Sequence record: PZ229304.1
Length of the DNA stretch: 64,000 bases
DNA from: a phage
Strand: one strand, 5' to 3'
Part shown: positions 1-64,000 of the stretch, piece by piece
Position numbering within the stretch: position 1 is the stretch's first letter
Layout: each line of letters begins with the position of its first letter
Program-made: the position numbers and the translations under genes
The notes under the pieces: generated by a model
What the model was told of the DNA's origin: nothing
What the model saw: only the letters and a program-made list of their open reading frames with translations
The model's database searches: none

Positions 1-1077
1 GTTTTGAGATGCTTTGGTATGTCTAATACGGTTAACACGTAGCATATGTGCCTTATACGCCATCTCCATATGTTGTTCCAACAGTTCAGTAAATAAGATG
101 CCCTTTTCACGGGACTCTGCTGCAATGATAGGTAAGTTTAAAGAAACTACGCCTAAGTTGAAACGACCATCATATTTTTCACCTTGCTCTGTTGCATAGT
201 ATGACAAGAAGCTACGGCAACCCATGCTTGTGACGCGACCATCTGAAGATCCTGTAACTTCTTTGTTTAAAGGTACAGAGATAAAATCAGGATAAATGCG
301 TTCAGCACAACACTCCATTGCCAGTTGCTTCAAATCATAGTTTGGATCGCCAGCTTTCATGTTAACACCATCTTCCAAGAAGAAGATAACTTTAGGAAAT
401 ACAGGAGTTACCCTATCTTTCCCTAAGCCTTGTTTGTGCACCATCAGGTAGTTTTTAGTGATCATTCTACCAAAAGCAGAGGTATCCAAACCTAAACTAA
501 TTGTTATAAAAGGTGACTGACCATTTACACTCATTAGGGTGTTCACCTGGTAGATTAAAGTTTGCATTGCATCGTACACCTGTTTATCTACCATACGCAT
601 AGCAATATCATAATCACCAACATCAGCATAGATTTTATTAAAACTTGCTTTAACGTATTGACTAAGCCCAGTATCAATATGTGCACAAGTTTGTCCACCA
701 TATTGGCTAGAAGCTACTGCTTGAATAATTTGAGTTAGGACAGTAGTTGCTACACCGATAGATTTTGGTTTTTCAATATGTGCATTACCAATACGGAAAC
801 CGTTCTCAAGCATATCTTGGTAATTTACCAGGCAACAATTAGTTAAAGGTGAGAGTAAATAATCTAAATCGTGGATGTGACCATACCCACTTTTATGCCA
901 TTCTGCTAAATCTTCCGGTAAAATATGGGTCATTGCCATGTGCTTGCTTAGGATACCTGCTAGTAAATCTCGGTGAGTATTAACAATCATTGCAGGTTTG
1001 TTTGCATTTTCACGAGTAAATTCTTCGGATGTTTGTTCGAGGAATCCGATTACATCCTCATATAGTTTTTGGGTCAT
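1..1077 (-). CDS. nrdD: anaerobic ribonucleoside-triphosphate reductase NrdD, N-terminal portion; C-terminus lies beyond the window start
   Basis: Own translation from ATG at 1077 (GGAGGA upstream): MTQKLYEDVIGFLEQTSEEFTRENANKPAMIVNTHRDLLAGILSKH...GHIHDLDY, matching from memory the E. coli NrdD segment ENANK..QRDLLAGIVAKH..DIHYHDLDY. Not in ORF track because the ORF runs off the window edge. Confidence 0.8.
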   Translation of the reverse strand, partial: MTQKLYEDVIGFLEQTSEEFTRENANKPAMIVNTHRDLLAGILSKHMAMTHILPEDLAEWHKSGYGHIHDLDYLLSPLTNCCLVNYQDMLENGFRIGNAHIEKPKSIGVATTVLTQIIQAVASSQYGGQTCAHIDTGLSQYVKASFNKIYADVGDYDIAMRMVDKQVYDAMQTLIYQVNTLMSVNGQSPFITISLGLDTSAFGRMITKNYLMVHKQGLGKDRVTPVFPKVIFFLEDGVNMKAGDPNYDLKQLAMECCAERIYPDFISVPLNKEVTGSSDGRVTSMGCRSFLSYYATEQGEKYDGRFNLGVVSLNLPIIAAESREKGILFTELLEQHMEMAYKAHMLRVNRIRHTKASQN

Positions 1078-1166
1078 TAATCCTCCGTGGAAAATAAAAG
1101 CCAGCTTAATGCTGGCTTTAGGGTGGATCTTTATTTTAAATCTTTTTCGTAAGATTGTCCTTGATC

Positions 1167-2117
1167 TTAGTCAAGGTTTTTGGTAATACGTGTACAACCG
1201 TCAGAAGTCAAACCGTCAACTTGAGTTTCCCAAGTACCATGAATATTTCGGAACAATGTTGTTACACCTTTTGGTTCATTAATAATGATTGCCATAACAA
1301 GTTTAGGATCGATAACAGACATAATCTTTTCCTCAATACCCTCTGTAATAACATTATTGCGCACAATATTAATTGCATCTTCTTGTACAGTAAGAACACT
1401 TACGTTCTTAAGAGTATATACCTGCTGTGTAGTGTAAATGATACGAACATAACTTACAGAACGAGTAGGCACAGGTTTACGCGGTCGGCGAAAACGTGGT
1501 TTTGGTGAAGATTCAGTTTTACTTTCATCTTTTGAATAATACTCCTCAAACAGTTTAGTAAATGTTTTTACATCAACTACAAACCGATCTTTCCGATATG
1601 GAGAATTCTTATGTGCACCATTAATACCACTGTTTTCATCGAAGAAAGTAATGTTTTCTTCAGTTGAATACATTAGATAATGATCTGCATTTTTCCAATG
1701 TGGTTGTGGACAACGAGGATTACAAACGGAAAGCAGATAATTAATATTTTCTTCCGTGGCCTCAGTATCCAGGAAACACGTATTATGCACAGTCAGTTGT
1801 ACTTTTTCAGCCATATCTTTTTCTTTATCTTCTTTAGCAAGATATTCAGTACGAATAATCTCCAGAAAACCTTCAGGTGTTACTTCCATAAATTTATATT
1901 CAGGATGAAGCTCCATATATTCAAACCCACAACCATCTAACTGCTGTAGGAAGTTAGGGTAGAAGAACAAATCATTAACACTGTGAATCAGATCATTGAT
2001 TTCTGCTTCAGTTGTGTAACCAAAACTCTTGTGAATTGCTTCGTTAAGAATATGCAGGATACCCATCTCTTCTGCTGCTTTTTTAACTTCCAGTTTATTA
2101 GCGTAAAATGCAATCAT
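1167..2117 (-). CDS. hypothetical protein
   Basis: 316-aa track ORF, ATG with GAAGGAGAA RBS; no recognisable motif. Confidence 0.5.
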   Translation of the reverse strand: MIAFYANKLEVKKAAEEMGILHILNEAIHKSFGYTTEAEINDLIHSVNDLFFYPNFLQQLDGCGFEYMELHPEYKFMEVTPEGFLEIIRTEYLAKEDKEKDMAEKVQLTVHNTCFLDTEATEENINYLLSVCNPRCPQPHWKNADHYLMYSTEENITFFDENSGINGAHKNSPYRKDRFVVDVKTFTKLFEEYYSKDESKTESSPKPRFRRPRKPVPTRSVSYVRIIYTTQQVYTLKNVSVLTVQEDAINIVRNNVITEGIEEKIMSVIDPKLVMAIIINEPKGVTTLFRNIHGTWETQVDGLTSDGCTRITKNLD

Positions 2118-2134
2118 TATGTTCTCCTTCTAAA

Positions 2135-2569
2135 TTAGTTTAAAATTTCTTTTGCAATGGTAGAAGCAAGTTTTCCATCATATTGATTCGGATACTCTGC
2201 TTTAAGGTGTTTCATCATATCTGGCATTTTCTTGCCTGTCAAGGCAAATTCTTCAGCAATAGAGCGAAGATCATCTTCAGATAGCATTTCTGGCAAATAT
2301 TTTTCCAGAGTGGTGATATCACGCATAGCTCGCTCACACTTGCTAATGGAGGCATTAACTTTCTTAAGCGAGTCTAGTTCCTCTTTAGCGTGTGCAATAC
2401 CAATCTTAACAATGTTAATCATAATATCGTCTTCTGATTTGTTTAGATTTGCCTTTTGAGTACGAGCAAGGTCAAACTCACCAATAATATTAGTTAACAA
2501 AGCAAAAGCACCCTTGTCGGTTGTACGTGCTAAGATACGATCTGCTTTCATTTGTGTCACAATAGACAT
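2135..2569 (-). CDS. GatB/YqeY-domain protein
   Basis: C-terminal LEKYLPEMLSEDDL..IAEEFALTGKKMPDMMKHLKAEYPNQYDGKLASTIAKEIL resembles the YqeY family pattern (EEYLP..LSEEEL.. then ..GK..V..K). Confidence 0.5.
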   Translation of the reverse strand: MSIVTQMKADRILARTTDKGAFALLTNIIGEFDLARTQKANLNKSEDDIMINIVKIGIAHAKEELDSLKKVNASISKCERAMRDITTLEKYLPEMLSEDDLRSIAEEFALTGKKMPDMMKHLKAEYPNQYDGKLASTIAKEILN

Positions 2570-2581
2570 TCTATTCTCCTC

Positions 2582-3154
2582 TTATTTGCTAATGCTTTGA
2601 ATGTTATTTACAACACGGTTTATTGCCAGTGAAGCCCTAGGCTCTGCAATACCTGTTGCATAGATATAAGGATGACCTCTTGGAGACTCCCTCATACCGA
2701 ATGAACCTAATTCTAAACCATATTCATCCTCTACGTCAACCCCAATATTAGTGGGTACTAAATATGTTTTAACTCCATAATAAGTAGAGAAGAAACAGCG
2801 CATAGCGTTAGCATACTCTTCAATTGTAGCATCAGGGTAGAACTCAATCAACTCCAATTTCAAGAAAATATTAAAATGAGTATCATCTAAATTTTCTTCT
2901 GTACGGTAACATGGTGTTAGTGCCATATACGGATTACCTGCTGCAAATTCAAAACCATCCTTCTCCATTTGCAGGAAAGATTGTTCTGCACTGGCTACAT
3001 AGTATTTACCGTTAGGATGCCCTAATGGGCGATCCTCTTTATTTTCTGGTAGTGTGTACGCCAGTATATCAGCATCCACGAGATATGGAACTTCCAACAT
3101 TTGTGCAAACCGACCATAGTAATCAATAGCTTGAGCTATTACTGCAACATTCAT
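2582..3154 (-). CDS. hypothetical protein
   Basis: 190-aa track ORF in operon context; fold not recognised. Confidence 0.45.
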   Translation of the reverse strand: MNVAVIAQAIDYYGRFAQMLEVPYLVDADILAYTLPENKEDRPLGHPNGKYYVASAEQSFLQMEKDGFEFAAGNPYMALTPCYRTEENLDDTHFNIFLKLELIEFYPDATIEEYANAMRCFFSTYYGVKTYLVPTNIGVDVEDEYGLELGSFGMRESPRGHPYIYATGIAEPRASLAINRVVNNIQSISK

Positions 3155-3402
3155 GATCGACCTCCATTGCGGAATGCACGTTTAGTAATGTTTGACATAG
3201 TGATCAAATCTTGAAGCGTCATATCAGGAAAATGCTGTTCAAGAACACCTTCAACAGCGCCTACAATATCTGATAACTCAATAAGTTGCATCAGTTTGCA
3301 ATCTTGATCAATAGCATCTTGAAGTTCATAAAGCTCTTCTTGAATCTTAGCAACAGAACCATATTCCTCTTTGCTAATCTCCTTCAAATGATACCCTGCC
3401 AC
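3151..3402 (-). CDS. hypothetical protein, possibly MazG/HisE-like nucleotide pyrophosphohydrolase
   Basis: 83-aa ORF, GTG start with AAGGGGG RBS; paired acidic helices (IQEELYELQDAI ... ELSDIVGAVEGVLE) fit the MazG-like pattern only loosely. Confidence 0.3.
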   Translation of the reverse strand: MAGYHLKEISKEEYGSVAKIQEELYELQDAIDQDCKLMQLIELSDIVGAVEGVLEQHFPDMTLQDLITMSNITKRAFRNGGRS

Positions 3403-3412
3403 TTTAACCCCC

Positions 3413-6187
3413 TTAGTTTACCAGTTTATTTATATCTGGTAAAAGATTTATTTCACCTAAAAAATCACCTTCACCTTCCTCTAACCAACTCTCATATGCT
3501 TGTGCATGATTATAGTTACCATCAAAAGAATCTGCAACAAATTTTTCTACAGTTTTTCGAGATGTGTCAGCGCCAAATACACCAAGTTTAATACCATTGA
3601 TCGGTAAAGTGGTACTTGTTGGTACTTTCTCTGTTGCAACACGGTTGATATCTATAATCTCCTGTACGGTTGTGTTCCATTGTAAGCATTTAACACAACG
3701 GGTATGCGCTACATACAGTAGGTTTCGCTCTGCCTCTTCCAGTCCTACCCATTCACCAGTCTTTTTATCATAGTTGGAAGGAAAATCATTAGCAACAATA
3801 ACCTGATCCCACTCCAAACCTTTAGACTTGTGTGCTGTAGTCAGTGTGACTTTTGCTGTAGGAGAATTTCTATGCGTTCTAAGTGTATGTGCTATAGTGT
3901 TTGCCTTACCAGAAACTACGATGTTTAACAAGCGTTTAGCATCTGGATCAGCCTCTGCACACTCAACAAATTCATTCCAGTCTGCGTAAGGTAATACAGT
4001 TTCATGTTTTACTTTCTCAATATCTCCTCTCCGAAGAGCATTAACACTATCTACCATAGAGATAAAATCCCTGGTATCTACGTTAATAATAATTTCTTCC
4101 CCATCTGCAATACGATCCATTGCCTCCATAAGCAAGGTTAAATTCTTGCGAAAGATGATAGTGTAAGGTTTTGTATAGTCTACAACATCTGATTTGTAGC
4201 TACCTACTACAGTATCAAAGCCTTTACCAACCAAAGGGTGACGCAAAGGTTCTTTATCGCTTAAAATCATATTGGCAATGTTTGCCACTTTGGGGCCAAA
4301 ACGGAAGCAAGCAGTTAATGGAAGCTCTGCTCCATACTTAGCTGTTTCAATCATCATATTAGAGCTACCTCTAAATTGATAAATGCAGTTGTGGCTAAGA
4401 ATTTCATTACCAAAGAAGTTAGCAGTATCCTCTACTTCAATATCATAATAGATACCTTCACTATCTACAATGTCCACAATTTCTTCTGCCGTTACAGTAT
4501 CACCATCTTTTACCAACACAGACATGCCTTTAAACAAACCCGCCGCCGGAATTAAAGTATATTTGGCGGTGTTCACAGAGGACATGCATTCTTTTAAAGA
4601 TGCAAACGGCACTATTTCAAGGATCTTTTGTGCAAAACTCAATGCTTCACGATAAGAATTGAAATATTTACGTACACGGTAACGACCTTCCAACTTAGCA
4701 ACACTTACGCTTACACCTGCTTCAATGAGTGAAGCATAGATTGACATTTCACTTTCTGTCCACTCAAAACTAACTTGTGTTCCTTTACAACCTTGTGCTC
4801 GCAAAGTCACTGTTAACATTTTTCTTTCATCTACTGCACAATTGATGCTGTGCCAATGTGGATAAGCAAAATGATAATCTTTATCCTCTAAAAGTTTAAA
4901 ACCGTTTTGTCCGAATTGTTCAAAAATGTTATTGATCCTTTCTTGATTAATGCCGCGTGAACTTGCTTCAAATACACAAGTAGGAATGCCATATTGTAAA
5001 CTGTATGCCATTTCTTTTTCCATAGCAGCTTCACGGTTTTCAACAATATCCAACACCCATAATTTCTGTGCTTTTTCAGAACGTGTACGTTGCCCCAGTT
5101 TAGAAAAACCTTCTTTATCATCGAATTTGTTAGTGATCCCTACTCGGAAACCTAAATCTTTCCTCCACATTAGGTATACCACCATCTGATCATCTTTCAG
5201 AACATAGGATGAAGCCCAAATACGATGGTTATGTGTCATATCTAAAGTTTTACCTGTGGCAGTAATAATATTCCTACCTTTTGTACGTGTAGATAAAGTC
5301 TTATTTGTTACTTTTCTAAATGTAATTTTACCATTAGAATAAGACTCTACCTTATCACCGATTTGTAGGTCTTTCATTGTAACCTGACCATTCTCGGTAT
5401 TAAGTACCGTGTTTTCCGACACACATTGGAATTCATCGCCCACTACCACAATTTGTTTTGCAGATTTAGCATTTCGCAGAATAGACAAGAATGCAGGGTT
5501 AACATCCTGGAATTCATCACCAAAAATAATGTCATAACCAAGGTCAGCACCTGATAATTCAAACAATTTTACATAGGTGTCATGCGTCATCAAAGTATCT
5601 GTGTTAGGATCGATGCGCTCTCGCCACAATTGTTTTGCATACTTAACTACTTCTGTAATTAGTTTGTGTTCGTTAATACCTTTTCTTTTAATATCTGCAA
5701 GATGTACACTAGGAAAATGTTTACGGCTGATAAAAGGATCATCCGAAAATTCAAACTTACCTACGGTTTGCTTGATCATTAAACCAATCATAGCACGAGT
5801 TAACAGTGTTTTCCCTCGTTTATCAATAAGATTATTAATCTTAAATTTCTTTGCTATCTCGCTACCTGTACCTGCAACGTTAACATACTGTCCTTCTGGT
5901 CGTGACAGTTTTGCACGTAAACGATGATCCAGGAATTGATAGCAAATAGAATGCAATGTACGGCATTCTACATTTAGTGGCATCTTACGTCGTGCTTCTT
6001 CTGCCATGCTTTTATTGAAAGCTAAGTAAAGAATGCGATCTTCTGTACTGTTAGCCAGCAAATAAAGTGTTGACGTTTTGCCTGATCCAGATTTAGCTTG
6101 GATAGTTAAAAAGCGATGGTCTGGAAAAGCCTCCTTAATAGCTGTTTGCTCTTCTGTTGGAGTGAAGCTCAACTCTTTCTTAGCCAT
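3413..6187 (-). CDS. UvrD/PcrA-like SF1 DNA helicase interrupted by an in-frame intein
   Basis: Walker A (AKSGSGKTST), motif II (GDEFQDVNP), motif III split as GDEFQ / C-IYQFRGS, motif V (TAHKSKGLEWDQVIV), motif VI (LLYVAHTRC). Start trimmed from TTG at 6226 to ATG at 6187 with RBS. Confidence 0.8.
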   Translation of the reverse strand: MAKKELSFTPTEEQTAIKEAFPDHRFLTIQAKSGSGKTSTLYLLANSTEDRILYLAFNKSMAEEARRKMPLNVECRTLHSICYQFLDHRLRAKLSRPEGQYVNVAGTGSEIAKKFKINNLIDKRGKTLLTRAMIGLMIKQTVGKFEFSDDPFISRKHFPSVHLADIKRKGINEHKLITEVVKYAKQLWRERIDPNTDTLMTHDTYVKLFELSGADLGYDIIFGDEFQDVNPAFLSILRNAKSAKQIVVVGDEFQCVSENTVLNTENGQVTMKDLQIGDKVESYSNGKITFRKVTNKTLSTRTKGRNIITATGKTLDMTHNHRIWASSYVLKDDQMVVYLMWRKDLGFRVGITNKFDDKEGFSKLGQRTRSEKAQKLWVLDIVENREAAMEKEMAYSLQYGIPTCVFEASSRGINQERINNIFEQFGQNGFKLLEDKDYHFAYPHWHSINCAVDERKMLTVTLRAQGCKGTQVSFEWTESEMSIYASLIEAGVSVSVAKLEGRYRVRKYFNSYREALSFAQKILEIVPFASLKECMSSVNTAKYTLIPAAGLFKGMSVLVKDGDTVTAEEIVDIVDSEGIYYDIEVEDTANFFGNEILSHNCIYQFRGSSNMMIETAKYGAELPLTACFRFGPKVANIANMILSDKEPLRHPLVGKGFDTVVGSYKSDVVDYTKPYTIIFRKNLTLLMEAMDRIADGEEIIINVDTRDFISMVDSVNALRRGDIEKVKHETVLPYADWNEFVECAEADPDAKRLLNIVVSGKANTIAHTLRTHRNSPTAKVTLTTAHKSKGLEWDQVIVANDFPSNYDKKTGEWVGLEEAERNLLYVAHTRCVKCLQWNTTVQEIIDINRVATEKVPTSTTLPINGIKLGVFGADTSRKTVEKFVADSFDGNYNHAQAYESWLEEGEGDFLGEINLLPDINKLVN
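4388..5425 (-). mobile_element. intein (346 aa) inside helicase motif III; central domain may be a homing endonuclease of unidentified type
   Basis: N-terminal Cys (codon aca at 5423-5425 on plus, TGT on minus), block B-like TxxH (MTHNH), C-terminal YDIEVEDTANFFGNEILSHN followed by +1 Cys (4385-4387); removing it restores the canonical motif III GDEFQ-CIYQFRG. Confidence 0.7.
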
Positions 6188-6188
6188 T

Positions 6189-6665
6189 TCAACCTCTCTT
6201 AATTTGTTTAACAAGCATAGGAACAAAGTCTCGTTTTAAAATTTGTTCAATAATATGATCAGGTAGCTGTTGGAAATTATAATTAAAAGCTACTGTCTCA
6301 CCTTTAGGTGTTTCTACCCGCACATATAACATGTTACGAAGTTTATCCACTTGTGCTGTATATTCTAAACCATGTAATTGATGCATTGCAAACATCAAAT
6401 CATCAGTTTCAGTTTGGAATCTATCCCTTCCCTGCATCAAGGACAAGGAAAAAGGTAGATTTTCCCTAAGAGCCACCTTCTTAGGCACTAGTGAAGGGAA
6501 ATACTCCCCAATAACTGCCTGTGTAAGCTGAATACACTCTTTTTCAAGCTGGTTTTGTTCCTTGAGTTCACAAACACTCTTTTGTAAAGTGTTAACCTCT
6601 TTTTGCAAAGCTGCTAGTTGAGCACTTAACTTTCTTTTTTGATTACGACCAAAACGTTTAGACAT
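6189..6665 (-). CDS. hypothetical protein
   Basis: 158-aa track ORF, ATG start. Confidence 0.45.
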   Translation of the reverse strand: MSKRFGRNQKRKLSAQLAALQKEVNTLQKSVCELKEQNQLEKECIQLTQAVIGEYFPSLVPKKVALRENLPFSLSLMQGRDRFQTETDDLMFAMHQLHGLEYTAQVDKLRNMLYVRVETPKGETVAFNYNFQQLPDHIIEQILKRDFVPMLVKQIKRG

Positions 6666-6673
6666 ATTTCCCC

Positions 6674-7189
6674 CTAGTAAAACCCTTTAACAATTTGTAT
6701 TAACTCGGCACAACGGTTGACCAACTTTTCATCGTACAATACACGTTGTGGCATATTTTGTATAATATACTCCATTTGCTCATGCCATGTCCACTTTTCT
6801 TTTTTGTCCGGGATAACATCACTAGCACGAGAATTATCTTTTAATGTTTGTATAATCCAATTACTTGGAAAGTGCTCTCCACCTTTCTTAAATGGTTTAT
6901 AGTGGCCTAGAGTGAATTGAGAATCCCCTGTTAGAGCACCCAATTTATTTAGATGGATAATCAAACTACGAAACACATAATATTCATAGATGTTATCCAC
7001 CGTATAGCAAGCATAATATTTCAAGATGCCCTTATCTCGCGGATACTTACCAACATCCAGATTGCACCAGTTGACATTTTCTGGGTCATAGTGGTGTTCC
7101 TTAAGCCATATTTCTCTTTCATCAAAGTCTGGATATATTACCGCCCTGCTTACAGAGTCAACAAGTTGAGATTGAGCATCAAAAAACAT
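6674..7189 (-). CDS. hypothetical protein
   Basis: 171-aa track ORF, ATG start. Confidence 0.45.
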   Translation of the reverse strand: MFFDAQSQLVDSVSRAVIYPDFDEREIWLKEHHYDPENVNWCNLDVGKYPRDKGILKYYACYTVDNIYEYYVFRSLIIHLNKLGALTGDSQFTLGHYKPFKKGGEHFPSNWIIQTLKDNSRASDVIPDKKEKWTWHEQMEYIIQNMPQRVLYDEKLVNRCAELIQIVKGFY

Positions 7190-7210
7190 TATATTTTCCT
7201 TATTGGTTTG

Positions 7211-7576
7211 TTAAACGTTTTCTAAATCTTTTAAGGCATTACCCAACGTTAAAACAATAACATCGTTTGCTGCCTCTTCCCCATTGATATTGGTGAAATT
7301 TGGTGTGACAAAAGTAACCATATAAAACTCGTCCACCTGGAAGATAGCAATAACACCATCCATCTTAACATCTTGACGAAAGGAAAAACCAATCATCTTC
7401 TCTTGCAAAGGCATATCCCCTTCCTTCATTACCGCTAGGGAGTTTTCAGGAATGTTATATTTATCTGCTCCTATGTAGATGTACGTAATGTTATCTTTAT
7501 CGTGATGATACAGGGTTGCTTTTTCCATATCTAAACCTGACAAATCAAATACGTTAATTTCTTGTGTAGTCTTCAT
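7211..7576 (-). CDS. hypothetical protein
   Basis: Track ORF trimmed to ATG at 7576 (GGGAGGA RBS). Confidence 0.4.
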   Translation of the reverse strand: MKTTQEINVFDLSGLDMEKATLYHHDKDNITYIYIGADKYNIPENSLAVMKEGDMPLQEKMIGFSFRQDVKMDGVIAIFQVDEFYMVTFVTPNFTNINGEEAANDVIVLTLGNALKDLENV

Positions 7577-7940
7577 AAATATCCTCCCAAATCCAATAAT
7601 CATCTGTGTAAGTAGGATGCCTTTTATCCCACTCTGTTCTAGCCCAAGCAACCGCTGCTACCAACACATCACCATGACAAGGTTGAGGTGAGCAGAAGCA
7701 AACTAAGTCTTTCCCTTCTAATTCTAACAAATCCTCAAGAGTGATTTTACCACAACGAATTTGTTCCCACAACCACTCTTTATATCTTTGTATAGTTGAT
7801 CCTCGTGGTTCGTCATCCTTTAACTTAAAAGGATTTGCAAACTTTGAGGCTTTTAACCCCATATGAGGCATAGCTCTGCCAATGTACACTGCACCTTCAG
7901 GTATTACTTTACCTAAGTGGTAAAAATTTAATACTTTCAT
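7554..7940 (-). CDS. DUF4326-like phage protein
   Basis: LVCFCSPQPCHGDVL motif typical of the DUF4326 family; trimmed from TTG at 7964 to ATG at 7940. Confidence 0.5.
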   Translation of the reverse strand: MKVLNFYHLGKVIPEGAVYIGRAMPHMGLKASKFANPFKLKDDEPRGSTIQRYKEWLWEQIRCGKITLEDLLELEGKDLVCFCSPQPCHGDVLVAAVAWARTEWDKRHPTYTDDYWIWEDIYEDYTRN

Positions 7941-7941
7941 A

Positions 7942-8292
7942 TTAACCCAAACACATCTGTGCAATCAAGCCCTGTATAAATTTATTAGCTTCTTTACTGT
8001 CGTAGTCAGTCTCTTCTGGATATCCATCTTCATCGTACACAACTGTACCTTCAATATACCCTGCCTCAATTAAGGCGCGGATCATATCAAATTGCCAGCA
8101 TGAGTTACCAAATGGACGTTTACCATTAAAACACTCTTCTTCTCTCCATAACGTAGAGAGTAGTTGTCGGAAATATTCCCGTACAGTGACAGTACCAAGA
8201 TCTGAATCCTCAAACATAACATCCAGGGCATCAGGATTGCTTTTCTCTACATAAGGAATATATTTAACACCATTAATAGTTACATCAAGCAT
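7942..8292 (-). CDS. hypothetical protein
   Basis: 116-aa track ORF, ATG start. Confidence 0.45.
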   Translation of the reverse strand: MLDVTINGVKYIPYVEKSNPDALDVMFEDSDLGTVTVREYFRQLLSTLWREEECFNGKRPFGNSCWQFDMIRALIEAGYIEGTVVYDEDGYPEETDYDSKEANKFIQGLIAQMCLG

Positions 8293-8655
8293 TTATTTCT
8301 CCTTATCATCATATTCTAGGAACATATCTGCACGATATGCTTTACGCTCTTCAAACTTAGCAGGATCTACAACAATAAGCAATACAAGGTTAACATCTAA
8401 ATACTTCTTAACAAATAGAAATAAATCTTTTCCACAGTTAAAACCTATACCAGTATAGGCATCCCCATATTGATCTACTGATTTAATCTTCTTACTAACC
8501 GTACATTCTATGCTATTCTTTTCTTCTTGGTATAAGGCTTTCCCACCCCAATATGTAAAGAATTTAGTACCGTCAGCACCAAGTTTAAAACCCTCTGTTG
8601 CATGTCCCGCAAATGAAAGTAAACATAACCAAGTGATCATCAGGTACTTTAGCAT
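8293..8655 (-). CDS. secreted protein with N-terminal signal peptide
   Basis: Trimmed to ATG at 8655; N-terminus MLKYLMITWLCLLSFAGHATEG is signal-peptide-like. Confidence 0.4.
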   Translation of the reverse strand: MLKYLMITWLCLLSFAGHATEGFKLGADGTKFFTYWGGKALYQEEKNSIECTVSKKIKSVDQYGDAYTGIGFNCGKDLFLFVKKYLDVNLVLLIVVDPAKFEERKAYRADMFLEYDDKEK

Positions 8656-8656
8656 T

Positions 8657-9139
8657 TTAACCACCCAATTGCAAATGTTTAGAAAGAACAATATCCCACT
8701 GATCACCACAACCATTATCTATGCGGAACATAATGTACGTATCATCTTCTTCTACGACATACAATACCTCATAGGAATTACAACAACCTTCCCAATTTTT
8801 AACAGCCTCTGGTGTATCATGTGTAAAAATTTCATTACCATCATATGACCAAAACAAAGGGGTGAGGTTTTCGAACGTCAGTGAAGTAGGATTTACTTCA
8901 TCTTTAACTGCTTCCTCATATTCTTTATGCGTTTGTACTGCTTTAGTTAGTGTACTCATGTCTATCTCCTTTTCTCCTTCTTGACTATGGAGGATAGCAA
9001 ACTCTCTAAACTCCACTTCACGCCATGTTTTCAGGTAGTGCTTTATAATTTTATCAACATCTGCCTGTTCAACATTACTTTTCAAGCAATAGTAATCATG
9101 GTCTTCGCCCATTCTACCCCATATGCTATACATTGCCAT
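8657..9139 (-). CDS. hypothetical protein
   Basis: 160-aa track ORF, ATG start. Confidence 0.45.
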   Translation of the reverse strand: MAMYSIWGRMGEDHDYYCLKSNVEQADVDKIIKHYLKTWREVEFREFAILHSQEGEKEIDMSTLTKAVQTHKEYEEAVKDEVNPTSLTFENLTPLFWSYDGNEIFTHDTPEAVKNWEGCCNSYEVLYVVEEDDTYIMFRIDNGCGDQWDIVLSKHLQLGG

Positions 9140-9407
9140 CTGATTGATCCTTTACATTGTTCTTGGCATACACAGGAATAACATCGTCGTGATCTTTATT
9201 ACTTTCATCTGTTAAAGCCCAAAACAATTTACCTGCTGGATGTTTAAAGATGTAGGCAATAGGTTCCTCTTCCTGTGCTTCTTTGCTACGGATACCATCC
9301 CGCCAGGCAAGCCAAGTGTAGATCATCACTTCTTGACGTTCTTCTTCGTTAGGCCACATATGTGGTGGAAAGTTTTTATCAAACCATTGCTTAAATTCTT
9401 CGGTCAT
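9126..9407 (-). CDS. hypothetical protein
   Basis: 93-aa track ORF; AAGGAG RBS upstream of ATG at 9407. Confidence 0.45.
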   Translation of the reverse strand: MTEEFKQWFDKNFPPHMWPNEEERQEVMIYTWLAWRDGIRSKEAQEEEPIAYIFKHPAGKLFWALTDESNKDHDDVIPVYAKNNVKDQSDGNV

Positions 9408-9417
9408 AATCTACTCC

Positions 9418-9582
9418 TTAGCGTACAAAGTCAACTTCTGCTTCTTTCAGCTTTGACACTTCTACATAACCACCATGATCATCTTTAATCCATTCTTTTC
9501 CTTTACGGATGATAACAGGATATGTAGAGTGAGTAAGTTTAGGTACAGATCTTTTTGTTTTAGTGATAGAAATGTTTTGCAT
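9418..9582 (-). CDS. small hypothetical protein (54 aa)
   Basis: Own translation; ATG at 9582 with AGGAG RBS; below track size cut-off. Confidence 0.3.
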   Translation of the reverse strand: MQNISITKTKRSVPKLTHSTYPVIIRKGKEWIKDDHGGYVEVSKLKEAEVDFVR

Positions 9583-9642
9583 AGTAGTCTCCTTAGTAAA
9601 TTTTACATAGAGTCTAGATTATTTAGTAGATAGAGTCAATAA

Positions 9643-9909
9643 CTAATTACTGTTAGATCTGTATTCTGTCTTCCATTCGCAATGGTAAACTTCAACAGGT
9701 TCTAACTTCCAATGTTCAGGAACTAATTCAGGACAATATCTACAAAAGAGAAATAGATAGATAACTAAGACAGGTATTAAATAGTAAAATGGTATACGAT
9801 CATAACCATACTTACGAGATAACATGTAGACATAGAGATAGGGTATAACAATTAATCCTATAACTATAAGTAAGAAGAGAAGTATAAACCTTAGTGTAGT
9901 AACATCCAT
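9643..9909 (-). CDS. small membrane protein (two predicted TM helices)
   Basis: Hydrophobic stretches FILLFLLIVIGLIVIPYLYVYML and YYLIPVLVIYLFLF. Confidence 0.45.
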   Translation of the reverse strand: MDVTTLRFILLFLLIVIGLIVIPYLYVYMLSRKYGYDRIPFYYLIPVLVIYLFLFCRYCPELVPEHWKLEPVEVYHCEWKTEYRSNSN

Positions 9910-9987
9910 AGTATTCTCCTATACAGTAATATACTCTGTTCCTGCCCCTCCATGAGTGACAGGAACAATATCTATAGAGAATACTAA

Positions 9988-10040
9988 CTCGCTTCGCTCG
10001 TCACCTTTCAGGTTTAGGGTAGCATGTTTTTCTGAAAAAG
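9988..10040. repeat. intergenic repeat element, copy 1 (CTCGCT-TCGCTCG ... TTAGGGTAGCATGTTTTT.GAAAAGT)
   Basis: Near-identical core to 36897-36950. Confidence 0.5.
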
Positions 10041-10073
10041 TCAATACTCTCCACAAAACTTTACAAAATACTT

Positions 10074-10346
10074 TTACATAGGTACAACAGAGTCTGTTTT
10101 GAAGTCGTACATATGATTTACACCTGTGATTTTTGACATAGAGATTGCACGTTTAGCACCTGCAATTACCTGGTCTGTCTTCTTAATCTCTTCACGGAAC
10201 TTACGTACAGTTAAAGAGAAGAAACGATGATCCATCCATTGACGATTCACACGATCACGCTTGAAGTGACGGAAATCCTCAATCTGTTTATTGCGCAATC
10301 GGCGCAGTACATGCAATAGTTGATAGTAAGGGTGTTTATTTTTCAT
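10074..10346 (-). CDS. hypothetical protein
   Basis: 90-aa track ORF, basic. Confidence 0.4.
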   Translation of the reverse strand: MKNKHPYYQLLHVLRRLRNKQIEDFRHFKRDRVNRQWMDHRFFSLTVRKFREEIKKTDQVIAGAKRAISMSKITGVNHMYDFKTDSVVPM

Positions 10347-10349
10347 AAA

Positions 10350-10778
10350 TTATTCTCCAAATCGAAAATCGTCAATATCATCAAACCATACACAATGGCG
10401 AGTCCTTTCTTTTTCTGTTGCAGACATTGTTTCAACAGCTTTAGGACTAAGCACAACAGGAATGTAACGAACAGGTCGTTCATAATAGTAGCCATACTTT
10501 TCTGTATTAGCTGCCTCAAAGACTTTACGGCGTTCTTCAAGATCTTCTATGGTGAATCCTACCATATAACCATCATGTTTGCTACCCCATCCTTCCTCAC
10601 TTTCAACAATCGGGATATAAAAGCCGTTACGCGTCCCTGACGCTGGTTCTTCTTGAGCCTGAAGGCAAGCCTCCCATCCTGCTTTAAAGACGTTATAGAG
10701 CGATTTACGCACGTTATGAGTGCCACTTTCGCTTGCTGGATAGAGTTCATTAAATTTGTCTTGAATTTGTTGTGTCAT
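10350..10778 (-). CDS. hypothetical protein
   Basis: 142-aa track ORF. Confidence 0.45.
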   Translation of the reverse strand: MTQQIQDKFNELYPASESGTHNVRKSLYNVFKAGWEACLQAQEEPASGTRNGFYIPIVESEEGWGSKHDGYMVGFTIEDLEERRKVFEAANTEKYGYYYERPVRYIPVVLSPKAVETMSATEKERTRHCVWFDDIDDFRFGE

Positions 10779-10921
10779 ACTCGCCCCTTAGTGATTATTT
10801 GACCAGCTAAACAAATAGCTTGTAGTACAATAAAGAAGTAGCCTAATTTTACACTACCTAATACCCAGAATGCAATGTTTGCAAACAAACAAAAAGCAAT
10901 ATTAAGTTTAAAGAATAACAT

Positions 10922-11122
10922 TTAATCCCCTTCATATTTAGGTAAAGGCATATATGCCACAATAGGAGGGTAATCAAAGTGAAAATGATGGTTCACCACA
11001 ATAATCTTACCAGACATACTTTTATGCACTTCACAATACCCTTTTCCACCATCTTCCATTACCACCACATACTCACCTAGTGGGATATCGTATGGATCTT
11101 CTACTTTTACCCATTCTGTCAT
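10922..11122 (-). CDS. small hypothetical protein
   Basis: Trimmed to ATG at 11122, which overlaps the stop of an upstream 50-aa ORF (ATGA coupling). Confidence 0.3.
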   Translation of the reverse strand: MTEWVKVEDPYDIPLGEYVVVMEDGGKGYCEVHKSMSGKIIVVNHHFHFDYPPIVAYMPLPKYEGD

Positions 11123-11286
11123 TTTGTAAACTCCTCGTAGTAAGGTAAAGCCTTGATCAGTTGTTCTGAAGTGCCATTTTGCACCCACGTAACACCATTG
11201 TCAACAGAAACATACCCTTTTTTGTCAATAAATTTACGCAGACAGCCAGTGAACTTATTTTTGTAGATAACCATGTTTACTCCTTG

Positions 11287-11640
11287 TTACATCCACAGAT
11301 TATGAAAATACTTAGCGAACAAAATGCGACCTTCTAAACGATCTTGCCGCTGTTTTTCATTAACTTCTTCTGGTGGAGTTGAGTCCTTAAAAGAAGACTC
11401 CATTTTTTCAAGAATTTCTAACCAGTGTTCTGCTGCTCGTTCTTCCATATAAGGTAGATAGTCACCTTTAGCGTGTGGGTACATCCGACGAAGTAACCCA
11501 CTAGGAATTTTAACATTGTTTGTGGCTATCACTTTTGCACGATACGCAGAAAGTGCGTTGTAGATCAGTTTACTTAGTGTCACATCCAGATCAAGAAGAT
11601 CACTCTCTTCAAATTGAATTTCATCGTGTACAATTTTCAT
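11287..11640 (-). CDS. hypothetical protein
   Basis: 117-aa track ORF. Confidence 0.45.
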   Translation of the reverse strand: MKIVHDEIQFEESDLLDLDVTLSKLIYNALSAYRAKVIATNNVKIPSGLLRRMYPHAKGDYLPYMEERAAEHWLEILEKMESSFKDSTPPEEVNEKQRQDRLEGRILFAKYFHNLWM

Positions 11641-11924
11641 CGTGCCTTCTCCCGATCTGCATCTAATTTCAACAAGAAAGCTGTATACTCTTCCGAACCT
11701 TGGTGTAAAAACATGTGATAAGAGCTTACCAGTTTCTTCGTTGTCGTATAACGTTCCATTTCCCCAACAACACCTCCACCTAGTGTGTAGAGCACAATAC
11801 CTTCAACTCCAACATAGGTTACTACTTCAACCAAATCTGTGTTATCCCAATAGTAGTTAGGTGACACAATAAGATCGCCCACTGCCAGTTTAATGTTTGC
11901 TACTTCATCTTGTGAATAGTACAT
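11637..11924 (-). CDS. hypothetical protein
   Basis: 95-aa track ORF, 4-nt overlap with downstream gene. Confidence 0.45.
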   Translation of the reverse strand: MYYSQDEVANIKLAVGDLIVSPNYYWDNTDLVEVVTYVGVEGIVLYTLGGGVVGEMERYTTTKKLVSSYHMFLHQGSEEYTAFLLKLDADREKAR

Positions 11925-11936
11925 TTTGTTCTCCTC

Positions 11937-12227
11937 TCACATTAAGACACGTTTTGTATTGATGGGGGCATTGTCGAACATGTTTATCACTTTGTCAAGT
12001 TTGTGTATTAACTCGTTCGTAATGTTCCACTCTTTGTATGATCTCCATTGCTTCTTATTCTCACCTACCTGGTGTAAAACTTTTATTGGTGCATTCAAAC
12101 GTACATTGCGTTCTTTGTCCTCTTCAAAAGAGGCTAACCATTTTTCGTTATGTCCATGAACAGCAATAATAATGCCAAAACCATCAAAAGTTTCTGTAAT
12201 ATTCTTAGTTGCTAGTGTGATGTTCAT
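11937..12227 (-). CDS. hypothetical protein
   Basis: 96-aa track ORF; first gene of the minus block, divergent from the plus island. Confidence 0.45.
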   Translation of the reverse strand: MNITLATKNITETFDGFGIIIAVHGHNEKWLASFEEDKERNVRLNAPIKVLHQVGENKKQWRSYKEWNITNELIHKLDKVINMFDNAPINTKRVLM

Positions 12228-12346
12228 ATCTAACCTCTTTTGTTACGATGCACACAGAGTACCAGAAATTAATTTCAGATCAAGTATTGACATACTGTTT
12301 TATTGTGCTAATCTTAATGCATACACAAATGAGAGGAGATAAACGA

Positions 12347-12898
12347 ATGCAAAACATCGATCTTACTTGGATAGAAGCCAAAGAAGCAATGTTAAAAGGT
12401 AAACGCGTTAAACATAAATACTTTTGCGAAGGAGAATGGTTTGAAATGCGTAACCGATCCCTTATAGATGAAAAAGGGAATGACATGCAACAATGGTTCA
12501 AAAATGAAATTTGGCAGGGAACAGGTTGGTCTGTAGTTGAAGAGCAGCCTAGCTCAAGCGCACTGTTTAGCCCTATTATGTATCGCGTTATCGGTGCTTT
12601 AGTTGTTGATCACGGGATTGCAGTGGAAAAAGAATGCTGGGAAGAGGTATCTTTTTTCAACCTGGCTTCTTATGCAAAAAGCCATATGCACTTGTTTGAA
12701 GAAGGGGATGAATTTGTTCTTCGTATGCGATATGGCAAAGAATTCAGATTACCACTTGATAACGATGTAGACACTGTTGTAAAATGGTTAGCAGAGCATT
12801 ACGCTTACGATGCAATTTGTGGTCGCAGCTTCGGCAACGAACGCTGGGACATGATTTGTGAAAAATATGATTTTGAGCCGGAGTACGGAGTTTTATAA
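12347..12898 (+). CDS. DUF2829/Tad2-like N-terminal domain fused to an uncharacterised C-terminal domain
   Basis: Trimmed to ATG 12347 (GAGAGGAG RBS). N-terminus MQNIDLTWIEAKEAMLKGKRVKHKYF..GEWFEM fits the DUF2829 pattern (L.W..A..A...GK.V) by recollection, not by alignment. Confidence 0.4.
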   Translation: MQNIDLTWIEAKEAMLKGKRVKHKYFCEGEWFEMRNRSLIDEKGNDMQQWFKNEIWQGTGWSVVEEQPSSSALFSPIMYRVIGALVVDHGIAVEKECWEEVSFFNLASYAKSHMHLFEEGDEFVLRMRYGKEFRLPLDNDVDTVVKWLAEHYAYDAICGRSFGNERWDMICEKYDFEPEYGVL

Positions 12899-13149
12899 TG
12901 TTAAGTATCAAACCTAAAATGATAACAGAAGACGAAGCAGACTTTATTTTCAAATGTGGACGTGTATGGAGAGAATTCACAAAAGGAAATGAAGTGGTTG
13001 TTGTTGTCGAACACAAGATATCTATCCAGGATCTGTTTGGACAATATGTTGATGTTATTAAATTAGGTATTGACAAGGGTTTAGTTGAGGTGTTAACATT
13101 AGATCAAGTTGAAGCAGAGCACCTCGATAAAGTGGTGGTTGAATTTTAA
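12898..13149 (+). CDS. hypothetical protein
   Basis: 83-aa track ORF, start overlaps upstream stop. Confidence 0.4.
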   Translation: MLSIKPKMITEDEADFIFKCGRVWREFTKGNEVVVVVEHKISIQDLFGQYVDVIKLGIDKGLVEVLTLDQVEAEHLDKVVVEF

Positions 13150-13169
13150 AATACAGACGGGAGAAAGGT

Positions 13170-13343
13170 ATGAGTTTCTTTGTTACAGTATTTATGGCTA
13201 TCTGGATTGTAGTCTCACTCGTTCTTTTCCTGGTGGGTTGTCTGGAAGAGATTAAGAAAGCGGTTATTTGCGGTTTCTTTGGCTTTATTATCTCTCCTGC
13301 CTGGATGTGGTTCTTCATTATGATTGGTTTCCTTAAAAGGTAA
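13170..13343 (+). CDS. small membrane protein (57 aa)
   Basis: Own translation MSFFVTVFMAIWIVVSLVLFLVGCL..; GGGAGAAAGG RBS; below track cut-off. Confidence 0.35.
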   Translation: MSFFVTVFMAIWIVVSLVLFLVGCLEEIKKAVICGFFGFIISPAWMWFFIMIGFLKR

Positions 13344-13357
13344 GTGAGGAATAAAGA

Positions 13358-13795
13358 ATGAGTAAAACAAACGCAATCGCAGATAAAGCAACGGATGTAC
13401 TTCTGAACATGGTTAACGTCACTATTCAAACAATGAGTGATGTTGTAGAGTTTGGAAAACAACAAATTCCAGAAGTAATCCATCAATTATTAGTGTGGAA
13501 AGCAGTATCCGCAGGTTTATGGCAACTTTTTAGTATTTGCTTTATGTTTATTACTTTTATTGCTGTGCGGAACCTCGTAAAAGCAATTAAAGATAAAGAA
13601 TGCCTGTGGTCACGAGATCGCTATGGTGAAGTATCTCCTTTACCTATTGTTGGCCTTGTTGTCTGTGCTTTCTTTTTCTTTTTAGGATTTGTTATTTTCT
13701 TTTCGAATTTTGATTGGCTAAAAATCATTATTGCACCAAAAGTGTATCTGATTGAATTTGCTGCTGATTTAATTCGTTCATCTCAACAAAAATAA
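13358..13795 (+). CDS. membrane protein (predicted TM helices)
   Basis: Hydrophobic segments AVSAGLWQLFSICFMFITFIAV and IVGLVVCAFFFFLGFVIFF. Confidence 0.5.
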   Translation: MSKTNAIADKATDVLLNMVNVTIQTMSDVVEFGKQQIPEVIHQLLVWKAVSAGLWQLFSICFMFITFIAVRNLVKAIKDKECLWSRDRYGEVSPLPIVGLVVCAFFFFLGFVIFFSNFDWLKIIIAPKVYLIEFAADLIRSSQQK

Positions 13796-13806
13796 AAGGG
13801 GTTAAA

Positions 13807-14934
13807 ATGAAATACACGATTTATGGTGATATTGTAAGTGTAAATAAAGATATGGGCGTGGAATCTAACTATCTTCCACCTGGATTCTATACTGTTAGTC
13901 GTGATCCCCTTGGCAATTACTTTTTAAGCCGTGGTAATCTAACAGGTGTACCGGATGTTCTGTATGGTGAAACAGAAAAACGAGCAAATCACGTTATTCG
14001 TACATTCCATCGCCGGAGTGCACAAGGTAAAAATACAGGCTTGCTTCTGACAGGAACTAAGGGCAGTGGTAAAACTATGTTAGCCAAACTCATTAGTCGT
14101 GACCTTGTAGAAGAAGGTATTCCAACTATTATGGTTACTCAAGCCTACAGTGATGCTAATTTCATTGAACTTATTAGTAAGATCACCGACAAAGCAGTGA
14201 TTATTTTTGACGAATTTGATAAAGTATATGAGAAGAAACAAGATCAAGAAGCACTTCTCACTTTGTTAGATGGTACTGGCAGTGGTAATAAACTGTTTAT
14301 TCTAACTAAAAACAGTGGCTTTATCTCTGAATTCTTTCTAAATCGTCCTAGTCGTGTGTTTTATAATTTTAATTATGATAAAATCTCACTAGAAACTATG
14401 ATTGACTATTTAGATAAAAACCTGGATAACAAAGCACACTTGGATAATTTCCAAAGGCTTTGGGATGTAAGTTTAGAGTTGTCCTTTGATGTGATCCAAG
14501 GTATAGTAGAAGAACTTAATTTCTACCCTGATTTATCCTTTAAAGAATGCATCTCTATGATGGGCGTTTCTTTGGGTGGTGGTAATAAGTGGGATATCAG
14601 CAGCGTTGTTATTAATGGGAAACTTCAGAAAGTTAGCTGGGTATCTAGTTGGCATAACTTCACACCTGCAATCTTTTTAGGTGGCTCGTGCACACTAGAC
14701 GTGTACTTGTCATCTCCAAGTGATGCAGACTCTAAAGAAGCCCTTGCTAATAGCTCTTACGTGGTTTTTGATGATGAAGGAGATGCTCGAATTCCATTGA
14801 ATGCGACAAAAATGAAAGCAGATCTTATTACAGGCGGTAAAATCGTTGTGTTTAGTGATGATCCAGAAGATTCTTTCCGTATTGTTCTGGAACCAACTAT
14901 CACCAATGGTGCAACTTTGGCAAGTGTGTTTTAA
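13807..14934 (+). CDS. AAA+-type ATPase with uncharacterised C-terminal domain
   Basis: Walker A GTKGSGKTMLAKL and Walker B VIIFDEFDK. Confidence 0.6.
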   Translation: MKYTIYGDIVSVNKDMGVESNYLPPGFYTVSRDPLGNYFLSRGNLTGVPDVLYGETEKRANHVIRTFHRRSAQGKNTGLLLTGTKGSGKTMLAKLISRDLVEEGIPTIMVTQAYSDANFIELISKITDKAVIIFDEFDKVYEKKQDQEALLTLLDGTGSGNKLFILTKNSGFISEFFLNRPSRVFYNFNYDKISLETMIDYLDKNLDNKAHLDNFQRLWDVSLELSFDVIQGIVEELNFYPDLSFKECISMMGVSLGGGNKWDISSVVINGKLQKVSWVSSWHNFTPAIFLGGSCTLDVYLSSPSDADSKEALANSSYVVFDDEGDARIPLNATKMKADLITGGKIVVFSDDPEDSFRIVLEPTITNGATLASVF

Positions 14935-14949
14935 GTAAGCCAGCAAATA

Positions 14950-14974
14950 AAAACCCGCTTCGGCGGGTTTTCTT
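14950..14974 (+). terminator. intrinsic terminator
   Basis: AACCCGCTTCGGCGGGTT hairpin followed by TTCTTG. Confidence 0.6.
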
Positions 14975-15008
14975 GCATTAATGCCAGATTTAATAAGAGG
15001 AGTAGTAG

Positions 15009-16202
15009 ATGGCAGCACCAAAATCATGGGAACAATATAAAGAAGAGTGTCAACCTATTGCGAATAATAAAGGGATTGAGATCCTAGGATATGTTGAACC
15101 GTTTATAGGTTGTGATACGAAAATGATTCTACGCTGTAGGCAGGAACATGAATGGAAGACTTGTAGTATTAGTAATTTCAAGCACGGTAACAGTTGTCCT
15201 ATCTGTTCTGGTAAGAAGCCGTTAACATGGGAAACAGAATTGCCGATCTTGGAAGAGATAGCACAGAAGAAGGGGTATCAGGTGTTAGGGTACGTTGGAG
15301 AATGGAAAGGGAATAAAACAAAACTTGATTTGTTGTGCCATTGTGGGAATAGATGGCAAAGTACAGCAATTCATCAATTTAAAGGCGGTCGAGGTTGTCC
15401 ACAATGTAGGGGGGAGAATACAAGGAAGGCACTAACAATGTCCGACGATCAACATATTGCAGATTTCTTTTCTACAGGGAAATTTAAGGAAGGCACTATC
15501 TTCACTAACACAGGAACACGGAGTAAAGGATGCAGGCATAGTATCTGGATGGTTGAATGTCCTGTTTGCTCTCATGATGAATATGTTCAAGCAGGTGTTT
15601 GTGATGGTAAATTTTACTCTGAAGGAAATAACCTTAAACGAGGGTGCATTCCGTGTCGTTGTGGAAACTATCGGTATACAGAAGACCAGATCACCTATAG
15701 GGTAAAAAAGGAAGTAGAAGGGCAAGGGTATGTCTGGGTAGGTTGGATCGGTAAACCGTCTAGAAGTCACGGTAAGTTTAAATATCTTTGTCTTGTGCAT
15801 GGGGAACAGACAGGGAGGGCTAATAACTTATTAAGCCTCGGTCAAGGTTGTCCACAGTGTGCTGGTCATAATCAACAGCAATTATATATTAATATTGTTA
15901 AAGATAATGATATTATAGTGGCTCTTAAGTTTGGTATAGCTAAAGATAGTGATAGGCGATTAAATAGTCAAAATAGTTGTAATATGTTTTTTATGGAGCG
16001 TATTTGTTTATATGATTTTAGCACAGTGAAACAATGTAAGGCTGCTGAAAGAGCTATAAAGAAAAAATTAAAAACTGGTATTTTAACGGAAAGAGAGTTG
16101 AAAGACGGTTATACAGAAACAGTAAGTGTTTCTGATTTGGAAAATCTTCAAGAAATTATTACACAACATGGTGGCAAATTAGTATATAATAAGGAGATGT
16201 AA
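15009..16202 (+). CDS. tandem zinc-ribbon repeat protein with C-terminal GIY-YIG-like (T5orf172-type) putative nuclease domain
   Basis: About four repeats of GY..G.....K......C..GH.W.....F..G..CP.C.G (CPICSGKK, CPQCRGEN, CPVCSHDE, CPQCAGHN); C-terminus YINIVKDNDIIVALKFGIAKD..RRL..N...ERI.LYDF resembles the T5orf172/GIY-YIG pattern by recollection. Confidence 0.5.
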   Translation: MAAPKSWEQYKEECQPIANNKGIEILGYVEPFIGCDTKMILRCRQEHEWKTCSISNFKHGNSCPICSGKKPLTWETELPILEEIAQKKGYQVLGYVGEWKGNKTKLDLLCHCGNRWQSTAIHQFKGGRGCPQCRGENTRKALTMSDDQHIADFFSTGKFKEGTIFTNTGTRSKGCRHSIWMVECPVCSHDEYVQAGVCDGKFYSEGNNLKRGCIPCRCGNYRYTEDQITYRVKKEVEGQGYVWVGWIGKPSRSHGKFKYLCLVHGEQTGRANNLLSLGQGCPQCAGHNQQQLYINIVKDNDIIVALKFGIAKDSDRRLNSQNSCNMFFMERICLYDFSTVKQCKAAERAIKKKLKTGILTERELKDGYTETVSVSDLENLQEIITQHGGKLVYNKEM

Positions 16203-16754
16203 ATGCGGATTACTGATAAATATGTGTTCTTCTTCTCGGCAAAAGATGAATTTAGCAACTGGTATCTATCATCTTTTATTGAACCTTTAGCTCCCAAGTA
16301 TAATAATTCTATTACAAGTTCTGTTGAATTTACTTGTGTGGAACAATATATGATGTGGAGAAAAGCATGTTTGTTTTATGATTACAACATTGCATCTTCT
16401 ATTTTAACCGGAGATCTAAGATATACAGGAGAAAAAGAACAGGCATATTATAAGCGACTAGGTAGATTAGTTAAAGATTACGATGAAGCTACTTGGACTT
16501 CTTTACGGGAGAAGATTGTCAAGCGTGGTTTGTATCTTAAATACACACAAAATGAAGATCTCAAAAATAAACTTATCGCTTACGCAGATAAGGAGTTCGT
16601 AGAGGCAAGCCCTTATGATTCTATTTATGGTATCAAAATGGGAATGTGGGATCGTGATGTGGAAAATAAGGACTGTTGGAAAGGACAAAATCTTTTAGGA
16701 AAATGGCATACAGACCTTGCTGTTTATCTAAAAGCACAATCTGATATTTCCTGA
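16203..16754 (+). CDS. NADAR (YbiA-like, DUF1768) domain protein
   Basis: FFFSAKDEFSNWYLSSF, FTCVEQYMMWRKACLF and SPYDSIYGIKMGMWDRD..KDCWKGQNLLGKWHTDLAV parallel the YbiA motifs FYS..D.YG.FSNF, TSEHYFQA.KF and D.YWG.G..G.G.N.LG. Confidence 0.7.
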   Translation: MRITDKYVFFFSAKDEFSNWYLSSFIEPLAPKYNNSITSSVEFTCVEQYMMWRKACLFYDYNIASSILTGDLRYTGEKEQAYYKRLGRLVKDYDEATWTSLREKIVKRGLYLKYTQNEDLKNKLIAYADKEFVEASPYDSIYGIKMGMWDRDVENKDCWKGQNLLGKWHTDLAVYLKAQSDIS

Positions 16755-16967
16755 TATTTTGAAAATTTTTATTTTTATAAAAAGGGGTGTGGGTTTCATG
16801 TACGGAAATCCACCCTCTGAATAATATATCCAGAGTAAATATTATTCTGTACTCTGTTAATAAAGTATTTAATTTGTTTGTTGGACTATGGTATCTGATC
16901 TTTAAAAGGCATACTATCTCTTAACTACTACTTATAACAGAACAGTAAAATCATTTTTATAAAAAGG

Positions 16968-17170
16968 ACAAAATTATTTAAAGTTTTTACAGATTTTTGG
17001 GTACAAATTTTGAAAATGAAAAGTTCAAGTTTGGTCAAAATTATTTAAAGTTTTTGTATGTATTTCTATCCAGATTTTGAAAATGAAAACTTCAATTTTT
17101 TAAAAATTCCCCAGTTTATTTAAAGTTTTTTTGCCTTTTTCCGTAGAAAAATCAAAAATGAAAAGTTCAA
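16968..17170. repeat. three tandem direct repeats of about 67-72 bp (TATTTAAAGTTTTT ... TTTTGAAAATGAAAAGTTCAA), iteron-like
   Basis: Read directly in non-coding DNA. Confidence 0.6.
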
Positions 17171-17196
17171 TTTCGTGTTTTTATAGGTGTGCGTAT

Positions 17197-17306
17197 GATA
17201 ATCATTCTCATTTGTAAATGAGAATCATTATCATTTAAGTATGTAAGTGATAATCATTCTCATTAAGAGAATGAGAATCATTAGCAAATGAGAATTTTTC
17301 TCATTT
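17197..17306. promoter_or_regulatory. cluster of Fur-box-like palindromes (GATAATCATTCTCATT x2, AATGAGAATCATTATC)
   Basis: AAATGAGAATCATTATC matches the Fur consensus GATAATGATAATCATTATC at about 16/19 by hand. Confidence 0.45.
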
Positions 17307-17567
17307 AGAGAATAACGCGCAGGGGCGGTGTTTGTCTCGCGCTCCCGTGTCCCCTCGCCATACAATAAGAATAGCATAACCAACAACAAAAGCAAGCGAT
17401 TATTTTTATCTTTACATTTCTTTACAAATTTATTTTAGACGAGCTACCGGCGATCAACCTTCCAACCAGTGCCCCCTGGTATGTTAGCCCCGCCTTTACG
17501 CCGTGGGGGTGGCGCTTCCTCTTCTGTATGTAAAACAGTATAAGCCCGATCCCTGGGCTTGTCAAGA

Positions 17568-17834
17568 TTATTTTTTGTTTTCTTGCCAGGATAGGACACC
17601 TAACCAAAAATACATGTCGCCCCGCGCCCCTGGTGGGATCTTGCTTTCCCCGCCGCCACTGCAAGCCCATAGATAACCATTAGCGAACGGATCAAAGTTT
17701 TCTATTTCTTCCACCTTATGATCGCCCAGGTTGAGAACGGTTTCGACCTTTAAGCCCGTTGCGCTTGCTACCTGGTGCACCGTGCCGCCTTGCCAGCCCA
17801 ATGAGTGCATAAGGTGTAAAGTAGTATTTGTCAT
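17568..17834 (-). CDS. hypothetical protein (uncertain)
   Basis: 88-aa ORF with ATG and weak RBS in a GC-rich stretch where overlapping spurious frames are common. Confidence 0.25.
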   Translation of the reverse strand: MTNTTLHLMHSLGWQGGTVHQVASATGLKVETVLNLGDHKVEEIENFDPFANGYLWACSGGGESKIPPGARGDMYFWLGVLSWQENKK

Positions 17835-17933
17835 GGTATCGCCCTTTCTTTGATGTGCGCCCTGGTTGGCGCGGTAGAAAGATAATAGCCGTTTCCTTTA
17901 TAGATAGCAAGCAAAAAAAGAAATGAAAAAAGA

Positions 17934-18266
17934 TTAAAAAAATGGTTGACGTTCCTCACCTGGTAGCGTAATATTCATCTTGTCGAGGGGGGCAAGGCAC
18001 AACGACAATAAACAATAGGCGGGTGCAATGCATGACGGGCAAAGGTGAGGATCTCCACAATCCACCGTCACAATAACATTACTTATAAAAGGTTGATAAC
18101 GATGATCAAGAAAGAAAATAGCTTGACGGTTGGAACGATTAACGCTATCATTCTCGCCGTTCCATTTTGGATTGTAGTGGCGGTTGTTATTTTCTAAAAA
18201 ATATTCTTGACAACGTTTTTTAATCTGATAAGATGTATCACATAGGGCGGCAATAGTGCCGCTCAT
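17934..18266 (-). CDS. hypothetical Cys-rich protein (uncertain)
   Basis: 110-aa ORF with ATG start, but its 5' end overlaps the promoter/hairpin of the first plus-strand cassette. Confidence 0.2.
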   Translation of the reverse strand: MSGTIAALCDTSYQIKKRCQEYFLENNNRHYNPKWNGENDSVNRSNRQAIFFLDHRYQPFISNVIVTVDCGDPHLCPSCIAPAYCLLSLCLAPLDKMNITLPGEERQPFF

Positions 18267-18286
18267 AACAGAAGAGAGAAATAATC

Positions 18287-18559
18287 ATGGCATCATATAG
18301 CGCATCAATGATCGTAGCTGGCATCACTGGTAAACCTATGCGCGGTGGCGGATCTTTCGCTAACATCAATATTGATGGACGTTTATCCCTGGACGCAGCG
18401 ATCACCGTGGCACGGGAAACGTTTAAAAAAGAATGTAATTTCAATAAACAAGATTATCTCGGTTTCGCTATTGAAAAAACCGCGCGATTTGTGGATTATA
18501 AAAGCCCGAAAATGATCGACACTACACTAAAAGCGCAAGATGTAGCGTTTTTGCTTTAA
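18287..18559 (+). CDS. hypothetical protein (cassette gene)
   Basis: Preceded by TTGACA promoter, CACATAGGGCGGCA..TGCCGCT hairpin and AGAGAG RBS. Confidence 0.5.
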   Translation: MASYSASMIVAGITGKPMRGGGSFANINIDGRLSLDAAITVARETFKKECNFNKQDYLGFAIEKTARFVDYKSPKMIDTTLKAQDVAFLL

Positions 18560-18562
18560 GGC

Positions 18563-18622
18563 TTGACACTGAAAAATACTTTGTTAATATATACCACATA
18601 AGGCGGGGAAATGGTTTCCCGC
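18563..18622 (+). promoter_or_regulatory. sigma70-type promoter (TTGACA-N16-TAATAT) plus 5' leader hairpin GGCGGGGAAATGGTTTCCCGCC
   Basis: Read directly; same architecture recurs through the array. Confidence 0.6.
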
Positions 18623-18645
18623 CAAATCAAAGAAAGGGTAATGCA

Positions 18646-19008
18646 ATGAGCAAGCAAATCAATACTATCATGTTTAATCTGGTATCTTTCCGCGATGACG
18701 TGAAAAACCTTTCGCGTGGTGCAGTGGATGCACGGATCGAAAGCTATCGCACACAGATCGCAACGTTACCGCTGAAACGTGATCAACATGCCGCTAATAT
18801 GATGCTTGATGCTATGATTAAAAAGATGATTCAATGTGATCTTACTCTGGCTTATGAATATGCTGGCGATCTCTTTGTAACGTATAACAAGCCCGTTCCA
18901 GGTATGAGCACCACGGAAGAATTGCATGCCTTAAATCTGCGACAAGATGCATGGGATAACATGCGCCGTGTTATGGTATGGGTAGAAAGCGGCAAAATTT
19001 ACGCGTAA
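18646..19008 (+). CDS. hypothetical protein (cassette gene)
   Basis: 120-aa track ORF downstream of promoter-hairpin unit. Confidence 0.5.
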   Translation: MSKQINTIMFNLVSFRDDVKNLSRGAVDARIESYRTQIATLPLKRDQHAANMMLDAMIKKMIQCDLTLAYEYAGDLFVTYNKPVPGMSTTEELHALNLRQDAWDNMRRVMVWVESGKIYA

Positions 19009-19083
19009 AGATTGACATTACACGAAAACCTGATAAGCTATCTTAAAGCGGGAATAGTTCCCGCTTACATAGGATAAAACTTT

Positions 19084-19230
19084 ATGAAACAATATGTAAT
19101 GAGTATTCATACCAAAAACGGCGCTACTGTTACGACTCCGGCACGGTTTGCACTTGTAAACCGTTGCAAGAGACTAAAACGAGAGCTAAAAAATAACCGT
19201 GCAACCGGTTTTAAACGCTGGGGAGGATAA
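19084..19230 (+). CDS. small basic protein (48 aa)
   Basis: Own translation MKQYVMSIHTKNGATVTTPARFALVNRCKRLKRELKNNRATGFKRWGG; preceded by TTGACA promoter and GCGGGAATAGTTCCCGC hairpin. Confidence 0.3.
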   Translation: MKQYVMSIHTKNGATVTTPARFALVNRCKRLKRELKNNRATGFKRWGG

Positions 19231-19232
19231 TC

Positions 19233-19493
19233 TTGTTTTTTCTAAAAGTTTTTGATAATGTGATCGCTTTTGAACATGCTACGACGTTCGACCTGGCGAG
19301 ATACGCTATCAGGTTTAAAGATAATGTTTATCCCCGTGCTGGCGGCGGTTACACTATTTTTAATCATCGTAACGCTCAATTAACGGATATAACTAATCCA
19401 GGCCCTGGAGTGTATCGCATAGGCTGGCTACCGTCAAAAGACGCGGCAAGCATGTTTAAGGTATGTAAACTACTAACAGAAGAGGCGAACTAA
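19233..19493 (+). CDS. hypothetical protein
   Basis: 86-aa track ORF, TTG start just after GGAGGA. Confidence 0.35.
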   Translation: MFFLKVFDNVIAFEHATTFDLARYAIRFKDNVYPRAGGGYTIFNHRNAQLTDITNPGPGVYRIGWLPSKDAASMFKVCKLLTEEAN

Positions 19494-19494
19494 C

Positions 19495-20049
19495 ATGGGG
19501 CGTGAGTATGTGATCCAGTCCTGGGTAAAGCATGACGCTAATGATCCGCGCATAATACCAGATGACATGATCGATCACATGGTAGGGTATAGCGGGGAGC
19601 AGATAGGAAATCGAGCGGCAAAGAGCAACGGCAACACAAAGGCGCGATCCGTTCGCCCTGGTTGGCTGGCAAATGGTAACGCTGACATTGCAAGCGCCGC
19701 AGATCCAAGCGATGACGCTAAAAATAATCCCTTGTACAGCATTGATCCGGCTTTTAAGGTGTTGGAAGAGTATCCCGCTAAATTAGCCGCACTAGATAAG
19801 GCATACGAAGAAAAGCGCATGGCATGGACTGTATACAACACCGCTAAAATGGTGCTAGATGCAAAATTGATTAAAGCCCAGGAGAAGATCAATAAACTTG
19901 TTACCATAGCGCAAGAGGAAGACCAGGACGACCAGGAGGAAGAGGAAGAAATCATGCCTATCCTGGAAGAGGAAGAGATCCAGCCATACATGCCGACGGA
20001 AGAGGAAAAAAGACAAGCCCTAAAAAATTACGAAAATTGTATTGTGTAA
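19495..20049 (+). CDS. hypothetical protein with acidic C-terminus
   Basis: 184-aa track ORF; the longer antisense frame 19575-19991 is treated as a shadow. Confidence 0.45.
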   Translation: MGREYVIQSWVKHDANDPRIIPDDMIDHMVGYSGEQIGNRAAKSNGNTKARSVRPGWLANGNADIASAADPSDDAKNNPLYSIDPAFKVLEEYPAKLAALDKAYEEKRMAWTVYNTAKMVLDAKLIKAQEKINKLVTIAQEEDQDDQEEEEEIMPILEEEEIQPYMPTEEEKRQALKNYENCIV

Positions 20050-20195
20050 GGCTTGACATATGCAAACAAGCCCCGTAATATGTACCACATAAAGCGGGGC
20101 AACGCCCCATAAGGTGAAATAAAAAATCACTTGACACCTGAAATCAGTAAGCTATAATGCTTATATAGATTGAAACATTACTAAGGAATAAAAGC

Positions 20196-20375
20196 ATGGC
20201 TATTATTGCAAAGACTGAGATCGTAGGTTTAGATTCTATCATCCTGGCATATGAGGAAGCTATAGAAATGTATGTGGTTTCCTATGGTGATTATATCCGT
20301 GAATATAAATCTATTGATCTAGCTTTTGAATGTTATATTCGCCAGGTAAATAAAGCATACGATGATTATCGTTAA
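20196..20375 (+). CDS. small hypothetical protein (59 aa)
   Basis: Own translation; TTGACA-N17-TATAAT promoter at 20131-20160 and AAGGAA RBS. Confidence 0.3.
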   Translation: MAIIAKTEIVGLDSIILAYEEAIEMYVVSYGDYIREYKSIDLAFECYIRQVNKAYDDYR

Positions 20376-20470
20376 AAGTTTTAGTCTTGTGCTATTGACA
20401 ACGAACGATAGTACAAGCATAATAACTTTTATCGGGAATACTCCTAACTAATCAAAAGAGATTAAAGACT

Positions 20471-20836
20471 ATGGCTAAAAATATCAATGTTTCTGCTTAT
20501 GCTACCCTGGCTAACACTGCTAAAATTGAACTATCCAGCATTGAAGCGGTACATATTAGCGCCCGTCGCTGGTTTCAAAAGTCTTATGGTAATACTTATT
20601 TCTCTTTGATGGTTGACGTTGAGATCGGCGGTAAACTGATTGAAGTCGTTAACGTTCCGTTTCAATATGGCTACGGGGATCATTTTGATACCGTTGCCCT
20701 AGAAGAGTTTAGCAAGGTTATCAACCTGGAAGGTAAAGACTTTTCAAATTATGCTTACCTTTCCCGCTTTTGCCGTGATAATGGGATCGCTGTATACAGT
20801 CATGCAAGCGATGTTAAACGTAAAAAAGATTTATAA
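20471..20836 (+). CDS. hypothetical protein (cassette gene)
   Basis: 121-aa track ORF with TTGACA promoter at about 20394. Confidence 0.5.
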   Translation: MAKNINVSAYATLANTAKIELSSIEAVHISARRWFQKSYGNTYFSLMVDVEIGGKLIEVVNVPFQYGYGDHFDTVALEEFSKVINLEGKDFSNYAYLSRFCRDNGIAVYSHASDVKRKKDL

Positions 20837-20924
20837 AAAGCATTGACAGCACGAATAAAAAGCATATAATACTTATATCGAGAGCGGGAATAGTTCCCGC
20901 CTCACTGAAAAAGAGATTAACATC

Positions 20925-21164
20925 ATGGCTAAATCTAAAATGTACAACGGTCACAAAAATAAAACTCATTGGAATGTAAGCCTTTGGATCAACAATGATG
21001 AAGGTTTTTATAATCTTGCACGTGAATTTATTGCAGCTAACACCAATAAGAATGACGCAGCGCGTGATATGATGCTATTTCTTGAAAGTATGGATCAAGA
21101 TAAAACGCCAGACGGTTACAAGTTCAGTAAAACTGCAATCCGCGCCGCGATGGTTGGAATGTAA
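20925..21164 (+). CDS. hypothetical protein (cassette gene)
   Basis: 79-aa track ORF; TTGACA-N16-TATAAT and GCGGGAATAGTTCCCGCC hairpin upstream. Confidence 0.5.
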   Translation: MAKSKMYNGHKNKTHWNVSLWINNDEGFYNLAREFIAANTNKNDAARDMMLFLESMDQDKTPDGYKFSKTAIRAAMVGM

Positions 21165-21259
21165 AGGAGACATAAAAATGAAACATCGTTCGACCTATCT
21201 CACAAAACGTTTTAGCTTAGATCATAAATTGGGCTATTACGGAAGAAATAGAAAATAAT

Positions 21260-21319
21260 TTGACAACGTTTTAAATTAGTGTAATATATATCACATAGGG
21301 CGGGAAATGGTTTCCCGCC
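21260..21319 (+). promoter_or_regulatory. sigma70-type promoter (TTGACA-N17-TAATAT) plus 5' leader hairpin GGCGGGAAATGGTTTCCCGCC
   Basis: Read directly. Confidence 0.6.
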
Positions 21320-21341
21320 AAATCAAAGAAAGGTTATCATT

Positions 21342-21569
21342 ATGGCTATCGTTATTGTTCGCGTATCCGGTACGGTTGGAATCTCTCAGGTAGTAGCAGT
21401 TATCACAGAGAAGAAAGGAGATGATCTTCACTCCTCCTTGAATAGCTGGGCGGTCGCTAATTTTGGGCAATGGTCGAGCGTTGAGTACATCGAATCCTAC
21501 CAGGTGCCAACGATTAGCCTGACCGATCTGAATGTTGATCGCTTGTTGTGCCTGGATCAATTAAATTAA
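21342..21569 (+). CDS. hypothetical protein (cassette gene)
   Basis: 75-aa track ORF. Confidence 0.45.
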   Translation: MAIVIVRVSGTVGISQVVAVITEKKGDDLHSSLNSWAVANFGQWSSVEYIESYQVPTISLTDLNVDRLLCLDQLN

Positions 21570-21655
21570 AAATAATATTGACAAGATAACTAAAATCAGT
21601 AAAATGTAATGCATAGGGCGGCACTATTGCCGCCCTAGTGAGAGAGATTATCAAA

Positions 21656-21871
21656 ATGGCTAATATCCGCACACTGTTAAAAAATGCAAGTCAAGTTTTA
21701 TTTTCAGATGACGAATATTTTAATAAAGATATTACAGGCGTGAAAAATTTAAAAGACGTGAAGGATGTTATCGGTATCCGTGGATCTTTACGTAAAGGTG
21801 ACATATACGGTAACAAGGTGCAGTATAAACTGTCAAAAGATTATGATTTTACTTTGACAATTATTTCATAA
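21656..21871 (+). CDS. hypothetical protein (cassette gene)
   Basis: Trimmed to ATG at 21656 (MANIRTLLKN) because the track start lies inside the leader hairpin. Confidence 0.45.
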   Translation: MANIRTLLKNASQVLFSDDEYFNKDITGVKNLKDVKDVIGIRGSLRKGDIYGNKVQYKLSKDYDFTLTIIS

Positions 21872-21962
21872 AACTACTTGCAAACCTGGTAAAATAAAGT
21901 AAACTATATTCATTAAGGCGGTGGAATAGCCAACCGCCTAACAAAGAGAAGAGGAAAACATC

Positions 21963-22133
21963 ATGATCACTTTCGCTACCCGTGAAGCCGCTCGCAACGT
22001 TGCACGTAAAGTTAACGCCGCCAACCTGGGCGCTACGCTTAAAGCCCCGGTAAAAGATGAATCAGGAAAATGGATCTTCCCTGGTCTGCGTCACGCTGAT
22101 AAGCTGGGAACATTAACGTTAAAAAATAAATAA
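21963..22133 (+). CDS. small hypothetical protein (56 aa)
   Basis: Own translation MITFATREAARNVARKVNAANLG..; promoter, hairpin and AGAGAAGAGGA RBS upstream. Confidence 0.4.
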   Translation: MITFATREAARNVARKVNAANLGATLKAPVKDESGKWIFPGLRHADKLGTLTLKNK

Positions 22134-22140
22134 TATTCGC

Positions 22141-22199
22141 TTGACAGTAGCATCATTTATAAGTAAAGTAACAACAACGGCGGGAAATGGTTTCCCGCC
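22141..22199 (+). promoter_or_regulatory. sigma70-type promoter (TTGACA-N17-TAAAGT) plus leader hairpin GGCGGGAAATGGTTTCCCGCC
   Basis: Read directly. Confidence 0.6.
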
Positions 22200-22219
22200 A
22201 TCAATAAAGAGATAAGATT

Positions 22220-22579
22220 ATGAAATCAGCAAAAGCAATTAAAACTTACATTTTGTCGGCTATTTCTTTTGATGGTACTACAACCGAAAAAGAAAAAATC
22301 ACCGAACTGATGCGCCGTTTTAATTCTGAATACTGGTATCCCGATAATCAAAAACGTTACAATTATAACGTGATCAAGGCGATAGCCTCATGGTTACAAG
22401 GTTTACCGTCAGAAATCAATATTGCTTTTGATTATAACGAGATCGATCACTTGTTAATTGAATGGAAGTACATAAAAGAAACAAGCAAAGAAACAACCGT
22501 TACCCGTGAGCGGGAAAATTATTGGTTATATATTGCAAGCATGATCGTAATCCTGGCAAAACAGCATAACGTGGCGTAA
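22220..22579 (+). CDS. hypothetical protein (cassette gene)
   Basis: 119-aa track ORF. Confidence 0.5.
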   Translation: MKSAKAIKTYILSAISFDGTTTEKEKITELMRRFNSEYWYPDNQKRYNYNVIKAIASWLQGLPSEINIAFDYNEIDHLLIEWKYIKETSKETTVTRERENYWLYIASMIVILAKQHNVA

Positions 22580-22594
22580 TTAAGAGGAAGAAAC

Positions 22595-22732
22595 ATGAAC
22601 GCATCACAGCAGATCGAAAAATTCAACCGCAGCAAGGCGCGTAAAGATTGGAACGAAGAGATCACCAAAAAAGGTGACAAGCGGAACAAAACAAAGAGAG
22701 ATCGCAGCACAAAAAGATACTGGAACGAATAA
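22595..22732 (+). CDS. small basic protein (45 aa)
   Basis: Own translation; AAGAGGAAG RBS; terminator immediately after. Confidence 0.3.
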   Translation: MNASQQIEKFNRSKARKDWNEEITKKGDKRNKTKRDRSTKRYWNE

Positions 22733-22735
22733 CAA

Positions 22736-22762
22736 AAAAGGGCGCAATAAGCGCCCTTTTAG
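22736..22762 (+). terminator. intrinsic terminator
   Basis: AGGGCGCAATAAGCGCCCT hairpin plus T-run. Confidence 0.6.
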
Positions 22763-22850
22763 CTTATATAGAGGCTTGTTACCCATAGGCAATGGTAACG
22801 CCAGGGCAAGCCTATAAATCAACGTTAGACGGCTTTACAGGAGCTTTAAA

Positions 22851-23033
22851 ATGAGATTAGAAGAAATAAGCAAGGCACTAGCCCAGGGGCAAAGGTTAAA
22901 CGCCCGTTATCGTGATCAATATGGTTTCATAACTAGCGGCGTGATCCTGGGGATTGAAGACAATAAGATTTTTATTGACACGTTGAAAAACGTTGTATAT
23001 AGTGACAATATAATCTCAATAAAACATATATGA
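22851..23033 (+). CDS. hypothetical protein
   Basis: 60-aa track ORF. Confidence 0.35.
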   Translation: MRLEEISKALAQGQRLNARYRDQYGFITSGVILGIEDNKIFIDTLKNVVYSDNIISIKHI

Positions 23034-23041
23034 GGCAAGAA

Positions 23042-23443
23042 ATGAAAAAATTATTGATCGCTGGTTTACTCTCTTTTGGCATGGTTGGAACATCTAGCGC
23101 GGCGATATCCTCCACAGTAGCAGAATTAAGCGCCGTTGATGCAATGGAAAACGTCATGCTTATTAACAATGCGATCCCCGATGAAATCATGGAGGATTCA
23201 CACATGATCGCTTATGGTGCTGTTACACAACTAACGGCAAAAATAGATAAATCTATTGTTAATGGCTTAAATGAAGATGTACCATGTGAAATTATTACAA
23301 GTGTGCTGACTACTCAAAATTTTACGCCGTGGTTAAAAAGTATTCAAAAAGTACACAGTACAGCCGCAGATCGTAGCAATGAAAAACTAGTGTCAGCACT
23401 TGCAACGTATACCCTGGCAAAATGCACCGAGATAAAAGATTGA
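23042..23443 (+). CDS. secreted protein with signal peptide
   Basis: Trimmed to ATG 23042; MKKLLIAGLLSFGMVGTSSAA is a typical Sec signal. Confidence 0.5.
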   Translation: MKKLLIAGLLSFGMVGTSSAAISSTVAELSAVDAMENVMLINNAIPDEIMEDSHMIAYGAVTQLTAKIDKSIVNGLNEDVPCEIITSVLTTQNFTPWLKSIQKVHSTAADRSNEKLVSALATYTLAKCTEIKD

Positions 23444-23490
23444 CAACATAGAAAGCACGTTATAAGATACACACAACAAAGGAGAACTAC

Positions 23491-23787
23491 ATGAACGGCA
23501 TAGCTAAAACGTTTTTTCTTTTTTCTGGTGTAAATGATCCATCAATAAAAGTCGATAGTGTAAAAGAAAACAATACTATCACAGCTAAATTGTATCAAGA
23601 TGAAACAAATAACGTGCTAATCATTAATCTTAAAGAAATAACAAAAGGTTATTATGCTATTGCTTACCATGCGATTTATCATGCTGGTACTAGTGAGGAA
23701 GTGCAAACAAGCAACAACGAAAGCGCGGCGCTACCTGGTGATCTGGTGCTGGGCGTTATCAGTTTAATTGTCAATGATTTTTTTTAA
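23491..23787 (+). CDS. hypothetical protein
   Basis: 98-aa track ORF with TTGACA promoter at about 23443. Confidence 0.45.
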   Translation: MNGIAKTFFLFSGVNDPSIKVDSVKENNTITAKLYQDETNNVLIINLKEITKGYYAIAYHAIYHAGTSEEVQTSNNESAALPGDLVLGVISLIVNDFF

Positions 23788-24123
23788 GGAGTAAAACCAT
23801 GCCCTATTTACATTTATTTTTCGGTATCTTATTGACGGGATCTTTTTTCTTCTGTATGCTTGTTTCTATTGTAAACCACGTTTTAAGACATTAAGGAAAC
23901 AGCATGAAAATTATTCCCGTACAATATAGCGTAATAAATCCAGCATACGAGGAAGGAAGGAAAACAAGCATGGCTTTATGTTGTATTACTACTATAGCCA
24001 TGTTGTTATACATTGTGTTTTAATAGGTTTTATAGTTGTACGCTTTAAAGGCTTGACAATTTTTTGTTATGCTTTAAACTATATCTTGAAAACGGCAAAG
24101 GCCGCAAACAAAAGGGTAAAATT

Positions 24124-24447
24124 ATGAAATCTGTGATCGGTGTTTATTTGGATAACTCTGATTTTTTCTATCATCGCGCTCGTTTCCTTGATGCGATTGA
24201 AATGATAGAATCAGGCTTTAAAGAGTATCGCCTTGCACATGATGACCTGGAAGCATTACAGGGCAATAGTGTTTTTACATTGCAAGCGAAAGCACTATGT
24301 AAAAGCCGGATCGACATTGCGAGCAAAAAGATAGAACGCGGCATGTCCTGGTTGCGCACCGCAGAAATCAACATGGGGCAATGGCACGGCGAAAACTTAG
24401 AAAATAAACATACTTTTGTCAATGTAGAAAATATTGAAGATTATTGA
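24124..24447 (+). CDS. hypothetical protein
   Basis: Trimmed to ATG 24124 (MKSVIGVYLD). Confidence 0.45.
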   Translation: MKSVIGVYLDNSDFFYHRARFLDAIEMIESGFKEYRLAHDDLEALQGNSVFTLQAKALCKSRIDIASKKIERGMSWLRTAEINMGQWHGENLENKHTFVNVENIEDY

Positions 24448-24510
24448 TTGACAGCACACCTGATAAGTAGTATATTGTATCTCATAGAGCGGGGAAATGG
24501 TTTCCCCGCC
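24448..24510 (+). promoter_or_regulatory. sigma70-type promoter (TTGACA-N17-TATATT) plus leader hairpin GCGGGGAAATGGTTTCCCCGC
   Basis: Hairpin carries a compensatory G:C pair relative to the common GGCGGGAAA/TTTCCCGCC form. Confidence 0.6.
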
Positions 24511-24529
24511 TTAAAAGAAGAGATAAGCT

Positions 24530-24814
24530 ATGAAGATCACAAAAGCACTTTCCAACTATGCAGCACGTCGCGGCTTATGTTTAACCGTTGAAAACCTGGG
24601 GAAAGAAGATTTTTTGTGCTTTTGGGAGCTTGAGAATGATAATGAGTGGATCTTCTCTTATTCTATCTGCGAAGATCAAAACGGTTGTTTATTAACCTGG
24701 CGCGGTAATATCTATCTACCGGAAGAAATCAAAGAAGAATTGCCAGGCACGATCATGACTGAGAAACAGCTTAAGGAAGTGATCAATTTTGTAGGGCAAA
24801 ACATTAAAAAATAA
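24530..24814 (+). CDS. hypothetical protein (cassette gene)
   Basis: 94-aa track ORF. Confidence 0.5.
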   Translation: MKITKALSNYAARRGLCLTVENLGKEDFLCFWELENDNEWIFSYSICEDQNGCLLTWRGNIYLPEEIKEELPGTIMTEKQLKEVINFVGQNIKK

Positions 24815-24815
24815 T

Positions 24816-24875
24816 TTGACACCAGGCAAACAACGTAGTAAAGTTTATCACATAGGGCGGGAAATGGTTTCCCGC
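24816..24875 (+). promoter_or_regulatory. sigma70-type promoter (TTGACA-N17-TAAAGT) plus leader hairpin
   Basis: Read directly. Confidence 0.55.
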
Positions 24876-24897
24876 TCACAACAAAAGAGAACAAATC

Positions 24898-25068
24898 ATG
24901 ATCCCGACTATGTTTTACGTATCGCGCAAAGGTCACAATATTTTTTGGTCTGAAGATTTAAATGAAGCCATGACGTTTGCCCGTGATCGTGTTGCTATCG
25001 GTGGCGTTAACATTACTGTAACCGATGAAAACGGCATTGAATACTATAACGGCGACGATGAAGAGTAA
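24898..25068 (+). CDS. small hypothetical protein (56 aa)
   Basis: Own translation MIPTMFYVSRKGHNIFWSEDLNEAMTFARDRV.. Confidence 0.35.
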   Translation: MIPTMFYVSRKGHNIFWSEDLNEAMTFARDRVAIGGVNITVTDENGIEYYNGDDEE

Positions 25069-25115
25069 TTAATGAGGCGGGGGAGTATTCCCCGCCGTCA
25101 ATAAAGAGGTAAATC

Positions 25116-25385
25116 ATGAAAATATCATTTGACGTTGCAATCAAGGCCATCGAATCCGGTTACACCCTGGTAAAAGATGATAAGGCTAAAATAGTGCATC
25201 ATGTTAACAAGGAAACAGGCGAAAGCATGATCACATATAAAGCCGCCTACTTTCTCCAATCAGTAGCAGATCCGCGCGTACAGCGCCAGGTCACGGCGGC
25301 TATTGCTAAAAAATTATGTGCTTTACAGGGCACAAGTTTTAACGAGATCCCGCCGTGTTTTGACTGGTCGAGCTTGAAAAAATAG
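25116..25385 (+). CDS. hypothetical protein (cassette gene)
   Basis: 89-aa track ORF; hairpin variant GGCGGGGGAGTATTCCCCGCC upstream. Confidence 0.5.
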   Translation: MKISFDVAIKAIESGYTLVKDDKAKIVHHVNKETGESMITYKAAYFLQSVADPRVQRQVTAAIAKKLCALQGTSFNEIPPCFDWSSLKK

Positions 25386-25581
25386 TTTGACAATATGCGG
25401 TTATCTGGTAAAGTGTACCACGTAGGGCGGGGCAATAAGGCAACGCCCACTAATGAGGGTAAAATCATGTTAGAGAAAATTTTCACGGTTGTAGTAGTGG
25501 GCCTGGCGTTATCGGTTGGATTGGTTGCAACTATGGCTAACATGATCCTATCTTCCCACGGTATTGGATAAGGTGAATCAA

Positions 25582-25815
25582 ATGATCACGAATAAGACAG
25601 GTAAAACAGAATTTTTACGCGGCTTGCAAATAGGTAAACCTGAAATCTGGCATTGCACTAAAACACCACGTGACGAAATGAAAGATTTCACCGCTACTTT
25701 ACAACGTGTTAAAATATCTATCACACAGAAAAAAGCCTTGTTAGTAGTAGAAAACGAGATCCCGCAAACCAGATCGGGAATGATTTACATTTTACCCGTA
25801 ACGGTCACGGCGTAG
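25582..25815 (+). CDS. hypothetical protein
   Basis: Trimmed to ATG 25582; a 34-aa membrane peptide ORF lies just upstream (25468-25572). Confidence 0.4.
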   Translation: MITNKTGKTEFLRGLQIGKPEIWHCTKTPRDEMKDFTATLQRVKISITQKKALLVVENEIPQTRSGMIYILPVTVTA

Positions 25816-25943
25816 GCTTTTGGGATCGCCCTGAAATATACACTACTAACACCGCCAACCGCCTAACAAATGCGGCTAAATTAATGCCATCGGTGCATGC
25901 TTACATTGGTGAAGATAATTTGATTTATATTGAATAAAAAGTA

Positions 25944-26003
25944 TTGACACCGATCCCCCAATATGTTACTATTTACCACGTAGGCGGGAAATGGTTTCCC
26001 GCC
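25944..26003 (+). promoter_or_regulatory. sigma70-type promoter (TTGACA-N17-TACTAT) plus leader hairpin GGCGGGAAATGGTTTCCCGCC
   Basis: Read directly. Confidence 0.6.
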
Positions 26004-26026
26004 AGGTAATCAAAAAGGTAAATACT

Positions 26027-26416
26027 ATGCGCAACCTGGTTTCTGTTTCTAACGTTGAAAAATTCCAATCTTTACAGGGTATCGTTAACAACGTAGCGCC
26101 TTTTTTAGTCAATGGCTTGATTGCAAAGATGAAGAATAAACATCATGCCGCATGGTCTGCTTACTGCTTTGACAATGATGAAAAAGCGGCTGAAATGATG
26201 TTAAATATGCTGTTAGACAGTGTAGAATCATCTTTACCGGAAAACATCGCAGAAGAGATCACCTATCGTTATAATATGGCGATCACTTACCAGGAGGTTG
26301 CGCAATTTAATATGATGGACGATGACGAACAACAGGATCAGGAAATATTCTGGGAGTATGCGGATCGTCAATCGGCTTTTGATGAAAAGTTAGCGATGTA
26401 TTATAACGAATATTAA
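26027..26416 (+). CDS. hypothetical acidic protein
   Basis: Trimmed to ATG 26027 because the track start lies in the hairpin. Confidence 0.5.
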   Translation: MRNLVSVSNVEKFQSLQGIVNNVAPFLVNGLIAKMKNKHHAAWSAYCFDNDEKAAEMMLNMLLDSVESSLPENIAEEITYRYNMAITYQEVAQFNMMDDDEQQDQEIFWEYADRQSAFDEKLAMYYNEY

Positions 26417-26430
26417 TACACGGTAAAAGA

Positions 26431-26457
26431 AAGGGGCGCACTAAGCGCCCTTTTTTG
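26431..26457 (+). terminator. intrinsic terminator
   Basis: GGGGCGCACTAAGCGCCC hairpin plus TTTTTT. Confidence 0.65.
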
Positions 26458-26878
26458 TATTCTTTTTTCACAATGGAAGCGACACGTAAAGAATAGGCGT
26501 AAAGGTGGCGTAAAACCATCTAAAACCGACTGTAACCGCTTAAACAAGGTAGGAATGATTAATCACCTTACCAGGATGAAAAAGCTGTTATAAAGCTATA
26601 TAGGGCGTTTAAAGCACATAGGAAATAATTTGCTTTTTATCTTGCCTTTTATTCTGCTTTTGATTATTATTATGGAACGGGCGGCACCTGGGAACAGGGG
26701 AAGATAATCACCGGACGACCCCGCTATATATTGATAGCTAACATCTATCAAACAACAAAACATCAAAGGAATAAACTATCAAATCTTTACAATCTCATCT
26801 ATTGACCGGTAAATCATAGCAGTTTAATATTGTTTTTAGAGGGTAGAACATACCCAAAACGAAAACAGGAAAAAGAAA

Positions 26879-27115
26879 ATGAAAGAAGTCATGATCCTCA
26901 AAAAATCACCTATTTTACGTGGTGGCTTTATCGCTTACTCTGATGATCTGTTAATTGCAACGGTTGCAAAAATACTAAAATCAGAAGAGGATAGTAAAAA
27001 CGGCGTTTATCGTATCTGTTTCACCCGTGGGAAATTGCAAGGCAAGATCGCCTATGCTTTTGATTTACAAGATGTAAATGATAAAATCTGCGCTGTTATT
27101 GATTATGCAAAATAA
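26879..27115 (+). CDS. hypothetical protein
   Basis: 78-aa track ORF; TTGACC..TAATAT promoter about 26790. Confidence 0.45.
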   Translation: MKEVMILKKSPILRGGFIAYSDDLLIATVAKILKSEEDSKNGVYRICFTRGKLQGKIAYAFDLQDVNDKICAVIDYAK

Positions 27116-27202
27116 TTAACTTTCTTATTGACACCGGATCACGCTTACATTATTATTTATCACGTAGGGCAAATCATTTTAAACGGTAAACGAGGAATCA
27201 CC

Positions 27203-27586
27203 ATGAGCAATATCATCAACCTGGCGGCTACTGTAAACGGTAAAGATTTTAACGGCGCTGTAGATCGTGATCCTATGTGGTGCTTATCCGTGTTTAAAGG
27301 CGATCTGGTTGAAGTTAGAACAACCGAAGGTTATAGCGACGATTATAAATGCGAGATCCATTTACACAACTGGTACACGGGTAAAACTTATGCGCTGAAT
27401 CATGCGTTTATCGGCAAGGTTGAATATAGAGAAATGATCGACGAAGAAACGGGGCAAGATTTTAGCGATTATGTTTATATCCGTTCCGAGACATTAGCAG
27501 AACGTTTGATCGAGAAAATGAAAGCAAAAAATAAAATTAATTTAGCTCATTGGATTGATATAACAAACGATCCAGCTTATAAGTAA
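27203..27586 (+). CDS. hypothetical protein
   Basis: Trimmed to ATG 27203 (AGGAA RBS); TTGACA promoter at about 27131. Confidence 0.5.
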   Translation: MSNIINLAATVNGKDFNGAVDRDPMWCLSVFKGDLVEVRTTEGYSDDYKCEIHLHNWYTGKTYALNHAFIGKVEYREMIDEETGQDFSDYVYIRSETLAERLIEKMKAKNKINLAHWIDITNDPAYK

Positions 27587-27600
27587 ATGACACTTCACAC

Positions 27601-27629
27601 CAGGGCGCACAAAGCGCCCTTTCTTTTTA
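27601..27629 (+). terminator. intrinsic terminator
   Basis: AGGGCGCACAAAGCGCCCT hairpin plus TTCTTTTT. Confidence 0.65.
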
Positions 27630-27833
27630 CCTAAATAAAGATGATAGCTTTTACCTATCAAAAACGTTCACCGAAAAAAGTGAATAGATCGCGGTATCGA
27701 GCTAATCAAGGAGCAGATGAACAACCATACCATGAAGATCATAAGGCGCTTACAGCGTGTTTTAGACCGCTTATTTTTAATTTCTTCATGCAACTATTTG
27801 GCAAAAACAGCCTTTTTCTTGTCTTTCCTCTTA

Positions 27834-27907
27834 AATGATAATCATTCTTATTTATAGCTGATTATTTATGCAATAAACTGCATAATGCAATAATGATAAT
27901 CATTCTT
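27834..27907. promoter_or_regulatory. two Fur-box-like sites (AATGATAATCATTCTTA and AATAATGATAATCATTCTT)
   Basis: Second site about 16/19 to the Fur consensus by hand. Confidence 0.45.
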
Positions 27908-27909
27908 AA

Positions 27910-28255
27910 CTTATGACCATCTAACCTATAAAATAATAAGTTATCTAACTAAATTAAAACTAATTATCTTACTTTTATTTATAACTTACTGTTACTATCT
28001 CATTGATAACCTTATATTAAACAACAATAACTAATATAAATCATTACTAAGCTAAATATAATCTATCTAACCTTTAAAACTATAACTATAATCTATTGAA
28101 TTATTGCACAAAGTAACTATTAAATCGTTAGTAACATTACTAAATAATTAATATCCTATCTATTTATGATCTAATCTTTACATTCCTATCTATTACCTAA
28201 ATAATCATTTCATATAGTAATCATTTCATACAATAACTATAACAAGAAATATAAT
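27910..28255. other. G-poor, AT-rich non-coding tract with short reiterated motifs (CTAAC, CTATC, TAACT)
   Basis: Strong strand asymmetry visible by eye; no ORF. Confidence 0.5.
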
Positions 28256-28274
28256 TCGCAAGCGTATCATTAGC

Positions 28275-28440
28275 AGCCTATGCCGGACACATAGGCGGCT
28301 AATAATAACGCAACTACACACCCCACATAATAACTATCACCGATAGTTATTATTTGTGCTTATGTAGCTTGCAACAACTGCAAGCGCAACAATATACATG
28401 GTATATTGTATCCCTTACATTGTTGCGGTGCGTTATTATT
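28275..28440. repeat. cluster of nested palindromes / inverted repeats
   Basis: GCCTATG..CATAGGC, ATAATAACTAT..ATAGTTATTAT, CTTGCA..TGCAAG, ATATAC..GTATAT, and a long-range pair TAATAATAACGCAAC / GTTGCGGTGCGTTATTATTA. Confidence 0.55.
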
Positions 28441-28766
28441 AGCTAATGTTTAGAACATTGGCTATAATATAAGCTAAATCATAAGCTATGCAATAATAAA
28501 CATGGTGAATAATGACATTGATGATCATAATGCGCCACCTTCCAGGGGGCGCTATGTGAACACAAAGAAATCTTTCTTGTCAAGAAAATATTACTACTAT
28601 TGCGCAAAATTATTTATATCTGAATAGATGATTTTTTATGCTATTGCCCCCTTGATTATTACTATTTGTTGCCCTAACTATTGTCATTTGTTGAGCCTAC
28701 TTTCTTAAAAGCGCAATAAATCAGAATTATCTTGATTTTTAGTCGGTTTTATAGTACAGAAAGTAT

Positions 28767-28785
28767 GCAAATGATAATCATTATC
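28767..28785. promoter_or_regulatory. near-consensus Fur-box-like site GCAAATGATAATCATTATC
   Basis: 17/19 identity to GATAATGATAATCATTATC by hand. Confidence 0.5.
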
Positions 28786-28951
28786 AGCTATCTTCCACGG
28801 GTGGCACTATTTCACGCCAGATCATTTCATTTGGCAAGGTGTATATAGATGTTTAGAAATGCCAAGCCATTGATTTACTTAGAATTTATCTGTTTTGTTG
28901 TGAGTAGTGCCTTTCTTGCTCAGAAAATAATCAAAAGTCTTATAAGTCATT

Positions 28952-28983
28952 GAATGATAATGCAAATGATAATTATTCTCATT
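28952..28983. promoter_or_regulatory. degenerate Fur-box-like repeats
   Basis: GAATGATAATGCAAATGATAATTATTCTCATT. Confidence 0.35.
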
Positions 28984-29428
28984 GATATTTGAGGGGGACG
29001 GTCGGCAGAAATCGGGGGGCGCTGAAAATCGCGTTAAGCACCTCTCGCAAGCGAGCAGTATTTTGCGGCAAGTTATTGATATTATTGACTTTACGCTTAA
29101 GAAAAGGGGGCGTGTCGAAATAAATCGGGTATACCGGAAAATTTTTGTGGCATAGATATTTATTTGTCTATATTATGTACAAAGGGGTGTGTTAAAAATA
29201 ATAGGTATATATAGAATAATTGATAGGGAAATCCTATACTAAATCCTTCATTAATGATGTTCCTATGTTGCTGTTCTTGTAATAGATGAAAAGACGCTAT
29301 ATGATGTGTGGCATGAAACGTAAACTTATAAGATGCAAATAATGCTTGCATTGAATAGAAATGTCTATACACTGTGTTTCATAAGATATGCAATATCGCG
29401 CATAACAAACTACTAATGAGAGGTGTAA

Positions 29429-29887
29429 ATGAAAACTGTATCTTTGTATCTTGCTAACACGGAGCGTGTACATAATCTTGTAAAAGAATGCGGTGTGAGT
29501 GTTCAATTTAACATAGGAAAGCCTTCCGTGGTGACAGGCAGTGAGATGTGTGTTATTGATTTCCTCAATGAATATTTTCGTGGAAAACCTATTGCTCGTC
29601 ACTTCATTCGAGAAATGCGAGATGTACAACAGGATTATGAATTCTACCCAGAAATTTGTGAACGCTATGAAACTATTCTTAGTTCTGTAGAAGATCCAGA
29701 TACCAGTGAAACAGGTGTTTCCCACTTACTGTGGATGTTGAATGAAATTCAGGATGGGTGTAATGGTATGTCTGAAACCAAACGCCATCGTTGGCTAGGC
29801 TATATTCAGGGTGTTATGGTTATGAAAAACCTTATTACAGTGAGTGATGAACGTAACGCTACACGCCCCGTCTTTAATGGAGCATAA
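29429..29887 (+). CDS. hypothetical protein
   Basis: 152-aa track ORF; GAGAGG RBS; first gene of the AT-rich plus block. Confidence 0.5.
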   Translation: MKTVSLYLANTERVHNLVKECGVSVQFNIGKPSVVTGSEMCVIDFLNEYFRGKPIARHFIREMRDVQQDYEFYPEICERYETILSSVEDPDTSETGVSHLLWMLNEIQDGCNGMSETKRHRWLGYIQGVMVMKNLITVSDERNATRPVFNGA

Positions 29888-29888
29888 C

Positions 29889-30104
29889 ATGAAAAGCATT
29901 CAGGTGTGTATTGAAAATAATTGTGGTTATCTTGGGTTGACACATGTTGCTTTCCCTCTTATGTTAGATGCTGATATCGCTTACAGCGGAGTTGCTTATG
30001 TGTCATTCAAGACAATGAGCCAAGTACCTGGCTGGAAGTGGGAAGTAGTTGATGTTGTTGAAGGAGAAGATTATGTTTTCCTTCCACACGAATATACTGT
30101 TTAA
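29889..30104 (+). CDS. hypothetical protein
   Basis: Trimmed to ATG 29889 (GGAG RBS). Confidence 0.4.
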   Translation: MKSIQVCIENNCGYLGLTHVAFPLMLDADIAYSGVAYVSFKTMSQVPGWKWEVVDVVEGEDYVFLPHEYTV

Positions 30105-30119
30105 AGAGAGGAAAAGAAG

Positions 30120-30302
30120 ATGGATAAACAAACTACTGTGTACTTAGTAACAAAGAATACCCTAGACTGGAACCAATGCAGCACTGTCCCTTACAAGATC
30201 TGTGCAACATTAGAACTAGCACAACGCGCAGAAGCAGAAGTGGATGCCATGCAAATGCAACACAGCTATGGTGAGATCATTCCTCTTACTCTTGAACAAT
30301 AA
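30120..30302 (+). CDS. hypothetical protein
   Basis: 60-aa track ORF. Confidence 0.4.
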   Translation: MDKQTTVYLVTKNTLDWNQCSTVPYKICATLELAQRAEAEVDAMQMQHSYGEIIPLTLEQ

Positions 30303-30313
30303 GGATTTGTGTA

Positions 30314-30766
30314 ATGTTTGAAATTGGTAAAGTGTATCGTTTTAAAAACCCATCTTATATCCGTAAGTTTGCTAACATGTCTGAGTGCAATAGCAGGATT
30401 GCTTCTTTTTTAGGTGATTCCTATTTTCGTGTATTAGATGTGGATGATTGGTATGGTGTCACTGCTTTGCAATCCTTAGCAGGAGAACAAGAAATTATCG
30501 CTCAAAATGAAGGAGACTTTCTTCAGTGTTACACGTTGCTTGCAAAAAGTGAGTTTGAGTATTTTGTAGAAGTAGTAGAGGAAGCACCAAAAAGTAAACA
30601 CGAAGAGAAATACCTGCTTGTAGTGGATGGAGTTCCGATCATGGAAACCATCTCCCGTGAGGAAGTTGAAAAAGAGGCGAAACGTTACAAGCTGGATCGT
30701 ACACAGGGTGTAGTTGAAATCTATTCTCTTGTTGGTGTTGCAGATATTAGTGTGAACATCGTATAA
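30314..30766 (+). CDS. hypothetical protein
   Basis: 150-aa track ORF. Confidence 0.5.
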   Translation: MFEIGKVYRFKNPSYIRKFANMSECNSRIASFLGDSYFRVLDVDDWYGVTALQSLAGEQEIIAQNEGDFLQCYTLLAKSEFEYFVEVVEEAPKSKHEEKYLLVVDGVPIMETISREEVEKEAKRYKLDRTQGVVEIYSLVGVADISVNIV

Positions 30767-30769
30767 TAT

Positions 30770-30982
30770 ATGTGTAATGACAGATACATTCTTCGTGTAT
30801 CTGATAAGTCTCCTATGTTTGACTGGCGGGGCTGGTGGCTACTAGCTCCGATGCAAGGTCTGACAGACGTGGAAAAGGAGGCTTATGTGTATACAAAAGA
30901 AGAGATAGAAGATAGTCTTTATTTGACAGATAACATTAAGAATGGTATCTTTGAGTGTAAATTGAAAGGAGAGGAAGAATGA
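30770..30982 (+). CDS. hypothetical protein
   Basis: 70-aa track ORF. Confidence 0.4.
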   Translation: MCNDRYILRVSDKSPMFDWRGWWLLAPMQGLTDVEKEAYVYTKEEIEDSLYLTDNIKNGIFECKLKGEEE

Positions 30983-31278
30983 CTGTTACAGAAAAACTGC
31001 GTTGTATTGCAAAGCAAAGTGGAGAAGGTTTATGGTTTCCTATTGATGAAGTTATTCAGGACTGTTATGACCAGGCTAAGACTGGCAAATACTCCAAAGC
31101 ATTTAAACCATCTGTTTTCGGTTTGGATGACTATCCGACAAATGAACAAGCAAGGAAACGCCAAGTTGATTTGATTGATCTTGCTATGGAAGCACTACGA
31201 GAGCGTGGGCTTAGTAAGGTGTATGCTTTAAACACCAAAGAGGGTTTTGTAGATTCAGTGATCGTAGATTGGCATTAA
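30979..31278 (+). CDS. hypothetical protein
   Basis: 99-aa track ORF, 4-nt overlap with upstream gene. Confidence 0.45.
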   Translation: MTVTEKLRCIAKQSGEGLWFPIDEVIQDCYDQAKTGKYSKAFKPSVFGLDDYPTNEQARKRQVDLIDLAMEALRERGLSKVYALNTKEGFVDSVIVDWH

Positions 31279-31291
31279 GGAGAATAGTAAA

Positions 31292-31642
31292 GTGTGTAAC
31301 ATGAAAAGCAGCCCTTATTTGCTACAATTTTATGAATGGTGGTTAGAACAAGAAGATACAAACTTTAGCAAAAAGCATTATGGTCTTTGCACGTGTCTTG
31401 TAGACTTCTTATACAATATTGCTTGGATAAAAGATGTTGAGAATGTAGCAAACCTCCAGTCTTCTGTACGAGAGGAAATGAAGGAACAATTTAAGAAAGC
31501 AGGTTTGAACCATTTACACCCATTTAATACAGATTTCTCGCACTACTTTACGGAAACAGAGCTAGGCATTGCACACCTTAATAAAGAACGTGTACAATGG
31601 GTGATTGATCGTATTCGTGATATGGAGGAATACAATGGTTAA
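31292..31642 (+). CDS. hypothetical protein, paralogue family A
   Basis: Shares LLQFY..W, L..LHPFN and HLNKER.QWV..R motifs with 32266-32850. Confidence 0.5.
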   Translation: MCNMKSSPYLLQFYEWWLEQEDTNFSKKHYGLCTCLVDFLYNIAWIKDVENVANLQSSVREEMKEQFKKAGLNHLHPFNTDFSHYFTETELGIAHLNKERVQWVIDRIRDMEEYNG

Positions 31643-31853
31643 GTTTAAAACTTTCTGTGCAATCACTGTTTGTCTTATTCTTGCATACGTGTTATTCTCT
31701 GGTATCGTTCGTTTAGGTGAATATATGGCAAGAGAAGCTCGTGAAAGTGAAGCTAAAAAAGAACAGTGTATTGTGTTCAAGCATCAAAGAGATGCTGAAA
31801 AGTTTCTCGCACTTGATTGCAATCGTTATGTATCTTATCAAATGTATGAGTAA
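31635..31853 (+). CDS. small membrane-anchored protein, paralogue family B
   Basis: Trimmed to ATG 31635 (GGAGG RBS); N-terminal TM helix; EQCIVFKHQRDAEKFLALDCNRYVSY resembles EKCTILKHNKQAEDFLKNKCYNYIDY in 36343-36567. Confidence 0.45.
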   Translation: MVKFKTFCAITVCLILAYVLFSGIVRLGEYMAREARESEAKKEQCIVFKHQRDAEKFLALDCNRYVSYQMYE

Positions 31854-31862
31854 GGAGGATTT

Positions 31863-32087
31863 ATGGTAAAACGTCTGGAATGGGATGCGTGTACTGCTCA
31901 CGCTTGTCACTGTGATATTGTGGAAGATCCTAATGGAGAAATGGTGTATTATGAGGATTACGAAGCATTGCATAATGCTGTGATCGCTTTACTGGATGAT
32001 ATTAGCTCACGCTATCCAGGACAACAGTTTACGTGTCCACATATCCAACTATTAGCCGAACTTACGGAGTATCCAAGTGTTCCATAA
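31863..32087 (+). CDS. hypothetical protein, paralogue family C
   Basis: CDIVEDPNGEMVYYEDYEALHNA resembles CDIVPDPEGDYVLLADYNKLEER in 37228-37491. Confidence 0.45.
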   Translation: MVKRLEWDACTAHACHCDIVEDPNGEMVYYEDYEALHNAVIALLDDISSRYPGQQFTCPHIQLLAELTEYPSVP

Positions 32088-32265
32088 TATGGGTATCCCT
32101 GAACAACTGCTCTTTATTGTAGGATTAGTAGGCTTACTGGCGGCTGGCGCTAAAGCCGCTTCTCACACGCATCACATAATGTTAAGATTTCTATTCCTAC
32201 TCCCTTCTATCCTCGTACTATTAGTCATACTGATCGATAACATTTTGCACAATTAAGGAGAGGTT

Positions 32266-32850
32266 ATGAGTAAAATTATACCAAGCAGTTATGAATTATT
32301 GCAGTTTTATGTGTATTATATAGACTGGGTTAATAGATCGAATGTTAAAGACAATGCGATGTTTAGTAAAAACATCTGTTTAACAGAAAGTATCTTCCGT
32401 TACTGGCACACAGGTAGAAAGTGTACACACAGTGAAGCTATGCGCATTGTAGGAGAATATCTGGAGCAATTGCAAAAAGCAGAGCTACCTGTCCTTCACC
32501 CATTCAATGAATCTAAAGAAGAATTAGAACAAGAGTGTAGAGAAGGTAAGTGCCATTTGAATGAAAAACGTATCGAATGGGTGAGGCAACGTTTAGCCGA
32601 TGCAGGGAATCCTCCTAGTGACTCTGACTATACGTGGTATGATGTAGAGGGTTTAGTTCAAGGTTTTGAGGCTTGTGCTATAGATAATACCAACTTTGCC
32701 AAAGTTTTATGCGAGGCTTATGACTTGGCAGATAAAATCCGAAATCATGGATGGAAACAAGAGCATAAAGAATCATATGAACGCCTTGACAAGATTTTCA
32801 AACAGATCTATTCTAACCACAAGAAGATGTTCCAAATGGAGGATGTGTAA
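32266..32850 (+). CDS. hypothetical protein, paralogue family A
   Basis: See 31292-31642. Confidence 0.5.
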   Translation: MSKIIPSSYELLQFYVYYIDWVNRSNVKDNAMFSKNICLTESIFRYWHTGRKCTHSEAMRIVGEYLEQLQKAELPVLHPFNESKEELEQECREGKCHLNEKRIEWVRQRLADAGNPPSDSDYTWYDVEGLVQGFEACAIDNTNFAKVLCEAYDLADKIRNHGWKQEHKESYERLDKIFKQIYSNHKKMFQMEDV

Positions 32851-33533
32851 TGAAAGAGATTATGTTTGAAGGGCATCGTTACGAAGTTCCAGACAATGCA
32901 AATTTCATGGCTCGTGATATCACTGGAGATGTGTTCTGGTTTGAAGATGAACCTGTGTTTTCGAACAAACACTGGTTTTCACAACAATCTTCTTCGGAAA
33001 ACATGACTTTTGGCTACGTAGAGCCTAAAGTGCGCTGCAAAGCAGCTTCTTCTTTGGTAAAAATTTCCCAAGATGATCAAGAAAATACTCCATATGTTGT
33101 TAGTGCACTACTGAAGTACATTGCAGAACTTGAGAAGAAAATTAAAGAAGCAGAAACTAAGGTGAAAGCACGATCAGCCATCATTGAAGCTATGTCTGAA
33201 CGTATCTTAGAGCTAGAAGATTTGTGTGGAGAGGCTTATCAAGTGGTCGGTGCGCTGGCTTGCGAAGCACAAATGTTTGAAACTTCAGAACAAGTTTCAC
33301 ATATGTTAGATAATTTAAGTGAATGTAAAATGATTCATGATGATGTATTGCCATTTTGTTGCAATGTTAACAAAGCAGAGCAAACAGAAGATTCAGAAAC
33401 AGTTTATGTTCCGCTGATGTGTGTTCCAGATCATCTAAAAGGTGTATTCTCTTGTAAATGGTCACTGTTGAGCGTTACTAATTGTGGCGAAAACTATTCT
33501 GCCAACATTGAATTGCTAAAACACGTTAAATAA
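32850..33533 (+). CDS. hypothetical protein
   Basis: 227-aa track ORF. Confidence 0.5.
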   Translation: MKEIMFEGHRYEVPDNANFMARDITGDVFWFEDEPVFSNKHWFSQQSSSENMTFGYVEPKVRCKAASSLVKISQDDQENTPYVVSALLKYIAELEKKIKEAETKVKARSAIIEAMSERILELEDLCGEAYQVVGALACEAQMFETSEQVSHMLDNLSECKMIHDDVLPFCCNVNKAEQTEDSETVYVPLMCVPDHLKGVFSCKWSLLSVTNCGENYSANIELLKHVK

Positions 33534-33543
33534 GGAGAGTAAT

Positions 33544-33948
33544 ATGTGGTCTGTTAAAATCAAATATAATGCGCAGTATTATGGTGGAAAGCCTTACGAA
33601 GTTGTTATTTGTGACTGTATCTCTAAAGAAGTTGCACAGCTTTGTGGCGCTGGGGTTAGTGAAGCTATGAACAAAATGCATAACTCGACTGTGCGTTACC
33701 TGGATCAAGATATTCCAGAAGATGTAAATGATTATGCTTACGAAGTTATTTTCAGTGAAGGTAAGAAGCTCTCTATTGAAGATGCACTTAAAGCACTACC
33801 TGCTATGTGCAGCCCAACACCAGAAGCAGTTAAAGAGATTTTACCAGAATCCAACCCCGATGAATATGCCTCTATGGTTGCTTCAGACATGTGGAATCTC
33901 TGTCGAGAAACTATGATTAAAAATCTTGTGGAAATGGCGCATGAGTAA
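33544..33948 (+). CDS. hypothetical protein
   Basis: 134-aa track ORF. Confidence 0.5.
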   Translation: MWSVKIKYNAQYYGGKPYEVVICDCISKEVAQLCGAGVSEAMNKMHNSTVRYLDQDIPEDVNDYAYEVIFSEGKKLSIEDALKALPAMCSPTPEAVKEILPESNPDEYASMVASDMWNLCRETMIKNLVEMAHE

Positions 33949-34159
33949 AACACACTTTATACATCCGTTTGATCCAAAGAACAAGGCGGTTATACACCGC
34001 CGTTGGACTGAAACGCGCATTACAAAATGTCCTGTGCCAGCGGCACAGGAATATAACAAAACATATAAAGCAGAATTTGTGGAGTATACCTTTGTAAATA
34101 ACAAAGGGAAGGAGGTTTATGTTCCAGAATACTGCCTTTGGATAAAATGGGAGGAATAA
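33941..34159 (+). CDS. hypothetical protein
   Basis: Trimmed to ATG 33941, overlapping the upstream stop. Confidence 0.4.
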   Translation: MSKTHFIHPFDPKNKAVIHRRWTETRITKCPVPAAQEYNKTYKAEFVEYTFVNNKGKEVYVPEYCLWIKWEE

Positions 34160-34326
34160 TGCAAACATTTTTTATCGACAAATTCAATAAAAGTATGAAC
34201 ACGTGGATGGCAACATTCACTATGCAATTTGCGTCATTTAAAGAAGCTCAAGAATGGTGCGATCAACACAAGGATTTTGATTTTTACTATCAAATTAATG
34301 CAAACCTTTCTCCAGAGGAGAAATAA
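34159..34326 (+). CDS. small hypothetical protein
   Basis: Trimmed to ATG 34159 (GGGAGGA RBS). Confidence 0.35.
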   Translation: MQTFFIDKFNKSMNTWMATFTMQFASFKEAQEWCDQHKDFDFYYQINANLSPEEK

Positions 34327-34327
34327 T

Positions 34328-34672
34328 ATGTTAGCTGATATTGAAATCCTTATGTACCGACAAGGTATGATCAAAATGTGGCTAGATTCTTTTAGCAATA
34401 TATACTGTACAGTACGATCAGCAGACGAGCGTAAAACGCTTATCTTATCTGCTATTGTTGATAAACAACGTTTCTTCAAAGAAGTTTTGCAAACAGGTTT
34501 CTCCGATGCAGGAGTAGAAATTGCAACTCTTAGTCTTGGGGTGCTGTCTTACTTGGAATCCGTTGTTTTATATGTCTTCTCTTTAGAAGAACACTTGCAA
34601 TTTGAAGCATTAAAACTTATCTTAGATGCTGCAATTGACATAGAACAAAATCGAATTGACTCTTTTGAATAA
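34328..34672 (+). CDS. hypothetical protein
   Basis: Trimmed to ATG 34328 (GGAG RBS). Confidence 0.45.
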   Translation: MLADIEILMYRQGMIKMWLDSFSNIYCTVRSADERKTLILSAIVDKQRFFKEVLQTGFSDAGVEIATLSLGVLSYLESVVLYVFSLEEHLQFEALKLILDAAIDIEQNRIDSFE

Positions 34673-34688
34673 AAATAAGGAGAAAACT

Positions 34689-35147
34689 ATGCAAGAGGTT
34701 AAACATCATCCACATGGTCGTAGTTTTGTAGCTGTATGGCATGTTCCTGCTCGTAATGAACTGTTTTGTGCATCTTTTCATTACAAAGATGGACAATATT
34801 TCACCTATGACGAGACGATGGATGATTTTATCCCAGAGTGCGATCATGGGTATACACCAATGTTCTTTAAACGTATGAAAGCTCGTTTCTTCGTTACAGA
34901 TGTTGATGGTGAACCTACTTGGCACATCGAAGAAGATTGGCAAGATTCTGTGGATATTAAAGAAGCCCCAGAATGGGCTACATTACTGGTACACGTCAAA
35001 ACCCCTACCCTTGACGTTATGGCGTGGGTTAATCATGATGATACCCATTACCAATACATAAATGGTAGCACAGAGATTTCTGGTGAGATTATTGGTCGTT
35101 GGAAGCCTACGAATCAGGTTGCCATTGTCGGGTATAAGGCAGTATAA
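34689..35147 (+). CDS. hypothetical protein
   Basis: Trimmed to ATG 34689 (AAGGAGAAA RBS). Confidence 0.45.
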   Translation: MQEVKHHPHGRSFVAVWHVPARNELFCASFHYKDGQYFTYDETMDDFIPECDHGYTPMFFKRMKARFFVTDVDGEPTWHIEEDWQDSVDIKEAPEWATLLVHVKTPTLDVMAWVNHDDTHYQYINGSTEISGEIIGRWKPTNQVAIVGYKAV

Positions 35148-35148
35148 T

Positions 35149-35343
35149 ATGAAAAATAGTGTAGATTGGGATGATTTATCCGATTTTGAAAAATGGTTCT
35201 TAGTTAGTGGTTGTTATGCAGATGGGGATCTCGAAAGAGATCCTTCTGGAAACTACACTATGCCACTAACTCAAGGTTTTTATGAGTGCTGGTGCGCAGC
35301 ACAAAACAACGTACTAAATAAGGAGACAACACAATGCAATTAA
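35149..35343 (+). CDS. small hypothetical protein
   Basis: Trimmed to ATG 35149. Confidence 0.35.
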   Translation: MKNSVDWDDLSDFEKWFLVSGCYADGDLERDPSGNYTMPLTQGFYECWCAAQNNVLNKETTQCN

Positions 35344-35573
35344 ACATCGGACAACCAATTTTTGATGCAGATACTGGTCAATATGCAGTGATTGTTGCTC
35401 GTATGAGCGGTGATGACCTTATTGTTTCAGAACTACTCGGATCAGATCCGCAACTCCGCGTAGTATGTGACCTATATCTTCGAGACGAAAGTGATCGCAT
35501 TGCACTGAAAGAAGATGGTATGCTCTACTACACCTGGACTAGAGATCCTGGGGTAACGGAGGTAGAGGTCTAA
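35334..35573 (+). CDS. hypothetical protein
   Basis: 79-aa track ORF, GGAGAC RBS. Confidence 0.45.
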   Translation: MQLNIGQPIFDADTGQYAVIVARMSGDDLIVSELLGSDPQLRVVCDLYLRDESDRIALKEDGMLYYTWTRDPGVTEVEV

Positions 35574-35867
35574 TGGTAAGGAATAGGGTTTACATAAAAG
35601 AAGACACCTTACTTACTGGCATCGTAAAGTACATGAACCTGTATCAAAGAAAGAATGGCAATATCTGCCTTATGGGAAGGAGCGAAGAAAGTATCTGTTA
35701 GCTCACTTAAGGGTACATGGTTCTCTTCCTGTTAACAGTAAGTGGCAATTGCAAACAGCTTATGACGAAGATATGAAATATTTGTTAAAGAGAGGCATTA
35801 TTTGCCTTGTTAAGATAGGGCGATGGAAATCTCGTCAATCCTATATCGTACTTAAACAGGAGAAACC

Positions 35868-36119
35868 ATGAATATCAAAGATGTTGTAGCATACGTAGCA
35901 GATGAAGTTAAAAACCATACAAGTTTACTGAAAGTAATGGTTGTGGTTAAAAATGGCATTGGACAAGTAAACGTACAACATGTCTTATCTGATACTGTAT
36001 ATAATGTGTTTGAATGTAAAGACACACCTCATGGAGTACGTGTGGTGTATATTGATAACAATTTCAAAGAGTGTGTGAGACATACCTTAAAAAATGAGCT
36101 AAGGATCACAACCTTATGA
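35868..36119 (+). CDS. hypothetical protein
   Basis: 83-aa track ORF, AGGAGAAA RBS. Confidence 0.45.
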   Translation: MNIKDVVAYVADEVKNHTSLLKVMVVVKNGIGQVNVQHVLSDTVYNVFECKDTPHGVRVVYIDNNFKECVRHTLKNELRITTL

Positions 36120-36289
36120 GTTATTATGTTGTACCCTATGCTAATAAGTGGAGAGTAAGAGAAACTTGTTTTCTATTCTCCTGGTGGGCTACGTTCGGAG
36201 ATGGTTGTGGAAATGATACAGGGAAGCCTGTAGAGTATGACACAAAAGAAGAATGTGAACAGTGGATAAAATTAACACAAAGATGTTGA
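36116..36289 (+). CDS. small hypothetical protein (57 aa)
   Basis: Own translation MSYYVVPYANKWRVRETCFLFSWW..; ATGA overlap with upstream stop. Confidence 0.3.
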   Translation: MSYYVVPYANKWRVRETCFLFSWWATFGDGCGNDTGKPVEYDTKEECEQWIKLTQRC

Positions 36290-36342
36290 CACGATCTTAA
36301 CTTCTTGTTAGTATCAATGTGTACTAACGATAAGGAGGGTTT

Positions 36343-36567
36343 ATGAAGTCTGTAAACAAGTTGCAACAATTTTTGTTATCAACAGCAATCTTTTTGCTTT
36401 TGTTAATTGGTATTCTGTATGGTGCATCTAACTTATACAATCTACACAACAATGTAGAACATAATATAGAGAAGTGCACCATTCTAAAACACAATAAACA
36501 AGCAGAAGATTTCTTAAAGAATAAGTGTTACAATTACATTGATTATGAGGAGACAAACAATGATTAA
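36343..36567 (+). CDS. small membrane-anchored protein, paralogue family B
   Basis: AAGGAGGG RBS; TM helix; see 31635-31853. Confidence 0.45.
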   Translation: MKSVNKLQQFLLSTAIFLLLLIGILYGASNLYNLHNNVEHNIEKCTILKHNKQAEDFLKNKCYNYIDYEETNND

Positions 36568-36802
36568 AGAATTAGGGATGCGAGTATACAGTGAGTGGAC
36601 TCCAAGCAATGGCCCAGGAGTTGTTGCAGCTAAGTGTATCAATGGTCGTATTGAGTACCTGGAAGGTTATGAAGATAATGAAGAGTTAGTAGATTATGCT
36701 AAATCTTTTATTGAAGATGATACAGACTTTATTGTATTATATGATACAGGAGAGTTAGAGTATGGATATGATGGAGATGGGGATATCTTTGAACTTCAAT
36801 AA
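36560..36802 (+). CDS. hypothetical acidic protein
   Basis: Trimmed to ATG 36560 (GAGGAG RBS). Confidence 0.4.
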   Translation: MIKELGMRVYSEWTPSNGPGVVAAKCINGRIEYLEGYEDNEELVDYAKSFIEDDTDFIVLYDTGELEYGYDGDGDIFELQ

Positions 36803-36896
36803 GAGTAGTAAGTAAGATATAAAGAGTATATAGTTAGTTATAGAGTTAGTAACATTACATATACTCTTTCCATGTATAACATGGAATATTCTCTAC

Positions 36897-36950
36897 CTCG
36901 CTATCGCTCGGTATATAAGATTAGGGTAGCATGTTTTTTACGAAAAGTAA
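36897..36950. repeat. intergenic repeat element, copy 2
   Basis: CCTCGCTATCGCTCGG ... TTAGGGTAGCATGTTTTTTACGAAAAGTAAAA, matching 9988-10040. Confidence 0.5.
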
Positions 36951-37009
36951 AACTGTTTGTACCGATTGATAGCAGGTTTTTAATAGATTTTATCTATGAG
37001 GAGTAGAAA

Positions 37010-37228
37010 GTGTACAAATTATATAAAGCAAAAGATAAGTTTACGGGTAATACATCTGGTTTCTATGTAACACCTCGTGGTGTTGCTGTGTTCGATTGGA
37101 TCTCTGGTACTCCAGATCGTGAAATGATCTCTCTTGTAAAACTGTCGGAACAAGAGTACACTTACGGTGACATTACAACATTCTATTCTCGTGCAGAAAA
37201 TCCAAAACTGATTGCGGAGTGGGAATAA
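37010..37228 (+). CDS. hypothetical protein
   Basis: 72-aa track ORF, GTG start 6 nt after GAGGAG. Confidence 0.4.
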   Translation: MYKLYKAKDKFTGNTSGFYVTPRGVAVFDWISGTPDREMISLVKLSEQEYTYGDITTFYSRAENPKLIAEWE

Positions 37229-37491
37229 TGGTTACACGATATGGCTTAGAGGTGTACAGCCAAGGTGCTGCTGGTCAATGTGATATTGTACCAGATCCAG
37301 AAGGGGATTATGTTCTTCTTGCTGATTACAATAAGCTAGAAGAAAGACTTCTGGCTGTGTATGCTAAAGAGAACAAAACAATCTGCCCTTATTGCAGTGG
37401 AATGGGTTGGGTAGTTGCAGATGTTGGACAAATGTATGAATGTGTGCCTTGTAAAACCACAGGATTTATTGAAAAGGATACTAACAAATGA
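37228..37491 (+). CDS. hypothetical Cys-containing protein, paralogue family C
   Basis: Trimmed to ATG 37228; CPYCSG..CVPCKTTG suggests a zinc ribbon. Confidence 0.4.
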   Translation: MVTRYGLEVYSQGAAGQCDIVPDPEGDYVLLADYNKLEERLLAVYAKENKTICPYCSGMGWVVADVGQMYECVPCKTTGFIEKDTNK

Positions 37492-37736
37492 CTGTAGCAG
37501 ATAAAATGAGAGAACTGGCAGAAAACGCAGAACTTAACAAAGCAAAGGATAGTCTACAAAATATCTACTCGTATATTGAGAGAGCAGCTAAAGATGGAGA
37601 TAGAGAAGTTGCTATATACACGCTTTATCCAACTTTTGTAAAAGTTCACTTGGATGCTGAAGGTTTTTCAACTTTTATTGATACAGAAACATCTCATTAC
37701 GACGAAAACTTTACTCGAATAGTTATTCGATGGTAA
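37488..37736 (+). CDS. hypothetical protein
   Basis: 82-aa track ORF. Confidence 0.45.
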   Translation: MTVADKMRELAENAELNKAKDSLQNIYSYIERAAKDGDREVAIYTLYPTFVKVHLDAEGFSTFIDTETSHYDENFTRIVIRW

Positions 37737-37841
37737 ATTTCTGACATTTATGCGCCCTGGCTACCTGGGCGTAATAAATTCAGCTTATATTTGATCCGCG
37801 CCTTCGGCGCTTAGGCAAAGCCACGCCACACAGGAGGGTTT

Positions 37842-38252
37842 ATGTTCAAATGGTTAAAAGGGTTTCTAACATCTTTGGCAGAACCTAAGCAAGATGTTAT
37901 TAAAAGCTCTATCACAGGAAAACCGCTTGTTATAGTTACAGGCGGCTTTGGTCATGGGTTTTCTCTTAAACAAACAGATATAGGTTTACAGGGATGTTTG
38001 ATTAGTTTTAGAATCACTCAATTAGGAGATAATAGACAAACAATCTTAGACCTTTTCAATGGGGAATTTGATGACTATTTATCCAAGAGTGGTAAAGAAC
38101 GTCTGATCGAGCATATAAAACACCGCTATGAGCATGGTGGTTACTACTTAGATACAAAACGTAATACACAAGGTGATCTTGACATAGTTCGTATAGCGTG
38201 GGATAATGAATTTAAAACTAAACTTGGTAAACTTCTGGAGGAGTTATGGTAA
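37842..38252 (+). CDS. hypothetical protein
   Basis: 136-aa track ORF, AGGAGGG RBS. Confidence 0.5.
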   Translation: MFKWLKGFLTSLAEPKQDVIKSSITGKPLVIVTGGFGHGFSLKQTDIGLQGCLISFRITQLGDNRQTILDLFNGEFDDYLSKSGKERLIEHIKHRYEHGGYYLDTKRNTQGDLDIVRIAWDNEFKTKLGKLLEELW

Positions 38253-38428
38253 ATATTAAAACAGGTGATATTGTACGTCTTGCTAGTGAAGAAATGTTAA
38301 TGACTGTAATGGTATCTACCTATGATACTTGCGAAGTGGTGTGGTTTGATGTTAATGAACAACTACAGAAAGCTACATTTGATAAACGTATGCTTCGTAA
38401 AGTTGAAGAAGTGAAGGAGGAAGAATAA
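38246..38428 (+). CDS. small hypothetical protein
   Basis: 60-aa track ORF, GGAGGAG RBS. Confidence 0.4.
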   Translation: MVNIKTGDIVRLASEEMLMTVMVSTYDTCEVVWFDVNEQLQKATFDKRMLRKVEEVKEEE

Positions 38429-38429
38429 T

Positions 38430-38642
38430 ATGACAATGTTGCTTCGTATGTTTGTGTTTCTTATGTTCTGGATTATCGTTGGTAACGGTATTGTGTTTTT
38501 GATTTTTCCTGAAGTAATGACAGGTAATGAAAATAAGGCAGTGCCTTACATTATGCTTATCGGTTACGGTATTGGTACACTTGGATTACTGTTTGCTGAC
38601 TGGTTAGTCAATACTTTGTTCTCTAAGTACAGGAACAACTAA
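38430..38642 (+). CDS. small membrane protein (two TM helices)
   Basis: MFVFLMFWIIVGNGIVFLIF and IMLIGYGIGTLGLLFADWLV. Confidence 0.45.
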   Translation: MTMLLRMFVFLMFWIIVGNGIVFLIFPEVMTGNENKAVPYIMLIGYGIGTLGLLFADWLVNTLFSKYRNN

Positions 38643-38643
38643 T

Positions 38644-38916
38644 ATGTCGGAAAAATTACCTAATGTTTTCTTTTGTTTTGTAGATTGTGTTACACAAGAA
38701 ATTATAGTTGACGAAGAAGGTATGTTTACTTATTTTGCATCTGAAGAAGAGGCAAAACTATCAGCTATGAAATGTATAAGCCAATTGTCAGTACCTGCTG
38801 TCAACAGGTTCGGTATTGCACAGGTGTATAAAACAGTAACAGAGTTTACACCAGATCGAAAACTAACTTTTCTTAACGTTCACTTTGTTTGTAAGTTTAG
38901 TGAACTACGACATTAA
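38644..38916 (+). CDS. hypothetical protein
   Basis: 90-aa track ORF. Confidence 0.4.
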   Translation: MSEKLPNVFFCFVDCVTQEIIVDEEGMFTYFASEEEAKLSAMKCISQLSVPAVNRFGIAQVYKTVTEFTPDRKLTFLNVHFVCKFSELRH

Positions 38917-38929
38917 ATCAGGAGTAAAA

Positions 38930-39529
38930 ATGAAAGAATATTGGAGTGGTGAGAAGGGCTTGCTAAAGCCAGGAATGCTTTTGCGAGTAAAGAACATGTT
39001 GATCACACAAGATTACATAATGCCTAATCCTGGAGCATTAGTAGAATTCCTTACTGCGCGAGATCAACCTGGGGTTGGTGAAATGTGGATTGTAACGTGG
39101 ATATCTCTCGATAGTAAATTACGCGTTGCTCCTATTGACCCAAAACACTTGGAATCTCCTTACGCCAGCATTGATTCTCGGATCATAGATTTGGCTAGAG
39201 TTTATAAGGCTAGGACTGGTGTAGAATTAGATGTAGAAATTTTAAATCAATGTATTGACTTCTTACCTGAAAAAGTGCATAATGCACAACAAGAAGATAG
39301 CGGTTTAGAAGTTATTCTTCTGAATGATGGGATGTTCTCTGGTCTGGCATCTGTAGATTTTCCAATAACATTAAGATTGTTACCTGGGGAATACGTACTG
39401 GATGACACTACTATTGCTATATCCTCTAAAATTTTAGAACTCATTCCAGGTGCAAGGTGTGTTGGTGATACATCTTCCTTGCTGTTTACTCTGAATGAAG
39501 AAGCCATTATAGTTAAAAAGGAGAAGTAA
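38930..39529 (+). CDS. hypothetical protein
   Basis: Trimmed to ATG 38930 (AGGAG RBS). Confidence 0.5.
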   Translation: MKEYWSGEKGLLKPGMLLRVKNMLITQDYIMPNPGALVEFLTARDQPGVGEMWIVTWISLDSKLRVAPIDPKHLESPYASIDSRIIDLARVYKARTGVELDVEILNQCIDFLPEKVHNAQQEDSGLEVILLNDGMFSGLASVDFPITLRLLPGEYVLDDTTIAISSKILELIPGARCVGDTSSLLFTLNEEAIIVKKEK

Positions 39530-39685
39530 ATGATGACGTTTATTGTTGGTGTTGTTGTTGGTTATTTTGGTCACAAGTACCAGGATGTTATCATCGCTAA
39601 AGTTGACGAAGTAATCGAAAAATTTAAACACTAATTTTTAAAAAGGCTGTACTGCTGTGCAGCCTATCTTTCAAAGGAGAGTAAA

Positions 39686-39859
39686 ATGTTCAAAGATACC
39701 AATTATAAATGTGTACATTGTGGTAAATCTTTTGGTGATCACAAAGCTAAAACATTCAATTGTCCACGAAAAGGGCGAGGTAGCTTTAAAGGTTTTAATC
39801 CATCCCACGTTTATTCTCCCAACTACGAGAAACCAGAAGAAGAAAAATTTGTAATCTGA
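39686..39859 (+). CDS. small zinc-ribbon-like protein (57 aa)
   Basis: Own translation MFKDTNYKCVHCGKSFGDHKAKTFNCPRKGRG..; AAGGAGAG RBS; replaces track ORF 39657-39854, which begins inside a hairpin. Confidence 0.35.
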   Translation: MFKDTNYKCVHCGKSFGDHKAKTFNCPRKGRGSFKGFNPSHVYSPNYEKPEEEKFVI

Positions 39860-39868
39860 GGAGGCAAT

Positions 39869-40156
39869 ATGGAACTAGTGCAAGAAGTTTATGAAAAACT
39901 GAAAGAAGAGAATCTTGATTGGCCTGAACATGCTCTTATTGTCGTCAAAGATACTAATGGTGAAATAAAATTCTCAAGTGTAAGTGAAGATGATGTTGTT
40001 TTAAGTCCTACAGGATATTATATGAGAGGTGTTACGTGTCTATTCAACACCAAAGTGTATCCTGAAATTAAACTTAGTTACGGTGAACCTGATCATCCAG
40101 AAATCGTTACACGTAATGAATATGAAAATTATTATTTTGCTCGTGAAAGCAAATAA
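39869..40156 (+). CDS. hypothetical protein
   Basis: 95-aa track ORF, GAGGAGG RBS. Confidence 0.45.
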   Translation: MELVQEVYEKLKEENLDWPEHALIVVKDTNGEIKFSSVSEDDVVLSPTGYYMRGVTCLFNTKVYPEIKLSYGEPDHPEIVTRNEYENYYFARESK

Positions 40157-40164
40157 GGAAAACT

Positions 40165-40488
40165 ATGCAAAAAATAAACACTGGTTCTCGTCCTAAACAG
40201 AAGCAAACAAAAGCAAGGGTATCTTATGTTGACAACTCTTGTTATAATTTCAAAAATGTTAAAGAAGTTATCATTGATGAAAAAGAAGGTTTGATTCACA
40301 TTTCATCTGAACGTTTGAAAGGTAGTGTTACTCTTCGTGAGAATGTATCTATACCTATGAAAGTTGTGGCTACACTTTGTGTTGATAAACCAGATGTTGT
40401 TAACTACTATGTGTTCCGTGATAGTTGTATTTCATTACATAATAAGATTTTTAAATCTTCGCACGTTAAAACAAAACACATTGTATAA
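40165..40488 (+). CDS. hypothetical protein
   Basis: 107-aa track ORF. Confidence 0.45.
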   Translation: MQKINTGSRPKQKQTKARVSYVDNSCYNFKNVKEVIIDEKEGLIHISSERLKGSVTLRENVSIPMKVVATLCVDKPDVVNYYVFRDSCISLHNKIFKSSHVKTKHIV

Positions 40489-40493
40489 CACAT

Positions 40494-40518
40494 AAACCCG
40501 CTTCGGCGGGTTTTCTTG
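40494..40518 (+). terminator. intrinsic terminator (same hairpin sequence as 14950-14974)
   Basis: AAACCCGCTTCGGCGGGTTT plus TCTTG. Confidence 0.6.
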
Positions 40519-40562
40519 TATGTGTGTTTTTATTTATCTTAGCATAAACAATAGGAGGTATT

Positions 40563-40784
40563 ATGTCTGTAGTTGTAGAAGGTAGTATTGGTTTCTTAGT
40601 AGATAACCCTCACCCTTTCGTGGTTAAGGTTCATGTTCAAGAAAAGGTAAGCAACAATACGTGGTTGTGCTTGTTAGATAGTAAGATACACTCTTATACA
40701 GAGGTTTATCTTCACACTTGGCAAATTGGTACGATAACAGCAGAGGATGAATTGATAATTGAACTATATGAACGAGATTTATAG
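40563..40784 (+). CDS. hypothetical protein
   Basis: 73-aa track ORF, AGGAGG RBS. Confidence 0.45.
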   Translation: MSVVVEGSIGFLVDNPHPFVVKVHVQEKVSNNTWLCLLDSKIHSYTEVYLHTWQIGTITAEDELIIELYERDL

Positions 40785-40855
40785 ATGACTTTATTAGAGA
40801 GTATTGTAGTGTTAATCATCTTTATCATTGTTGTCATAGGATATTTTACAGAAGA

Positions 40856-40895
40856 CTAAAATAAAGCCCCTAGAATCGCTTCTAGGGGCTTTTGT
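40856..40895. terminator. bidirectional terminator at the convergence of plus and minus blocks
   Basis: AAGCCCCTAGAATCGCTTCTAGGGGCTT hairpin with A/T runs on both sides. Confidence 0.6.
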
Positions 40896-40959
40896 CTACA
40901 TTAGGTAGGGAAACGTATTACTAAAATAAAAAGCGCGTTAGAATGCGTTACAGGAGGTT

Positions 40960-41217
40960 TTAGGAATGCATAAAATCTTCTTCAGGGCAGGTTGAGAGAT
41001 AAGAGATGCATGTTGGGACAACAACAACATTGTCTTTAAGGTTTTCAACCAAGCCTTTTGTAATCCCAGCCACTGCCCCGTTAATATCTGCTTGACGGAT
41101 ACCAAAACCTTGTTGTGCGGATAGATAACAAAATCCTTCACCTTTCTGTTGATTGTTATTGAAGTAATAAACGTAGTGCATCATAAAATGGTCTTTAACG
41201 ATTTGTTCTGTGGTCAT
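40960..41217 (-). CDS. hypothetical protein
   Basis: 85-aa track ORF. Confidence 0.4.
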   Translation of the reverse strand: MTTEQIVKDHFMMHYVYYFNNNQQKGEGFCYLSAQQGFGIRQADINGAVAGITKGLVENLKDNVVVVPTCISYLSTCPEEDFMHS

Positions 41218-41225
41218 AATATTCT

Positions 41226-41252
41226 CCTATAAGAAAAGGGGCTTTCGCCCCT
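41226..41252 (-). terminator. intrinsic terminator
   Basis: GGGGCTTTCGCCCC hairpin with T-run on the minus strand. Confidence 0.55.
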
Positions 41253-41260
41253 TGGTCAAG

Positions 41261-42073
41261 TTACTTAGTCAAATGATCTTCTATCATTTTTATGAAAGCA
41301 GGATTGCTAAAAGCATCTGCTGCCTTTTCTCTATAAACAAAGACTCCTCTATCTTCGTAAAGAAGAGTTTCTTCGTAATTAATTCCTGGGTTAACAACAA
41401 TCATTTTTGTACCCATAGTAAGTGCAGGGAATAATTCCCAATTAAAATTGATAACTTGGTTTGAACATCCTACTACAACAACCAAATCTTGCATGGTCAA
41501 AGTATCAAACAAGTGAGCCATATCTGCATACAAAGGTGCAGCCTCACCAAAAAATACAACATTAGGCTTCACCCAGTTATAATCATCTATGTTTATACTA
41601 TTGTAACCAATGTCTACCAGTGTTTTGTAATCTCCAGGATGCATACGGTAAACTACTTCAGGAAGATATCCGTGCACGTGAATAACAGAATCCCTGTCTA
41701 CACCTGCTCGCTCTAGTAGGTCATCAACGTTTGTTGTCAAGTTTACTACTTGGTTAGGATATTCCTTAAACCACTTTGCTATTTGAATATGTGCAGCATT
41801 AGGTTGTACATCTTTAAGCTCAACACGTCTTTTGTTATAAAATTCGTGTGTTTTGGCATACAAATCCATACCGTTTTCGTCTACACCACCAACCACTGGA
41901 AGATCTGGTGATGTTCTCACACGATAACCTGCTTGGAAAGCTCCAATATCGCAGATCTCTTCTAAATCCCATTCTTCCCATAGGGCACGACCACTATCTG
42001 TGTCTGTTCGGAATGTTCGAATCCCACTGTCTGCACTTAAACCAGCTCCACTAACAAAAATTACTCTTCGCAT
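41261..42073 (-). CDS. Sir2-family (sirtuin-like) NAD-dependent protein lacking the zinc-binding Cys module
   Basis: GAGLSADSGIRTFR, TTNVDDLLERAG, HG, PNVVFFGE motifs; no CxxC..CxxC pairs. Confidence 0.7.
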   Translation of the reverse strand: MRRVIFVSGAGLSADSGIRTFRTDTDSGRALWEEWDLEEICDIGAFQAGYRVRTSPDLPVVGGVDENGMDLYAKTHEFYNKRRVELKDVQPNAAHIQIAKWFKEYPNQVVNLTTNVDDLLERAGVDRDSVIHVHGYLPEVVYRMHPGDYKTLVDIGYNSINIDDYNWVKPNVVFFGEAAPLYADMAHLFDTLTMQDLVVVVGCSNQVINFNWELFPALTMGTKMIVVNPGINYEETLLYEDRGVFVYREKAADAFSNPAFIKMIEDHLTK

Positions 42074-42615
42074 TCAATATCCTCTTCGTAATCATCATCC
42101 CAAGAAGATGCGTCGTAACGCTCTTCCTCTTCGAAATCCCAATTAATTTCTACTCCAAAATCTAAAAACAATTTAACAATGTTTTCTGTAGAGTAGTATT
42201 TATCATAAGCGTTAGCTAGTTCCCAATACTTGTCACTCAATTTTTTATATTTAGGATCATTATAGTCATAATCTACTTTATAACCATAATCATACATCTC
42301 TTGTTCAGCTTTAAGCATAGCTTCTGGTGTAAGAAGATTAGGGAACGGACGATTTCTTTCTTTTAACTTAGAAACAATCCAGTTTGCAACATTTGCCACT
42401 TCACCATCTTGATTATCACCTAAACAACTTGCATAATCTCCATCTTCGTAAGTGCCTAAATCCCCACAGACTTCATGTACAATAGATGAATACGATCCAC
42501 ACGTTTCACAATCTGAAAAAGTGTCTACTGTTGTAATATCAATAGATAAAACTGGTAAAGCCATAGCTTCTTTCACACAAGCCTCCTCATATAATAACAT
42601 ATCATCAAAACCCAT
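42061..42615 (-). CDS. hypothetical highly acidic protein
   Basis: Trimmed from TTG at 42630 to ATG at 42615 (GGAGGA RBS). Confidence 0.4.
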   Translation of the reverse strand: MGFDDMLLYEEACVKEAMALPVLSIDITTVDTFSDCETCGSYSSIVHEVCGDLGTYEDGDYASCLGDNQDGEVANVANWIVSKLKERNRPFPNLLTPEAMLKAEQEMYDYGYKVDYDYNDPKYKKLSDKYWELANAYDKYYSTENIVKLFLDFGVEINWDFEEEERYDASSWDDDYEEDIECEE

Positions 42616-42669
42616 ATATCCTCCACACAAATAAAGCCCCTGATTGGGGCTTTGGTTAAGTTTTACGGA

Positions 42670-43278
42670 TTATACCAGACTTTTAAGGTACTTGTCAAGG
42701 GCTTCTTGATCACCTTGACAAACATAGCAACGGAAGTCTTGAGCAGAAGGTTCTTTGTCCTCGTCCCAATCCCAATAAACAGTACCTTTATAACGTGAGC
42801 CTGGGAACTCGAAATATGCTGTATGAGTAATATGATGTGGGCCACCCCAAAACTGTGTAAAAGTAAATTGAGGATACGCTGCTTTAACTGTATTTTCAAA
42901 CCAAGTTTTACGATCTAATGCTTCGTTTATAAAATAAGCATGGCGTTCCATTTCATCCCAGTCTTTCCAAACGCATTTTTCATCCAGAGAAAAAACAAAA
43001 TCCTTGCTGTTGAATTCATCTGTATCTTCCAAAATATCATAATCATGTGCACTAGGTATCCACCATCCAGCTTCTAATAGTGCTTTCACGGGTACAAAAC
43101 CTTTTTCAGCATATTGATCAAATTCTTTTACTCTACGTACAGTGCAGTATTCATCTTCACCACCAATGTCCAGTAGACAAGCACCTTTGCGTCTTGCTGC
43201 AAGACCATGTGTATCAAAAACTACAACACTACCTTCACCATCTTCACGATCTACTTGATATGCAACTTTTTGAGTCAT
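42670..43278 (-). CDS. hypothetical protein
   Basis: 202-aa track ORF. Confidence 0.45.
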   Translation of the reverse strand: MTQKVAYQVDREDGEGSVVVFDTHGLAARRKGACLLDIGGEDEYCTVRRVKEFDQYAEKGFVPVKALLEAGWWIPSAHDYDILEDTDEFNSKDFVFSLDEKCVWKDWDEMERHAYFINEALDRKTWFENTVKAAYPQFTFTQFWGGPHHITHTAYFEFPGSRYKGTVYWDWDEDKEPSAQDFRCYVCQGDQEALDKYLKSLV

Positions 43279-43401
43279 ATTACCCCCAATGTATATGGGA
43301 AATTAACCAAAAGATAAATTCCCAAAAACACCAACCAAGAAAAGTTAATGGAATTATAAAAGCTATCAGAGCAGTCTTCCAGCCTTTCCACAATGTTTCC
43401 A

Positions 43402-44391
43402 CTATTCCTCCATACATTTAAGAATATGTGCAATGACAGGTATAGTCCAACCGTTACCTAACATCTTATATGCTTGTGTGTTACTACTCAGCTTAAAGTA
43501 GTCATCTGGCACACCTTGCAAGCGACAACACTCTTTAACCGTTAACTTTCTATAATGTACGCCTTCACTCAATTTTTCAAAAGCATCTAGATATCTTCCA
43601 GGTGGAATGTAGGCTAATAGTACGTCTTTAGGCACAGTCGTGAGGCAACGAGTTTTTTCACTGTCCTGAACTTCCAAACAATGTACCAAACGATCAGTTT
43701 TAGATGTACTACGTTTGCCATTTTCATTAATTCTACGCCCATATATTGCTGCCGGATAAAAAACCAGTTGTCTGCGACTCTTTTCAAAATACTGTTCTAT
43801 ATTACCACCTTTGGCATAATTTGCATCTATGCAATAAGCCTTATCTCTGTCTACAATACTATCATCTTCAATGATATCTTGCAACACTTCATTGGTGATC
43901 TCCCAGGGTTTTATTTCCCAGTTGCACCAGTATAAACGTTGTCTATTCTGTGCCGTGAAATCTGCGGAGTTAATGAATACGGGATCAACACCTAAGTAAC
44001 TTGTGATCACGTTTTCCCACTCCACTTTCATCTTAACGTTTTCAAGCATGAACTTAACATTAGGATTAAACTTTTTAATATGTTCAAGAATTTCAACATA
44101 TTCGAAGAATAGCTTAGATCGCGGATCTTGAAAGTTCAAACCCTTACCAGAAGAAGAGAAGCCTTGACACGGACTACCACCTAACAAAAGATCAATTTCT
44201 CCCCACGGGATATCCCATTCTCTCCATTTTGTAACATCACCTAACTGAATAATATCTGGAAAATTTGCTTGGCTTTCAGCTATGGCAAATTTGTCTAATT
44301 CTGAAGCATAATATGTATCTACTTCAATACCTGCACTTTTTAGCGCAAGCATTCCTCCTGACATACCATCAAAAAGACTTAAAACTTTCAT
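43402..44391 (-). CDS. DNA (cytosine-5)-methyltransferase, orphan
   Basis: Motif I LSLFDGMSGG, motif IV GGSPCQGFS, motif VI ENV, motif VIII QNRQR, motif X GNGWTIPV; no adjacent restriction endonuclease recognised. Confidence 0.8.
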   Translation of the reverse strand: MKVLSLFDGMSGGMLALKSAGIEVDTYYASELDKFAIAESQANFPDIIQLGDVTKWREWDIPWGEIDLLLGGSPCQGFSSSGKGLNFQDPRSKLFFEYVEILEHIKKFNPNVKFMLENVKMKVEWENVITSYLGVDPVFINSADFTAQNRQRLYWCNWEIKPWEITNEVLQDIIEDDSIVDRDKAYCIDANYAKGGNIEQYFEKSRRQLVFYPAAIYGRRINENGKRSTSKTDRLVHCLEVQDSEKTRCLTTVPKDVLLAYIPPGRYLDAFEKLSEGVHYRKLTVKECCRLQGVPDDYFKLSSNTQAYKMLGNGWTIPVIAHILKCMEE

Positions 44392-44393
44392 TA

Positions 44394-44804
44394 TTACTTC
44401 TTCTCCTTAACACTAGCTGGTAACTCTACCTTGAGGCAGAAGTTTAAACGGTAAGCCTCATTCTCATTTAAAAGTACAGATTCACACGATAACCAGAACA
44501 AGAGATCCTCAATACTAGGGCTGTTAAGCCAACAGTGCAAAAGAGAATGTTGTTCTATATCAATGTAATTTAGTAACAAGGCTTGTAAGGCGTAACTAGT
44601 TCCTGTCGTTTTTGCTTTTTCAAGGATGATATTGTGTTTACTAACAACTTTCTTCCTAAGACCAAACCATTTATTAACAACAACAGTCTCCTCTTGTAGT
44701 TGTTTTCTTATTTTCTCACATTCTTTAACTACAATCTGCATCTTATCCACTGCTGATTGAAGCTGTTCTTTTGTTGGGTTTACAAAATAGTCACTATAGT
44801 ACAT
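44394..44804 (-). CDS. hypothetical protein
   Basis: 136-aa track ORF. Confidence 0.45.
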   Translation of the reverse strand: MYYSDYFVNPTKEQLQSAVDKMQIVVKECEKIRKQLQEETVVVNKWFGLRKKVVSKHNIILEKAKTTGTSYALQALLLNYIDIEQHSLLHCWLNSPSIEDLLFWLSCESVLLNENEAYRLNFCLKVELPASVKEKK

Positions 44805-44859
44805 GCTAATCTTCTCCTCTTCTGTTTTTCTGTAGTTTATTTGAAAAAACTGGTGTTGT

Positions 44860-44886
44860 CAACAAAAAACCCGCCGAAGCGGGTTT
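44860..44886 (-). terminator. intrinsic terminator
   Basis: AAACCCGCCGAAGCGGGTTT hairpin with T-run on the minus strand. Confidence 0.55.
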
Positions 44887-44889
44887 ATA

Positions 44890-45147
44890 TTATTCTACAG
44901 GAACTTCTTCACCAAGAGAAACTTCTAAACGGAATGCTTTACTTTCAATACACTCACTACCTTTTAGAAAATCAAATTGCACTATAGACTGACTTAATAG
45001 GATAGATAGAATCACATCGCAATCTTCACTGGGCGCTAGATGTTTGTATTCTTCCTTCAAGGTAACATCATAAAAACATAAATCCCCTACTCCTAGTTCA
45101 TCCCATCCTTCCCACGCATCTACAAAGTTAAACTCTAAACCTTTCAT
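44890..45147 (-). CDS. hypothetical protein
   Basis: 85-aa track ORF. Confidence 0.4.
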   Translation of the reverse strand: MKGLEFNFVDAWEGWDELGVGDLCFYDVTLKEEYKHLAPSEDCDVILSILLSQSIVQFDFLKGSECIESKAFRLEVSLGEEVPVE

Positions 45148-45668
45148 ACAACCTCCTCGTAATTGTTATTGTGTTTTACTGTCTCAACATACAATAAAGA
45201 TTCCATCTGTAATACATTACCAGAAATAATAAACCCATAAGCCATTTCAGATGTGTCTATATCATATGCCCCGTCTTCCGGTTTAGCAAAGTGTAAAACT
45301 ATTTCATCTGGGTTTTCTTCATCCCATAGTTTAGAAATTTTCCGAACCAGAATGTTAGCTAAAATAGTTGACATTCGGGATAAAGCTGTATCCTCATATC
45401 TTTTAAAACCTAGCCAATAGAGGTTAAGAATTTCTACTTCTTCTTGTGTTAAGTTTTTATCTAAAGTAATCAGATCTGTAGAGCACGGCGTTTTTGTTGA
45501 ACCTACTGTTACAAAACCTGGAGTGTTATGAAAAACAATCTTAACTTTATCACGTATAAAGTTTAAACCTTGTGCCTCAACTATATATTGTATTGTAGGT
45601 ACAATATCGTTTGTTACATCAATAAAACTATCTTTAATGACGCTTATATTATTTCTGGACAAGACCAT
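45144..45668 (-). CDS. hypothetical protein
   Basis: 174-aa track ORF. Confidence 0.45.
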   Translation of the reverse strand: MVLSRNNISVIKDSFIDVTNDIVPTIQYIVEAQGLNFIRDKVKIVFHNTPGFVTVGSTKTPCSTDLITLDKNLTQEEVEILNLYWLGFKRYEDTALSRMSTILANILVRKISKLWDEENPDEIVLHFAKPEDGAYDIDTSEMAYGFIISGNVLQMESLLYVETVKHNNNYEEVV

Positions 45669-46227
45669 TCTCCTCTAAAATAGGCTTAATAAATTCGAAA
45701 ATTTGTTTTTTACTTTTACCTCTAATATTAAAACAAGGAACATTAAACTTTTTAGCCAACATCCAAGCTGTTCTTGTACCACCTAAAGGATCTCCATTTT
45801 TATCTGTATTTGCACAAGCTAAAAGAAAACAAGATGGTTTTGGATTCTCAAGATCCCTGCCAAGAACTTGGTGGATATTTCTTTGATGTAATTTTTTAGC
45901 ACCTTGAGATAATCTGTCCCAAGCTGGATGCAATTCTTTTGCATATTGCAAGGTTAGAGCATAGTTTACACTATCTGGTCTGTCAAGAACAATAACCTCT
46001 CCCTCTATCTCATTACCTTTAAACGAAGGCCAAGGAATGTATATTTCTTTCTTTGTATTGTTTCCACTATCATACACCCCGCATTCAAATGCGGAATCTG
46101 CACCTTCTGCTTTACCAGATCGTAAAATGAACCATGTAGATAACCATTTTGCAACAGCTACCATAGTGTCCCATTCTTCGTCTGTAATATCTCTGCTACC
46201 AACACCTGTGTAGAATAAATCGCTCAT
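45649..46227 (-). CDS. DprA/Smf-like (SLOG-type Rossmann) protein
   Basis: Trimmed to ATG 46227 (AAGGAGAAAA RBS); YTGVGSRDIT..SGKAEGADSA resembles the DprA GSR..SG.A.G.D pattern; weak. Confidence 0.3.
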   Translation of the reverse strand: MSDLFYTGVGSRDITDEEWDTMVAVAKWLSTWFILRSGKAEGADSAFECGVYDSGNNTKKEIYIPWPSFKGNEIEGEVIVLDRPDSVNYALTLQYAKELHPAWDRLSQGAKKLHQRNIHQVLGRDLENPKPSCFLLACANTDKNGDPLGGTRTAWMLAKKFNVPCFNIRGKSKKQIFEFIKPILEENGLVQK

Positions 46228-46237
46228 GGTTTTCTCC

Positions 46238-46558
46238 TTAACAAGTAATATTTGGAATAATACTGGGAGTAACAATTGGAGTAATAGGGTACGTAAACCA
46301 AGGGCTTCCAATTTCCCAAGGACTATAAGGTGTACGAGGATCAAATGGAGGCGTTACTTGAGGCTTTTTCCAAATCTCCGCTAGTTGTTTCTTCCATTTA
46401 TCCCTTGCTGTATCGTTATCTTCATCCAACTGTTCGTCATTATCTTTTATTTCTGATTTTGGAAATAAAAGCTCTTTGACTAACTCAACGTCTTCCGTTT
46501 CAATAGTAGTTTCTTTCGTAATATTCCCTACCGTCTCTTTAATTGTGACTTTATACAT
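46238..46558 (-). CDS. hypothetical protein
   Basis: 106-aa track ORF. Confidence 0.4.
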   Translation of the reverse strand: MYKVTIKETVGNITKETTIETEDVELVKELLFPKSEIKDNDEQLDEDNDTARDKWKKQLAEIWKKPQVTPPFDPRTPYSPWEIGSPWFTYPITPIVTPSIIPNITC

Positions 46559-47304
46559 TAGTCCTCCTCTAAAGTAGAATAAAATTGTAACGTATTTGAA
46601 TCATCAAAATATGCAAAGGTTAAATTACCATTGAAGCAAGATCCTGTGTCCATATATACCCTATTACTGCTAATTACAGGTTTAGGAACATAAGAATGCC
46701 CGTGAAATACATAATCTACTCCTGAAACTCTAGGAAGAAGAATCCCTTCAAGGGCGCAATCTATCATATCACGATCCCACATTAAAGATTCTGTGAATCG
46801 AGATACTTGCTCTTTATTCATATTCAAACAAAATGGCAAAACTTCTGTCACTGGTAAATGTTCCAAAACTGAAGGATACCCACCGTGAATAAAGCCTAGT
46901 TTCATATCACGATAATTGACAACAAGTACAACAGGTAAATCTTCTAGCATCAAAGCAAGAGCAGTTGCACCCTCTTCTCCACACTCGTCTAGAACTGTAT
47001 GGCCTCCGTTCTGAAACCAACATTCGTAATATCGTCTATCACCTTCTAGCAACCCTTTAATCATCATATCTTCATGATTTCCACGAATACCATAACGATT
47101 TAGCTTTCTGGTGAATTCAACAACACAACGAAAATTCTGCTTGCCGCGATCTGTAAGATCTCCTAAAGATACAACAACATCTTGATCTCGGATACCTAAA
47201 GTATTAACACCTTTCTGGTACAAATCAAAGCAACCATGTAAATCACCAATAATAAATAGGTCTTGATCATCTTTTACACTAATTTCTTGATATACTAGCA
47301 TCAA
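46558..47304 (-). CDS. Ser/Thr protein phosphatase (metallophosphoesterase, lambda-PPase-like)
   Basis: GDLHGCFDL, GDLTDRG and GNHE motifs. Confidence 0.75.
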   Translation of the reverse strand: MMLVYQEISVKDDQDLFIIGDLHGCFDLYQKGVNTLGIRDQDVVVSLGDLTDRGKQNFRCVVEFTRKLNRYGIRGNHEDMMIKGLLEGDRRYYECWFQNGGHTVLDECGEEGATALALMLEDLPVVLVVNYRDMKLGFIHGGYPSVLEHLPVTEVLPFCLNMNKEQVSRFTESLMWDRDMIDCALEGILLPRVSGVDYVFHGHSYVPKPVISSNRVYMDTGSCFNGNLTFAYFDDSNTLQFYSTLEED

Positions 47305-47627
47305 CTCTCCTCAAAATCCATAAGTATAAAGATATTAACTTTACCTTCTATATTATGTTCTACAACAAGATCTGCAAATTCTTTGTAGGCTTTTTCTTCT
47401 ATTTGTTCAATGTGAGACGCTACATCTTTGTATATAGCGTCACCATCTACTTTAACAAGGAGGAATAGAGATCTTACTTCAATCTCTTTATTTTTACGGG
47501 GTAGAAAATCGACGGCTTCTTGTATACGCCAGCCGAGATACCCTGGAGTCCTTTGAATATCCTCCAAATGACTTTCTAAGATTTCCCTTCCTTTGTCTAT
47601 TAAAGCCTGTTCTGTCGTTATTTTCAT
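47301..47627 (-). CDS. hypothetical protein
   Basis: 108-aa track ORF. Confidence 0.45.
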   Translation of the reverse strand: MKITTEQALIDKGREILESHLEDIQRTPGYLGWRIQEAVDFLPRKNKEIEVRSLFLLVKVDGDAIYKDVASHIEQIEEKAYKEFADLVVEHNIEGKVNIFILMDFEES

Positions 47628-47637
47628 CCCCTTCTCC

Positions 47638-48210
47638 TTAATGTGTTAATGAAACTGCGTAGCTAAACACAGGTTCAGATATTACATCGGCTACAGTAAT
47701 AAAAACGTCTTCGTCTTGAGTTGTTTCTACACGACATACAGTTACACCATTCACCACGAATTCAACGCAATGTGGAATATCTTCACAAACGAAGGTAGTG
47801 TAAGTAACACCCAAAGCATCATACAAAGATTTAACAGTGTTTGCAAGTGCCGCAGTTTCTTCTTTTTCTGAGACAATGAATGCTGTAACAACAAGATTGT
47901 TTGCATAGTTTAGACTGTCCTCTATAGCCAATGATTTACAAGGTAGTAATGCAAAATATTTACCTGGTTTAATCAGACCTGCTTCCCATTGATTCAAAAT
48001 TGCTTGGGATGGTTTAGTAATATAAAACAGATTTTCACTTGGGTTATCAATATTACTTCTGGCGATACAACGTGAAGGATTATTAATATCAAACACATGA
48101 TCAAAATCTACACAAACTGGTAAACTGAAAGGTGTGAATTTTTTACCTAATAATCCTACTGCTGACAATATGTTTACTGTGCTTATCTTCCCGTTAAAAG
48201 CTAAACGCAT
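47638..48210 (-). CDS. hypothetical protein
   Basis: 190-aa track ORF. Confidence 0.45.
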   Translation of the reverse strand: MRLAFNGKISTVNILSAVGLLGKKFTPFSLPVCVDFDHVFDINNPSRCIARSNIDNPSENLFYITKPSQAILNQWEAGLIKPGKYFALLPCKSLAIEDSLNYANNLVVTAFIVSEKEETAALANTVKSLYDALGVTYTTFVCEDIPHCVEFVVNGVTVCRVETTQDEDVFITVADVISEPVFSYAVSLTH

Positions 48211-48221
48211 ATTTAACTCCT

Positions 48222-48425
48222 TTAACTAGCAACCGTAACTTCCGAACTTTCTTCTTTCGTACTGTCTACGATATGCCTGGTGGCAATATACGAGACTTGC
48301 CAGTTACCATCTGGTGTAGTCTCAATAAGTACCCTATCTACTTCGAGAAAATGCAAAAATTCAACCATCGCTCGCTTCGATAGGAATTGTTTTTTAACAG
48401 TCTCCTCAAAAGATTGAACTGCCAT
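48222..48425 (-). CDS. hypothetical protein
   Basis: 67-aa track ORF. Confidence 0.4.
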   Translation of the reverse strand: MAVQSFEETVKKQFLSKRAMVEFLHFLEVDRVLIETTPDGNWQVSYIATRHIVDSTKEESSEVTVAS

Positions 48426-48434
48426 GTTTCCTCC

Positions 48435-49097
48435 TTATTTAATATTCAATTTTGCACAAAGACGTTGTACCGCTTTGGCATCGAACAAACTCCCACGAAT
48501 AGTTCTCTTTCCTGATTCATTCAGATGCTTTGCAATCGTCATATATGGCGTTTTACAAGCTCTGTATGCAACTAAAGAATCTTTTAAAGAAAGCGCAAAC
48601 TCTTTTGAGCGTTTTGCTTCTTCCGTTTTCGTATAATCTGTTCTTTTGTATTTAGGGTTTGCTGCACCAAGAAGCGTTCCCTTCGCTTTTGCTACCTTAA
48701 GGCTCTTCTTAACACGATCAGATATTGCACGAGCCTCTTCTTCTGCCAGAACTGCTAAAATATTTATTATCATATTTTCAGCGGAGGGCATAGTTGCTAT
48801 TCGTACATTAATCATCTCTAACAAGGTTGCAACAGAAGCTGTGTTACGTCCAAGACGGTCAACCTTAGCAACAACAAGTGTAGCACCTGTTTCTTTGCAA
48901 AGATTAACAGCTTTTACAAGCTCTCTACGTTGCTTCCAATCGCCTTTACCAGAATAAAACTCTGCAAAGCTACCTACAATAGTATAATTTTCTTGTGAAT
49001 CCAGGAAGCGTTGAATATCTGCTTCCTGTGATTCTATACCATACTGGTTGCCTTGTTGTTTCTTCTTAGAAAGTCGATGATATAGTACAAACTTCAT
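48435..49097 (-). CDS. serine recombinase (resolvase/invertase family)
   Basis: N-terminal YHRLSKKKQ (candidate catalytic Ser), LVVAKVDRLGRN, AEEEARAISDRVKKSLKVAKAKG; about 220 aa, so the small resolvase/invertase class. Confidence 0.65.
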   Translation of the reverse strand: MKFVLYHRLSKKKQQGNQYGIESQEADIQRFLDSQENYTIVGSFAEFYSGKGDWKQRRELVKAVNLCKETGATLVVAKVDRLGRNTASVATLLEMINVRIATMPSAENMIINILAVLAEEEARAISDRVKKSLKVAKAKGTLLGAANPKYKRTDYTKTEEAKRSKEFALSLKDSLVAYRACKTPYMTIAKHLNESGKRTIRGSLFDAKAVQRLCAKLNIK

Positions 49098-49154
49098 AAT
49101 ACCCTCCTGTTCTGTTACAGGAAGTATGCACTACCTTAATGTTAAAGTCAACAG

Positions 49155-49358
49155 TTAAGTAGTGGTAATATCATCCTCTTGAATACCAGGGTCAACTTCT
49201 GCAAAGATAGCCTCTACAGGAATTTCTTCACCTGCTATTCTAGAAAGAAGCACTGAACCAATAGCTTTTGCGTGTTCTTCGGATTCCGCATAAACATTAG
49301 TTCCTGTGTCTTTTTTCTTAGTTTCGTTAAAATATACCAGATAGTAATTGTATGCCAT
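49155..49358 (-). CDS. hypothetical protein
   Basis: 67-aa track ORF. Confidence 0.4.
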   Translation of the reverse strand: MAYNYYLVYFNETKKKDTGTNVYAESEEHAKAIGSVLLSRIAGEEIPVEAIFAEVDPGIQEDDITTT

Positions 49359-49609
49359 TATTCATCCCAATCGCCGTTACGAGCACTTTCAAGAACCTTG
49401 ACAACTTCTGCATACTCTACAGCTAAACCAGCACATACTTCAGCTTGTTTTGCAATTGCTTGCTTAAAGAACATAGCGATTGCAACACTCTGTGTTGTGT
49501 GAATGTTATCTGCTTTAGTTGATACATGAAGATCAAAATCTTCTTCATCAAAGGTGAGTTCCATAGTAACAATAAATTTCTCGGTCATAAAAATGCTCCT
49601 CTTAAACAA
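49358..49609 (-). CDS. hypothetical protein
   Basis: 83-aa track ORF. Confidence 0.4.
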   Translation of the reverse strand: MFKRSIFMTEKFIVTMELTFDEEDFDLHVSTKADNIHTTQSVAIAMFFKQAIAKQAEVCAGLAVEYAEVVKVLESARNGDWDE

Positions 49610-50111
49610 AATAGAAAGGTTGAGTTAAACCCAGCCTGTTTTTTGGGTCGTAGACGTACCAAGCATATGCTGTCTTATCAGTACCACCTGCAACAAAAGA
49701 TGGTCGTTCAGAAAGAACAATCAAATTTGTTGGTGGATTCTGTTTATGGAATTCCCTTCGTTTAATAGACTCTAGGAACCCAAGACGCAACAAGTATATG
49801 CAAACGTCTGCTTCTTTTAAGCTCTTTTGCAAGAACTCAAGTGCAAGTTTGAATGGGGGATTTGTGATTATAATATCCGGCTTAGTATGCCATTCGTGGT
49901 TAAAATAATCTTTCCCTTCTTCTAACTCACAATATTCTGATCCTTCTGGAAAATGTTGATAAATTGCAGCAGCAGCGCCTTTACACGGTTCTGCAAAAAT
50001 AAAACCTTCTTCTTTAAGGTTATTAAAATCTATTACACTAAATAATGCATTTATACATTTTTGTGGAGTAGGATAGTAATCAGTTGGTGGACGATCATAC
50101 TTATTTGCCAC
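49602..50111 (-). CDS. DNA N6-adenine methyltransferase (phage Dam-like), orphan
   Basis: DYYPTP near the N-terminus and catalytic IITNPPF motif. Confidence 0.65.
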   Translation of the reverse strand: MANKYDRPPTDYYPTPQKCINALFSVIDFNNLKEEGFIFAEPCKGAAAAIYQHFPEGSEYCELEEGKDYFNHEWHTKPDIIITNPPFKLALEFLQKSLKEADVCIYLLRLGFLESIKRREFHKQNPPTNLIVLSERPSFVAGGTDKTAYAWYVYDPKNRLGLTQPFYFV

Positions 50112-50529
50112 TACTTAAAATCTCCTCTTTTGTGATTTCAGGGTCTTCTTCAAAAACCATAATATCTCTTAAGAACGTTAATTCTTCCATAGATACTGGT
50201 ATTGTATCTTCTTCTGTTTTTCGTTTACATAAATCGTCAAGAAAGTTTTTAAAGTTTTCTGACAAATCGTAAAATTTCAACAGTTGATAATCACAGGAGG
50301 AGATCCTATCTAGTTCTAACATTCTTTCTAAGATATTTTCTGTGTTGCCATACAGCACACGAACTTCTCCGAAAGGGTTGACTGAGTATTGTGAAGTTCT
50401 GAACCATCCCTTTTTAGATACAGTGTAACGCTGTTCTGCTAAACTTTCAATAAAATTTTTAGCTCTTTTACAGTTTTGTTCTAAAGAGTAGTAGGCTTTT
50501 TCTACAAAGGTTACAGGTACTGGTAACAT
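50101..50529 (-). CDS. hypothetical protein
   Basis: 142-aa track ORF. Confidence 0.45.
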   Translation of the reverse strand: MLPVPVTFVEKAYYSLEQNCKRAKNFIESLAEQRYTVSKKGWFRTSQYSVNPFGEVRVLYGNTENILERMLELDRISSCDYQLLKFYDLSENFKNFLDDLCKRKTEEDTIPVSMEELTFLRDIMVFEEDPEITKEEILSSGK

Positions 50530-50569
50530 ATCTCCTCCTAATAACCCCCTCGCGGGGGTTTATACTAGA

Positions 50570-51223
50570 TTAATTATCAGAGGACACTTTATCAAGTTTT
50601 TCAGAGACTGTCAATACTTTTTCTTGTGATTCTTTCATTTCTGCTAAAATACTTTCAGCTTCATCACTATCAGGATCACCAGTCAACAGCATACTAATTA
50701 GTTGCTCCTTGCTGAAGTTCAGAATATCTTCCGCTGTTAACTCCAGTTGTTCTTCGATCTCTTCGATAAAAGTTTCACCGCCTGAAAAAGCATCTCGCAG
50801 TTTTGCAACTTCCATCGCTTCTTCTGGAGTTGCCCCTGCATCTAAAGCTGCTAAAGCAAAATCTGCCCCACTACCAACAGCATAATAATCTTCAGTTAAA
50901 GGATATGCTCGCGTTGGATTATTACCCTCGTGCATATAAATTTTACCGTCTGGGTGAACAACCAATGCCACAAACTCTTCATCTTCTTTATCAGGATCGG
51001 ACTGGATCACCAAACCTGGGATTGTCTCTTGTGCTGCTTGGCATTGTAAGTTTTGTTCGAACCAAGAAAAGAAAGTCAGGATAGAAGACAGACGTCCTGC
51101 ACCACCAACAAGGTAGTCCCCAATTTTACGCACTTTCTTGAAATTTAAAGTGTCTACACGACTACCTACTGTTACTTTACCGTCAGACAGAATTTTGTTA
51201 CGTGTTGCAATAATTGTTGTCAT
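50570..51223 (-). CDS. HslV-like Ntn-hydrolase peptidase with acidic C-terminal extension
   Basis: MTTIIATRN (Thr right after initiator Met), KKVRKIGDYLVGGAG, AVGSGADFALAALDAG parallel HslV TTIVSVRR, KKVRR, AIGSGG.YA. Confidence 0.5.
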   Translation of the reverse strand: MTTIIATRNKILSDGKVTVGSRVDTLNFKKVRKIGDYLVGGAGRLSSILTFFSWFEQNLQCQAAQETIPGLVIQSDPDKEDEEFVALVVHPDGKIYMHEGNNPTRAYPLTEDYYAVGSGADFALAALDAGATPEEAMEVAKLRDAFSGGETFIEEIEEQLELTAEDILNFSKEQLISMLLTGDPDSDEAESILAEMKESQEKVLTVSEKLDKVSSDN

Positions 51224-51714
51224 TGTACTTCCTCCTGTAGTGTTTTAAGGACTGCTTTACCACCGCTTACATATTTACGGAGGTAATCAATAGCTCTTAG
51301 TGTTTCTTTATCCACAAGAATTTTATTAGTTCTTGTTAGTGGATGATTTAGTAAATCACTGCAATTTCTTACTAACATAGATTTCTTGTGAAAAATACTG
51401 CTAAGAAAAAGAAGTTTAGAATCTTCTTCATCAATCAGGAGTAATTCTGAATTAGACCCAGCTACATTTATTATACACTCAAACAAGCCTTCTTGACTAT
51501 CAGATAATTCCTGGTAATATTTAGTTAGCCAATCCTCGCCTTTTAACCAACTAAAAAACATCTGAACTTTTTGCAAAGTTGTCATGTTCTCTAAACGAAG
51601 AGATATTTCTTTTTCAATCTTGTCAATATAAATCTGTCTAAACTCATTCGGCTTAACTAAGCCAGCTTGATAGCATTCATCAATACCATTGCGATCAATC
51701 TCAATTAGCGTCAT
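51220..51714 (-). CDS. hypothetical protein
   Basis: 164-aa track ORF. Confidence 0.45.
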   Translation of the reverse strand: MTLIEIDRNGIDECYQAGLVKPNEFRQIYIDKIEKEISLRLENMTTLQKVQMFFSWLKGEDWLTKYYQELSDSQEGLFECIINVAGSNSELLLIDEEDSKLLFLSSIFHKKSMLVRNCSDLLNHPLTRTNKILVDKETLRAIDYLRKYVSGGKAVLKTLQEEVQ

Positions 51715-51750
51715 TTAACCTCCATAACAGGCATCCTTGCCTTGTAATTA

Positions 51751-52503
51751 TTAGTATACTTCCGTGATGAACTGAGACAAACGGGAACGTTGGTTATCAG
51801 CAGTTGTCATTTCAACATAACCAATAAAATCCACAATAGCTTCCCTTTCTCCTTCTTCATTAATAGGAACAACACGATCTAACAAATCACCTAACCCGTT
51901 AGCTCTTCGTTTAATTGCATATGTTTGATTAACATCGCCCATAATGACAATACGTGTATTAAGACCTGCTCGCTCAAGGAGAAGTTTTACTGTATTTGGT
52001 GACATAAGTTGAACTTCATCAATAAGAATAATGCTGTTATCCCACGTAGCACCTAGTGCATAGTTTGGAATATTAAGTTCAATTTTGCCACTTGCAATAT
52101 CGTTTTCCAATTTATTTGCAGTCATAAACTGTTGGAAAATTCTTTTAGTTGATTCGTAGTGTGCTGCTAGTTTATCAGTCTTATCTCCAGATAAGAAACC
52201 AATTTGATCATCACCTACTTCTGTCGGGTTTTTAAGGAAAATCAACTTTCTGAAATCACCAGCTTTAAGCATTTGCAATGCTTTCCACAGTGCTGTTGTC
52301 GTTTTTCCTGTTCCTGCTGGGGCATTAACAATGGTTAAATCATTCCAAACCATGCTTCTTACAATAGCTTCTTGATTCCCAACAGGGGTAAATTCATCAA
52401 GACGGTAATCATCATTTCCTACTGCTTTAGCCGCATAACGACTGGCACGTTTGTCATCATTGGCTGCTGATTGACGACGAGCCTTTGCGGTTTTATTTCC
52501 CAT
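51751..52503 (-). CDS. phoH: PhoH-like ATPase
   Basis: Walker A NAPAGTGKTTTA, Walker B IILIDEVQ, PhoH-like length. Confidence 0.8.
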   Translation of the reverse strand: MGNKTAKARRQSAANDDKRASRYAAKAVGNDDYRLDEFTPVGNQEAIVRSMVWNDLTIVNAPAGTGKTTTALWKALQMLKAGDFRKLIFLKNPTEVGDDQIGFLSGDKTDKLAAHYESTKRIFQQFMTANKLENDIASGKIELNIPNYALGATWDNSIILIDEVQLMSPNTVKLLLERAGLNTRIVIMGDVNQTYAIKRRANGLGDLLDRVVPINEEGEREAIVDFIGYVEMTTADNQRSRLSQFITEVY

Positions 52504-52515
52504 GTTTGCACTCCT

Positions 52516-52540
52516 TATAAAAGGGGCTTTCGCCCCTTTG
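52516..52540 (-). terminator. intrinsic terminator
   Basis: AGGGGCTTTCGCCCCT hairpin with T-run on the minus strand. Confidence 0.55.
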
Positions 52541-52541
52541 T

Positions 52542-53042
52542 TTAGTTATAAGCGTCTAATGTTCCAGTTTTAAGTACCTGAATTACACGCTCTGCGCGAT
52601 TAGGCGTTTGGCGATACCATTTACTTTTACGTAAATTTATAGAGGCTTGAGTATAATATGAATTACTCACTAAAGTCAAGCTATTTTTGAAAGATTCTGC
52701 ACCTTTCAATCCCATTTGAAATACCATATTGATAATAGCCATTTTACGATTAGGACTTACTTTATCGTAAATAGGAGATAATATGGTGCTTGAATGGATC
52801 TGTTGTATCGCTTTCTTTACGTCACTCTCAAAGATTTTTCTAGCTTCCGCTTCAGTAATAACCCCATTGGTTTTTCTACCTACTAAGTTATCAAGAATGC
52901 GTATAGCTTCTGCTTTATCTTTGCGTTTTGTCAGAAGGTGTCCAATACCAACTGTCCAATACCCTTCGGTATCAGGATACACAGTTAGCTTTAGTCCTTC
53001 ATCAAAACGTAACATATCAAACACATCAACTACTTTAGCCAT
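52542..53042 (-). CDS. T4-type lysozyme (GH24 endolysin)
   Basis: MAKVVDVFDMLRFDEGLKLTVYPDTEGYWTVGIGHLLTK..INMVFQMG..KSKWYRQTPNRAERV closely parallels T4 gene e lysozyme, including catalytic E, D and T positions. Confidence 0.85.
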   Translation of the reverse strand: MAKVVDVFDMLRFDEGLKLTVYPDTEGYWTVGIGHLLTKRKDKAEAIRILDNLVGRKTNGVITEAEARKIFESDVKKAIQQIHSSTILSPIYDKVSPNRKMAIINMVFQMGLKGAESFKNSLTLVSNSYYTQASINLRKSKWYRQTPNRAERVIQVLKTGTLDAYN

Positions 53043-53202
53043 GTTTTCCTTATATTAGTCGCCCTCCCCATGATCTAGCTCTTGAAACAGTAGGTGTTCA
53101 GGAGACATTTCACGTTTAGGCTTCGTCTTTTTAGTTTGGGACTTAAGCTCTGTTGCCAAAGCACGAGAAAAGATCTTACGTTTCTGTTTACCTTTCATAT
53201 TG

Positions 53203-53469
53203 TTACTCCGCAATCTGAGCCATGAATTCACGTAGTTCAGAAAAACCTCCTACGTGGGTTAGCTGTTCACCATCTTCCACAAAAATCTGAGGAAATGTGC
53301 GTGGTAGAACACCTGTTTTCTCTAAAACCAGATTCTGAATCTGATCTAAAGAATAGTCTTCATCTAAGGTAAGGTATTTAAAATCCTGTTCACGCTGTTC
53401 TAGTAGAATCTTAGCGTTAGTGCAGAAAGGACAATTTGGTTTACCGTAGATAATAAAATTCATTTTCAC
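53203..53469 (-). CDS. glutaredoxin-like protein
   Basis: CPFC active-site motif near the N-terminus, 88 aa, positioned with the RNR genes. Confidence 0.7.
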   Translation of the reverse strand: MKMNFIIYGKPNCPFCTNAKILLEQREQDFKYLTLDEDYSLDQIQNLVLEKTGVLPRTFPQIFVEDGEQLTHVGGFSELREFMAQIAE

Positions 53470-54296
53470 TCCTTGTTTAAAAGTATAGTTAAAGTTCTTA
53501 CAATACCGCTATCAACACTTCGCGGATTTAAAGTAGGATCTGTTTTTAAATAAGATGTTGCTGGTCTGACTGCTTTGGAATTATAGGTTGAAGCAGATAC
53601 AGGATTAACTGTAACAGACAAATCTATAACAAGAAATATCTTTCGTGCAAAATCATACCAAGAAATATAATCTGCACCTGCATAGTGTACAATTTTACTA
53701 TTTACACCATCTTTTACAAGTTTAAAAATTGTTTCTGCAAGATCAGGTGCATAAGTAGGACATGATAAATGATCACATACTACATTAAATTCTTTTTGAC
53801 CACCGTTGTAGCGTTCCAACATAGTTTTCAAAAAGTTATGTCCAAATTCACTATAAACAGAAGCTGTTCTGATAATAAGTGCTGTAGGACAAACTGCTTG
53901 TACTAAAGTTTCACCTAATTGTTTACTGTAACCGTAGGTGTTCAAGGGGTTTGTTTTACTCTCTTCTGTGCCAGCAACATGTCCATCAAAAACATAGTCT
54001 GTTGAAATATGTACAAACTGTATCAGTAAATCATTACATGCTTTGGCAATGTTTGTTGCACCGTATGCATTAACATTTATACAGGTGTTAACATCTTCTT
54101 CAGCTTTATCTACTGCCGTGTAAGCCGCACAATTCACAACAACATCAGGCACGTGCTGTACAAGACTATTCATAACATCTTTAAAGTTGGTAATGTCTAT
54201 ATCACTTGCTTCAATCAAAATAACATCTTCGGGCGCAACTTTTGCCAAAGACTGTCCTAATTGACCTTTTGAACCAAAGACTAAAAATTTTGTCAA
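53466..54296 (-). CDS. rmlD: dTDP-4-dehydrorhamnose reductase
   Basis: GSKGQLG, PDVVVNCAAYTAVDKAE, HISTDYVFDG, YGYSK motifs. Confidence 0.75.
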   Translation of the reverse strand: MTKFLVFGSKGQLGQSLAKVAPEDVILIEASDIDITNFKDVMNSLVQHVPDVVVNCAAYTAVDKAEEDVNTCINVNAYGATNIAKACNDLLIQFVHISTDYVFDGHVAGTEESKTNPLNTYGYSKQLGETLVQAVCPTALIIRTASVYSEFGHNFLKTMLERYNGGQKEFNVVCDHLSCPTYAPDLAETIFKLVKDGVNSKIVHYAGADYISWYDFARKIFLVIDLSVTVNPVSASTYNSKAVRPATSYLKTDPTLNPRSVDSGIVRTLTILLNKE

Positions 54297-54847
54297 AATA
54301 TGATCTCCTTTAGTGTTTTGGCTTGCTGATCTTTTTGTGACAAGATAGGTTTAAAATTAATATCATTAAAGATTAAATCAAAACCCCAATCTATATTGAT
54401 ATCTGGATCATTCCACGCAAGACTACACTCTGAAGTCGGATCGTAATATTCTGTACATTTATATTCAAAATCAGCAATGTCGCTAATCACAACAAAACCA
54501 TGAGCGAAACCAGGAGGAATCCAAAATTGTGTTTTATTCTTTTCAGATAAAAGAACACCTACCCATTCTCCAAATGTTGGACTACCAACCCTAATATCTA
54601 CAGCAACATCATAAACTTCACCACGAACACAACGTACTAACTTCCCTTGTGGGTTTTTCTTTTGAAAATGAAGCCCACGTAGAACTCCTCGAATAGAACG
54701 TGAGTGGTTATCCTGGACAAAGTTTTGTTTACCTATGTATTGATCATATAAAGCCTGATTAAAACTTTCTAAGAAAAAGCCACGTTCATCTCCGTAAACG
54801 TCAGGTTGAATGATCAACAAATCTTCGATTTTTGTTGCTTGAATCAT
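54293..54847 (-). CDS. rmlC: dTDP-4-dehydrorhamnose 3,5-epimerase
   Basis: YGDERGFF, VLRGLHFQ, KLVRCVRGEVYDVAVDIRVGSPTFGEW, IPPGFAHGF. Confidence 0.8.
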   Translation of the reverse strand: MIQATKIEDLLIIQPDVYGDERGFFLESFNQALYDQYIGKQNFVQDNHSRSIRGVLRGLHFQKKNPQGKLVRCVRGEVYDVAVDIRVGSPTFGEWVGVLLSEKNKTQFWIPPGFAHGFVVISDIADFEYKCTEYYDPTSECSLAWNDPDINIDWGFDLIFNDINFKPILSQKDQQAKTLKEIIF

Positions 54848-54860
54848 TTAATTCCCCCTT

Positions 54861-55730
54861 TTATTTTAATTTAAGTAAATACTTACCGTAGTCTGTTTTA
54901 CTTAAAACCTCTCCAGAACTTTTTACAGAGTCTAAAGTAATCCATTCATTTTTAAAAGCAATCTCTTCCAGGCATGCAACCTTCATACCTTGTTGCTTTT
55001 CTATTGCATGAACAAATTGAGATGCTTCCATAAGACTTTCATGTGTTCCTGTATCCAGCCAAGTGAAACCTCTTCCTAGTTTACAGACACGTAAAGTCTT
55101 TTCTTTCCAGTACATCTCATTTATATCTGTAATCTCTAACTCCCCTCTAGCAGAAGGTTTAACGCTCTTAGCTTTCTGTATAACAGAATTATCGTAAAAG
55201 TACAAGCCTGTGATTGCGTAGTTGCTTTTTGGTGCTTTTGGTTTTTCTTCAATACTCACCACTGTACCTTCAGAATCAAACTCAACAACACCAAATCTTT
55301 CAGGATCATTTACGTGATACCCAAAAATATTAGCTCCACCATTCTTTTCAATATATTCTTTAGCAGAATCTAAAATGCTACCAAAACTCTGACCAAAGAA
55401 TAAATTATCACCTAGCACAAGTGCTACAGAATCTTCACCAATAAAGTTCTCACCAATAATAAATGCTTCTGCTAAACCTTTTGGGCTATCCTGTATTGCA
55501 TACTGTAGGGAAATACCAAAAGAAGAGCCATCACCTAGAAGATTTACAAAATTAATTTGATCTTCTGGTGTTGTAATTATTAGTATTTCCCTAATTCCAG
55601 AAAGCATTAGGACAGAGAGTGGATAATAAATCATAGGTTTATCGTAAATTGGTAATAGTTGTTTACTAACCCCTTTAGTAACTGGGTAAAGTCTTGTTCC
55701 ACTACCACCTGCTAAGATAATACCTTTCAT
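54861..55730 (-). CDS. rmlA: glucose-1-phosphate thymidylyltransferase
   Basis: [35 protein letters not shown] signature. Confidence 0.85.
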
Positions 55731-55738
55731 ACTCCTCC

Positions 55739-56728
55739 TTAAACTTTATTTTCCCACCACTCTTTGTTATCTACATACCAATCAATGGTTGAATAAAGTT
55801 TTTCTTCAAATGTGCCTTTAGCTTTCCACCCTAATTCCTTTTCAATCTTATAAGGATTCACTTCATATCTTAAATCATGCCCAGGCCTATCTGTAACCAT
55901 CTCAATGAGGCTACAAGCATCTGTTTCAGATGGATATACCGCATCCATATAATCACAAATCATATAGATTACATCAATATTAGTTCTAGGGTTTCTGCTC
56001 CCAATATTATATGTCTCTCCAGATTTGCCTTTAGTTACTACTAGGTGTAATGCCTCTGCGTGATCGTCAACGTATAACCAGTCTCTTACTTGAAGACCAT
56101 TACCATAAACAGGGATTGGTTTATGCATTAAGATATTTGTTATCGTTTTAGGTATTAGTTTTTCTGGATGATGATATGCTCCAAAATTATTTGAACAATT
56201 TGTTATAACTGTCGGAATACCATAAGTACGATGCCACGCTCTTACCAAATGATCGCTTGCAGCTTTAGATGCAGCATATGGACTACTTGGTTTATAAGGA
56301 TTCTGTTCTGTAAACGGATAATCTCCTTCTTCCAGATCACCATATACTTCATCTGTTGAAATATGATGGAACATTTTAAGATTTGATTTATCTCCCATTA
56401 AACGAACAGCTTCTAGAAGATTAAATGTCCCAACAATATTTGAATTTATAAAAACACTCGGTGATGCTATTGAATTATCTACGTGACTCTCTGCTGCAAG
56501 ATGCATTATATAATCTGGATTAACATCTGCCACAATCTTAGCAGTTAACTGCGCATTTGTCAAGTCAACACGACAAAACTTTACATTAGGTGTTTCTGAT
56601 AAATTCCTAGGGTCTGAAGCGTAACCCCATTTATCTATAACGTAAATATCATTCTTAGTATTTTTAGCTAGGAAACGAACTACCGCACTTCCAATAAAGC
56701 CTAAACCACCTGTTACTAAGTATTTCAT
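55739..56728 (-). CDS. rmlB: dTDP-glucose 4,6-dehydratase
   Basis: [10 protein letters not shown]-terminus and SDR-extended YxxxK (YAASKAASD). Confidence 0.85.
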
Positions 56729-56922
56729 TTAGTCTCCTTCCAATTATTCCCTTCAGTAAAAATAATACCTTCATAAAACAACCATCTGGAACCTTTTTCA
56801 ACAGGAACAGGAAGCTCTTCTTCAGTAAAGTTATAAACCTCTCTAGCATCTTCTAAAAGTGATGCAAATGTTTTTGGACTTACTGTTACGCGAGGAGCAT
56901 TGATCAGTTGATCTAGCATCAT
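56725..56922 (-). CDS. small hypothetical protein
   Basis: Trimmed to ATG 56922 (AAGGAGGA RBS). Confidence 0.35.
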   Translation of the reverse strand: MMLDQLINAPRVTVSPKTFASLLEDAREVYNFTEEELPVPVEKGSRWLFYEGIIFTEGNNWKETK

Positions 56923-56935
56923 TCTACTATCCTCC

Positions 56936-57262
56936 TTACCAAACGTGTTGAGAAATAATAGTTTCCGTTTCAATGTTATATTTTTCAAGAAGTTGTGCAT
57001 AGGCTTCTTTTGCATTTTTATTTAGTTGCTCAAGATCTACAGCTACACTTCCTTCGCCACCTTCTAAATAAATGCCATATATGCAATAAGATTCATCAGC
57101 GTCATAGAAAGGAGAGATACGACTTAAATCAAGACCTTCTTGTAAGAACCAGTTAAAGTCTCCATCAAATTCTTCTTCAACTCTAGGATCTTCTCCTACA
57201 GCTTCTTCCCATTTATTAAAAGGTGCGCCCTGTAACATACGCCATTCAATATTAGTCCCCAT
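56936..57262 (-). CDS. hypothetical protein
   Basis: 108-aa track ORF. Confidence 0.45.
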   Translation of the reverse strand: MGTNIEWRMLQGAPFNKWEEAVGEDPRVEEEFDGDFNWFLQEGLDLSRISPFYDADESYCIYGIYLEGGEGSVAVDLEQLNKNAKEAYAQLLEKYNIETETIISQHVW

Positions 57263-57394
57263 TATCTTCCTCTTCTTCTTCAGTATGAACGAAACCTAAA
57301 CCGTTACAATTCCAACAAGGAATAAATTGTTCCATACTAACAATAAAATTCCCAGTACCACCGCAGATAGGACAAATACTTACATCATCCATTA

Positions 57395-57601
57395 TTAAAG
57401 CTCCTCAATCTTTTCTAACATCTGTTTTAACTCATTCTCTGTTAACAGAATTTCTGTGATACCATCATAAGTTTCCACCATCAGAGTAAAACATTTCTCT
57501 CCATCTGAACACACAAAAGCACCACCTTCATCTTCTGTTAAGTCAGAATTAATATCTACATCAACAAAATCAATCATCTTTTTCTCCTTTGATAATTTCA
57601 A
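57395..57601 (-). CDS. hypothetical acidic protein
   Basis: 68-aa track ORF. Confidence 0.4.
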   Translation of the reverse strand: MKLSKEKKMIDFVDVDINSDLTEDEGGAFVCSDGEKCFTLMVETYDGITEILLTENELKQMLEKIEEL

Positions 57602-57788
57602 ACTTGGCTACACCATTAACTATAATGTGACCGCAAGACATAACTCCTAGCCAATGATCACCATTCTTTTTTAAACGTTTACCGTAAACATCACAGAAAC
57701 CATTCTGTAATTCGGAAGCCTCATAAGAGGCTCCCTTTTCGAAAACGTCTTTGAAGTCAGAAATTAATCCAACACAAAGTAGTTTCAT
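57570..57788 (-). CDS. hypothetical protein
   Basis: 72-aa track ORF. Confidence 0.4.
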   Translation of the reverse strand: MKLLCVGLISDFKDVFEKGASYEASELQNGFCDVYGKRLKKNGDHWLGVMSCGHIIVNGVAKFEIIKGEKDD

Positions 57789-58873
57789 TAAAAATCTAAC
57801 TCCTCGTCATCACTTACATCTTTATTTGCTGAATTCAGTTTGTAAGCTGTAATTTGGATCTCCTGTGCTGCTGCTTGAATTTGATCTGGATTTAACCAAA
57901 CATCCATCCAAGGCAGTGGACTTTTCTTCGGTGCACGGAATTTGTGTTTCATTTTCAGTCTGCGATAGATAGGCGCAGCATTGAAGTAAACCCAAAGTTT
58001 GAACAGCTCTGCGTTACCACCAACGATAATCCTTCCTTCACTAAACAGATAGTCACACCAATCTTCCTCTTGTCCAACTACCGTGTCAAGAATTGCTGTC
58101 AGAACGTCGATATTATCTTCGTATACTTTTCTCCAGACAGGATCTTTCAGCAATGCATCAATAATAGCATAATCCATTTTAACGTGCAATAGTTCATCCA
58201 ACATAATTTTTTGAATGAGTTTAGCTGCACCTACAAACAGTTGCTGCTCTGCTAAGGCAAATGTTGCAGCAAAAGATGATATGAATTGAATGCCTTCCAG
58301 ACCGATAAGTGCAATCATTCCTTTCAGAATCAGTAGACGAAGGTTATCATCCTTCTCAATCAGACCTAGAGCATACTTATGCCCTGCCTCTGCCAGATCA
58401 CTCATTATCTCTTCAACTATACCCATCCTCTGGAAGATTCTTTCGTTCTCCATAATCTGATCGATAACTTCATTTGGATTAGGGATACACTGACGAATAA
58501 TTTCAGAATATGTCAAAGCGTGTAAAACTTCCATTTCTGATTGCTTCATCATCATTGCACATGCTTCGTTGTTGCTTAAAAATGGTGCAAACAAAGTGAT
58601 GATTGATTTAGCAAGTGAATCATTTTCCCATTGGAAAGATAGGTTTTTGATCATAACATCATAGTTGCTTTTAGAACAAGCTACGAAATCTTTTCGTGTC
58701 TGATCTAAGTTTACTTCGTTTTCATCCCAATCTTGCTGTTTTTGTAGTTTGTACAGACGATGCATTTCTGGGTATGTTACATTAATAGAATCAAAAATAC
58801 CTAACTGTTCTCCCAAAAACACAGGGTAGAAACCTTCTTTGTAAGTGTCGTTGTATAAGTTAATTGCTGCCAT
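57788..58873 (-). CDS. nrdB: ribonucleotide reductase class Ia beta subunit
   Basis: Ferritin-like di-iron protein of NrdB length with EMEVLHALTYSEI-type iron-ligand region. Confidence 0.8.
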   Translation of the reverse strand: MAAINLYNDTYKEGFYPVFLGEQLGIFDSINVTYPEMHRLYKLQKQQDWDENEVNLDQTRKDFVACSKSNYDVMIKNLSFQWENDSLAKSIITLFAPFLSNNEACAMMMKQSEMEVLHALTYSEIIRQCIPNPNEVIDQIMENERIFQRMGIVEEIMSDLAEAGHKYALGLIEKDDNLRLLILKGMIALIGLEGIQFISSFAATFALAEQQLFVGAAKLIQKIMLDELLHVKMDYAIIDALLKDPVWRKVYEDNIDVLTAILDTVVGQEEDWCDYLFSEGRIIVGGNAELFKLWVYFNAAPIYRRLKMKHKFRAPKKSPLPWMDVWLNPDQIQAAAQEIQITAYKLNSANKDVSDDEELDF

Positions 58874-59195
58874 TTAAATCCTCCACAATATCGCACATTG
58901 CTTTTATTGTATCAATGTGTTCTCTCTCCATACCATGCTCTATGTAAGCCTTCTCTAATGCGTCCCATACACTCTTTGTGAGTAGTACAGTAACCTCTCC
59001 CTCATACCTTGCCCTGGTTAAAGCATACCAGGTAGCTATGGGATCATTGGAAGCCCATATTTCAACACTGGAAAATTGAAAACCTGCAATATAATTGCAA
59101 CACCAATCGAATGTAAAATCTTTACTATCTACCAGTGTATAATTTCCCCAACGCCTTTGTGGTGTTGCTCCAGGTAATACAACTAATGTAGGCAT
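58860..59195 (-). CDS. hypothetical protein
   Basis: Trimmed to ATG 59195 (AGGAGGA RBS). Confidence 0.4.
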   Translation of the reverse strand: MPTLVVLPGATPQRRWGNYTLVDSKDFTFDWCCNYIAGFQFSSVEIWASNDPIATWYALTRARYEGEVTVLLTKSVWDALEKAYIEHGMEREHIDTIKAMCDIVEDLNGSN

Positions 59196-59204
59196 ATTCC
59201 TCCT

Positions 59205-59232
59205 TAAGAAAGGGGGACAAAGCCCCCTAGTT
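59205..59232 (-). terminator. intrinsic terminator or attenuator between nrdA and downstream genes
   Basis: AGGGGGACAAAGCCCCCT hairpin with T-run on the minus strand, immediately after the nrdA stop. Confidence 0.5.
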
Positions 59233-59235
59233 TCA

Positions 59236-61497
59236 TTACATCTTACAAGCCTCACAACCGGATTCTTCATCCTCTTGAGCGAGTGAGGTTGCCGATTTTG
59301 TTCTACTATTTAGATAGTACAAAGATTTACCACCAAGTTTTGCAAACTGAAGGATATATTGCATTTCTGATTTAATGGATAAACGACCACCTTCCATCTT
59401 AGAGTAGTCAATCCACTTATCACATGATGCACCTTGATCTAAGAATTTAGTCAACAGGCCATATGCTTCAGCCATATCTTTATCTGGCGTATCCCAAGCC
59501 GATTGGTAAATATCTTTTAGTTTATCGTAATCTGGCACAATAAACAGAACATTACCTTTTTGGCTTTGTTTATAAACTATAGTATCTCGTACAGGATACA
59601 CAGAGTTAGTCGTATTACTTACAAGACTACTGGACTCATTTGGAGCAATAGCTGCTAATACGCTATTTCGGATACCACCTTGTGCAATGATATCTTGTCG
59701 TAAACCTTCCCAATCCATTTTAAGTTTAAAATTGCCGATATCGTCTACAGCTTTAGCGTAGGTATCAATAGGCAACCATCCTTCAGGCCACTTGGTTTTA
59801 TGCATCCATTCTGCATTACCTTTCTCTTTTGCCAAACGAAGAGAAGCTCTTGCTAACCAGTAATAATGTCTTTCTGCTAATTCGTGAATTAGTTTTTTGC
59901 CGTAAGGATCTGAGTAAGTAACAAAATTACTTGCCAGATAATGTGCAAGGTTTGTAATACCTACGCCGATAGACCTACGTGCTTTAGCAGTGATTTCGTT
60001 ATGTTTAAACGGATACTGCATTGTTTCAATAACATTATCAATAGTCAGAACGGTATAATATGCAACATCTTCATATTCTTCTGGTGTAACACGACCAGCT
60101 ACAATAGAAGACAGGAAGCATAATGCCAATTCTTGATCTTCTGTATTCTCACCTGTGAAAAGATCAGTCATATTGTGAAATGCTTTCGTAGGTAAGAAAA
60201 TTTCTTGGCACAAGTTTGACTGGTAAATAACATCCTTAAACGGAGTATGCTTATTAGCATTATCCGCAAAGAACATATAAATACGTCCTGTCTCTGCTCT
60301 TTGTGTAATAATTTCTGCCAGAAGATCTCGTGCTTTTACAAACTTCTTCTTAATTCGTTTGCGACTAACTTTTTCATATACTTCTTCAAACTCTTCCTCG
60401 CTTTTATAAAGCGCCTCATAGAGTTCTGGTGCTTCGTCATAACTGACTAGCATCCAATCTTTACCTTTTGCTGCACGGCGCAGGAAAGCATTGTTTACTA
60501 CAATAGAGTAATCAAGTTTATCTACTCGTTTTTCACTAACAGTAGTTGGATTTTTCAAACGTACCAGATCTTCAAAATCAGGTTCTAATATTGTAAACGT
60601 TACTGTTGCACTTCCACCACGGCTTGCTTGTTTTGATGCTCCAACACTTGTTTCCATCCATTTCAGATATGGTAAAAGACCACCGTGAACGATACGGTTG
60701 TTCTTAACACCTTGTCCTGTAGCACGGGTTTGGAGGTTAACACCAATACCTGCATTATTCAATGTATATTCATGAGCAAGATAGTTAGCAATTGCTAAAG
60801 ATTCTGCTGTATCATCTGCTCTAAACAGACAACAAGAAGCACTACCTTTAATCTTAGTACGCAAAGTTGTTAAATAAGGCGATGGTAAATTAATCTTAAG
60901 ATCACTTACGTAGGTATATAGACGTTTAATGTCTTCTACTCTGCGATCTTTTGGTTGAATTTCCATTACCTTCATTGCTACACCAATGAATAAAAACTGT
61001 GGTGATTCAAAAACAACATCATTGATCGCATCTTTCACAAGATACTTATCAACCATCTGGCGCAGTACGGAATAACCATAAGTTAGGTTTTTATCGTGAT
61101 TGACAATTTTACCAATCTCAATAATTTCTTCTTCTGTATAATCCATTTTTCCCCAATAGCCTTTACTTACAGACATATTGTAGAAATCCAGGAGGGAGGG
61201 GATATTGTGATATCCCCCATGAGCCTGTTTATAAATCATACCAAGAAGTAACCGACCTGCCATATCACTATATGCCTGATCTTTCTTATCAATACATGCT
61301 GCTATCATAGCTTTATGTAAATCACGAGTAGGCACACCGTCGTAACAACGTTTAACAGCTTCGAGTTCAATTTCAGACCAATTTAATTTACCAGCAGCAA
61401 ACTCTGACCATTTACGAAGTTTTTCTGGATTAAATTCTTCTTTCTTGCCGTTTGTTTTTGTTACATAACGGATAGATTTGCTTAGATACTGAGTCAC
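59236..61497 (-). CDS. nrdA: ribonucleotide reductase class Ia alpha subunit
   Basis: 753-aa ORF with NLCQEI and C-terminal CEACK Cys pair; adjacent to nrdB and glutaredoxin. Confidence 0.85.
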   Translation of the reverse strand: MTQYLSKSIRYVTKTNGKKEEFNPEKLRKWSEFAAGKLNWSEIELEAVKRCYDGVPTRDLHKAMIAACIDKKDQAYSDMAGRLLLGMIYKQAHGGYHNIPSLLDFYNMSVSKGYWGKMDYTEEEIIEIGKIVNHDKNLTYGYSVLRQMVDKYLVKDAINDVVFESPQFLFIGVAMKVMEIQPKDRRVEDIKRLYTYVSDLKINLPSPYLTTLRTKIKGSASCCLFRADDTAESLAIANYLAHEYTLNNAGIGVNLQTRATGQGVKNNRIVHGGLLPYLKWMETSVGASKQASRGGSATVTFTILEPDFEDLVRLKNPTTVSEKRVDKLDYSIVVNNAFLRRAAKGKDWMLVSYDEAPELYEALYKSEEEFEEVYEKVSRKRIKKKFVKARDLLAEIITQRAETGRIYMFFADNANKHTPFKDVIYQSNLCQEIFLPTKAFHNMTDLFTGENTEDQELALCFLSSIVAGRVTPEEYEDVAYYTVLTIDNVIETMQYPFKHNEITAKARRSIGVGITNLAHYLASNFVTYSDPYGKKLIHELAERHYYWLARASLRLAKEKGNAEWMHKTKWPEGWLPIDTYAKAVDDIGNFKLKMDWEGLRQDIIAQGGIRNSVLAAIAPNESSSLVSNTTNSVYPVRDTIVYKQSQKGNVLFIVPDYDKLKDIYQSAWDTPDKDMAEAYGLLTKFLDQGASCDKWIDYSKMEGGRLSIKSEMQYILQFAKLGGKSLYYLNSRTKSATSLAQEDEESGCEACKM

Positions 61498-61508
61498 TTC
61501 CTCTCCTA

Positions 61509-61757
61509 TTAATTATGCATATTTAGAACATCTACATCATAACCGCCACGCATCTCATTATATAAGCCATTTGCGTATAGAAAACCTTCAAAATGATCTA
61601 TACCTTCAAAACCTTTTGCCTTTGCTTTGCGGTCTGCTTCTTGTCTTTTTGGGGATAATCTTTTAGATGTATCAAGGATAACTGTTACATTGCAACCTAA
61701 TGTTTCATCAAAATAGACTTCAATTTCACAGCCTTCATATTTATTACTTTCTGTCAT
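61509..61757 (-). CDS. hypothetical protein
   Basis: Trimmed from TTG to ATG at 61757 (GAGAGG RBS). Confidence 0.4.
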   Translation of the reverse strand: MTESNKYEGCEIEVYFDETLGCNVTVILDTSKRLSPKRQEADRKAKAKGFEGIDHFEGFLYANGLYNEMRGGYDVDVLNMHN

Positions 61758-61769
61758 TTGGCCTCTCAA

Positions 61770-62180
61770 TTAGAATTCAGAATCATCATCTCGTGATGGA
61801 TCATGTTCATTTCCGAAGTCTTCCATTTTGATATGAGAGCTACCCCAACCTGTAAAATCTTCTTCTCCAAAGTGCAAAATATCCACACCTTGATAGATTC
61901 GCTTATATTTATAGTCTTGTCGAACTGGGAAAGTATACAATGTAGTATTTGCAAACACCACACGTCGATTGTTGTTACTACGAATATTAACACCACGTTC
62001 TACTGTATAATGTCCATCGGTAGACATACCAAGCATTACTAATGCTGCTCGCAATGTAGTGTTATGATACTCGTGAGGAATTTTTCCTCCGTGCTTTTTA
62101 GCCATTTCTTTCCAGATCGGTGTAGCCTTAATGGTAGACATACTTACGGTCGCCCAAATGGTTGTATTAATTAGTGACAT
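61770..62180 (-). CDS. hypothetical protein
   Basis: 136-aa track ORF. Confidence 0.45.
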   Translation of the reverse strand: MSLINTTIWATVSMSTIKATPIWKEMAKKHGGKIPHEYHNTTLRAALVMLGMSTDGHYTVERGVNIRSNNNRRVVFANTTLYTFPVRQDYKYKRIYQGVDILHFGEEDFTGWGSSHIKMEDFGNEHDPSRDDDSEF

Positions 62181-62277
62181 AAATTCTCCTTCTCTCTTTT
62201 AAGGAGAGCATAGCTCTCCTAACGTTAGCCTATACTACACGAATCTCAATTAAAAGTCAACTATAATTTTAAGTTGA

Positions 62278-63249
62278 TCACCATTTTGTATGATTAGTCA
62301 AAAGTTGACGATGTTGAATCCAACCACAGAAGTTTCCACTCCACAAACGATGTTTACGATCCATATGTGTAATACCTTCCTCCCAAGAAGAAGGGAACGG
62401 AGGCATATTAATACCATCTTTCTGTTGTTTTAATCCTGACAGATCCATTTCTTTCATTGGCGTTGCCTGGTGTTCAAACGGAGATGCATGTACCTTTTGT
62501 CCAGACAGCAAACGAGAATAGATATCCAATGCTTTATCTTTAGTATCATTCAATTTACGATAACTTACCTGAGCGCAACAAGAAGCTGAAATAGCTTTTG
62601 CTTCCTCTTCTGTCAACATTTTCTCGTTGGAGAAGGTTTCACCCAAGAAATAACGGATCATACCAGTTTCTGGATCTCGATCACGATTAACGTAAGGTGT
62701 ATGCCATTCCCCTGGGAAAAGAAGATATGGTTCAGAAGATTCATACAGTTTTTTAATTTCTTTAGCAAGAGCCTCAATAGTAGGATCTGCATCAGCATCC
62801 ACGCGCAACCACAAGAAGTTTTCTAGCTCTGTAGTTGTTACTACAGTCTTCATACGTTGGAATGGTTCTAGTAGGCGGTTTGCAACCTGTTTATGATAAC
62901 CAGCAAGGGCAAACTCTTCTGCAAAACGTGCAGCACTTAGCGCAGCTAAGTCCCACCATTCTTTTGCAGTGTAACCTGCATCAATCAGGGCATCGTGATC
63001 TGTGCCTTTATCTTGCATACCTGGTTGGTTAGCACCAAAACGATAAGGACGTGCTGGAGATTGCCGTACCATTTCAATTAGAGTTTTAACAGGAATAGCT
63101 CGACTTGATGCGGCATTACGAGAAAACAAACGATGCGTCATCAATTCAGAGTGAATGATTCGGGGATATTCAAGTTCAAAGGTAACAATATCTTTACCTT
63201 CAGATGTTTGAGAGTGTGCAATAATTTTTGCTGAAATAGAATTTGTCAT
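62278..63249 (-). CDS. ThyX-like flavin-dependent thymidylate synthase homologue (atypical)
   Basis: THRLFSRNAASSR fits the ThyX RHR-x7-S signature except the first Arg is Thr; protein is longer than typical ThyX. Confidence 0.55.
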   Translation of the reverse strand: MTNSISAKIIAHSQTSEGKDIVTFELEYPRIIHSELMTHRLFSRNAASSRAIPVKTLIEMVRQSPARPYRFGANQPGMQDKGTDHDALIDAGYTAKEWWDLAALSAARFAEEFALAGYHKQVANRLLEPFQRMKTVVTTTELENFLWLRVDADADPTIEALAKEIKKLYESSEPYLLFPGEWHTPYVNRDRDPETGMIRYFLGETFSNEKMLTEEEAKAISASCCAQVSYRKLNDTKDKALDIYSRLLSGQKVHASPFEHQATPMKEMDLSGLKQQKDGINMPPFPSSWEEGITHMDRKHRLWSGNFCGWIQHRQLLTNHTKW

Positions 63250-63258
63250 TATTTCTCC

Positions 63259-63849
63259 TTAAGGTAGTAAAATACTTTCAATTTCTTCCCACTGATTATC
63301 TAAACCAGTGATAATTACATTAGGAAGTTTCTTTAACTCTTCCAAGTATGGATCTTCGTAAATAGTGTTGAAATATATTTTCAACGTTTCATCTGGAAAT
63401 AGGACAAGATTTTCAGCCCTATCGTCAATAGTTACGTCGCAAGGTAATAAGTATTTTTCTTTTGTTGCGAAAAAACCATTACCAGATGTTCTACTAAAAT
63501 CCACTTTATCTAAAGATCGTGTTACGTGTCTATATTTAGAACTAAGGTGTCCACCCTTAGTGTGGCTCGCTATAGATATATTAGCTCCATTTGCAATTAT
63601 ACGATGAACAACATCTGTACTATTAGGTACTACTCCCATAGTATCATATAGATGTTGGTTATCCCAAAAAGAGTAAGGATCTACACCAAATTGCTTTTTA
63701 AAATCAGGGAAATATTTCGTAATATCGTAGTGCACAGTTTTATGTGTCTTATCAAATTTGATATTAGATCTACTTACCGCATTTAACCAATTTAACCATT
63801 CTATATCTGCTGGAGCTATTACTAAATCCCAATCACATACTAGACGCAT
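63259..63849 (-). CDS. putative HAD-family 5'-deoxyribonucleotidase
   Basis: Trimmed from GTG at 63963 to ATG at 63849 (AGGAG RBS); N-terminal LVCDWDLV resembles the HAD DxD motif; weak. Confidence 0.35.
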   Translation of the reverse strand: MRLVCDWDLVIAPADIEWLNWLNAVSRSNIKFDKTHKTVHYDITKYFPDFKKQFGVDPYSFWDNQHLYDTMGVVPNSTDVVHRIIANGANISIASHTKGGHLSSKYRHVTRSLDKVDFSRTSGNGFFATKEKYLLPCDVTIDDRAENLVLFPDETLKIYFNTIYEDPYLEELKKLPNVIITGLDNQWEEIESILLP

Positions 63850-64000
63850 TATTTCTCCTGTTATAACATTTTCTACACATTGTTTCGTAAATGTCTTCTC
63901 CTCCAATAACAATCTGTTCTTTAGAGTCGATAAGTCTAGCATTGAAAATAGCTTTTCTTCCACATTTACAAATGCTTTTCAATTCTGTAATTGAATCTGC
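63833..64000 (-). CDS. tdk: thymidine kinase, C-terminal part; N-terminus lies beyond the window end
   Basis: Own translation of the minus strand from 64000: ..ITELKSICKCGRKAIFNARLIDSKEQIVIGGEDIYETMCRKCY.., the zinc-ribbon C-terminus typical of Tdk; stop at 63833-63835. Confidence 0.7.
   Translation of the reverse strand, partial: ADSITELKSICKCGRKAIFNARLIDSKEQIVIGGEDIYETMCRKCYNRRNNASSM

Follow-up and report, generated by a model that had tools for sequence, protein, structure and literature searches.

In the window analyzed here, the whole 64,000-nt stretch of record PZ229304.1, the portion from 11000 to 15000 showed 98% identity to Escherichia phage phi92 and related phages (Justusliebigvirus, Stephanstirmvirinae). 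The open reading frame at 12347..12898 on the plus strand was present and encodes 183 aa plus a stop codon; the product is the orthologue of Phi92_gp217 (98% identical) and is called a "hypothetical protein" in all annotations. An earlier note, made from the letters alone, had read this frame as a DUF2829/Tad2-like domain fused to an extra C-terminal domain. The N-terminal motif it quoted (residues 6-23, LTWIEAKEAMLKGKRVKH) was found as described, and its estimate of about twice the length of a stand-alone Tad2 agreed with the 183 aa of this product versus the 89 aa of SPO1 Tad2. We divided the gene into an N-domain with a minimal, predicted Tad2/DUF2829-like fold (12347..12544, +; residues 1-66), a linker of sequence QPSSSALFS (12545..12571, +; residues 67-75), and an α/β C-domain belonging to PHROG 11295 (12572..12895, +; residues 76-183).

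With regard to the start codon, position 12347 was favored over 12248 because a Shine-Dalgarno sequence, AGGAG (12334..12338, +), lies 8 nt 5' of the ATG at 12347 and is also annotated for Phi92_gp217, the homologous ATG is annotated in six of the seven relatives inspected (phi92, Paula, PaulScherrer, JohannJBalmer, BME3, and arall), the stand-alone homologues of the N-domain share the start position MQNI/M..LTW, and the extension 12248-12346 would fall within a divergent intergenic region. The annotation of SD2, the remaining relative, places the start 30 nt further upstream. A candidate early promoter could be read in the same intergenic region (12287..12314, +), with a perfect -35 hexamer TTGACA (12287-12292), a 16-nt spacer, a TG at 12306-12307, and a weak -10 element TAATCT (12309-12314); it was absent from the consensus scan list because the -10 element matches at only three of six positions. 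At the other end of the gene, the stop codon overlaps the ATG of the Phi92_gp218 orthologue (12898..13149, +; PHROG 4868) in the sequence TAATG (12896-12900). The same overlap occurs after the stand-alone C-domain gene in the phages outra and nepoznato, and its presence behind both fused and stand-alone C genes suggests that translation may be coupled with that of gp218.

The surrounding genes gave several further observations. At the position of Phi92_gp215, the frame at 11637-11924 (-) encodes 95 aa, compared with a shorter annotated CDS in phi92, and matched Phage_tudor (PF24144, E 8e-25). The gp216 homologue at 11937-12227 (-) matched DUF7325 (E 4e-20) and showed a weak, sub-threshold resemblance to LAGLIDADG endonucleases (E 0.0013). 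Four genes downstream, 13807-14934 (+) encodes a 375-aa AAA+ ATPase (PHROG 2376), which in relatives is labeled as ATPase, 'FtsH-like protease', or 'Zn metalloprotease'; in Klebsiella phage DP, the stand-alone N-domain gene lies directly 3' of an ATPase gene. The records matching this phi92-like E. coli phage at ~98.5% identity over 4 kb included five under the name 'Campylobacter phage' (A150, A145, C3, A110a, and a fifth; e.g., MG065639, MG065645, and MG065656), and the host attribution of these five looks doubtful.

Profile comparison split the protein into two parts. Residues 1-69 matched phrog_3474 (E 2.1e-25, profile positions 2-63 of 64) and phrog_22208 (E 1.5e-27), and residues 73-182 matched phrog_11295 end to end (E 2.9e-50, profile positions 1-109 of 110). 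The members of these uncharacterized families are stand-alone proteins of 64 aa (PHROG 3474/22208) and 110 aa (PHROG 11295), whereas here the two form one polypeptide. An exhaustive HMMER search of 1.84 billion representatives returned 45 proteins, each of which corresponded essentially to the N half only or the C half only, save for P0004, a 5991-aa adhesin-type repeat protein with 15 matching stretches (E 2.5e-17). P0004 was rejected as a chance match because its CxGEW...DxCGN repeat, present in 15 copies, mimics residues 26-53, so that its significance reflects inflation by the repeat rather than homology. Word-indexed homology searches yielded small sets of 1, 9, and 15 proteins. Neither the complete protein nor either of its halves had a meaningful match in Pfam, NCBIfam, or PADLOC, and a phmmer search of PDB sequences returned ribosomal protein L30 and L-ribose isomerase, which were discarded as chance matches (E>0.2). 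The two-module make-up is not due to chance, and other phages encode each module on its own.

AlphaFold2 gave an unusable model from the single sequence (pLDDT 47), but a pLDDT of 86.8 with a 24-row alignment (A4) that held homologues of both halves; MAFFT put C-domain homologues onto the N-domain in two of the three alignments (A2 and A5), and A4 alone was usable. The resulting model comprised two domains and a disordered linker, with pLDDT <50 at residues 67-71. The modeled N-domain had a helix at 8-16 and strands at 21-23, 32-35, 38-41, and 59-63, and the modeled C-domain had a helix at 76-88, five strands, and helices at 141-156 and 165-173, with pLDDT mostly >90. A Foldseek search of predicted viral structures (BFVD) found stand-alone versions of both halves, and the matches included proteins named "DUF2829 domain-containing" (63 aa, 32% identity) and "Thoeris anti-defense 2-like"; Foldseek against the PDB gave no significant match.

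We then compared the N-domain with Tad2. Pfam PF11195 (gathering score 25 bits) did not match the full protein or residues 1-71 even at E<=10, a home-built Tad2 HMM had no match within the window, and PF11195 reached only sub-threshold matches in five of 30 N-family representatives (best E 0.0028); by sequence, the N-domain is not a PF11195 member. When the N-family profile was searched against PDB sequences, the sole match was SptTad2 (E 0.7). For profile-profile comparison, SPO1 Tad2 (gp34.65) was taken from the SPO1 genome via its published W25/N26 positions, 80 Tad2 homologues were collected from IMG/VR, and 12 more came from a supplementary table of proteins chosen for experimental testing. 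HHalign of the N-domain family gave 94.6% probability against 14 studied Tad2 proteins (P 6.7e-8, all 65 columns) and 82-87% against the 80+ Tad2 homologues, and the controls (N-domain against C-domain, and C-domain against Tad2) gave 0.2%. From these comparisons we concluded that the N-domain is a distant, miniaturized Tad2/DUF2829 homologue, consisting of the core helix and antiparallel sheet without the β2-β5 insertion. The reading of a DUF2829/Tad2-like N-terminus followed by an extra domain was thus upheld by the contrast between 94.6% and 0.2% and by the PHROG split, and the model shows the N-terminal helix and antiparallel sheet of a DUF2829-like fold, the absence of which the earlier note had named as evidence against it.

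SPO1 gp34.65, HgmTad2/AcrIIA7, ModTad2, and SptTad2 have an N-terminal helix followed by an antiparallel sheet, as does the N-domain, and the model superposed at 1.4 Å over 56 residues. SPO1 Tad2 and the N-domain have in common the landmarks A10/A11, G17/G18, V20/V21, the aromatic positions W25/F26 and W73/W50, and a C-terminal W85/W61-x-[IV], and Tad2 and the product of this gene are alike small phage accessory proteins. However, the N-domain measures only ~62-66 aa compared with 80-105 aa for Tad2, and the missing β2-β5 insertion is the part that in HgmTad2 forms a cyclic-dinucleotide site and bears helix α2 of the dimer interface. Because this tetramerization element sits in the missing insertion, the oligomeric pocket may not form in the N-domain.

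The residues that contact the ligand were conserved only in part. SPO1 Tad2 binds gcADPR through W25, N26, W73, and D79 (10.1101/2023.05.01.538930), and HgmTad2 uses W21, N22, G23, W87, and D93 (PMC10680739). According to the HHalign alignment and the family counts, W25 of SPO1 Tad2 corresponds to F26, which is invariant in 30 of 30 N-family representatives; N26 corresponds to C27 (T in 15, C in 6, and S in 3 of the family); and W73 corresponds to W50, present in 23 of the 30. No acidic residue is aligned with D79, E54 (17 of 30) being one or two positions off, and both the diphosphate-binding GWNGKG loop and the β2-β5 insertion are absent. The N-family has its own conserved set (A11, G18, H23, F26, E30, E42, G44, W50, W56, Q57, G60, and W61), and it keeps the acidic residues E30, E42, and E54 instead of the loop, N26, and D79. 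Thus, the scaffold and two aromatic positions are kept and the polar chemistry differs. The N-domain may bind another ligand or interact with another sort of partner.

The model showed the C-domain as an independent α/β domain with a predicted topology like that of type III secretion chaperones and YbjN. In related phages, this domain is a regular gene of its own at the corresponding position. Its fold resembled that of type III secretion class I chaperones and YbjN-like proteins (AvrPphF ORF1 1s28, ExsC, SycT, DR_1245, and AmyR), and the arrangement of five consecutive strands followed by two helices was also frataxin-like. However, identity to the chaperones and YbjN-like proteins was 7-11% for most of the closest matches, without a profile-level relationship, and profile searches of Pfam, NCBIfam, PADLOC, and the PDB found no relative and no membership in a chaperone or YbjN family. 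In addition, the setting is a phage without a secretion system, unlike that of type III chaperones, which also lack the invariant polar K-S-H/R-Y/G-R motif of the C-domain. In particular, K111, S112, H113, R127, Y128, G159, R160, and W167 were near-invariant across C homologues of 25-60% identity, and in the model K-S-H and R-Y form the two ends of one β-hairpin and are therefore probably adjacent in space. This motif suggests a putative binding or catalytic site in the C-domain. Several known counter-defense proteins were considered as possible identities of the C-domain and rejected: neither the C-domain nor 10 of its homologues matched PF13876 (Acb4) or PF21825 (Sequestin) at E<=1 (E<=10 for the query), Sequestin is moreover α-helical, Lockin folds differently and does not occur in the sequenced phage genomes of INPHARED, and Atd1 is a MazG-like enzyme.

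We addressed the origin of the fusion by comparing this locus with relatives in which the two genes are separate. In nepoznato (Phapecoctavirus), a 147-aa gene on the opposite strand begins with the N-domain, which takes up ~68 residues, and its remainder ends in a basic tail (KGKGHNKLKKGKKK); an intergenic region is shared between this N gene and a plus-strand cluster that ends in a stand-alone C gene and the gp218 homologue. In blastn comparisons, 11583-12541 matched nepoznato in reverse, with both flanks forward, and 11292-11640 and 11930-12448 matched outra (Justusliebigvirus) in reverse, again with forward flanks. In addition to gp214, gp215, and gp216, all on the minus strand, the inverted segment (11287..12541) takes in the intergenic region and the part of the gene that codes for the N-domain. 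The breakpoint relative to nepoznato lies at about codon 68 of the N gene, directly after the domain. Comparison of the junction at the C gene with outra, nepoznato, and KP13-26 showed that the stand-alone gene's ATG (ATGTTTAGC) has become a CTG (12563-12565) within the linker, that its AGGAGG ribosome-binding site was lost, and that seven linker codons (EQPSSSA, 12542-12562) match neither the parental N gene nor the 5' region of the C gene in its stand-alone form. Among the unfused Stephanstirmvirinae loci, N and C were divergent neighbors in six of seven, one of them with only 38% identity in the C-domain; in the seventh, KP13-26, the sequence ended too soon upstream to show an N gene. These alignments showed that the fusion arose in the phi92 lineage through an inversion of ~1.3 kb, which placed the opposite-strand N gene directly before the C gene, and that the C gene was afterwards left without a start codon and a ribosome-binding site of its own. 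The inversion also cut off the basic extension with which the ancestral N-domain gene had ended. The locus is a clean case of gene fusion by local inversion.

The distribution of the two halves was determined by tblastn against 50,697 phage records. The full-length arrangement, counted as a single tblastn piece covering >=80% of the fusion protein, occurred in 32 records only, all of them phi92-like and >=90% identical. The C half alone was found in ~85 records, mostly of the Phapecoctavirus type, and the N half in ~400, including Klebsiella jiaodaviruses, Vequintavirinae, Ounavirinae, Erwinia phages, and the phi92-like phages. The fusion is a single recent event in one genus and not a recurrent architecture. 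A scan of IMG/VR with the C family gave only five contigs, which were Stephanstirmvirinae-like, and the neighbors of remote C-domain homologues, namely small unknown genes and one nearby DNA methyltransferase, were uninformative. The N-domain also occurred in other architectures. The proteins P0003, P0012, P0014, and P0044, as well as the nepoznato gene (L005, 600-1043, -), carry a C-terminal extension with a conserved, strongly basic tail (KGKGHNKLQKRKKK); P0015 is a tandem duplication; and P0039 and P0019 have N-terminal extensions. The mini Tad2-like domain is a mobile module that has entered several architectures.

Tad2 proteins are homotetrameric sponges for Thoeris signals with pockets at the protomer interfaces. 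Taken together, members of the family block CBASS and Pycsar as well as Thoeris types I, II, and IV (10.1101/2025.08.24.671296). The earlier note had called a Tad2 fusion unusual, but Tad2-Acb4 and Tad2-Sequestin fusions are frequent and one of them blocks two systems; Sequestin itself was found via its fusion to Tad2 (10.1101/2025.07.12.664507). Acb4-Tad2 of Pasteurella phage Pm86 and Tad2-Sequestin (PF21825) combine a Tad2-type domain, a flexible linker, and a second small domain that also occurs alone (10.1101/2025.07.12.664507), and the same organization was observed here. As a fusion, it is new only in the partner domain, PHROG 11295 with its predicted α/β chaperone-like fold being neither PF13876 nor PF21825. 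The novelty lies in the miniature Tad2-like module, which Pfam does not see, together with its partner, Tad2 fusion as such being already known. In the portions of the supplementary sequence tables of the two sponge surveys that could be consulted, the motifs of either domain were absent (10.1101/2025.07.12.664507; 10.1101/2025.08.24.671296).

We tentatively proposed, with confidence a little short of even, that the fusion is a counter-defense protein, with an N-domain that would soak up a signal with altered specificity and a C-domain that would form a second, independent module. On this proposal, a two-module accessory protein would be expressed from the early, divergently transcribed region of the phi92-like phage. 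The Tad2-like module would oligomerize and sequester an immune signal derived from nucleotides, of the kind used by Thoeris, CBASS, or Pycsar, with a specificity probably unlike that of SPO1 Tad2, given that the pocket is conserved only in part. The C module would add a separate activity, either the binding of another ligand through the conserved K/H/R/Y/W cluster or the binding of a protein, and such a dual function would parallel Tad2-Acb4 and Tad2-Sequestin. Guilt by association is weak in this case because the fusion arose once in one genus and the remote C homologues have no N gene nearby.

It is also conceivable, though rather unlikely, that the Tad2-like fold has been repurposed, such that PHROG 3474 would bind a protein or another non-nucleotide ligand and the whole would serve as a host-takeover factor or as an inhibitor unrelated to signaling immunity. 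This would fit the replacement of the canonical phosphate- and ribose-contacting residues and the conservation of three acidic residues instead, and AcrIIA7, a DUF2829 protein, was originally described as an inhibitor of Cas9 (10.1101/2023.05.01.538930); however, in the publications consulted, all Tad2-family proteins of characterized mechanism are small-molecule sponges (10.1101/2025.08.24.671296; PMC10680739). For the C-domain, whose fold neighbors include protein-binding chaperones, immunity proteins, and the MotA C-terminal domain, the same explanation holds that the chaperone-like fold may be an adaptor that binds proteins, candidate partners including gp218, whose translation would be coupled, consistent with the conserved stop/start overlap. 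Nevertheless, KP13-26 has an extra gene between the C gene and the gp218 homologue, and the invariant polar motif has no counterpart in type III secretion chaperones.

The selection acting on the two halves bears on a further explanation, which we consider unlikely: that function resides in the C-domain and that the inversion produced the fusion as a side effect that is tolerated, with an N-domain that drifts and contributes little beyond a promoter, a ribosome-binding site, and a start codon. The C-domain is far more constrained, with pairwise dN/dS of 0.04-0.16 among eight genomes compared with ~0.2-0.4 for the N-domain (counts are small, with 1-9 non-synonymous and 1-7 synonymous differences per domain), and it is conserved as a stand-alone protein across Stephanstirmvirinae and beyond. 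Moreover, the N gene of outra (L004, 1461-1628, -) is a 55-aa remnant in which the central strands are deleted and which is joined straight to a short basic tail, KGKKK; this decay indicates that the Tad2-like module seems dispensable in the outra lineage. The loss of its own start codon and Shine-Dalgarno sequence makes the C-domain dependent on the translation signals of the N-domain, in keeping with this explanation. On the other hand, dN/dS of the N-domain is still well below 1, the N-family core residues F26, E30, E42, W50, W56, and W61 are kept in all eight genomes compared, and the fusion is intact at 183 aa in all eight, with no frameshift or stop, besides the 32 records that hold it as a single piece of >=80%. 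Both halves are under purifying selection, and the strong constraint on a C-domain that has no start signals of its own implies that the fused polypeptide is the functional form.

An enzymatic C-domain that breaks down or alters an immune signal or a metabolite, with the fusion coupling capture by the Tad2-like module to turnover, is very unlikely: the near-invariant K111, S112, H113, R127, Y128, R160, and W167, probably brought close by the single β-hairpin, are compatible with an active or binding site, but searches of Pfam, NCBIfam, and the PDB matched no enzyme family, the nearest folds are those of non-enzymes, and no catalytic triad or metal-binding motif is recognizable. No sign was found here of the added enzymatic function envisaged in the earlier note; the partner has a predicted chaperone-like fold with a conserved polar motif.

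Returning to the proposed counter-defense protein, Tad2 fusion partners have already yielded one sponge family, Sequestin, which makes the conserved C-domain a concrete candidate for counter-defense. Tractable carriers of the fusion are the BASEL phages PaulScherrer (bas60) and JohannJBalmer (bas62), which grow on E. coli K-12, and natural controls are provided by the phages with split genes and by outra with its decayed N gene. In its boldest and, in our judgment, improbable form, the proposal would be that PHROG 11295 comprises unrecognized binders or degraders of immune signals, that PHROG 3474 is a miniature branch of Tad2 with a new specificity, and that a single inversion gave the phi92-like phages a dual inhibitor. 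If this were true, a sponge of the Tad2 type would have gone unannotated in ~400 sequenced enterobacterial phages, and if the mini Tad2-like family is an active sponge, anti-defense surveys based on Pfam would miss it.

Follow-up and report, generated by a model that had tools for sequence, protein, structure and literature searches.

A single gene in a 64,000-nt stretch of phage DNA (sequence record PZ229304.1; hereafter, the window) encodes a protein in which cysteine-containing repeats precede a nuclease-like C-terminus, and it lies next to a gene for an AAA-type ATPase. This arrangement raises the question of whether the product is a sequence-specific nuclease, possibly one that spreads among phages by homing, or a nucleic-acid sensor; both readings had been offered in a first-pass annotation of the locus. 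The open reading frame (15009..16202, plus strand; ATG start; 397 aa) was recovered with exactly the coordinates of that annotation, and a ribosome-binding site (AAGAGGAG; 14995..15002, plus strand), read directly from the sequence, is located 6 nt before the ATG. The source phage is a coliphage of the Justusliebigvirus type (Stephanstirmvirinae). Over 5 kb surrounding the gene, it presented 98.5% identity to Escherichia phage vB_vPM_PD06, the only genome encoding a 100% identical protein; in PD06, the gene was found at one place by tblastn, and its product carries the RefSeq label “endonuclease”. The whole protein also matched PHROG 681 (“endonuclease”; E = 4e-84), while no NCBIfam model and no PADLOC model or defence-system profile was matched. 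In many deposited genomes of related coliphages, the gene is labelled “hypothetical protein”. The family comprises 5,227 representatives (50% identity, E ≤ 1e-3); within the 64-kb window, no paralog of either the repeat units or the C-terminal domain was found.

The N-terminal region contains four zinc-finger modules of two subtypes

The N-terminal 290 residues matched the Pfam CapR homology domain (PF21817) in four stretches (E = 1.1e-38). When the corresponding units were scanned separately, each of them scored above the curated PF21817 gathering cut-off of 24.2 bits (R1, 32.2 bits; R2, 57.0 bits; R3, 48.2 bits; R4, 30.0 bits). The four repeats described in the first-pass annotation are therefore real; the protein contains, however, five rather than four CxxC motifs (at aa 63, 130, 184, 213, and 281). 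Pairwise comparisons of R1 with R2 (z = 21) and of R2 with R4 (z = 10) each gave a score that was reached in none of 500 shuffles. R3 presented no detectable pairwise similarity to the other units (z of 1.4 to 2.1) and was missed by a profile built from R1, R2, and R4; it was first suspected not to be a repeat at all, which is ruled out by its PF21817 score. As R3 passes PF21817 and yet escapes both the pairwise comparisons and the A-type profile, it represents a second subtype (B), and the array reads A-A-B-A.

All four units are encoded on the plus strand. The A-type modules are R1 (15009..15224, aa 1–72), with C43, H47, C63, and C66 as candidate ligands; R2 (15225..15425, aa 73–139), with C110, C112 (or H111), C130, and C133; and R4 (15675..15878, aa 223–290), with C261, H264, C281, and C284. 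The B-type module, R3 (15426..15674, aa 140–222), carries the set C184-P-V-C187 ... C198 ... C216-R-C218. The 294 A units of 119 family members present the ligand set C-x2-H...C-x2-C, in which three Cys are 99% conserved, and among 83 B units the set CPxC...C...CxC is 84–100% conserved; a four-ligand Cys/His set is present in A units (three Cys and a nearby His or Cys) as well as in B units. In R2 and R4, three cysteines each (C110, C130, and C133; C261, C281, and C284) are nearly invariant among homologs. The term “zinc ribbon” used for the repeats in the first-pass annotation is imprecise, as Pfam describes the related DUF4379 as a probable treble clef.

The CxxC...CxC motif of R3 is of the same type as that found in PLE CapR, in which the cysteines of this motif are required for DNA binding, as determined by EMSA and Cys-to-Ser mutants (PMC8096241). 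By homology with CapR, the zinc modules of the protein described here probably bind DNA.

The C-terminus belongs to the GIY-YIG nuclease superfamily

The C-terminal domain (15879..16202 including the stop codon, plus strand; aa 291–397) is a T5orf172 domain (PF10544), which is a branch of the GIY-YIG nuclease superfamily. Against PF10544, the full-length protein scored 22.1 bits and the isolated domain (aa 278–397) 25.0 bits, a small margin over the cut-off of 20 bits, and only profile positions 10–69 of 101 were matched. Alignments of 86 and 96 homologs presented seven invariant residues (Y293, K307, G309, R317, E347, G367, and E370). The Tyr is located in strand 1, the K-F-G motif (K307-F-G309) in strand 2, the Arg in helix 1, and the Glu in a D-G-Y-T-E loop (D366-G-Y-T-E370), a layout that, as judged from the sequence, corresponds to the GIY-YIG pattern with Lys in place of the second Tyr. 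Motif order and conservation suggest that R317 and E370 are equivalent to R27 and E75 of I-TevI and, for the Glu, to E180 of Odn.

Structure prediction with AlphaFold2 gave a pLDDT of 93.4 and a pTM of 0.59 for the whole protein, the latter as expected for a beads-on-a-string architecture. For the C-terminal domain alone (pLDDT 94.9, pTM 0.88), the model presented a b-b-a-b-a...a-b topology, i.e., a predicted GIY-YIG alpha/beta fold with a three-stranded sheet and flanking helices. A Foldseek search with the whole-protein model was uninformative, and a profile search of PDB sequences yielded no relative with a solved structure. The PF10544 score, the invariant motif residues, and the predicted fold, on which the first-pass annotation had made its reading depend, all support a T5orf172/GIY-YIG-like C-terminus, and the combination of this fold with invariant catalytic-type residues is consistent with a sequence-specific nuclease. 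In Odn, the only T5orf172 protein found with in vitro cleavage, the purified protein cuts DNA, and the substitution E180A, which affects the equivalent Glu, abolishes this activity (PMC8263062); by analogy, the T5orf172 domain described here is predicted to cut DNA as well.

Zinc-finger units vary among alleles with a conserved nuclease domain

In comparisons with seven Justusliebigvirus relatives (PD06 left out), the flanks of the gene were 97–100% identical at the nucleotide level and the T5orf172 domain 94–96%, as compared to 56–93% for the zinc-finger units, whose identity varied unit by unit in a mosaic pattern. The most divergent unit was R1, with 63–67% nucleotide identity, a dS of about 0.8–2, and saturated synonymous sites in the four- and five-unit alleles; the R1 remnant of the EmilieFrey allele presented 77% nucleotide identity. 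At the protein level, comparison with phi92, which belongs to the same genus, gave identities of 39% for the B unit, 48% for the fourth unit, and 92% for the nuclease domain, whereas comparison with phAPEC8, which belongs to another genus, gave 77%, 70%, and 49%, respectively. All eight alleles examined were intact, and the nuclease domain presented a dN/dS of 0.2–0.5 with a dS similar to that of the flanks.

Alleles contained three, four, or five units (325, 390–397, and 465 aa, respectively), and the wider family follows the pattern (A)n-B-A-T, with n = 1–4, in addition to other permutations. In the three-unit EmilieFrey allele, exactly 201 nt (67 codons) are deleted in frame between units 1 and 2, and the deletion junction falls within a stretch of about 30 nt over which these two units are homologous; the same process, repeat-mediated in-frame deletion, has been described for ICP1 gp174* (Barth et al. 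2023, PMC10448857). These sequence comparisons indicate that zinc-finger units have been shuffled, gained, and lost by recombination.

The cassette starts at a terminator-like hairpin between two conserved genes

The insertion site is flanked on the left by the AAA-type ATPase gene (13807..14934, plus strand; PF00004, E = 1.5e-9; phrog_2376, E = 5e-108) and on the right by a NADAR/YbiA-like gene (16203..16754, plus strand; PF08719, E = 2.3e-36; TIGR02464, 109.8 bits), the ATG of which abuts the endonuclease stop codon (TAAATG). Relative to their counterparts in related phages, these genes presented dN/dS values of 0.01–0.03 (ATPase) and 0.00–0.07 (NADAR). Both are flanks of the insertion site, and the ATPase gene is no part of the element. 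Directly 3′ of the ATPase stop codon, between the ATPase and endonuclease genes, we identified by sequence and RNA fold a terminator-like hairpin with a 9-bp stem (AAAACCCGC-TTCG-GCGGGTTTT, then CTT; 14950..14974, plus strand), in which a GC-rich stem is followed by a T-run. This hairpin is the left edge of the endonuclease cassette. The hairpin (CCCGCTTCGGCGGG), the leader, and the start of the gene are common to the window phage and phAPEC8, consistent with megablast similarity between the two starting at window position 14951, in the hairpin; the flanks of these phages are about 58–66% identical at the nucleotide level, and their ATPases are only 64% identical as proteins (66% at the nucleotide level). 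A different hairpin (GCCCCGCAAGGGGC) is present in Schickermooser and in phiWec190, a phage with an empty site (see below); Schickermooser has kept this empty-site-type hairpin, and its endonuclease gene is inserted just after it. tRNA and Rfam searches provided no explanation for the conserved stretch downstream.

The gene is fixed in one genus and polymorphic in its sister genus

A phage collection was searched for empty sites with a chimera in which the final 400 nt of the ATPase gene were joined to the initial 400 nt of the NADAR gene, which gives two matches at an occupied locus and one contiguous match at an empty site. None of 64 Justusliebigvirus records presented a contiguous match, with both flanks 97–99.8% identical to the window. 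The endonuclease gene is fixed within Justusliebigvirus, and, consequently, no homing target is evident in the phage’s own genus. When the chimera search was repeated with the phAPEC8 flanks, 3 of 71 Phapecoctavirus-type records presented a contiguous match; two of the three, phiWec190 and EP57, were inspected. phiWec190, which belongs to the sister genus Phapecoctavirus, contains a clean empty site, in which the ATPase stop codon is followed by a terminator hairpin, a ribosome-binding site, and the next gene. EP57 was rejected as a naive empty site, since the ATPase and the downstream gene have become fused there through a secondary deletion. In a comparison of phiWec190 with phAPEC8, identity rises from 72% in the ATPase gene to 95% in the gene downstream, which places a boundary of genetic exchange at the insertion site.

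Alleles have also been replaced at this site: Schickermooser and phAPEC8 encode ATPases that are 99.7% identical, but the endonucleases in the same slot (486 aa, A-A-A-B-A-T, in Schickermooser; 394 aa, A-A-B-A-T, in phAPEC8) are only 39% identical. Presence/absence polymorphism at one precise intergenic site was thus found at the level of the subfamily and not within Justusliebigvirus. Sporadic presence among relatives, which the first-pass annotation had named as a signature of homing endonucleases, was accordingly observed in the subfamily, with an empty site, non-homologous alleles, and a cross-genus cassette, but no empty site was found in the phage’s own genus (0/64).

Distant homologs from other phage families are located in unrelated gene contexts. 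The homolog in the T4-like phage Skers, for example, flanks gene 32, and an HNH endonuclease gene is located in the neighbouring 59/32 gap, which in T4 is occupied by segG (PMC2988022). Placement of the Skers homolog at the segG position itself was considered and rejected, as segG marks the 32/59 gap, although the hot spot is the same. Conserved linkage to the ATPase and NADAR genes was likewise rejected, because neither the gene annotated as AAA ATPase next to a Vibrio phage homolog nor the gene downstream of a Pectobacterium homolog is detectably related to them. Allele replacement, the cassette shared across genera, and these unrelated contexts are all evidence of horizontal movement that is independent of the flanks. 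A search of 5,426 complete E. coli genomes identified no nucleotide-level relative of the gene or of its repeats.

A probable homing-endonuclease-type cassette and alternative explanations

We consider it likely that the gene represents a free-standing homing-endonuclease-type cassette in the ATPase–NADAR gap of a Justusliebigvirus coliphage, with the following proposed mechanism. Four CapR-type zinc-finger modules (A-A-B-A) are arranged as beads on a string and tethered to the C-terminal T5orf172 domain; each zinc module would contact a short stretch of DNA, such that the modules would jointly specify a long target. The nuclease domain would then cut near this target through metal-dependent chemistry involving the conserved Arg317 and Glu370. 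In a mixed infection with relatives that lack the cassette or carry another allele, a break would be introduced into the rival genome, and, as this break is repaired, the rival would acquire a copy of the cassette and of nearby markers (intronless homing, i.e., marker exclusion). Recombination between the repeated units would alter their number and order and, with these, the specificity of the protein. Free-standing T4 endonucleases spread in this way, often cutting hundreds of bp from their own gene (PMC2988022), and the cassette described here may be mobile in present-day phages as well. Given its fixation and intactness in Justusliebigvirus, the gene may persist there through allele competition or through a domesticated role; against the homing explanation, the intactness of 8/8 alleles and the nuclease-domain dN/dS of 0.2–0.5 fit a maintained function equally well.

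Such a maintained function is central to a second explanation, which overlaps with homing and is not mutually exclusive with it, but which we regard as rather unlikely: a domesticated former homing nuclease would be kept for cutting a competitor, which could be another phage infecting the same cell, host DNA, or, as for ICP1 Odn, a satellite, and its zinc-finger array would diversify to track the target. Fixation at one locus in all Justusliebigvirus records, intact alleles with invariant catalytic-type residues, and predicted DNA-binding units that are fast-evolving and mosaic while the nuclease domain is kept are all in agreement with this explanation. Odn provides a precedent (PMC8263062), and Odn-like RepA_N–T5orf172 genes have been reported from inny, muut, and Mt1B1_P17, which belong to the same phage group (PMC10448857). 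However, neither RepA_N nor any other satellite-derived domain was found in the protein by Pfam, and, together with the lack of a nucleotide-level relative of the gene or its repeats among the E. coli genomes searched, this argues against an Odn-type anti-satellite role. PADLOC likewise provided no match, and the empty site and the allele replacement indicate that the gene is dispensable and exchangeable in the sister genus.

It is also conceivable, if quite improbable, that the Justusliebigvirus cassette is a phage-versus-phage exclusion locus that is fixed yet kept intact. The arrays would recognise the hypervariable repeat-coding DNA of rival alleles, or DNA nearby, such that nuclease and gene would be weapon and target, and units would continually be shuffled under pressure to escape and re-target, as opposed to simple drift.

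We assign a slightly lower probability still to a protein that is mainly a sequence-specific DNA-binding regulator, comparable to PLE CapR or to I-TevI in its role as repressor of its own promoter; cleavage would be secondary or lost. The four CapR-homology modules would suit such a role, as CapR is a transcriptional repressor derived from a domain of this kind (PMC8096241) and I-TevI has a second role as a repressor (PMC2988022). A nuclease domain is absent from CapR, though, whereas in the present protein this domain has been kept, with invariant motif residues and under purifying selection; in addition, no candidate operator was identified.

Least probable by far, and largely refuted, is the nucleic-acid sensor or effector that would form a two-gene system with the AAA+ ATPase encoded next to it. 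The ATPase gene is indeed the adjacent upstream gene and is followed by the endonuclease gene in all Justusliebigvirus and most Phapecoctavirus records, and upstream of one Vibrio phage homolog there is likewise a gene with the annotation AAA ATPase. However, this Vibrio gene has no BLASTP match to the ATPase in the window, the terminator-like hairpin is located between the ATPase and endonuclease genes, phiWec190 has the ATPase but not the endonuclease, near-identical ATPases (99.7%) pair with strongly differing endonucleases, other homologs, including the distant ones, have unrelated neighbours, and no PADLOC model or defence-system profile supports a sensor.

Under the homing-endonuclease explanation, the gene is an ordinary, neatly modular phage selfish nuclease of a family already described. 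The initial observation was correct; as the architecture of the protein has been published, it concerns an uncharacterised representative of an established type. The present analysis adds the A-A-B-A subtypes, fixation in one genus versus empty-site and allele-replacement polymorphism in its sister, and the hairpin as a cassette boundary. In practical terms the gain is modest and includes a firm annotation for a gene often labelled “hypothetical protein”, as well as a second well-sampled phage lineage with the published pattern of module shuffling at an exchange boundary. GIY-YIG nuclease domains can act as monomers, as in I-TevI. If each zinc module reads a few bp, arrays joined to a GIY-YIG domain could serve as a natural template for programmable nucleases, and the natural three-, four-, and five-unit alleles with near-identical nuclease domains could serve as a ready-made specificity panel.

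Comparison with known systems

The structure-specific GIY-YIG nucleases Slx1 and At-HIGLE (PDB 6seh, 7cq2, and 7wme) resemble the C-terminal domain at the fold level only; they are eukaryotic DNA-repair nucleases with other partner domains and are only 14–16% identical. The T4 Seg enzymes and I-TevI (PMC2988022) are likewise free-standing intergenic cassettes with a modular nuclease–linker–DNA-binding design, and they provide precedent for non-homologous endonuclease genes swapping at one locus and for an upstream terminator damping expression, as with T4 mobE, which is expressed at a low level by read-through. These enzymes differ from the present protein in their unrelated DNA-binding modules and in the second Tyr of the “YIG” motif, which is replaced here by an invariant Lys (K307-F-G). 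A Seg-type enzyme has an N-terminal GIY-YIG domain and a C-terminal DNA-binding region; since the nuclease domain described here is C-terminal (aa 291–397) and the predicted DNA-binding units are N-terminal, the protein was not filed as a Seg enzyme. The first-pass annotation was thus right that the domain order is the reverse of that in the T4 Seg enzymes, but this order is not unusual, as proteins of this family normally carry the DNA-binding domain at the N-terminus and T5orf172 at the C-terminus, according to published work (PMC8096241, PMC10448857, PMC8263062).

PLE CapR, a capsid repressor encoded by a Vibrio cholerae satellite, shares the zinc-finger module, including the CxxC...CxC motif found in the B unit. 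However, CapR is a transcriptional repressor without a nuclease domain, while the protein described here combines four modules with an intact nuclease domain. Odn (ICP1 Gp88) shares a C-terminal T5orf172 domain, with the conserved Arg and Glu, that is tethered to an N-terminal sequence-specific DNA-binding domain. In Odn, the latter is a RepA_N domain acquired from the PLE satellite, and the protein has an anti-satellite role; the present protein, by contrast, carries CapR-type zinc fingers, no RepA_N domain homologous to a satellite replication initiator (as determined by Pfam), and no detectable host or satellite counterpart.

The closest comparison is with the endonucleases of ICP1-like phages, for which CapR-type repeats combined with T5orf172 have been published (Netter 2021, PMC8096241; Barth 2023, PMC10448857). 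Most T5orf172 homing endonuclease genes encode at least one CapR/DUF723/DUF4379-type zinc-finger domain, often repeated; these genes shuffle domains and are located at boundaries of genetic exchange, and the phages listed by Barth 2023 include muut, inny, and Mt1B1_P17, which belong to the same subfamily as the window phage (PMC10448857). As in the protein described here, the N-terminal part of ICP1 gp165 and gp174 consists of one or more CapR/DUF723/DUF4379-type units, with T5orf172 at the C-terminus, and similarity to the ICP1-type endonucleases is direct (about 32% identity over aa 87–323, E about 1e-26). The two groups also share a location at boundaries of genetic exchange and repeat-mediated in-frame deletions (gp174* and the EmilieFrey allele). 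They differ in lineage and host (here Stephanstirmvirinae and E. coli) and in copy number, with one place by tblastn in PD06 as compared to 3–4 places in ICP1 records; in addition, the present gene has a defined A-A-B-A order of two subtypes, and the gene is fixed in a whole genus.

Transcriptional Organization and the Endonuclease Slot

Both the GC skew and the coding strand change at approximately 12000–12250 of the window. Minus-strand genes end at about 12227, plus-strand genes begin at 12248, and the cumulative GC skew reaches its minimum near 12000; the segment thus marks a point of divergent transcription, located upstream of the operon to which the AAA-type ATPase gene belongs.

In EP57, one of three Phapecoctavirus-type records that are contiguous across the slot occupied by the endonuclease gene, the endonuclease cassette has been deleted together with the final codons of the ATPase gene. 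This deletion results in an in-frame fusion of the ATPase gene with the downstream gene, yielding one 1506-nt ORF (positions 1761–3266 of the EP57 record, L014). At 130.7 kb, the EP57 record is shorter than those of related phages (approximately 150 kb), and its annotation includes many tiny ORFs; sequence quality may thus be a problem.

Repeat-Rich and Conserved Sequences Downstream of the NADAR/YbiA-Like Gene

An AT-rich block (22–26% GC; 16900–17310) was identified downstream of the NADAR/YbiA-like gene. Inside this block, three direct repeats of approximately 70–79 nt each (16953–17031, 17020–17098, and 17095–17173) are followed by a dense cluster of the palindromic units TGATAATCATTCTCATT and AATGAGAATCATTATCA (17194–17307). 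The block resembles a regulatory or iteron-type region, and is possibly an origin; searches of the block for tRNAs and against Rfam yielded no matches. Phage cardinal carries an additional ~950 nt, relative to the window, downstream of its NADAR gene (positions 5990–7010 of the cardinal record, L006), including a 594-nt ORF on the minus strand (6268–6861); this extra segment may represent another mobile gene, inserted into an ORF-poor region.

A GC-rich, ORF-poor stretch (approximately 50% GC vs. 37% for the genome) was found at 17287–17996, overlapped by a small ORF on the minus strand (gp224 in the annotation of the related Justusliebigvirus phi92). Identity of approximately 92–94% over this stretch extends to phages of other genera (e.g., Klebsiella phage ZCKP1 and Acinetobacter phage ABPW7), in which the neighboring genes showed no match at the megablast level; such conservation across phage genera is unusual. 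In addition, a region of a Klebsiella phage labeled “HNH endonuclease” presented an 85% match to 17409–17534. Justusliebigvirus-like sequence was also found over the first ~1.2 kb (positions 1–1250) of the record of Enterococcus phage heks (MT119359.1), a siphovirus; this includes an 81-nt stretch with 98.8% identity to 17915–17995 of the window and two genes whose VOG labels are identical to those of alia_105 and alia_106 in the Justusliebigvirus alia. The heks record originates from a Danish wastewater study that also yielded several of the compared coliphages, and its Justusliebigvirus-like start most likely reflects a chimeric assembly or contamination of the public record.

Fur-Box-Like Sequences

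Using the E. coli Fur box consensus GATAATGATAATCATTATC, six sites with ≤3 mismatches were observed vs. 0.04 expected from shuffles, a strong excess. Fur-box-like sites are located at 4867, 17214, 17267, 27889, and 28767; the best match (28767–28785) is palindromic, with two mismatches. This excess may indicate iron-responsive control or, alternatively, titration of Fur by the phage.

The NADAR/YbiA-Like Gene

The NADAR/YbiA-like gene (16203–16754) abuts the endonuclease gene. Its product matched both TIGR02464, a family of riboflavin-intermediate N-glycosidases (109.8 bits), and the PADLOC candidate defense model PDC-M42C (E = 1.9e-34). Enzymes of the NADAR family are able to strip ADP-ribose from guanine bases in DNA; therefore, the phage copy could counter a DarT-type defense.

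Follow-up and report, generated by a model that had tools for sequence, protein, structure and literature searches.

The phage DNA analysed here carries a gene whose product is very probably a stand-alone, orphan NADAR ADP-ribosylglycohydrolase belonging to the AdfN-Bas60 type and countering the DarTG1 defence. The gene occupies positions 16203..16754 on the + strand of the window, by which we mean the whole 64,000-nt stretch of record PZ229304.1 that was analysed. This assignment is based on the NADAR domain and its fold, on conserved catalytic residues, on the gene's orphan context and on the near-identity of the protein to one that has been tested experimentally. The neutralization of DarT1 and the rescue of phages are taken from the literature on a 98%-identical orthologue and would, by analogy, extend to the protein described here. 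Around the gene, the DNA has 98.7% identity to Escherichia phage vB_vPM_PD06 and 93–96% to many genomes of Justusliebigvirus (Stephanstirmvirinae, E. coli myophages of about 146 kb), and, judged by these identities, we assign the window to an E. coli myophage of that genus.

Domain, motifs and fold of the NADAR protein

The open reading frame begins with ATG and encodes 183 amino acids followed by a stop codon. The earlier note had called its product a phage-encoded NADAR protein and had named a profile search against NADAR/DUF1768 as one means of refuting that reading. The search was strongly positive: the protein matches Pfam PF08719 with 126 bits (E = 2.3e-36; gathering cut-off, 35.1 bits), the match running over residues 13–168 and over positions 9–154 of the 163 in the profile. 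NCBIfam TIGR02464 is matched as well (109.8 bits; cut-off, 73.7), a model that covers the NADAR domain broadly and therefore does not discriminate between subfamilies. Further matches are to PHROG 1017, to which no function is assigned in that collection (E = 4.4e-50), to the PADLOC model PDC-M42C, which describes a NADAR-type member of a candidate anti-phage system (E = 1.9e-34), and, weakly, to NCBIfam DS32_2, 'NADAR family anti-phage protein' (25.9 bits against a cut-off of 240). Going by the latter two models, NADAR domains serve in defence as well as in counter-defence.

The homologue set comprised 532 sequences with E <= 1e-5, every one carrying PF08719, and 60 of them were taken for alignment. 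Among the residues invariant across these 60 sequences are S18, E47, K54, E134, D139, G143, G161, N163 and G166. Three YbiA-like sequence blocks had been read from the letters in the earlier note; all three are present, together with a fourth, confirming that the NADAR blocks can be recognized from raw sequence:

16251..16265, + strand: block 1, FSNWY, residues 17–21; S18 invariant, W20 at least 90% conserved
16338..16367, + strand: block 2, VEQYMMWRKA, residues 46–55; Glu47 (16341–16343) and Lys54 (16362–16364), both invariant
16596..16634, + strand: block 3, FVEASPYDSIYGI, residues 132–144; contains Glu134 (16602–16604); D139 and G143 invariant
16677..16700, + strand: block 4, WKGQNLLG, residues 159–166; G161, N163, L165 and G166 invariant

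The solved structure nearest by sequence (phmmer) is 8bau, the NADAR of Phytophthora nicotianae (E = 2.5e-12), a eukaryotic, stand-alone protein that is the best match by sequence and by fold and has the EQY..K and (Y/V)EAS..D..(W/Y)GI motifs in common with the phage protein. In the phmmer alignment, E47 and K54 fall within a common EQY(M/F)M.RK motif (EQYFMKRK in 8bau) and E134 within a common (V/Y)EAS motif, where 8bau has the Glu of its YEAS. Because of the +7 spacing, Glu47 and Lys54 would correspond to E43 and the following Lys of the P. nicotianae protein and to E88 and K95 of the E. coli C7 NADAR, and by alignment Glu134 would be the counterpart of P. nicotianae E125 (numbering of Schuller et al.). 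According to Schuller et al., most of the superfamily keeps both the Glu that is E43 in P. nicotianae and E88 in E. coli C7 and the Lys that follows it at a distance of seven (K95 in C7); P. nicotianae E125 contacts the distal ribose; the E125 position holds a catalytic Asp in DarT1-associated NADARs and a His in T4-type phage NADARs; and the aligned catalytic positions either coordinate the distal ribose or catalyse hydrolysis (PMC11543638). Because E134 stands at the position that is Asp in DarG1 and His in the T4 type, the active site of this NADAR is of the ancestral 'Glu-type'.

An AlphaFold2 model built on the 60-homologue alignment has a mean pLDDT of 97.3 and a pTM of 0.91. It shows the NADAR fold, a helical core with small beta hairpins flanking it, and is superimposable on solved NADARs. 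Foldseek against the PDB returned only two significant matches, 8bau in complex with ADP-ribose (TM 0.77, E = 1.3e-9, 28% identity) and 2b3w, E. coli YbiA (E = 6.2e-6, TM 0.69–0.75, 22% identity in the fold alignment). The residues that mark a NADAR, a Glu and a Lys seven apart with an acidic residue or His at the E125 position, are present as E47, K54 and E134.

Orthologues, and the activity of AdfN-Bas60 against DarT1

In phage Bas60 (PaulScherrer, BASEL) the orthologue is bas60_0111 (QXV83846.1), annotated by BASEL as 'putative YbiA-like N-glycosidase'. The two proteins are of equal length and are identical, without gaps, at 180 of 183 positions; the three substitutions (N62S, A96D and A178T) lie at non-conserved positions and touch no invariant or near-invariant column. 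The window, Bas60, Bas62 and muut share the gene order AAA ATPase, CapR/T5orf172 protein, NADAR, and AdfN-Bas60 (Bas60, Bas61 and Bas62) has the same position after the first two genes and the same conserved non-coding region downstream; near-identity and conserved synteny together mark the window gene as an orthologue of AdfN-Bas60. The NADAR protein of phage outra is 100% identical to that of the window, and 56 more phage records carry a copy at >=95% identity. More widely, a detectable homologue is present in 717 phage records, many of them of Staphylococcus, Listeria, Enterococcus and Bacillus myophages.

Johannesman, Carlson and LeRoux (bioRxiv 2024; Nat Commun 2025;16:1598; PMC11825919) describe T4 gp30.3 as a NADAR-family anti-DarT factor, AdfN, and report, from a search of the BASEL phages, a distinct NADAR in Bas60, Bas61 and Bas62 that the authors named AdfN-Bas60. 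In that account, AdfN-Bas60 supplied from a plasmid neutralized DarT1 toxicity in uninfected E. coli and allowed three DarTG1-sensitive phages, RB69, T5 and Bas25, to regain their full titre on a host with DarTG1, and it gave no rescue of T5 on a host carrying the thymine-modifying DarTG2; the evidence presented there is from ectopic expression. The same authors place AdfN-Bas60, in a phylogeny, among bacterial NADARs that are neither DarT-associated nor of the YbiA type, and they conclude that it was acquired independently of the T4 lineage (PMC11825919). The proposal in the earlier note that the gene encodes an eraser of guanine ADP-ribosylation, and an antidote to DarT1-type defence, gains support from these results on a 180/183-identical protein. 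That reading is correct but not new, the function having been published in 2025 for the 98%-identical AdfN-Bas60. From the in vivo tests of AdfN-Bas60 we infer that the window protein is likewise a guanine-ADP-ribose glycohydrolase, and on DarTG1 hosts the native phage would be expected to depend on it.

The DarTG1 defence ADP-ribosylates guanine in DNA, and the bond that NADARs hydrolyse is the one made by DarT1 between ribose C1'' and guanine N2 (PMC11543638). On infection of a DarTG1 host, DarT1 would use NAD+ to attach ADP-ribose to the phage DNA at guanine N2, and this modification would block phage replication. The phage NADAR would then bind the ADP-ribosyl-guanine and hydrolyse the N-glycosidic bond that links ribose C1'' to guanine N2, presumably using the Glu47/Lys54 pair together with the acidic Glu134 in the same way as characterized NADARs, so that ADP-ribose would be released and the DNA returned to its unmodified state. 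The target would be the modification and not the toxin, and other phage factors would not be needed. Because it would act on the modification, the enzyme should work against any guanine-N2 ADP-ribosyltransferase.

Two other groups of NADARs perform the same reaction. AdfN-T4 (gp30.3), likewise an orphan phage NADAR, reverses the ADP-ribosylation of guanine and acts against DarTG1; its efficient action is confined to T-even infection, in contrast to the Bas60 type, which neutralizes DarT1 unaided (PMC11825919). Membership of the T4 gp30.3 clade was rejected for the window protein: BLASTP detected no pairwise similarity to gp30.3 (E = 2), hhalign gave a weak match (probability, 8.9%), and T4-type NADARs have His, which hhalign places opposite E134, where this protein has Glu. 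DarG1 of E. coli C7 and of G. lovleyi belongs to the same fold family and catalyses the same hydrolysis of guanine-N2-ADP-ribose on DNA. However, DarG1 proteins are 229–234 amino acids long with an N-terminal extension, whereas the 183-residue phage protein consists of the core from its start, and they use a catalytic Asp (D171 in E. coli C7) in place of Glu. A DarG1-like toxin–antitoxin pair was rejected on these differences and on the absence of an adjacent ADP-ribosyltransferase or DarT gene.

The label 'YbiA-like' in the earlier note stands at the level of the superfamily, since E. coli YbiA has the superfamily, the fold and the third-position catalytic Glu in common with the phage protein. 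As a statement of close kinship it does not stand: the phmmer match to YbiA (2b3w) is marginal (E = 0.033 over 59 residues), and the orthologue falls in a non-YbiA group. This bears on a metabolic reading, in which the gene would be an auxiliary metabolic gene for an N-glycosidase like YbiA or plant COG3236, hydrolysing reactive riboflavin-pathway intermediates. Such a reading can appeal to the name of TIGR02464, 'riboflavin biosynthesis intermediates N-glycosidase', which is matched above its cut-off, to the BASEL name of the orthologue and to the presence of the YbiA-type Glu. We nevertheless consider it very unlikely, given the marginal similarity to YbiA in sequence and the low identity in the fold alignment, the absence of riboflavin (rib) genes from the annotation of the whole Bas60 genome, the position of the orthologue outside the YbiA group in the published phylogeny (PMC11825919), and the failure of YbiA to rescue cells from DarT1 toxicity in vivo, where the orthologue protects. 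NADARs that are active in vitro may not protect in vivo, as is the case for YbiA and for T4 gp30.3 in uninfected cells, and because of this, activity and physiological role can be separable in the NADAR superfamily, a caution for the anti-DarTG1 reading of the window protein too.

Setting of the gene and the DNA around it

The NADAR gene has a CapR/T5orf172 gene upstream and about 0.8 kb of non-coding DNA downstream:

15009..16202, + strand: CapR/T5orf172 gene (context); homing-endonuclease-like product in which four CapR-homology repeats are combined with a T5orf172 domain
16191..16196, + strand: Shine-Dalgarno sequence AAGGAG, read directly from the sequence, 6 nt before the NADAR ATG
16203..16754, + strand: adfN-type NADAR gene, orthologue of AdfN-Bas60 by Pfam NADAR match, identity, AlphaFold2 model and Foldseek
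16783..16818, + strand: 14-bp hairpin, 29 nt past the NADAR stop, without a U-run behind it

The TAA of the upstream gene (16200–16202) abuts the NADAR ATG and the two genes are co-oriented; because they abut, translation of NADAR is probably coupled to that of the upstream gene in one transcript, and NADAR would be the final gene translated in a + strand cluster. Past the gene, the RNA of the hairpin region (16755–16835) folds with -20.9 kcal/mol (z = -2.69), and the hairpin sequence itself (16783–16818) is conserved in Bas60, Bas62 and muut; judged from these features, it may be a transcript-end or stabilizing hairpin. Scans around the NADAR gene yielded 28 candidate promoters (23.3 in shuffles) and 7 candidate terminators (4.5 in shuffles), neither above expectation. 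Since both counts lie at the shuffled background, we claim no expression class for the gene.

The protein encoded upstream matches Pfam CapR in four stretches (E = 1.1e-38), T5orf172 (E = 2.3e-4) and PHROG 681, 'endonuclease'; PADLOC gave no match for it. It has 397 amino acids here, 467 in Bas60 and about 390 in Bas62, and relative to the Bas60 protein, with which it shares 77% identity, it has one CapR repeat fewer. To judge from the sequences, this variation in repeat number between close phages suggests repeat gain and loss. Neither upstream neighbour of NADAR matches a DarT model in PADLOC. Because the gene directly upstream does not encode an ADP-ribosyltransferase, the NADAR gene is an orphan, with no ADP-ribosyltransferase beside it.

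Directly 3' of the NADAR gene, the roughly 0.8 kb from 16755 to 17567 contain no convincing open reading frame. Compared between the window, Bas60, Bas62 and muut, this region has a per-column identity of 98%; the neighbouring endonuclease-like protein, for comparison, has the 77% identity given above (window versus Bas60). It includes three tandem AT-rich units of about 70–75 nt each (16953–17173) and a dense array of 15-bp palindromes, TGA(T/G)AATCATT(C/A)TCA, at 17196–17286, which we take to be a form of the Fur 7-1-7 box, TGATAATNATTATCA. Across the window, 10 Fur-like boxes with <=2 mismatches were found where 0.96 would be expected, a number reached by none of 100 shuffles. The remaining boxes cluster in a second ORF-poor gap of about 1.8 kb (about 27590–29428):

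27836, 27894, 28772 and 28967: Fur-like boxes of the second gap, the one at 28772–28786 being a perfect TGATAATCATTATCA

A G+C-rich segment lies behind two of the boxes in the second gap, as one does behind the 17196–17286 array. The literature on Fur boxes in phAPEC8-like phages yielded only an unrelated lambdoid sitABCD case. A host origin of the downstream non-coding DNA was rejected, as blastn in 'distant' mode found no homologue of it in 5,426 E. coli genomes. Rfam gave no match at gathering thresholds anywhere in the window, and between 16700 and 18300 only sub-threshold matches to miRNA models, caused by the palindromic repeats; the window contains no tRNAs. A structured minus-strand RNA at 17300–17530, which would lie downstream of a strong sigma-70-like promoter, was also rejected, its folding energy being no better than that of shuffles (z = 0.68). 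The region 16755–17567 could be an origin of replication, a binding array for Fur or a phage regulator, or a regulatory hub.

Beyond this region, an 88-amino-acid open reading frame on the - strand (17568–17834) coincides with a local G+C peak of about 50% between flanks of 23–35%; its product contains a GWQGGTVHQV motif and matches PHROG 19316, to which no function is assigned there, and no Pfam family. Just past its stop, a strong sigma-70-like promoter on the minus strand (TTGACA-17-TATACT, 17565..17537) points into the non-coding region. From 18207 to 26020, repeated cassettes stand between many small + strand genes (for example at 18207–18253, 18563–18640, 21260–21336, 22177–22216 and 25387–25433), each a sigma-70-like promoter (TTGACA-N17-TAnnAT...CACATAGG) followed at once by a GGCGGGAAATGGTTTCCCGCC stem-loop; we take them to resemble the promoter-early stem-loop (PeSL) cassettes of T4-type phages. 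Four - strand open reading frames at about 53466–56728 match, by position and length, the genes annotated in Bas60 for dTDP-rhamnose biosynthesis (rmlA-D-like); that genome has putative glycosyltransferase and 'disaccharide synthase' genes at other sites.

NAD+ and ADP-ribose enzymes and the possible range of the NADAR protein

Outside the Stephanstirmvirinae, the nearest homologues of the NADAR protein (40–45% identity) are encoded on phage-like metagenomic contigs of 310–455 kb. On one of these the NADAR gene lies directly behind a CTP_transf_like (NMNAT-family) gene and on another within 4 kb of a NAMPT gene (contigs L006, 3026–4477, and L008, 4001–8480), which hints that NADAR is tied to NAD+ salvage in jumbo phages. 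GIY-YIG endonuclease genes also occur near the NADAR homologues on these contigs. Within the window, a gene on the - strand (41261–42073) encodes a Sir2-family protein (Pfam SIR2, E = 2.8e-22; PHROG 2162), another NAD+-using enzyme, and Bas60, outside the region matching the window, has annotated genes for a macrodomain protein, a phosphoribosyltransferase, a PRPP synthetase and NAMPT. With Sir2 here and these genes in Bas60, the lineage carries a broad NAD+/ADP-ribose toolkit.

These associations raise the question of whether the NADAR protein might belong to such a toolkit rather than to DNA repair, its substrates being soluble immune signals derived from ADP-ribose, or breakdown products of NAD+, in which it would cleave N-glycosidic bonds. 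A role of this kind was proposed for most phage NADARs by Iyer et al. 2022 (PMC9503650), and it agrees with the setting of the 40–45% homologues, beside a CTP_transf_like gene or near NAMPT, and with the NAMPT, PRPP synthetase, macrodomain protein and sirtuin encoded elsewhere in the Bas60 genome. We regard it as improbable here. The NADAR gene of the window adjoins none of those genes but an endonuclease-like gene and non-coding DNA, the orthologue directly neutralizes a DNA-modifying toxin in uninfected cells (PMC11825919), and the proposal is older than the biochemical proof of guanine-ADP-ribose hydrolysis.

The Sir2-family gene would also allow an internal writer/eraser pair, in which NADAR reversed the ADP-ribosylation of phage or host macromolecules by an enzyme of the phage itself, the Sir2-family protein for example; some sirtuins do ADP-ribosylate (PMC9503650), and both genes lie in the same window. 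They are, however, 25 kb apart on opposite strands, the annotation of Bas60, the close relative, lists no ADP-ribosyltransferase domain, and ADP-ribose transfer by the Sir2 protein of the window is supposition. We consider a self-directed eraser extremely improbable.

A further question concerns the range of the enzyme. Through its Glu-type site, the protein could further act on ADP-ribosylated guanine in RNA and ADP-ribosylated cytidine in DNA or RNA, stripping off the ADP-ribose, and could thereby protect against several ADP-ribosyltransferase defences or toxins. All NADAR families tested remove ADP-ribose from guanine in RNA (PMC11833690). Cytidine-ADP-ribose is removed by the 'NADAR' and YbiA types, which have the conserved Glu, and DarG1 (Asp) and the T4 type (His) are not listed among the active enzymes (PMC12945103); this Glu is present here as E134. 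Wider targets are also suggested by Johannesman et al. themselves (PMC11825919). Against this, the parts of the NADAR literature we drew on cite no E. coli defence that produces ADP-ribosylated cytidine or ADP-ribosylated guanine in RNA, and we hold such a wider activity to be possible but on balance doubtful. It extends the explanation as a DarTG1-countering enzyme and does not replace it.

Because the ancestral Glu is kept, where the T4 type and DarG1 have replaced it, NADARs of the Bas60 type may be broad-spectrum. A more far-reaching proposal, which we put forward tentatively and think rather unlikely to hold in full, is that the Bas60-type NADAR removes ADP-ribose from nucleic acids broadly, from guanine and cytidine alike and in DNA as well as RNA, and works with the macrodomain protein, the NAMPT/PRPP-synthetase pair and Sir2 as a coordinated NAD+/ADP-ribose counter-defence toolkit. 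If true, this would mean resistance to ADP-ribosyltransferase-based defences beyond DarTG1.

For the reading we prefer, an AdfN-Bas60-type enzyme that counters DarTG1, the window adds little new biology, since the Bas60 orthologue was characterized in 2025. The same gene, at >=95% identity, is present in at least 56 deposited genomes of the Stephanstirmvirinae, and its product exemplifies anti-defence by an enzyme, here an orphan 'antitoxin' carried by a phage for the repair of ADP-ribosylated DNA.

Follow-up and report, generated by a model that had tools for sequence, protein, structure and literature searches.

A conserved three-unit repeat array in phi92-like phages, a candidate platform for a sequence-specific DNA-binding protein

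Unique clusters of several direct-repeat classes, lying in AT-rich DNA beside promoters, are typical of phage replication origins, as exemplified by the iterons of lambda ori and T4 oriE. In phage T5, the inner end of the left terminal repeat contains 'Repeat Region 3', which carries the DRD, DRC and DRA repeats (Davison 2020, bioRxiv 10.1101/866236). The rV5/phi92-like phages (Vequintavirinae and Stephanstirmvirinae) are represented by several hundred sequenced genomes, many of them from phages proposed for therapy, and have no mapped replication origin. The analysis of rV5 could not locate an origin and marks only a 'non-coding' box (PMC3606486), and no cis-regulatory region of this phage group was described in the literature searched.

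The DNA analysed here is a 64,000-nt stretch of a phage genome (PZ229304.1), referred to as the window. A prior reading of the letters alone (the sequence-only reading) had reported three tandem direct repeats at 16968-17170 and proposed them as candidate iterons or multimeric regulator binding sites. This array is a real, selected and previously uncharacterised cis-element. The GenBank records of phages alia, inny and muut label it merely 'repeat_region', the phi92 record carries no annotation for it, and literature searches on phi92 repeats, rV5/PVP-SE1 origins, transcription in the group and phage Fur boxes returned no description of it.

Architecture of the array and its surroundings

Between positions 16000 and 18500 the window shares ~98% identity with Escherichia phages of the phi92-like genus Justusliebigvirus (Stephanstirmvirinae). 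The array sits inside a 1.5-kb gap without credible genes, and its placement between plus-strand genes that end at 16754 and an array of small genes that starts at 18287 agrees with the sequence-only reading. The elements of the locus are as follows.

15009-16202: gene of a 397-aa protein with four CapR-homology zinc-ribbon repeats and a T5orf172 domain (PHROG 'endonuclease')
16203-16754, plus strand: NADAR/YbiA-like gene, left border of the gap (Pfam NADAR, E=2e-36)
16953-16967: ATTTTTATAAAAAGG (its core, TTTTTATAAAAA, is palindromic), directly adjoining unit 1 and found again in identical form at 16771-16785
16968-17035: repeat unit 1 (box A 16969-16988, spacer 16989-17012, box B 17013-17034)
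17036-17110: repeat unit 2 (box A 17036-17055, spacer 17056-17079, box B 17080-17101, then a longer linker)
17111-17176: repeat unit 3 (box A 17111-17130, spacer 17131-17154, box B 17155-17176)
~17178-17187: partial copy, TTTTTATAGG, just right of unit 3
17191-17312: four to five Fur-box-like palindromes (15-16/19 matches to GATAATGATAATCATTATC), starting 15 bp right of unit 3
17313-17536: GC-rich block, conserved across Stephanstirmvirinae and Vequintavirinae
17537-17565, minus strand: sigma-70 early-type promoter TTGACA-17-TATACT (11/12 match)
17568-17834, minus strand: gene of the 88-aa protein gp224
from 18287, plus strand: first gene of a long series of small genes, right border of the gap

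The presence of three tandem direct repeats was confirmed both by a repeat search, which returned three copies of 79 nt (16953-17031, 17020-17098 and 17095-17173, at spacings of 67 and 75) sharing 72% identity with the first copy, and by TRF (67-bp period, 2.0 copies, 81% matches, score 178). The repeat length had been given as 67-72 bp and is corrected here to measured periods of 67 and 75 bp; the location of the array stands, with its right end moved from 17170 to ~17176, the limit of the conserved part. In each unit, a 24-nt spacer of free sequence separates box A (TTATTTAAAGTTTTT) from box B (AAAATGAAAAGTTCAA). Box A, as TATTTAAAGTTTTT, is exact at 16975, 17042 and 17117, and box B is found at 17013, 17080 (with one mismatch) and 17155, the left part of the unit 3 copy deviating (AATCAAAAATG versus ATTTTGAAAATG). 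The offset from A to B is 38 bp in all three units, and the units are joined by linkers of 13 or 21 bp. Identical residues occupy 42 of the 78 aligned columns and are clustered in the two boxes. The array contains three non-overlapping copies of the 15-mer TTATTTAAAGTTTTT. When 16755-17194 was shuffled 2000 times with dinucleotide composition preserved, the longest k-mer with three non-overlapping copies averaged 7.4 nt and reached at most 11, and a 15-mer was obtained in 0/2000 shuffles, which excludes chance as the source of the repeat. Elsewhere in the 64 kb, boxes A and B have no matches beyond degenerate ones at chance level. The motif thus occurs once and is absent from other intergenic regions, which argues against a general phage promoter motif.

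The array has a GC content of 25% and is rich in A4-6 and T4-6 tracts (AAAATTATTTAAAGTTTTT). The segment 16820-17170 is at the 99th percentile of the window for low duplex stability, the minimum lying instead at 27.92-28.25 kb. The claim that the array lacks coding potential was upheld: the only open reading frames that overlap it encode 21-36 aa, mostly from TTG starts, and units 1 and 2 are out of frame with each other because of their 67-bp period, so a reading as conserved small ORFs was rejected.

The gene of the 397-aa protein, which directly precedes the NADAR gene, probably represents a homing-endonuclease-like insertion. Pfam and PDB gave no match for gp224, whose distribution does not track the type of repeat unit. 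Short direct repeats of the form (T)GATATTT(G), in 2-4 copies, straddle the stop codon of the gene upstream of the array (16741-16765 in the window) and were found in every lineage examined, though the upstream gene itself differs between the subfamilies. In a comparison of three plus-strand gene blocks (12000-17000, 18000-27000 and 29000-41000), the 18-27-kb block, which is flanked by both non-coding regions, showed a GC skew of ~0.08 as against ~0.19 in the other two, and an AT skew (0.06-0.24) much higher than that of the other plus-strand blocks. There is no switch of GC skew at the position of the array.

The second long non-coding region of the window, 27600-29750, includes the least stable duplex noted above, repeated TATCTAAC-like motifs, and Fur-like boxes at 27889, 28767 (17/19) and 28962. 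The close relative BME3 has 342-bp direct terminal repeats as determined by PhageTerm (PMC12210895), and when the ends of its record are mapped onto the window this repeat falls at 28694-29035, 11.5 kb right of the array. The physical genome ends therefore probably lie within 27600-29750, and a packaging role for the array is unlikely at this distance. In the BME3 record (PP239276.1), the first 788 bp are repeated near its end and a third copy of the 342-bp repeat is present; the deposited ends look redundantly assembled, and the exact boundaries of the BME3 repeat are correspondingly uncertain.

Conservation of the array and of its neighbouring elements

Thirteen Justusliebigvirus genomes were aligned over window positions 16660-17560. 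Variable columns numbered 34/213 in the upstream non-coding stretch, 9/209 in the repeat array and 18/136 in the Fur-like palindromes. Of the nine variable columns of the array, eight belong to the spacers of units 1 and 2 and the ninth to the outer edge of the first box A (16969), with no variable column in any box B or anywhere in unit 3. The boxes (1/126) are about 14 times less variable than the spacers (8/72; Fisher p=0.0015) and are likewise distinguished from the flanks (52/349; p=8e-7), whereas spacers and flanks are alike (p=0.46). That the spacers vary at the rate of the flanks and the boxes at a far lower one shows that the spacers drift like neutral DNA and that the boxes are held by selection, and selection on the boxes only is the pattern that would be predicted for protein-binding sites. 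The description of the units as two common boxes around a variable spacer thus holds among the 13 genomes. All 13 carry three units, and 53 near-full-length matches (95-99% identity) agree with that number; in phi92, one spacer contains an insertion of 1 nt. With the exception of the GC-rich block, the array is the most strongly selected non-coding sequence of the 1.5-kb gap.

Conservation in relatives had been proposed as a check on the significance of the repeats, and they are indeed kept in more than 50 close relatives and in two further lineages of Stephanstirmvirinae, with the architecture extending across Vequintavirinae. Klebsiella phage phi1_175008, which is ~68% identical to the window here, has three units with the 38-bp offset and periods of 67 and 75 bp. 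Phapecoctavirus ESCO13 also has three bipartite units with the 38-bp offset, at periods of 66 and 72 bp, and in both ESCO13 and anhysbys (likewise 66 and 72 bp) the middle unit is degenerate. Over the array region, identity between the window and the Klebsiella and Phapecoctavirus relatives is only ~66-69%. In Klebsiella phage 05F01 the A-to-B offset is 21 bp, not 38, which together with the spacer insertion of phi92 indicates that the geometry is not absolutely rigid. The consensus across these lineages is TTATTTAAA(G/C)nTTT for box A and AAAAnnAAAAnTTnAA for box B.

The homologous slot in Vequintavirinae was located using the GC-rich block (17300-17620) as an anchor. Between the upstream gene and the Fur-like palindromes, these phages have approximately three tandem units of other sequence, in which GGTTCTCGATCG is followed by TTTTCAAAATCG...CGTATTTTTTCT and then, after 8 nt, by CGAAAAAATTTTT. 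In PVP-SE1, 4MG, Mydo and IMG/VR relatives, a period of 74-76 bp precedes one of 67 bp; the Erwinia phage has periods of 74 and 71 bp, and Certrevirus of 78 and 63 bp. A pair of distances is thus common to both subfamilies, with its order reversed. Global and profile comparisons of the units of the two subfamilies were not significant in either orientation. Among local alignments, 52 pairs were in the reverse orientation versus 29, and the top five were all reverse and in the same register; for example, the reverse complement of unit 2 (AAGTTTTCATTTTCAAAATC) and unit 1 of PVP-SE1 (AAGTTTTCGATTTCAAAATC) share 18/20 identities in this register. The matches are short and AT-rich, and they make it moderately likely that the array is ancient and was inverted in one subfamily. 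Such an event would mean that the element can be turned round with respect to its flanks, a property expected of a DNA platform but not of promoters or transcripts. Five of the six Vequintavirinae lineages examined have 4-6 GATC sites per 226 bp of array, and the Erwinia phage has one.

A search of IMG/VR for the bipartite pattern found three copies only in phi92-like phages; the other 57 loci were single matches, and the three of these on large contigs that were inspected are chance matches inside coding sequence. A similarity search of plasmids and E. coli genomes returned no match to the array. Just to the left of their three-unit array, Vequintavirinae have about three copies of the motif TATCTCAA(A/C), which is also the core of T5 'direct repeat A' (T5 1060-1105); the window has a single TATCTC at ~16917. 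Two records named 'Campylobacter phage A145/B15' (MG065645.1) are 96.7% and 92.5% identical here to E. coli Justusliebigvirus or Phapecoctavirus, and the A145 record is flagged UNVERIFIED; the assignment of these phages to a Campylobacter host is doubtful.

The Fur-like palindromes were said to adjoin the array, and they do lie directly to its right, with the match to the Fur consensus listed above. Palindromes of the same sequence type occur in the left terminal repeat of T5 as 'direct repeat C / palindromes G-I' (T5 1490-1660); a link between palindromes of this type and Fur is absent from the T5 repeat paper (bioRxiv 10.1101/866236) and from the other literature searched. In Vequintavirinae the palindromes overlap a promoter-like TTGAAT-N17/18-CAGAAT that follows an A/T tract, as read by eye; in the lineage of the window, the rightward promoter at the Fur boxes is a weak one (9/12 at best).

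The GC-rich block that follows (17313-17565, with a core at 17409-17534) is 82-84% identical across the subfamilies, far above its flanks, and is conserved in PVP-SE1, 4MG, Mydo, phiTE, PBES02, the Erwinia phage and others. Within it, CCCC/GGGG and CGCC/GGCG could pair in a nested, pseudoknot-like manner, and a single pair covaries, being G-C in five lineages and A-U in four; the block is otherwise too conserved for the strand to be assigned by covariation; Rfam has no family for it. Promoter-like elements (TGTGTATAAT in several lineages) are found on its plus strand. At 17409-17428 the block reads TCTTTACATTTCTTTACAAA, which includes TTTAC-N5-TTTAC at 17411-17425, a pattern with only one other occurrence in the 64 kb and one that we take to be the reverse complement of the CpxR consensus GTAAA-N5-GTAAA. 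Both pentamers are kept in 8/9 lineages, 05F01 departing in the first. In the record IMGVR_UViG_2974574029_000001 the core of the block is split by an insertion of ~750 bp, which may be a mobile element, and the conserved flanking sequence is partly duplicated. The minus-strand promoter at the right edge of the block shares its upstream A/T tract and -35 region (AAAAAATAWTCTTGACAA) with a plus-strand early promoter near 18200, and it appears by eye to be conserved in ESCO13, two Klebsiella phages, PVP-SE1, phiTE and PBES02. The promoter is strong, and an early transcript should therefore run leftward through the GC-rich block towards the Fur sites and the array.

Candidate functions of the array

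Conserved boxes around a spacer that is free in sequence and fixed in length, a maintained copy number and set of distances, tolerance of inversion, uniqueness within the window and box sequences specific to each lineage together point to a platform of composite binding sites, and we place the probability that the units act as a DNA array for a putative DNA-binding protein at roughly 0.7. Each unit would be one composite site, comprising box A, the 24-bp spacer of unconstrained sequence and box B, and three copies at 67 and 75 bp would allow several molecules of one sequence-specific protein to assemble into a higher-order complex. This protein is probably encoded by the phage, because the box sequence changes with phage lineage. 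A search for the cognate protein showed that the window lacks any homologue of the upstream gene conserved in Vequintavirinae, and no initiator-like gene is found next to the array, its neighbours being the NADAR protein, the CapR/T5orf172 endonuclease-like protein and gp224; an initiator could be encoded elsewhere. The array may be regarded as one module of a 0.8-kb non-coding control region that appears to be conserved in all rV5/phi92-like phages, with the order GATATTT repeats, three-unit array, Fur-box-like palindromes, GC-rich element and early promoter firing back towards the array.

The platform could play an iteron-like role, marking and opening the start site of phage DNA replication, possibly helped by leftward transcription from the early promoter. 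A replication role is suggested by the unique AT-rich locus, the several classes of repeat, the inward promoter, the GATC sites in most Vequintavirinae arrays, the divergence of the boxes with lineage and the precedent of iteron-type origins in lytic phages (lambda, T4 oriE). The least stable duplex of the window, at 27.92-28.25 kb, and the unswitched GC skew at the array speak against it. This full reading, a protein platform with an iteron-like function in replication start, is tentative, and is slightly favoured over a role in transcription control. The iteron label of the sequence-only reading holds as far as the conserved direct repeats in the same orientation; the array departs from the class in the size and spacing of its units and in lacking both an initiator gene next to it and sites for host factors, so that it is better termed iteron-like in logic than an iteron. 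Pattern scans found no DnaA box within ~300 bp of the array (the nearest, a DnaA-like 9-mer at 16658, is inside the upstream gene), no IHF consensus site within ~900 bp and no Fis-like site inside the units, and by eye the units fit none of the OmpR, ArgR and FNR consensus sequences as we know them. The other label of that reading, multimeric regulator binding sites, is as possible as iterons. The units may then form an upstream regulatory array, comparable to the multiple upstream Fis sites of rrnB P1 or to operator clusters, at which a phage or host transcription factor activates or silences the rightward Fur-box promoter, the early promoters of the small genes, or both. Conserved boxes with free spacers fit such an array equally well, orientation independence is typical of upstream activating sites, the units lie 15-150 bp upstream of the Fur-box-like palindromes that overlap a promoter-like sequence in Vequintavirinae, and the almost invariant CpxR-like TTTAC-N5-TTTAC is in the same region. 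However, the target promoter is weak in the window lineage, a single target region in ~146 kb with sites 67-75 bp apart would be unusual, and the units do not match the consensus patterns of Fis or IHF. No transcript data for this phage group were found in the literature searched, and we regard transcription control as a possible but somewhat doubtful function. Several forms of promoter were tried directly and rejected: as sigma-70 promoters on either strand the units give only one weak match (9/12), in one unit, and as -35/-10 or UP-element plus -10 arrangements they have an unsuitable distance between the boxes and a -10-like GAAAAT that is lost in relatives.

The units could instead be selected for curvature or for coating by H-NS, Fis or HU, as a structural spacer or insulator; the 25% GC content, the A4-6/T4-6 tracts of the window and of Vequintavirinae (AAAAAATTTTT), and the retention of geometry where sequence differs between subfamilies are in keeping with this. 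Boxes of 20-22 bp that are conserved almost absolutely, base by base, beside freely varying and equally AT-rich spacers argue instead for base-specific recognition over general shape, and an architectural role is unlikely. A merely young tandem duplication without function agrees with the bare 'repeat_region' of TRF and the GenBank annotators, but it is hardly credible for an element whose copy number, spacing and boxes are conserved across genera only ~66-69% identical here and whose boxes vary so much less than its spacers. A transcribed repeat RNA, serving as a protein sponge or a type III antitoxin mimic, has a precedent in the pseudo-ToxI of phiTE, where tandem non-coding repeats act as RNA (PMC3475682), and the early promoter at 17565 points through the array. 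Against this, folding gave no signal on either strand (z = +0.88 and +0.31) and Rfam nothing at the array, on which basis a structured RNA was rejected; the units are 67-75 nt with free spacers, as opposed to near-identical 36-nt ToxI-type repeats; pseudo-ToxI itself is found in phiTE between genes 202 and 203, at 106.7 kb (PMC3475682), whereas the slot homologous to that of the array is at ~39.3 kb, a different locus, and repeats of that type were set aside on these grounds; the apparent inversion between subfamilies would swap the transcribed strand; and no genome examined deviates from three copies. An RNA role is accordingly very improbable. A CRISPR-like array was likewise rejected, as two different boxes alternate and spacer length and copy number are fixed across genera, and there are no cas genes in the annotated relative that covers window positions 1 to ~46000.

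By analogy with lambda cosB, the array might instead be a recognition site for terminase, of the pac or cosB-like type, having three repeated sites in a unique non-coding region. The GATC clusters of the Vequintavirinae arrays recall the pac site of P1. The relatives phiTE and rV5 have been reported to be circularly permuted headful packagers (PMC3475682, PMC3606486). There is, however, no terminase gene nearby, and the mapped ends do not coincide with the array: the terminal repeats of BME3 map to the distant position given above, and the records of phi92, ESCO13 and several other Phapecoctavirus phages end ~10-14 kb to its right. A packaging function is highly improbable, slightly more so than that of an RNA.

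A broader proposal, which we consider rather speculative, is that the rV5/phi92-like phages all have in common a control region, paralleled in T5, that senses the state of the host. The platform, the Fur boxes, the CpxR-type box and a conserved, putatively structured element transcribed towards the array from the early promoter would together gate either transcription-primed replication (through an R-loop, as in ColE1 or the T7 primary origin) or the early genes according to iron and envelope-stress status. Should the array prove to be an origin or master control site, this would explain the Fur-type host sites beside it, as in the T5 repeat region, and would be of use in phage engineering, for example for replication-conditional variants or safe insertion sites. 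The array in any case offers a precise 54-bp bait for its reader protein and a defined target for deletion.

Comparison with known repeat systems

The array is probably a variant of the repeated protein-binding sites found at origins or control regions. With the origin iterons of lambda ori (the O-binding repeats), P1 oriR and T4 oriE it shares direct repeats in the same orientation in a unique, AT-rich, non-coding stretch, a nearby promoter, repeat sequences that diverge with lineage, and selection on the repeats and not on the intervening DNA. It differs from them in that iterons are sites of 17-22 bp approximately two helical turns apart, whereas the units here are 54-bp two-box composites at 67 or 75 bp, and in having three copies only, no adjacent initiator gene and no DnaA or IHF sites. 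Centromere-like arrays such as F sopC (12 x 43 bp) and P1 parS also comprise tandem units of tens of bp with a conserved core, and box A and box B of P1 parS form a bipartite site that is read by one protein; the array of the window, in contrast, has no ParA or ParB genes nearby and only three copies, and belongs to a virulent phage. Lambda cosB, with its three gpNu1 R sites, resembles the array in being a unique cis-acting region with three protein-binding repeats, protein binding at the array being predicted, but the array is located away from the terminase genes and the mapped genome ends. The closest described counterpart is Repeat Region 3 of T5. Both are long untranslated regions with several classes of direct repeat, both are more conserved than the neighbouring genes, and in both a direct-repeat array stands beside the same Fur-box-like sequence, which is that of the DRC repeats/palindromes G-I in T5 and of 17191-17312 in the window. 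The T5 region differs in having paired DnaA boxes and a nick site and in lying within a 10-kb terminal repeat, where the array of the window is 11.5 kb from a repeat of 342 bp, and the T5 direct repeats themselves (TGTCGGATTTGCACA, nine copies of 15 bp) are unrelated in sequence to the units described here.
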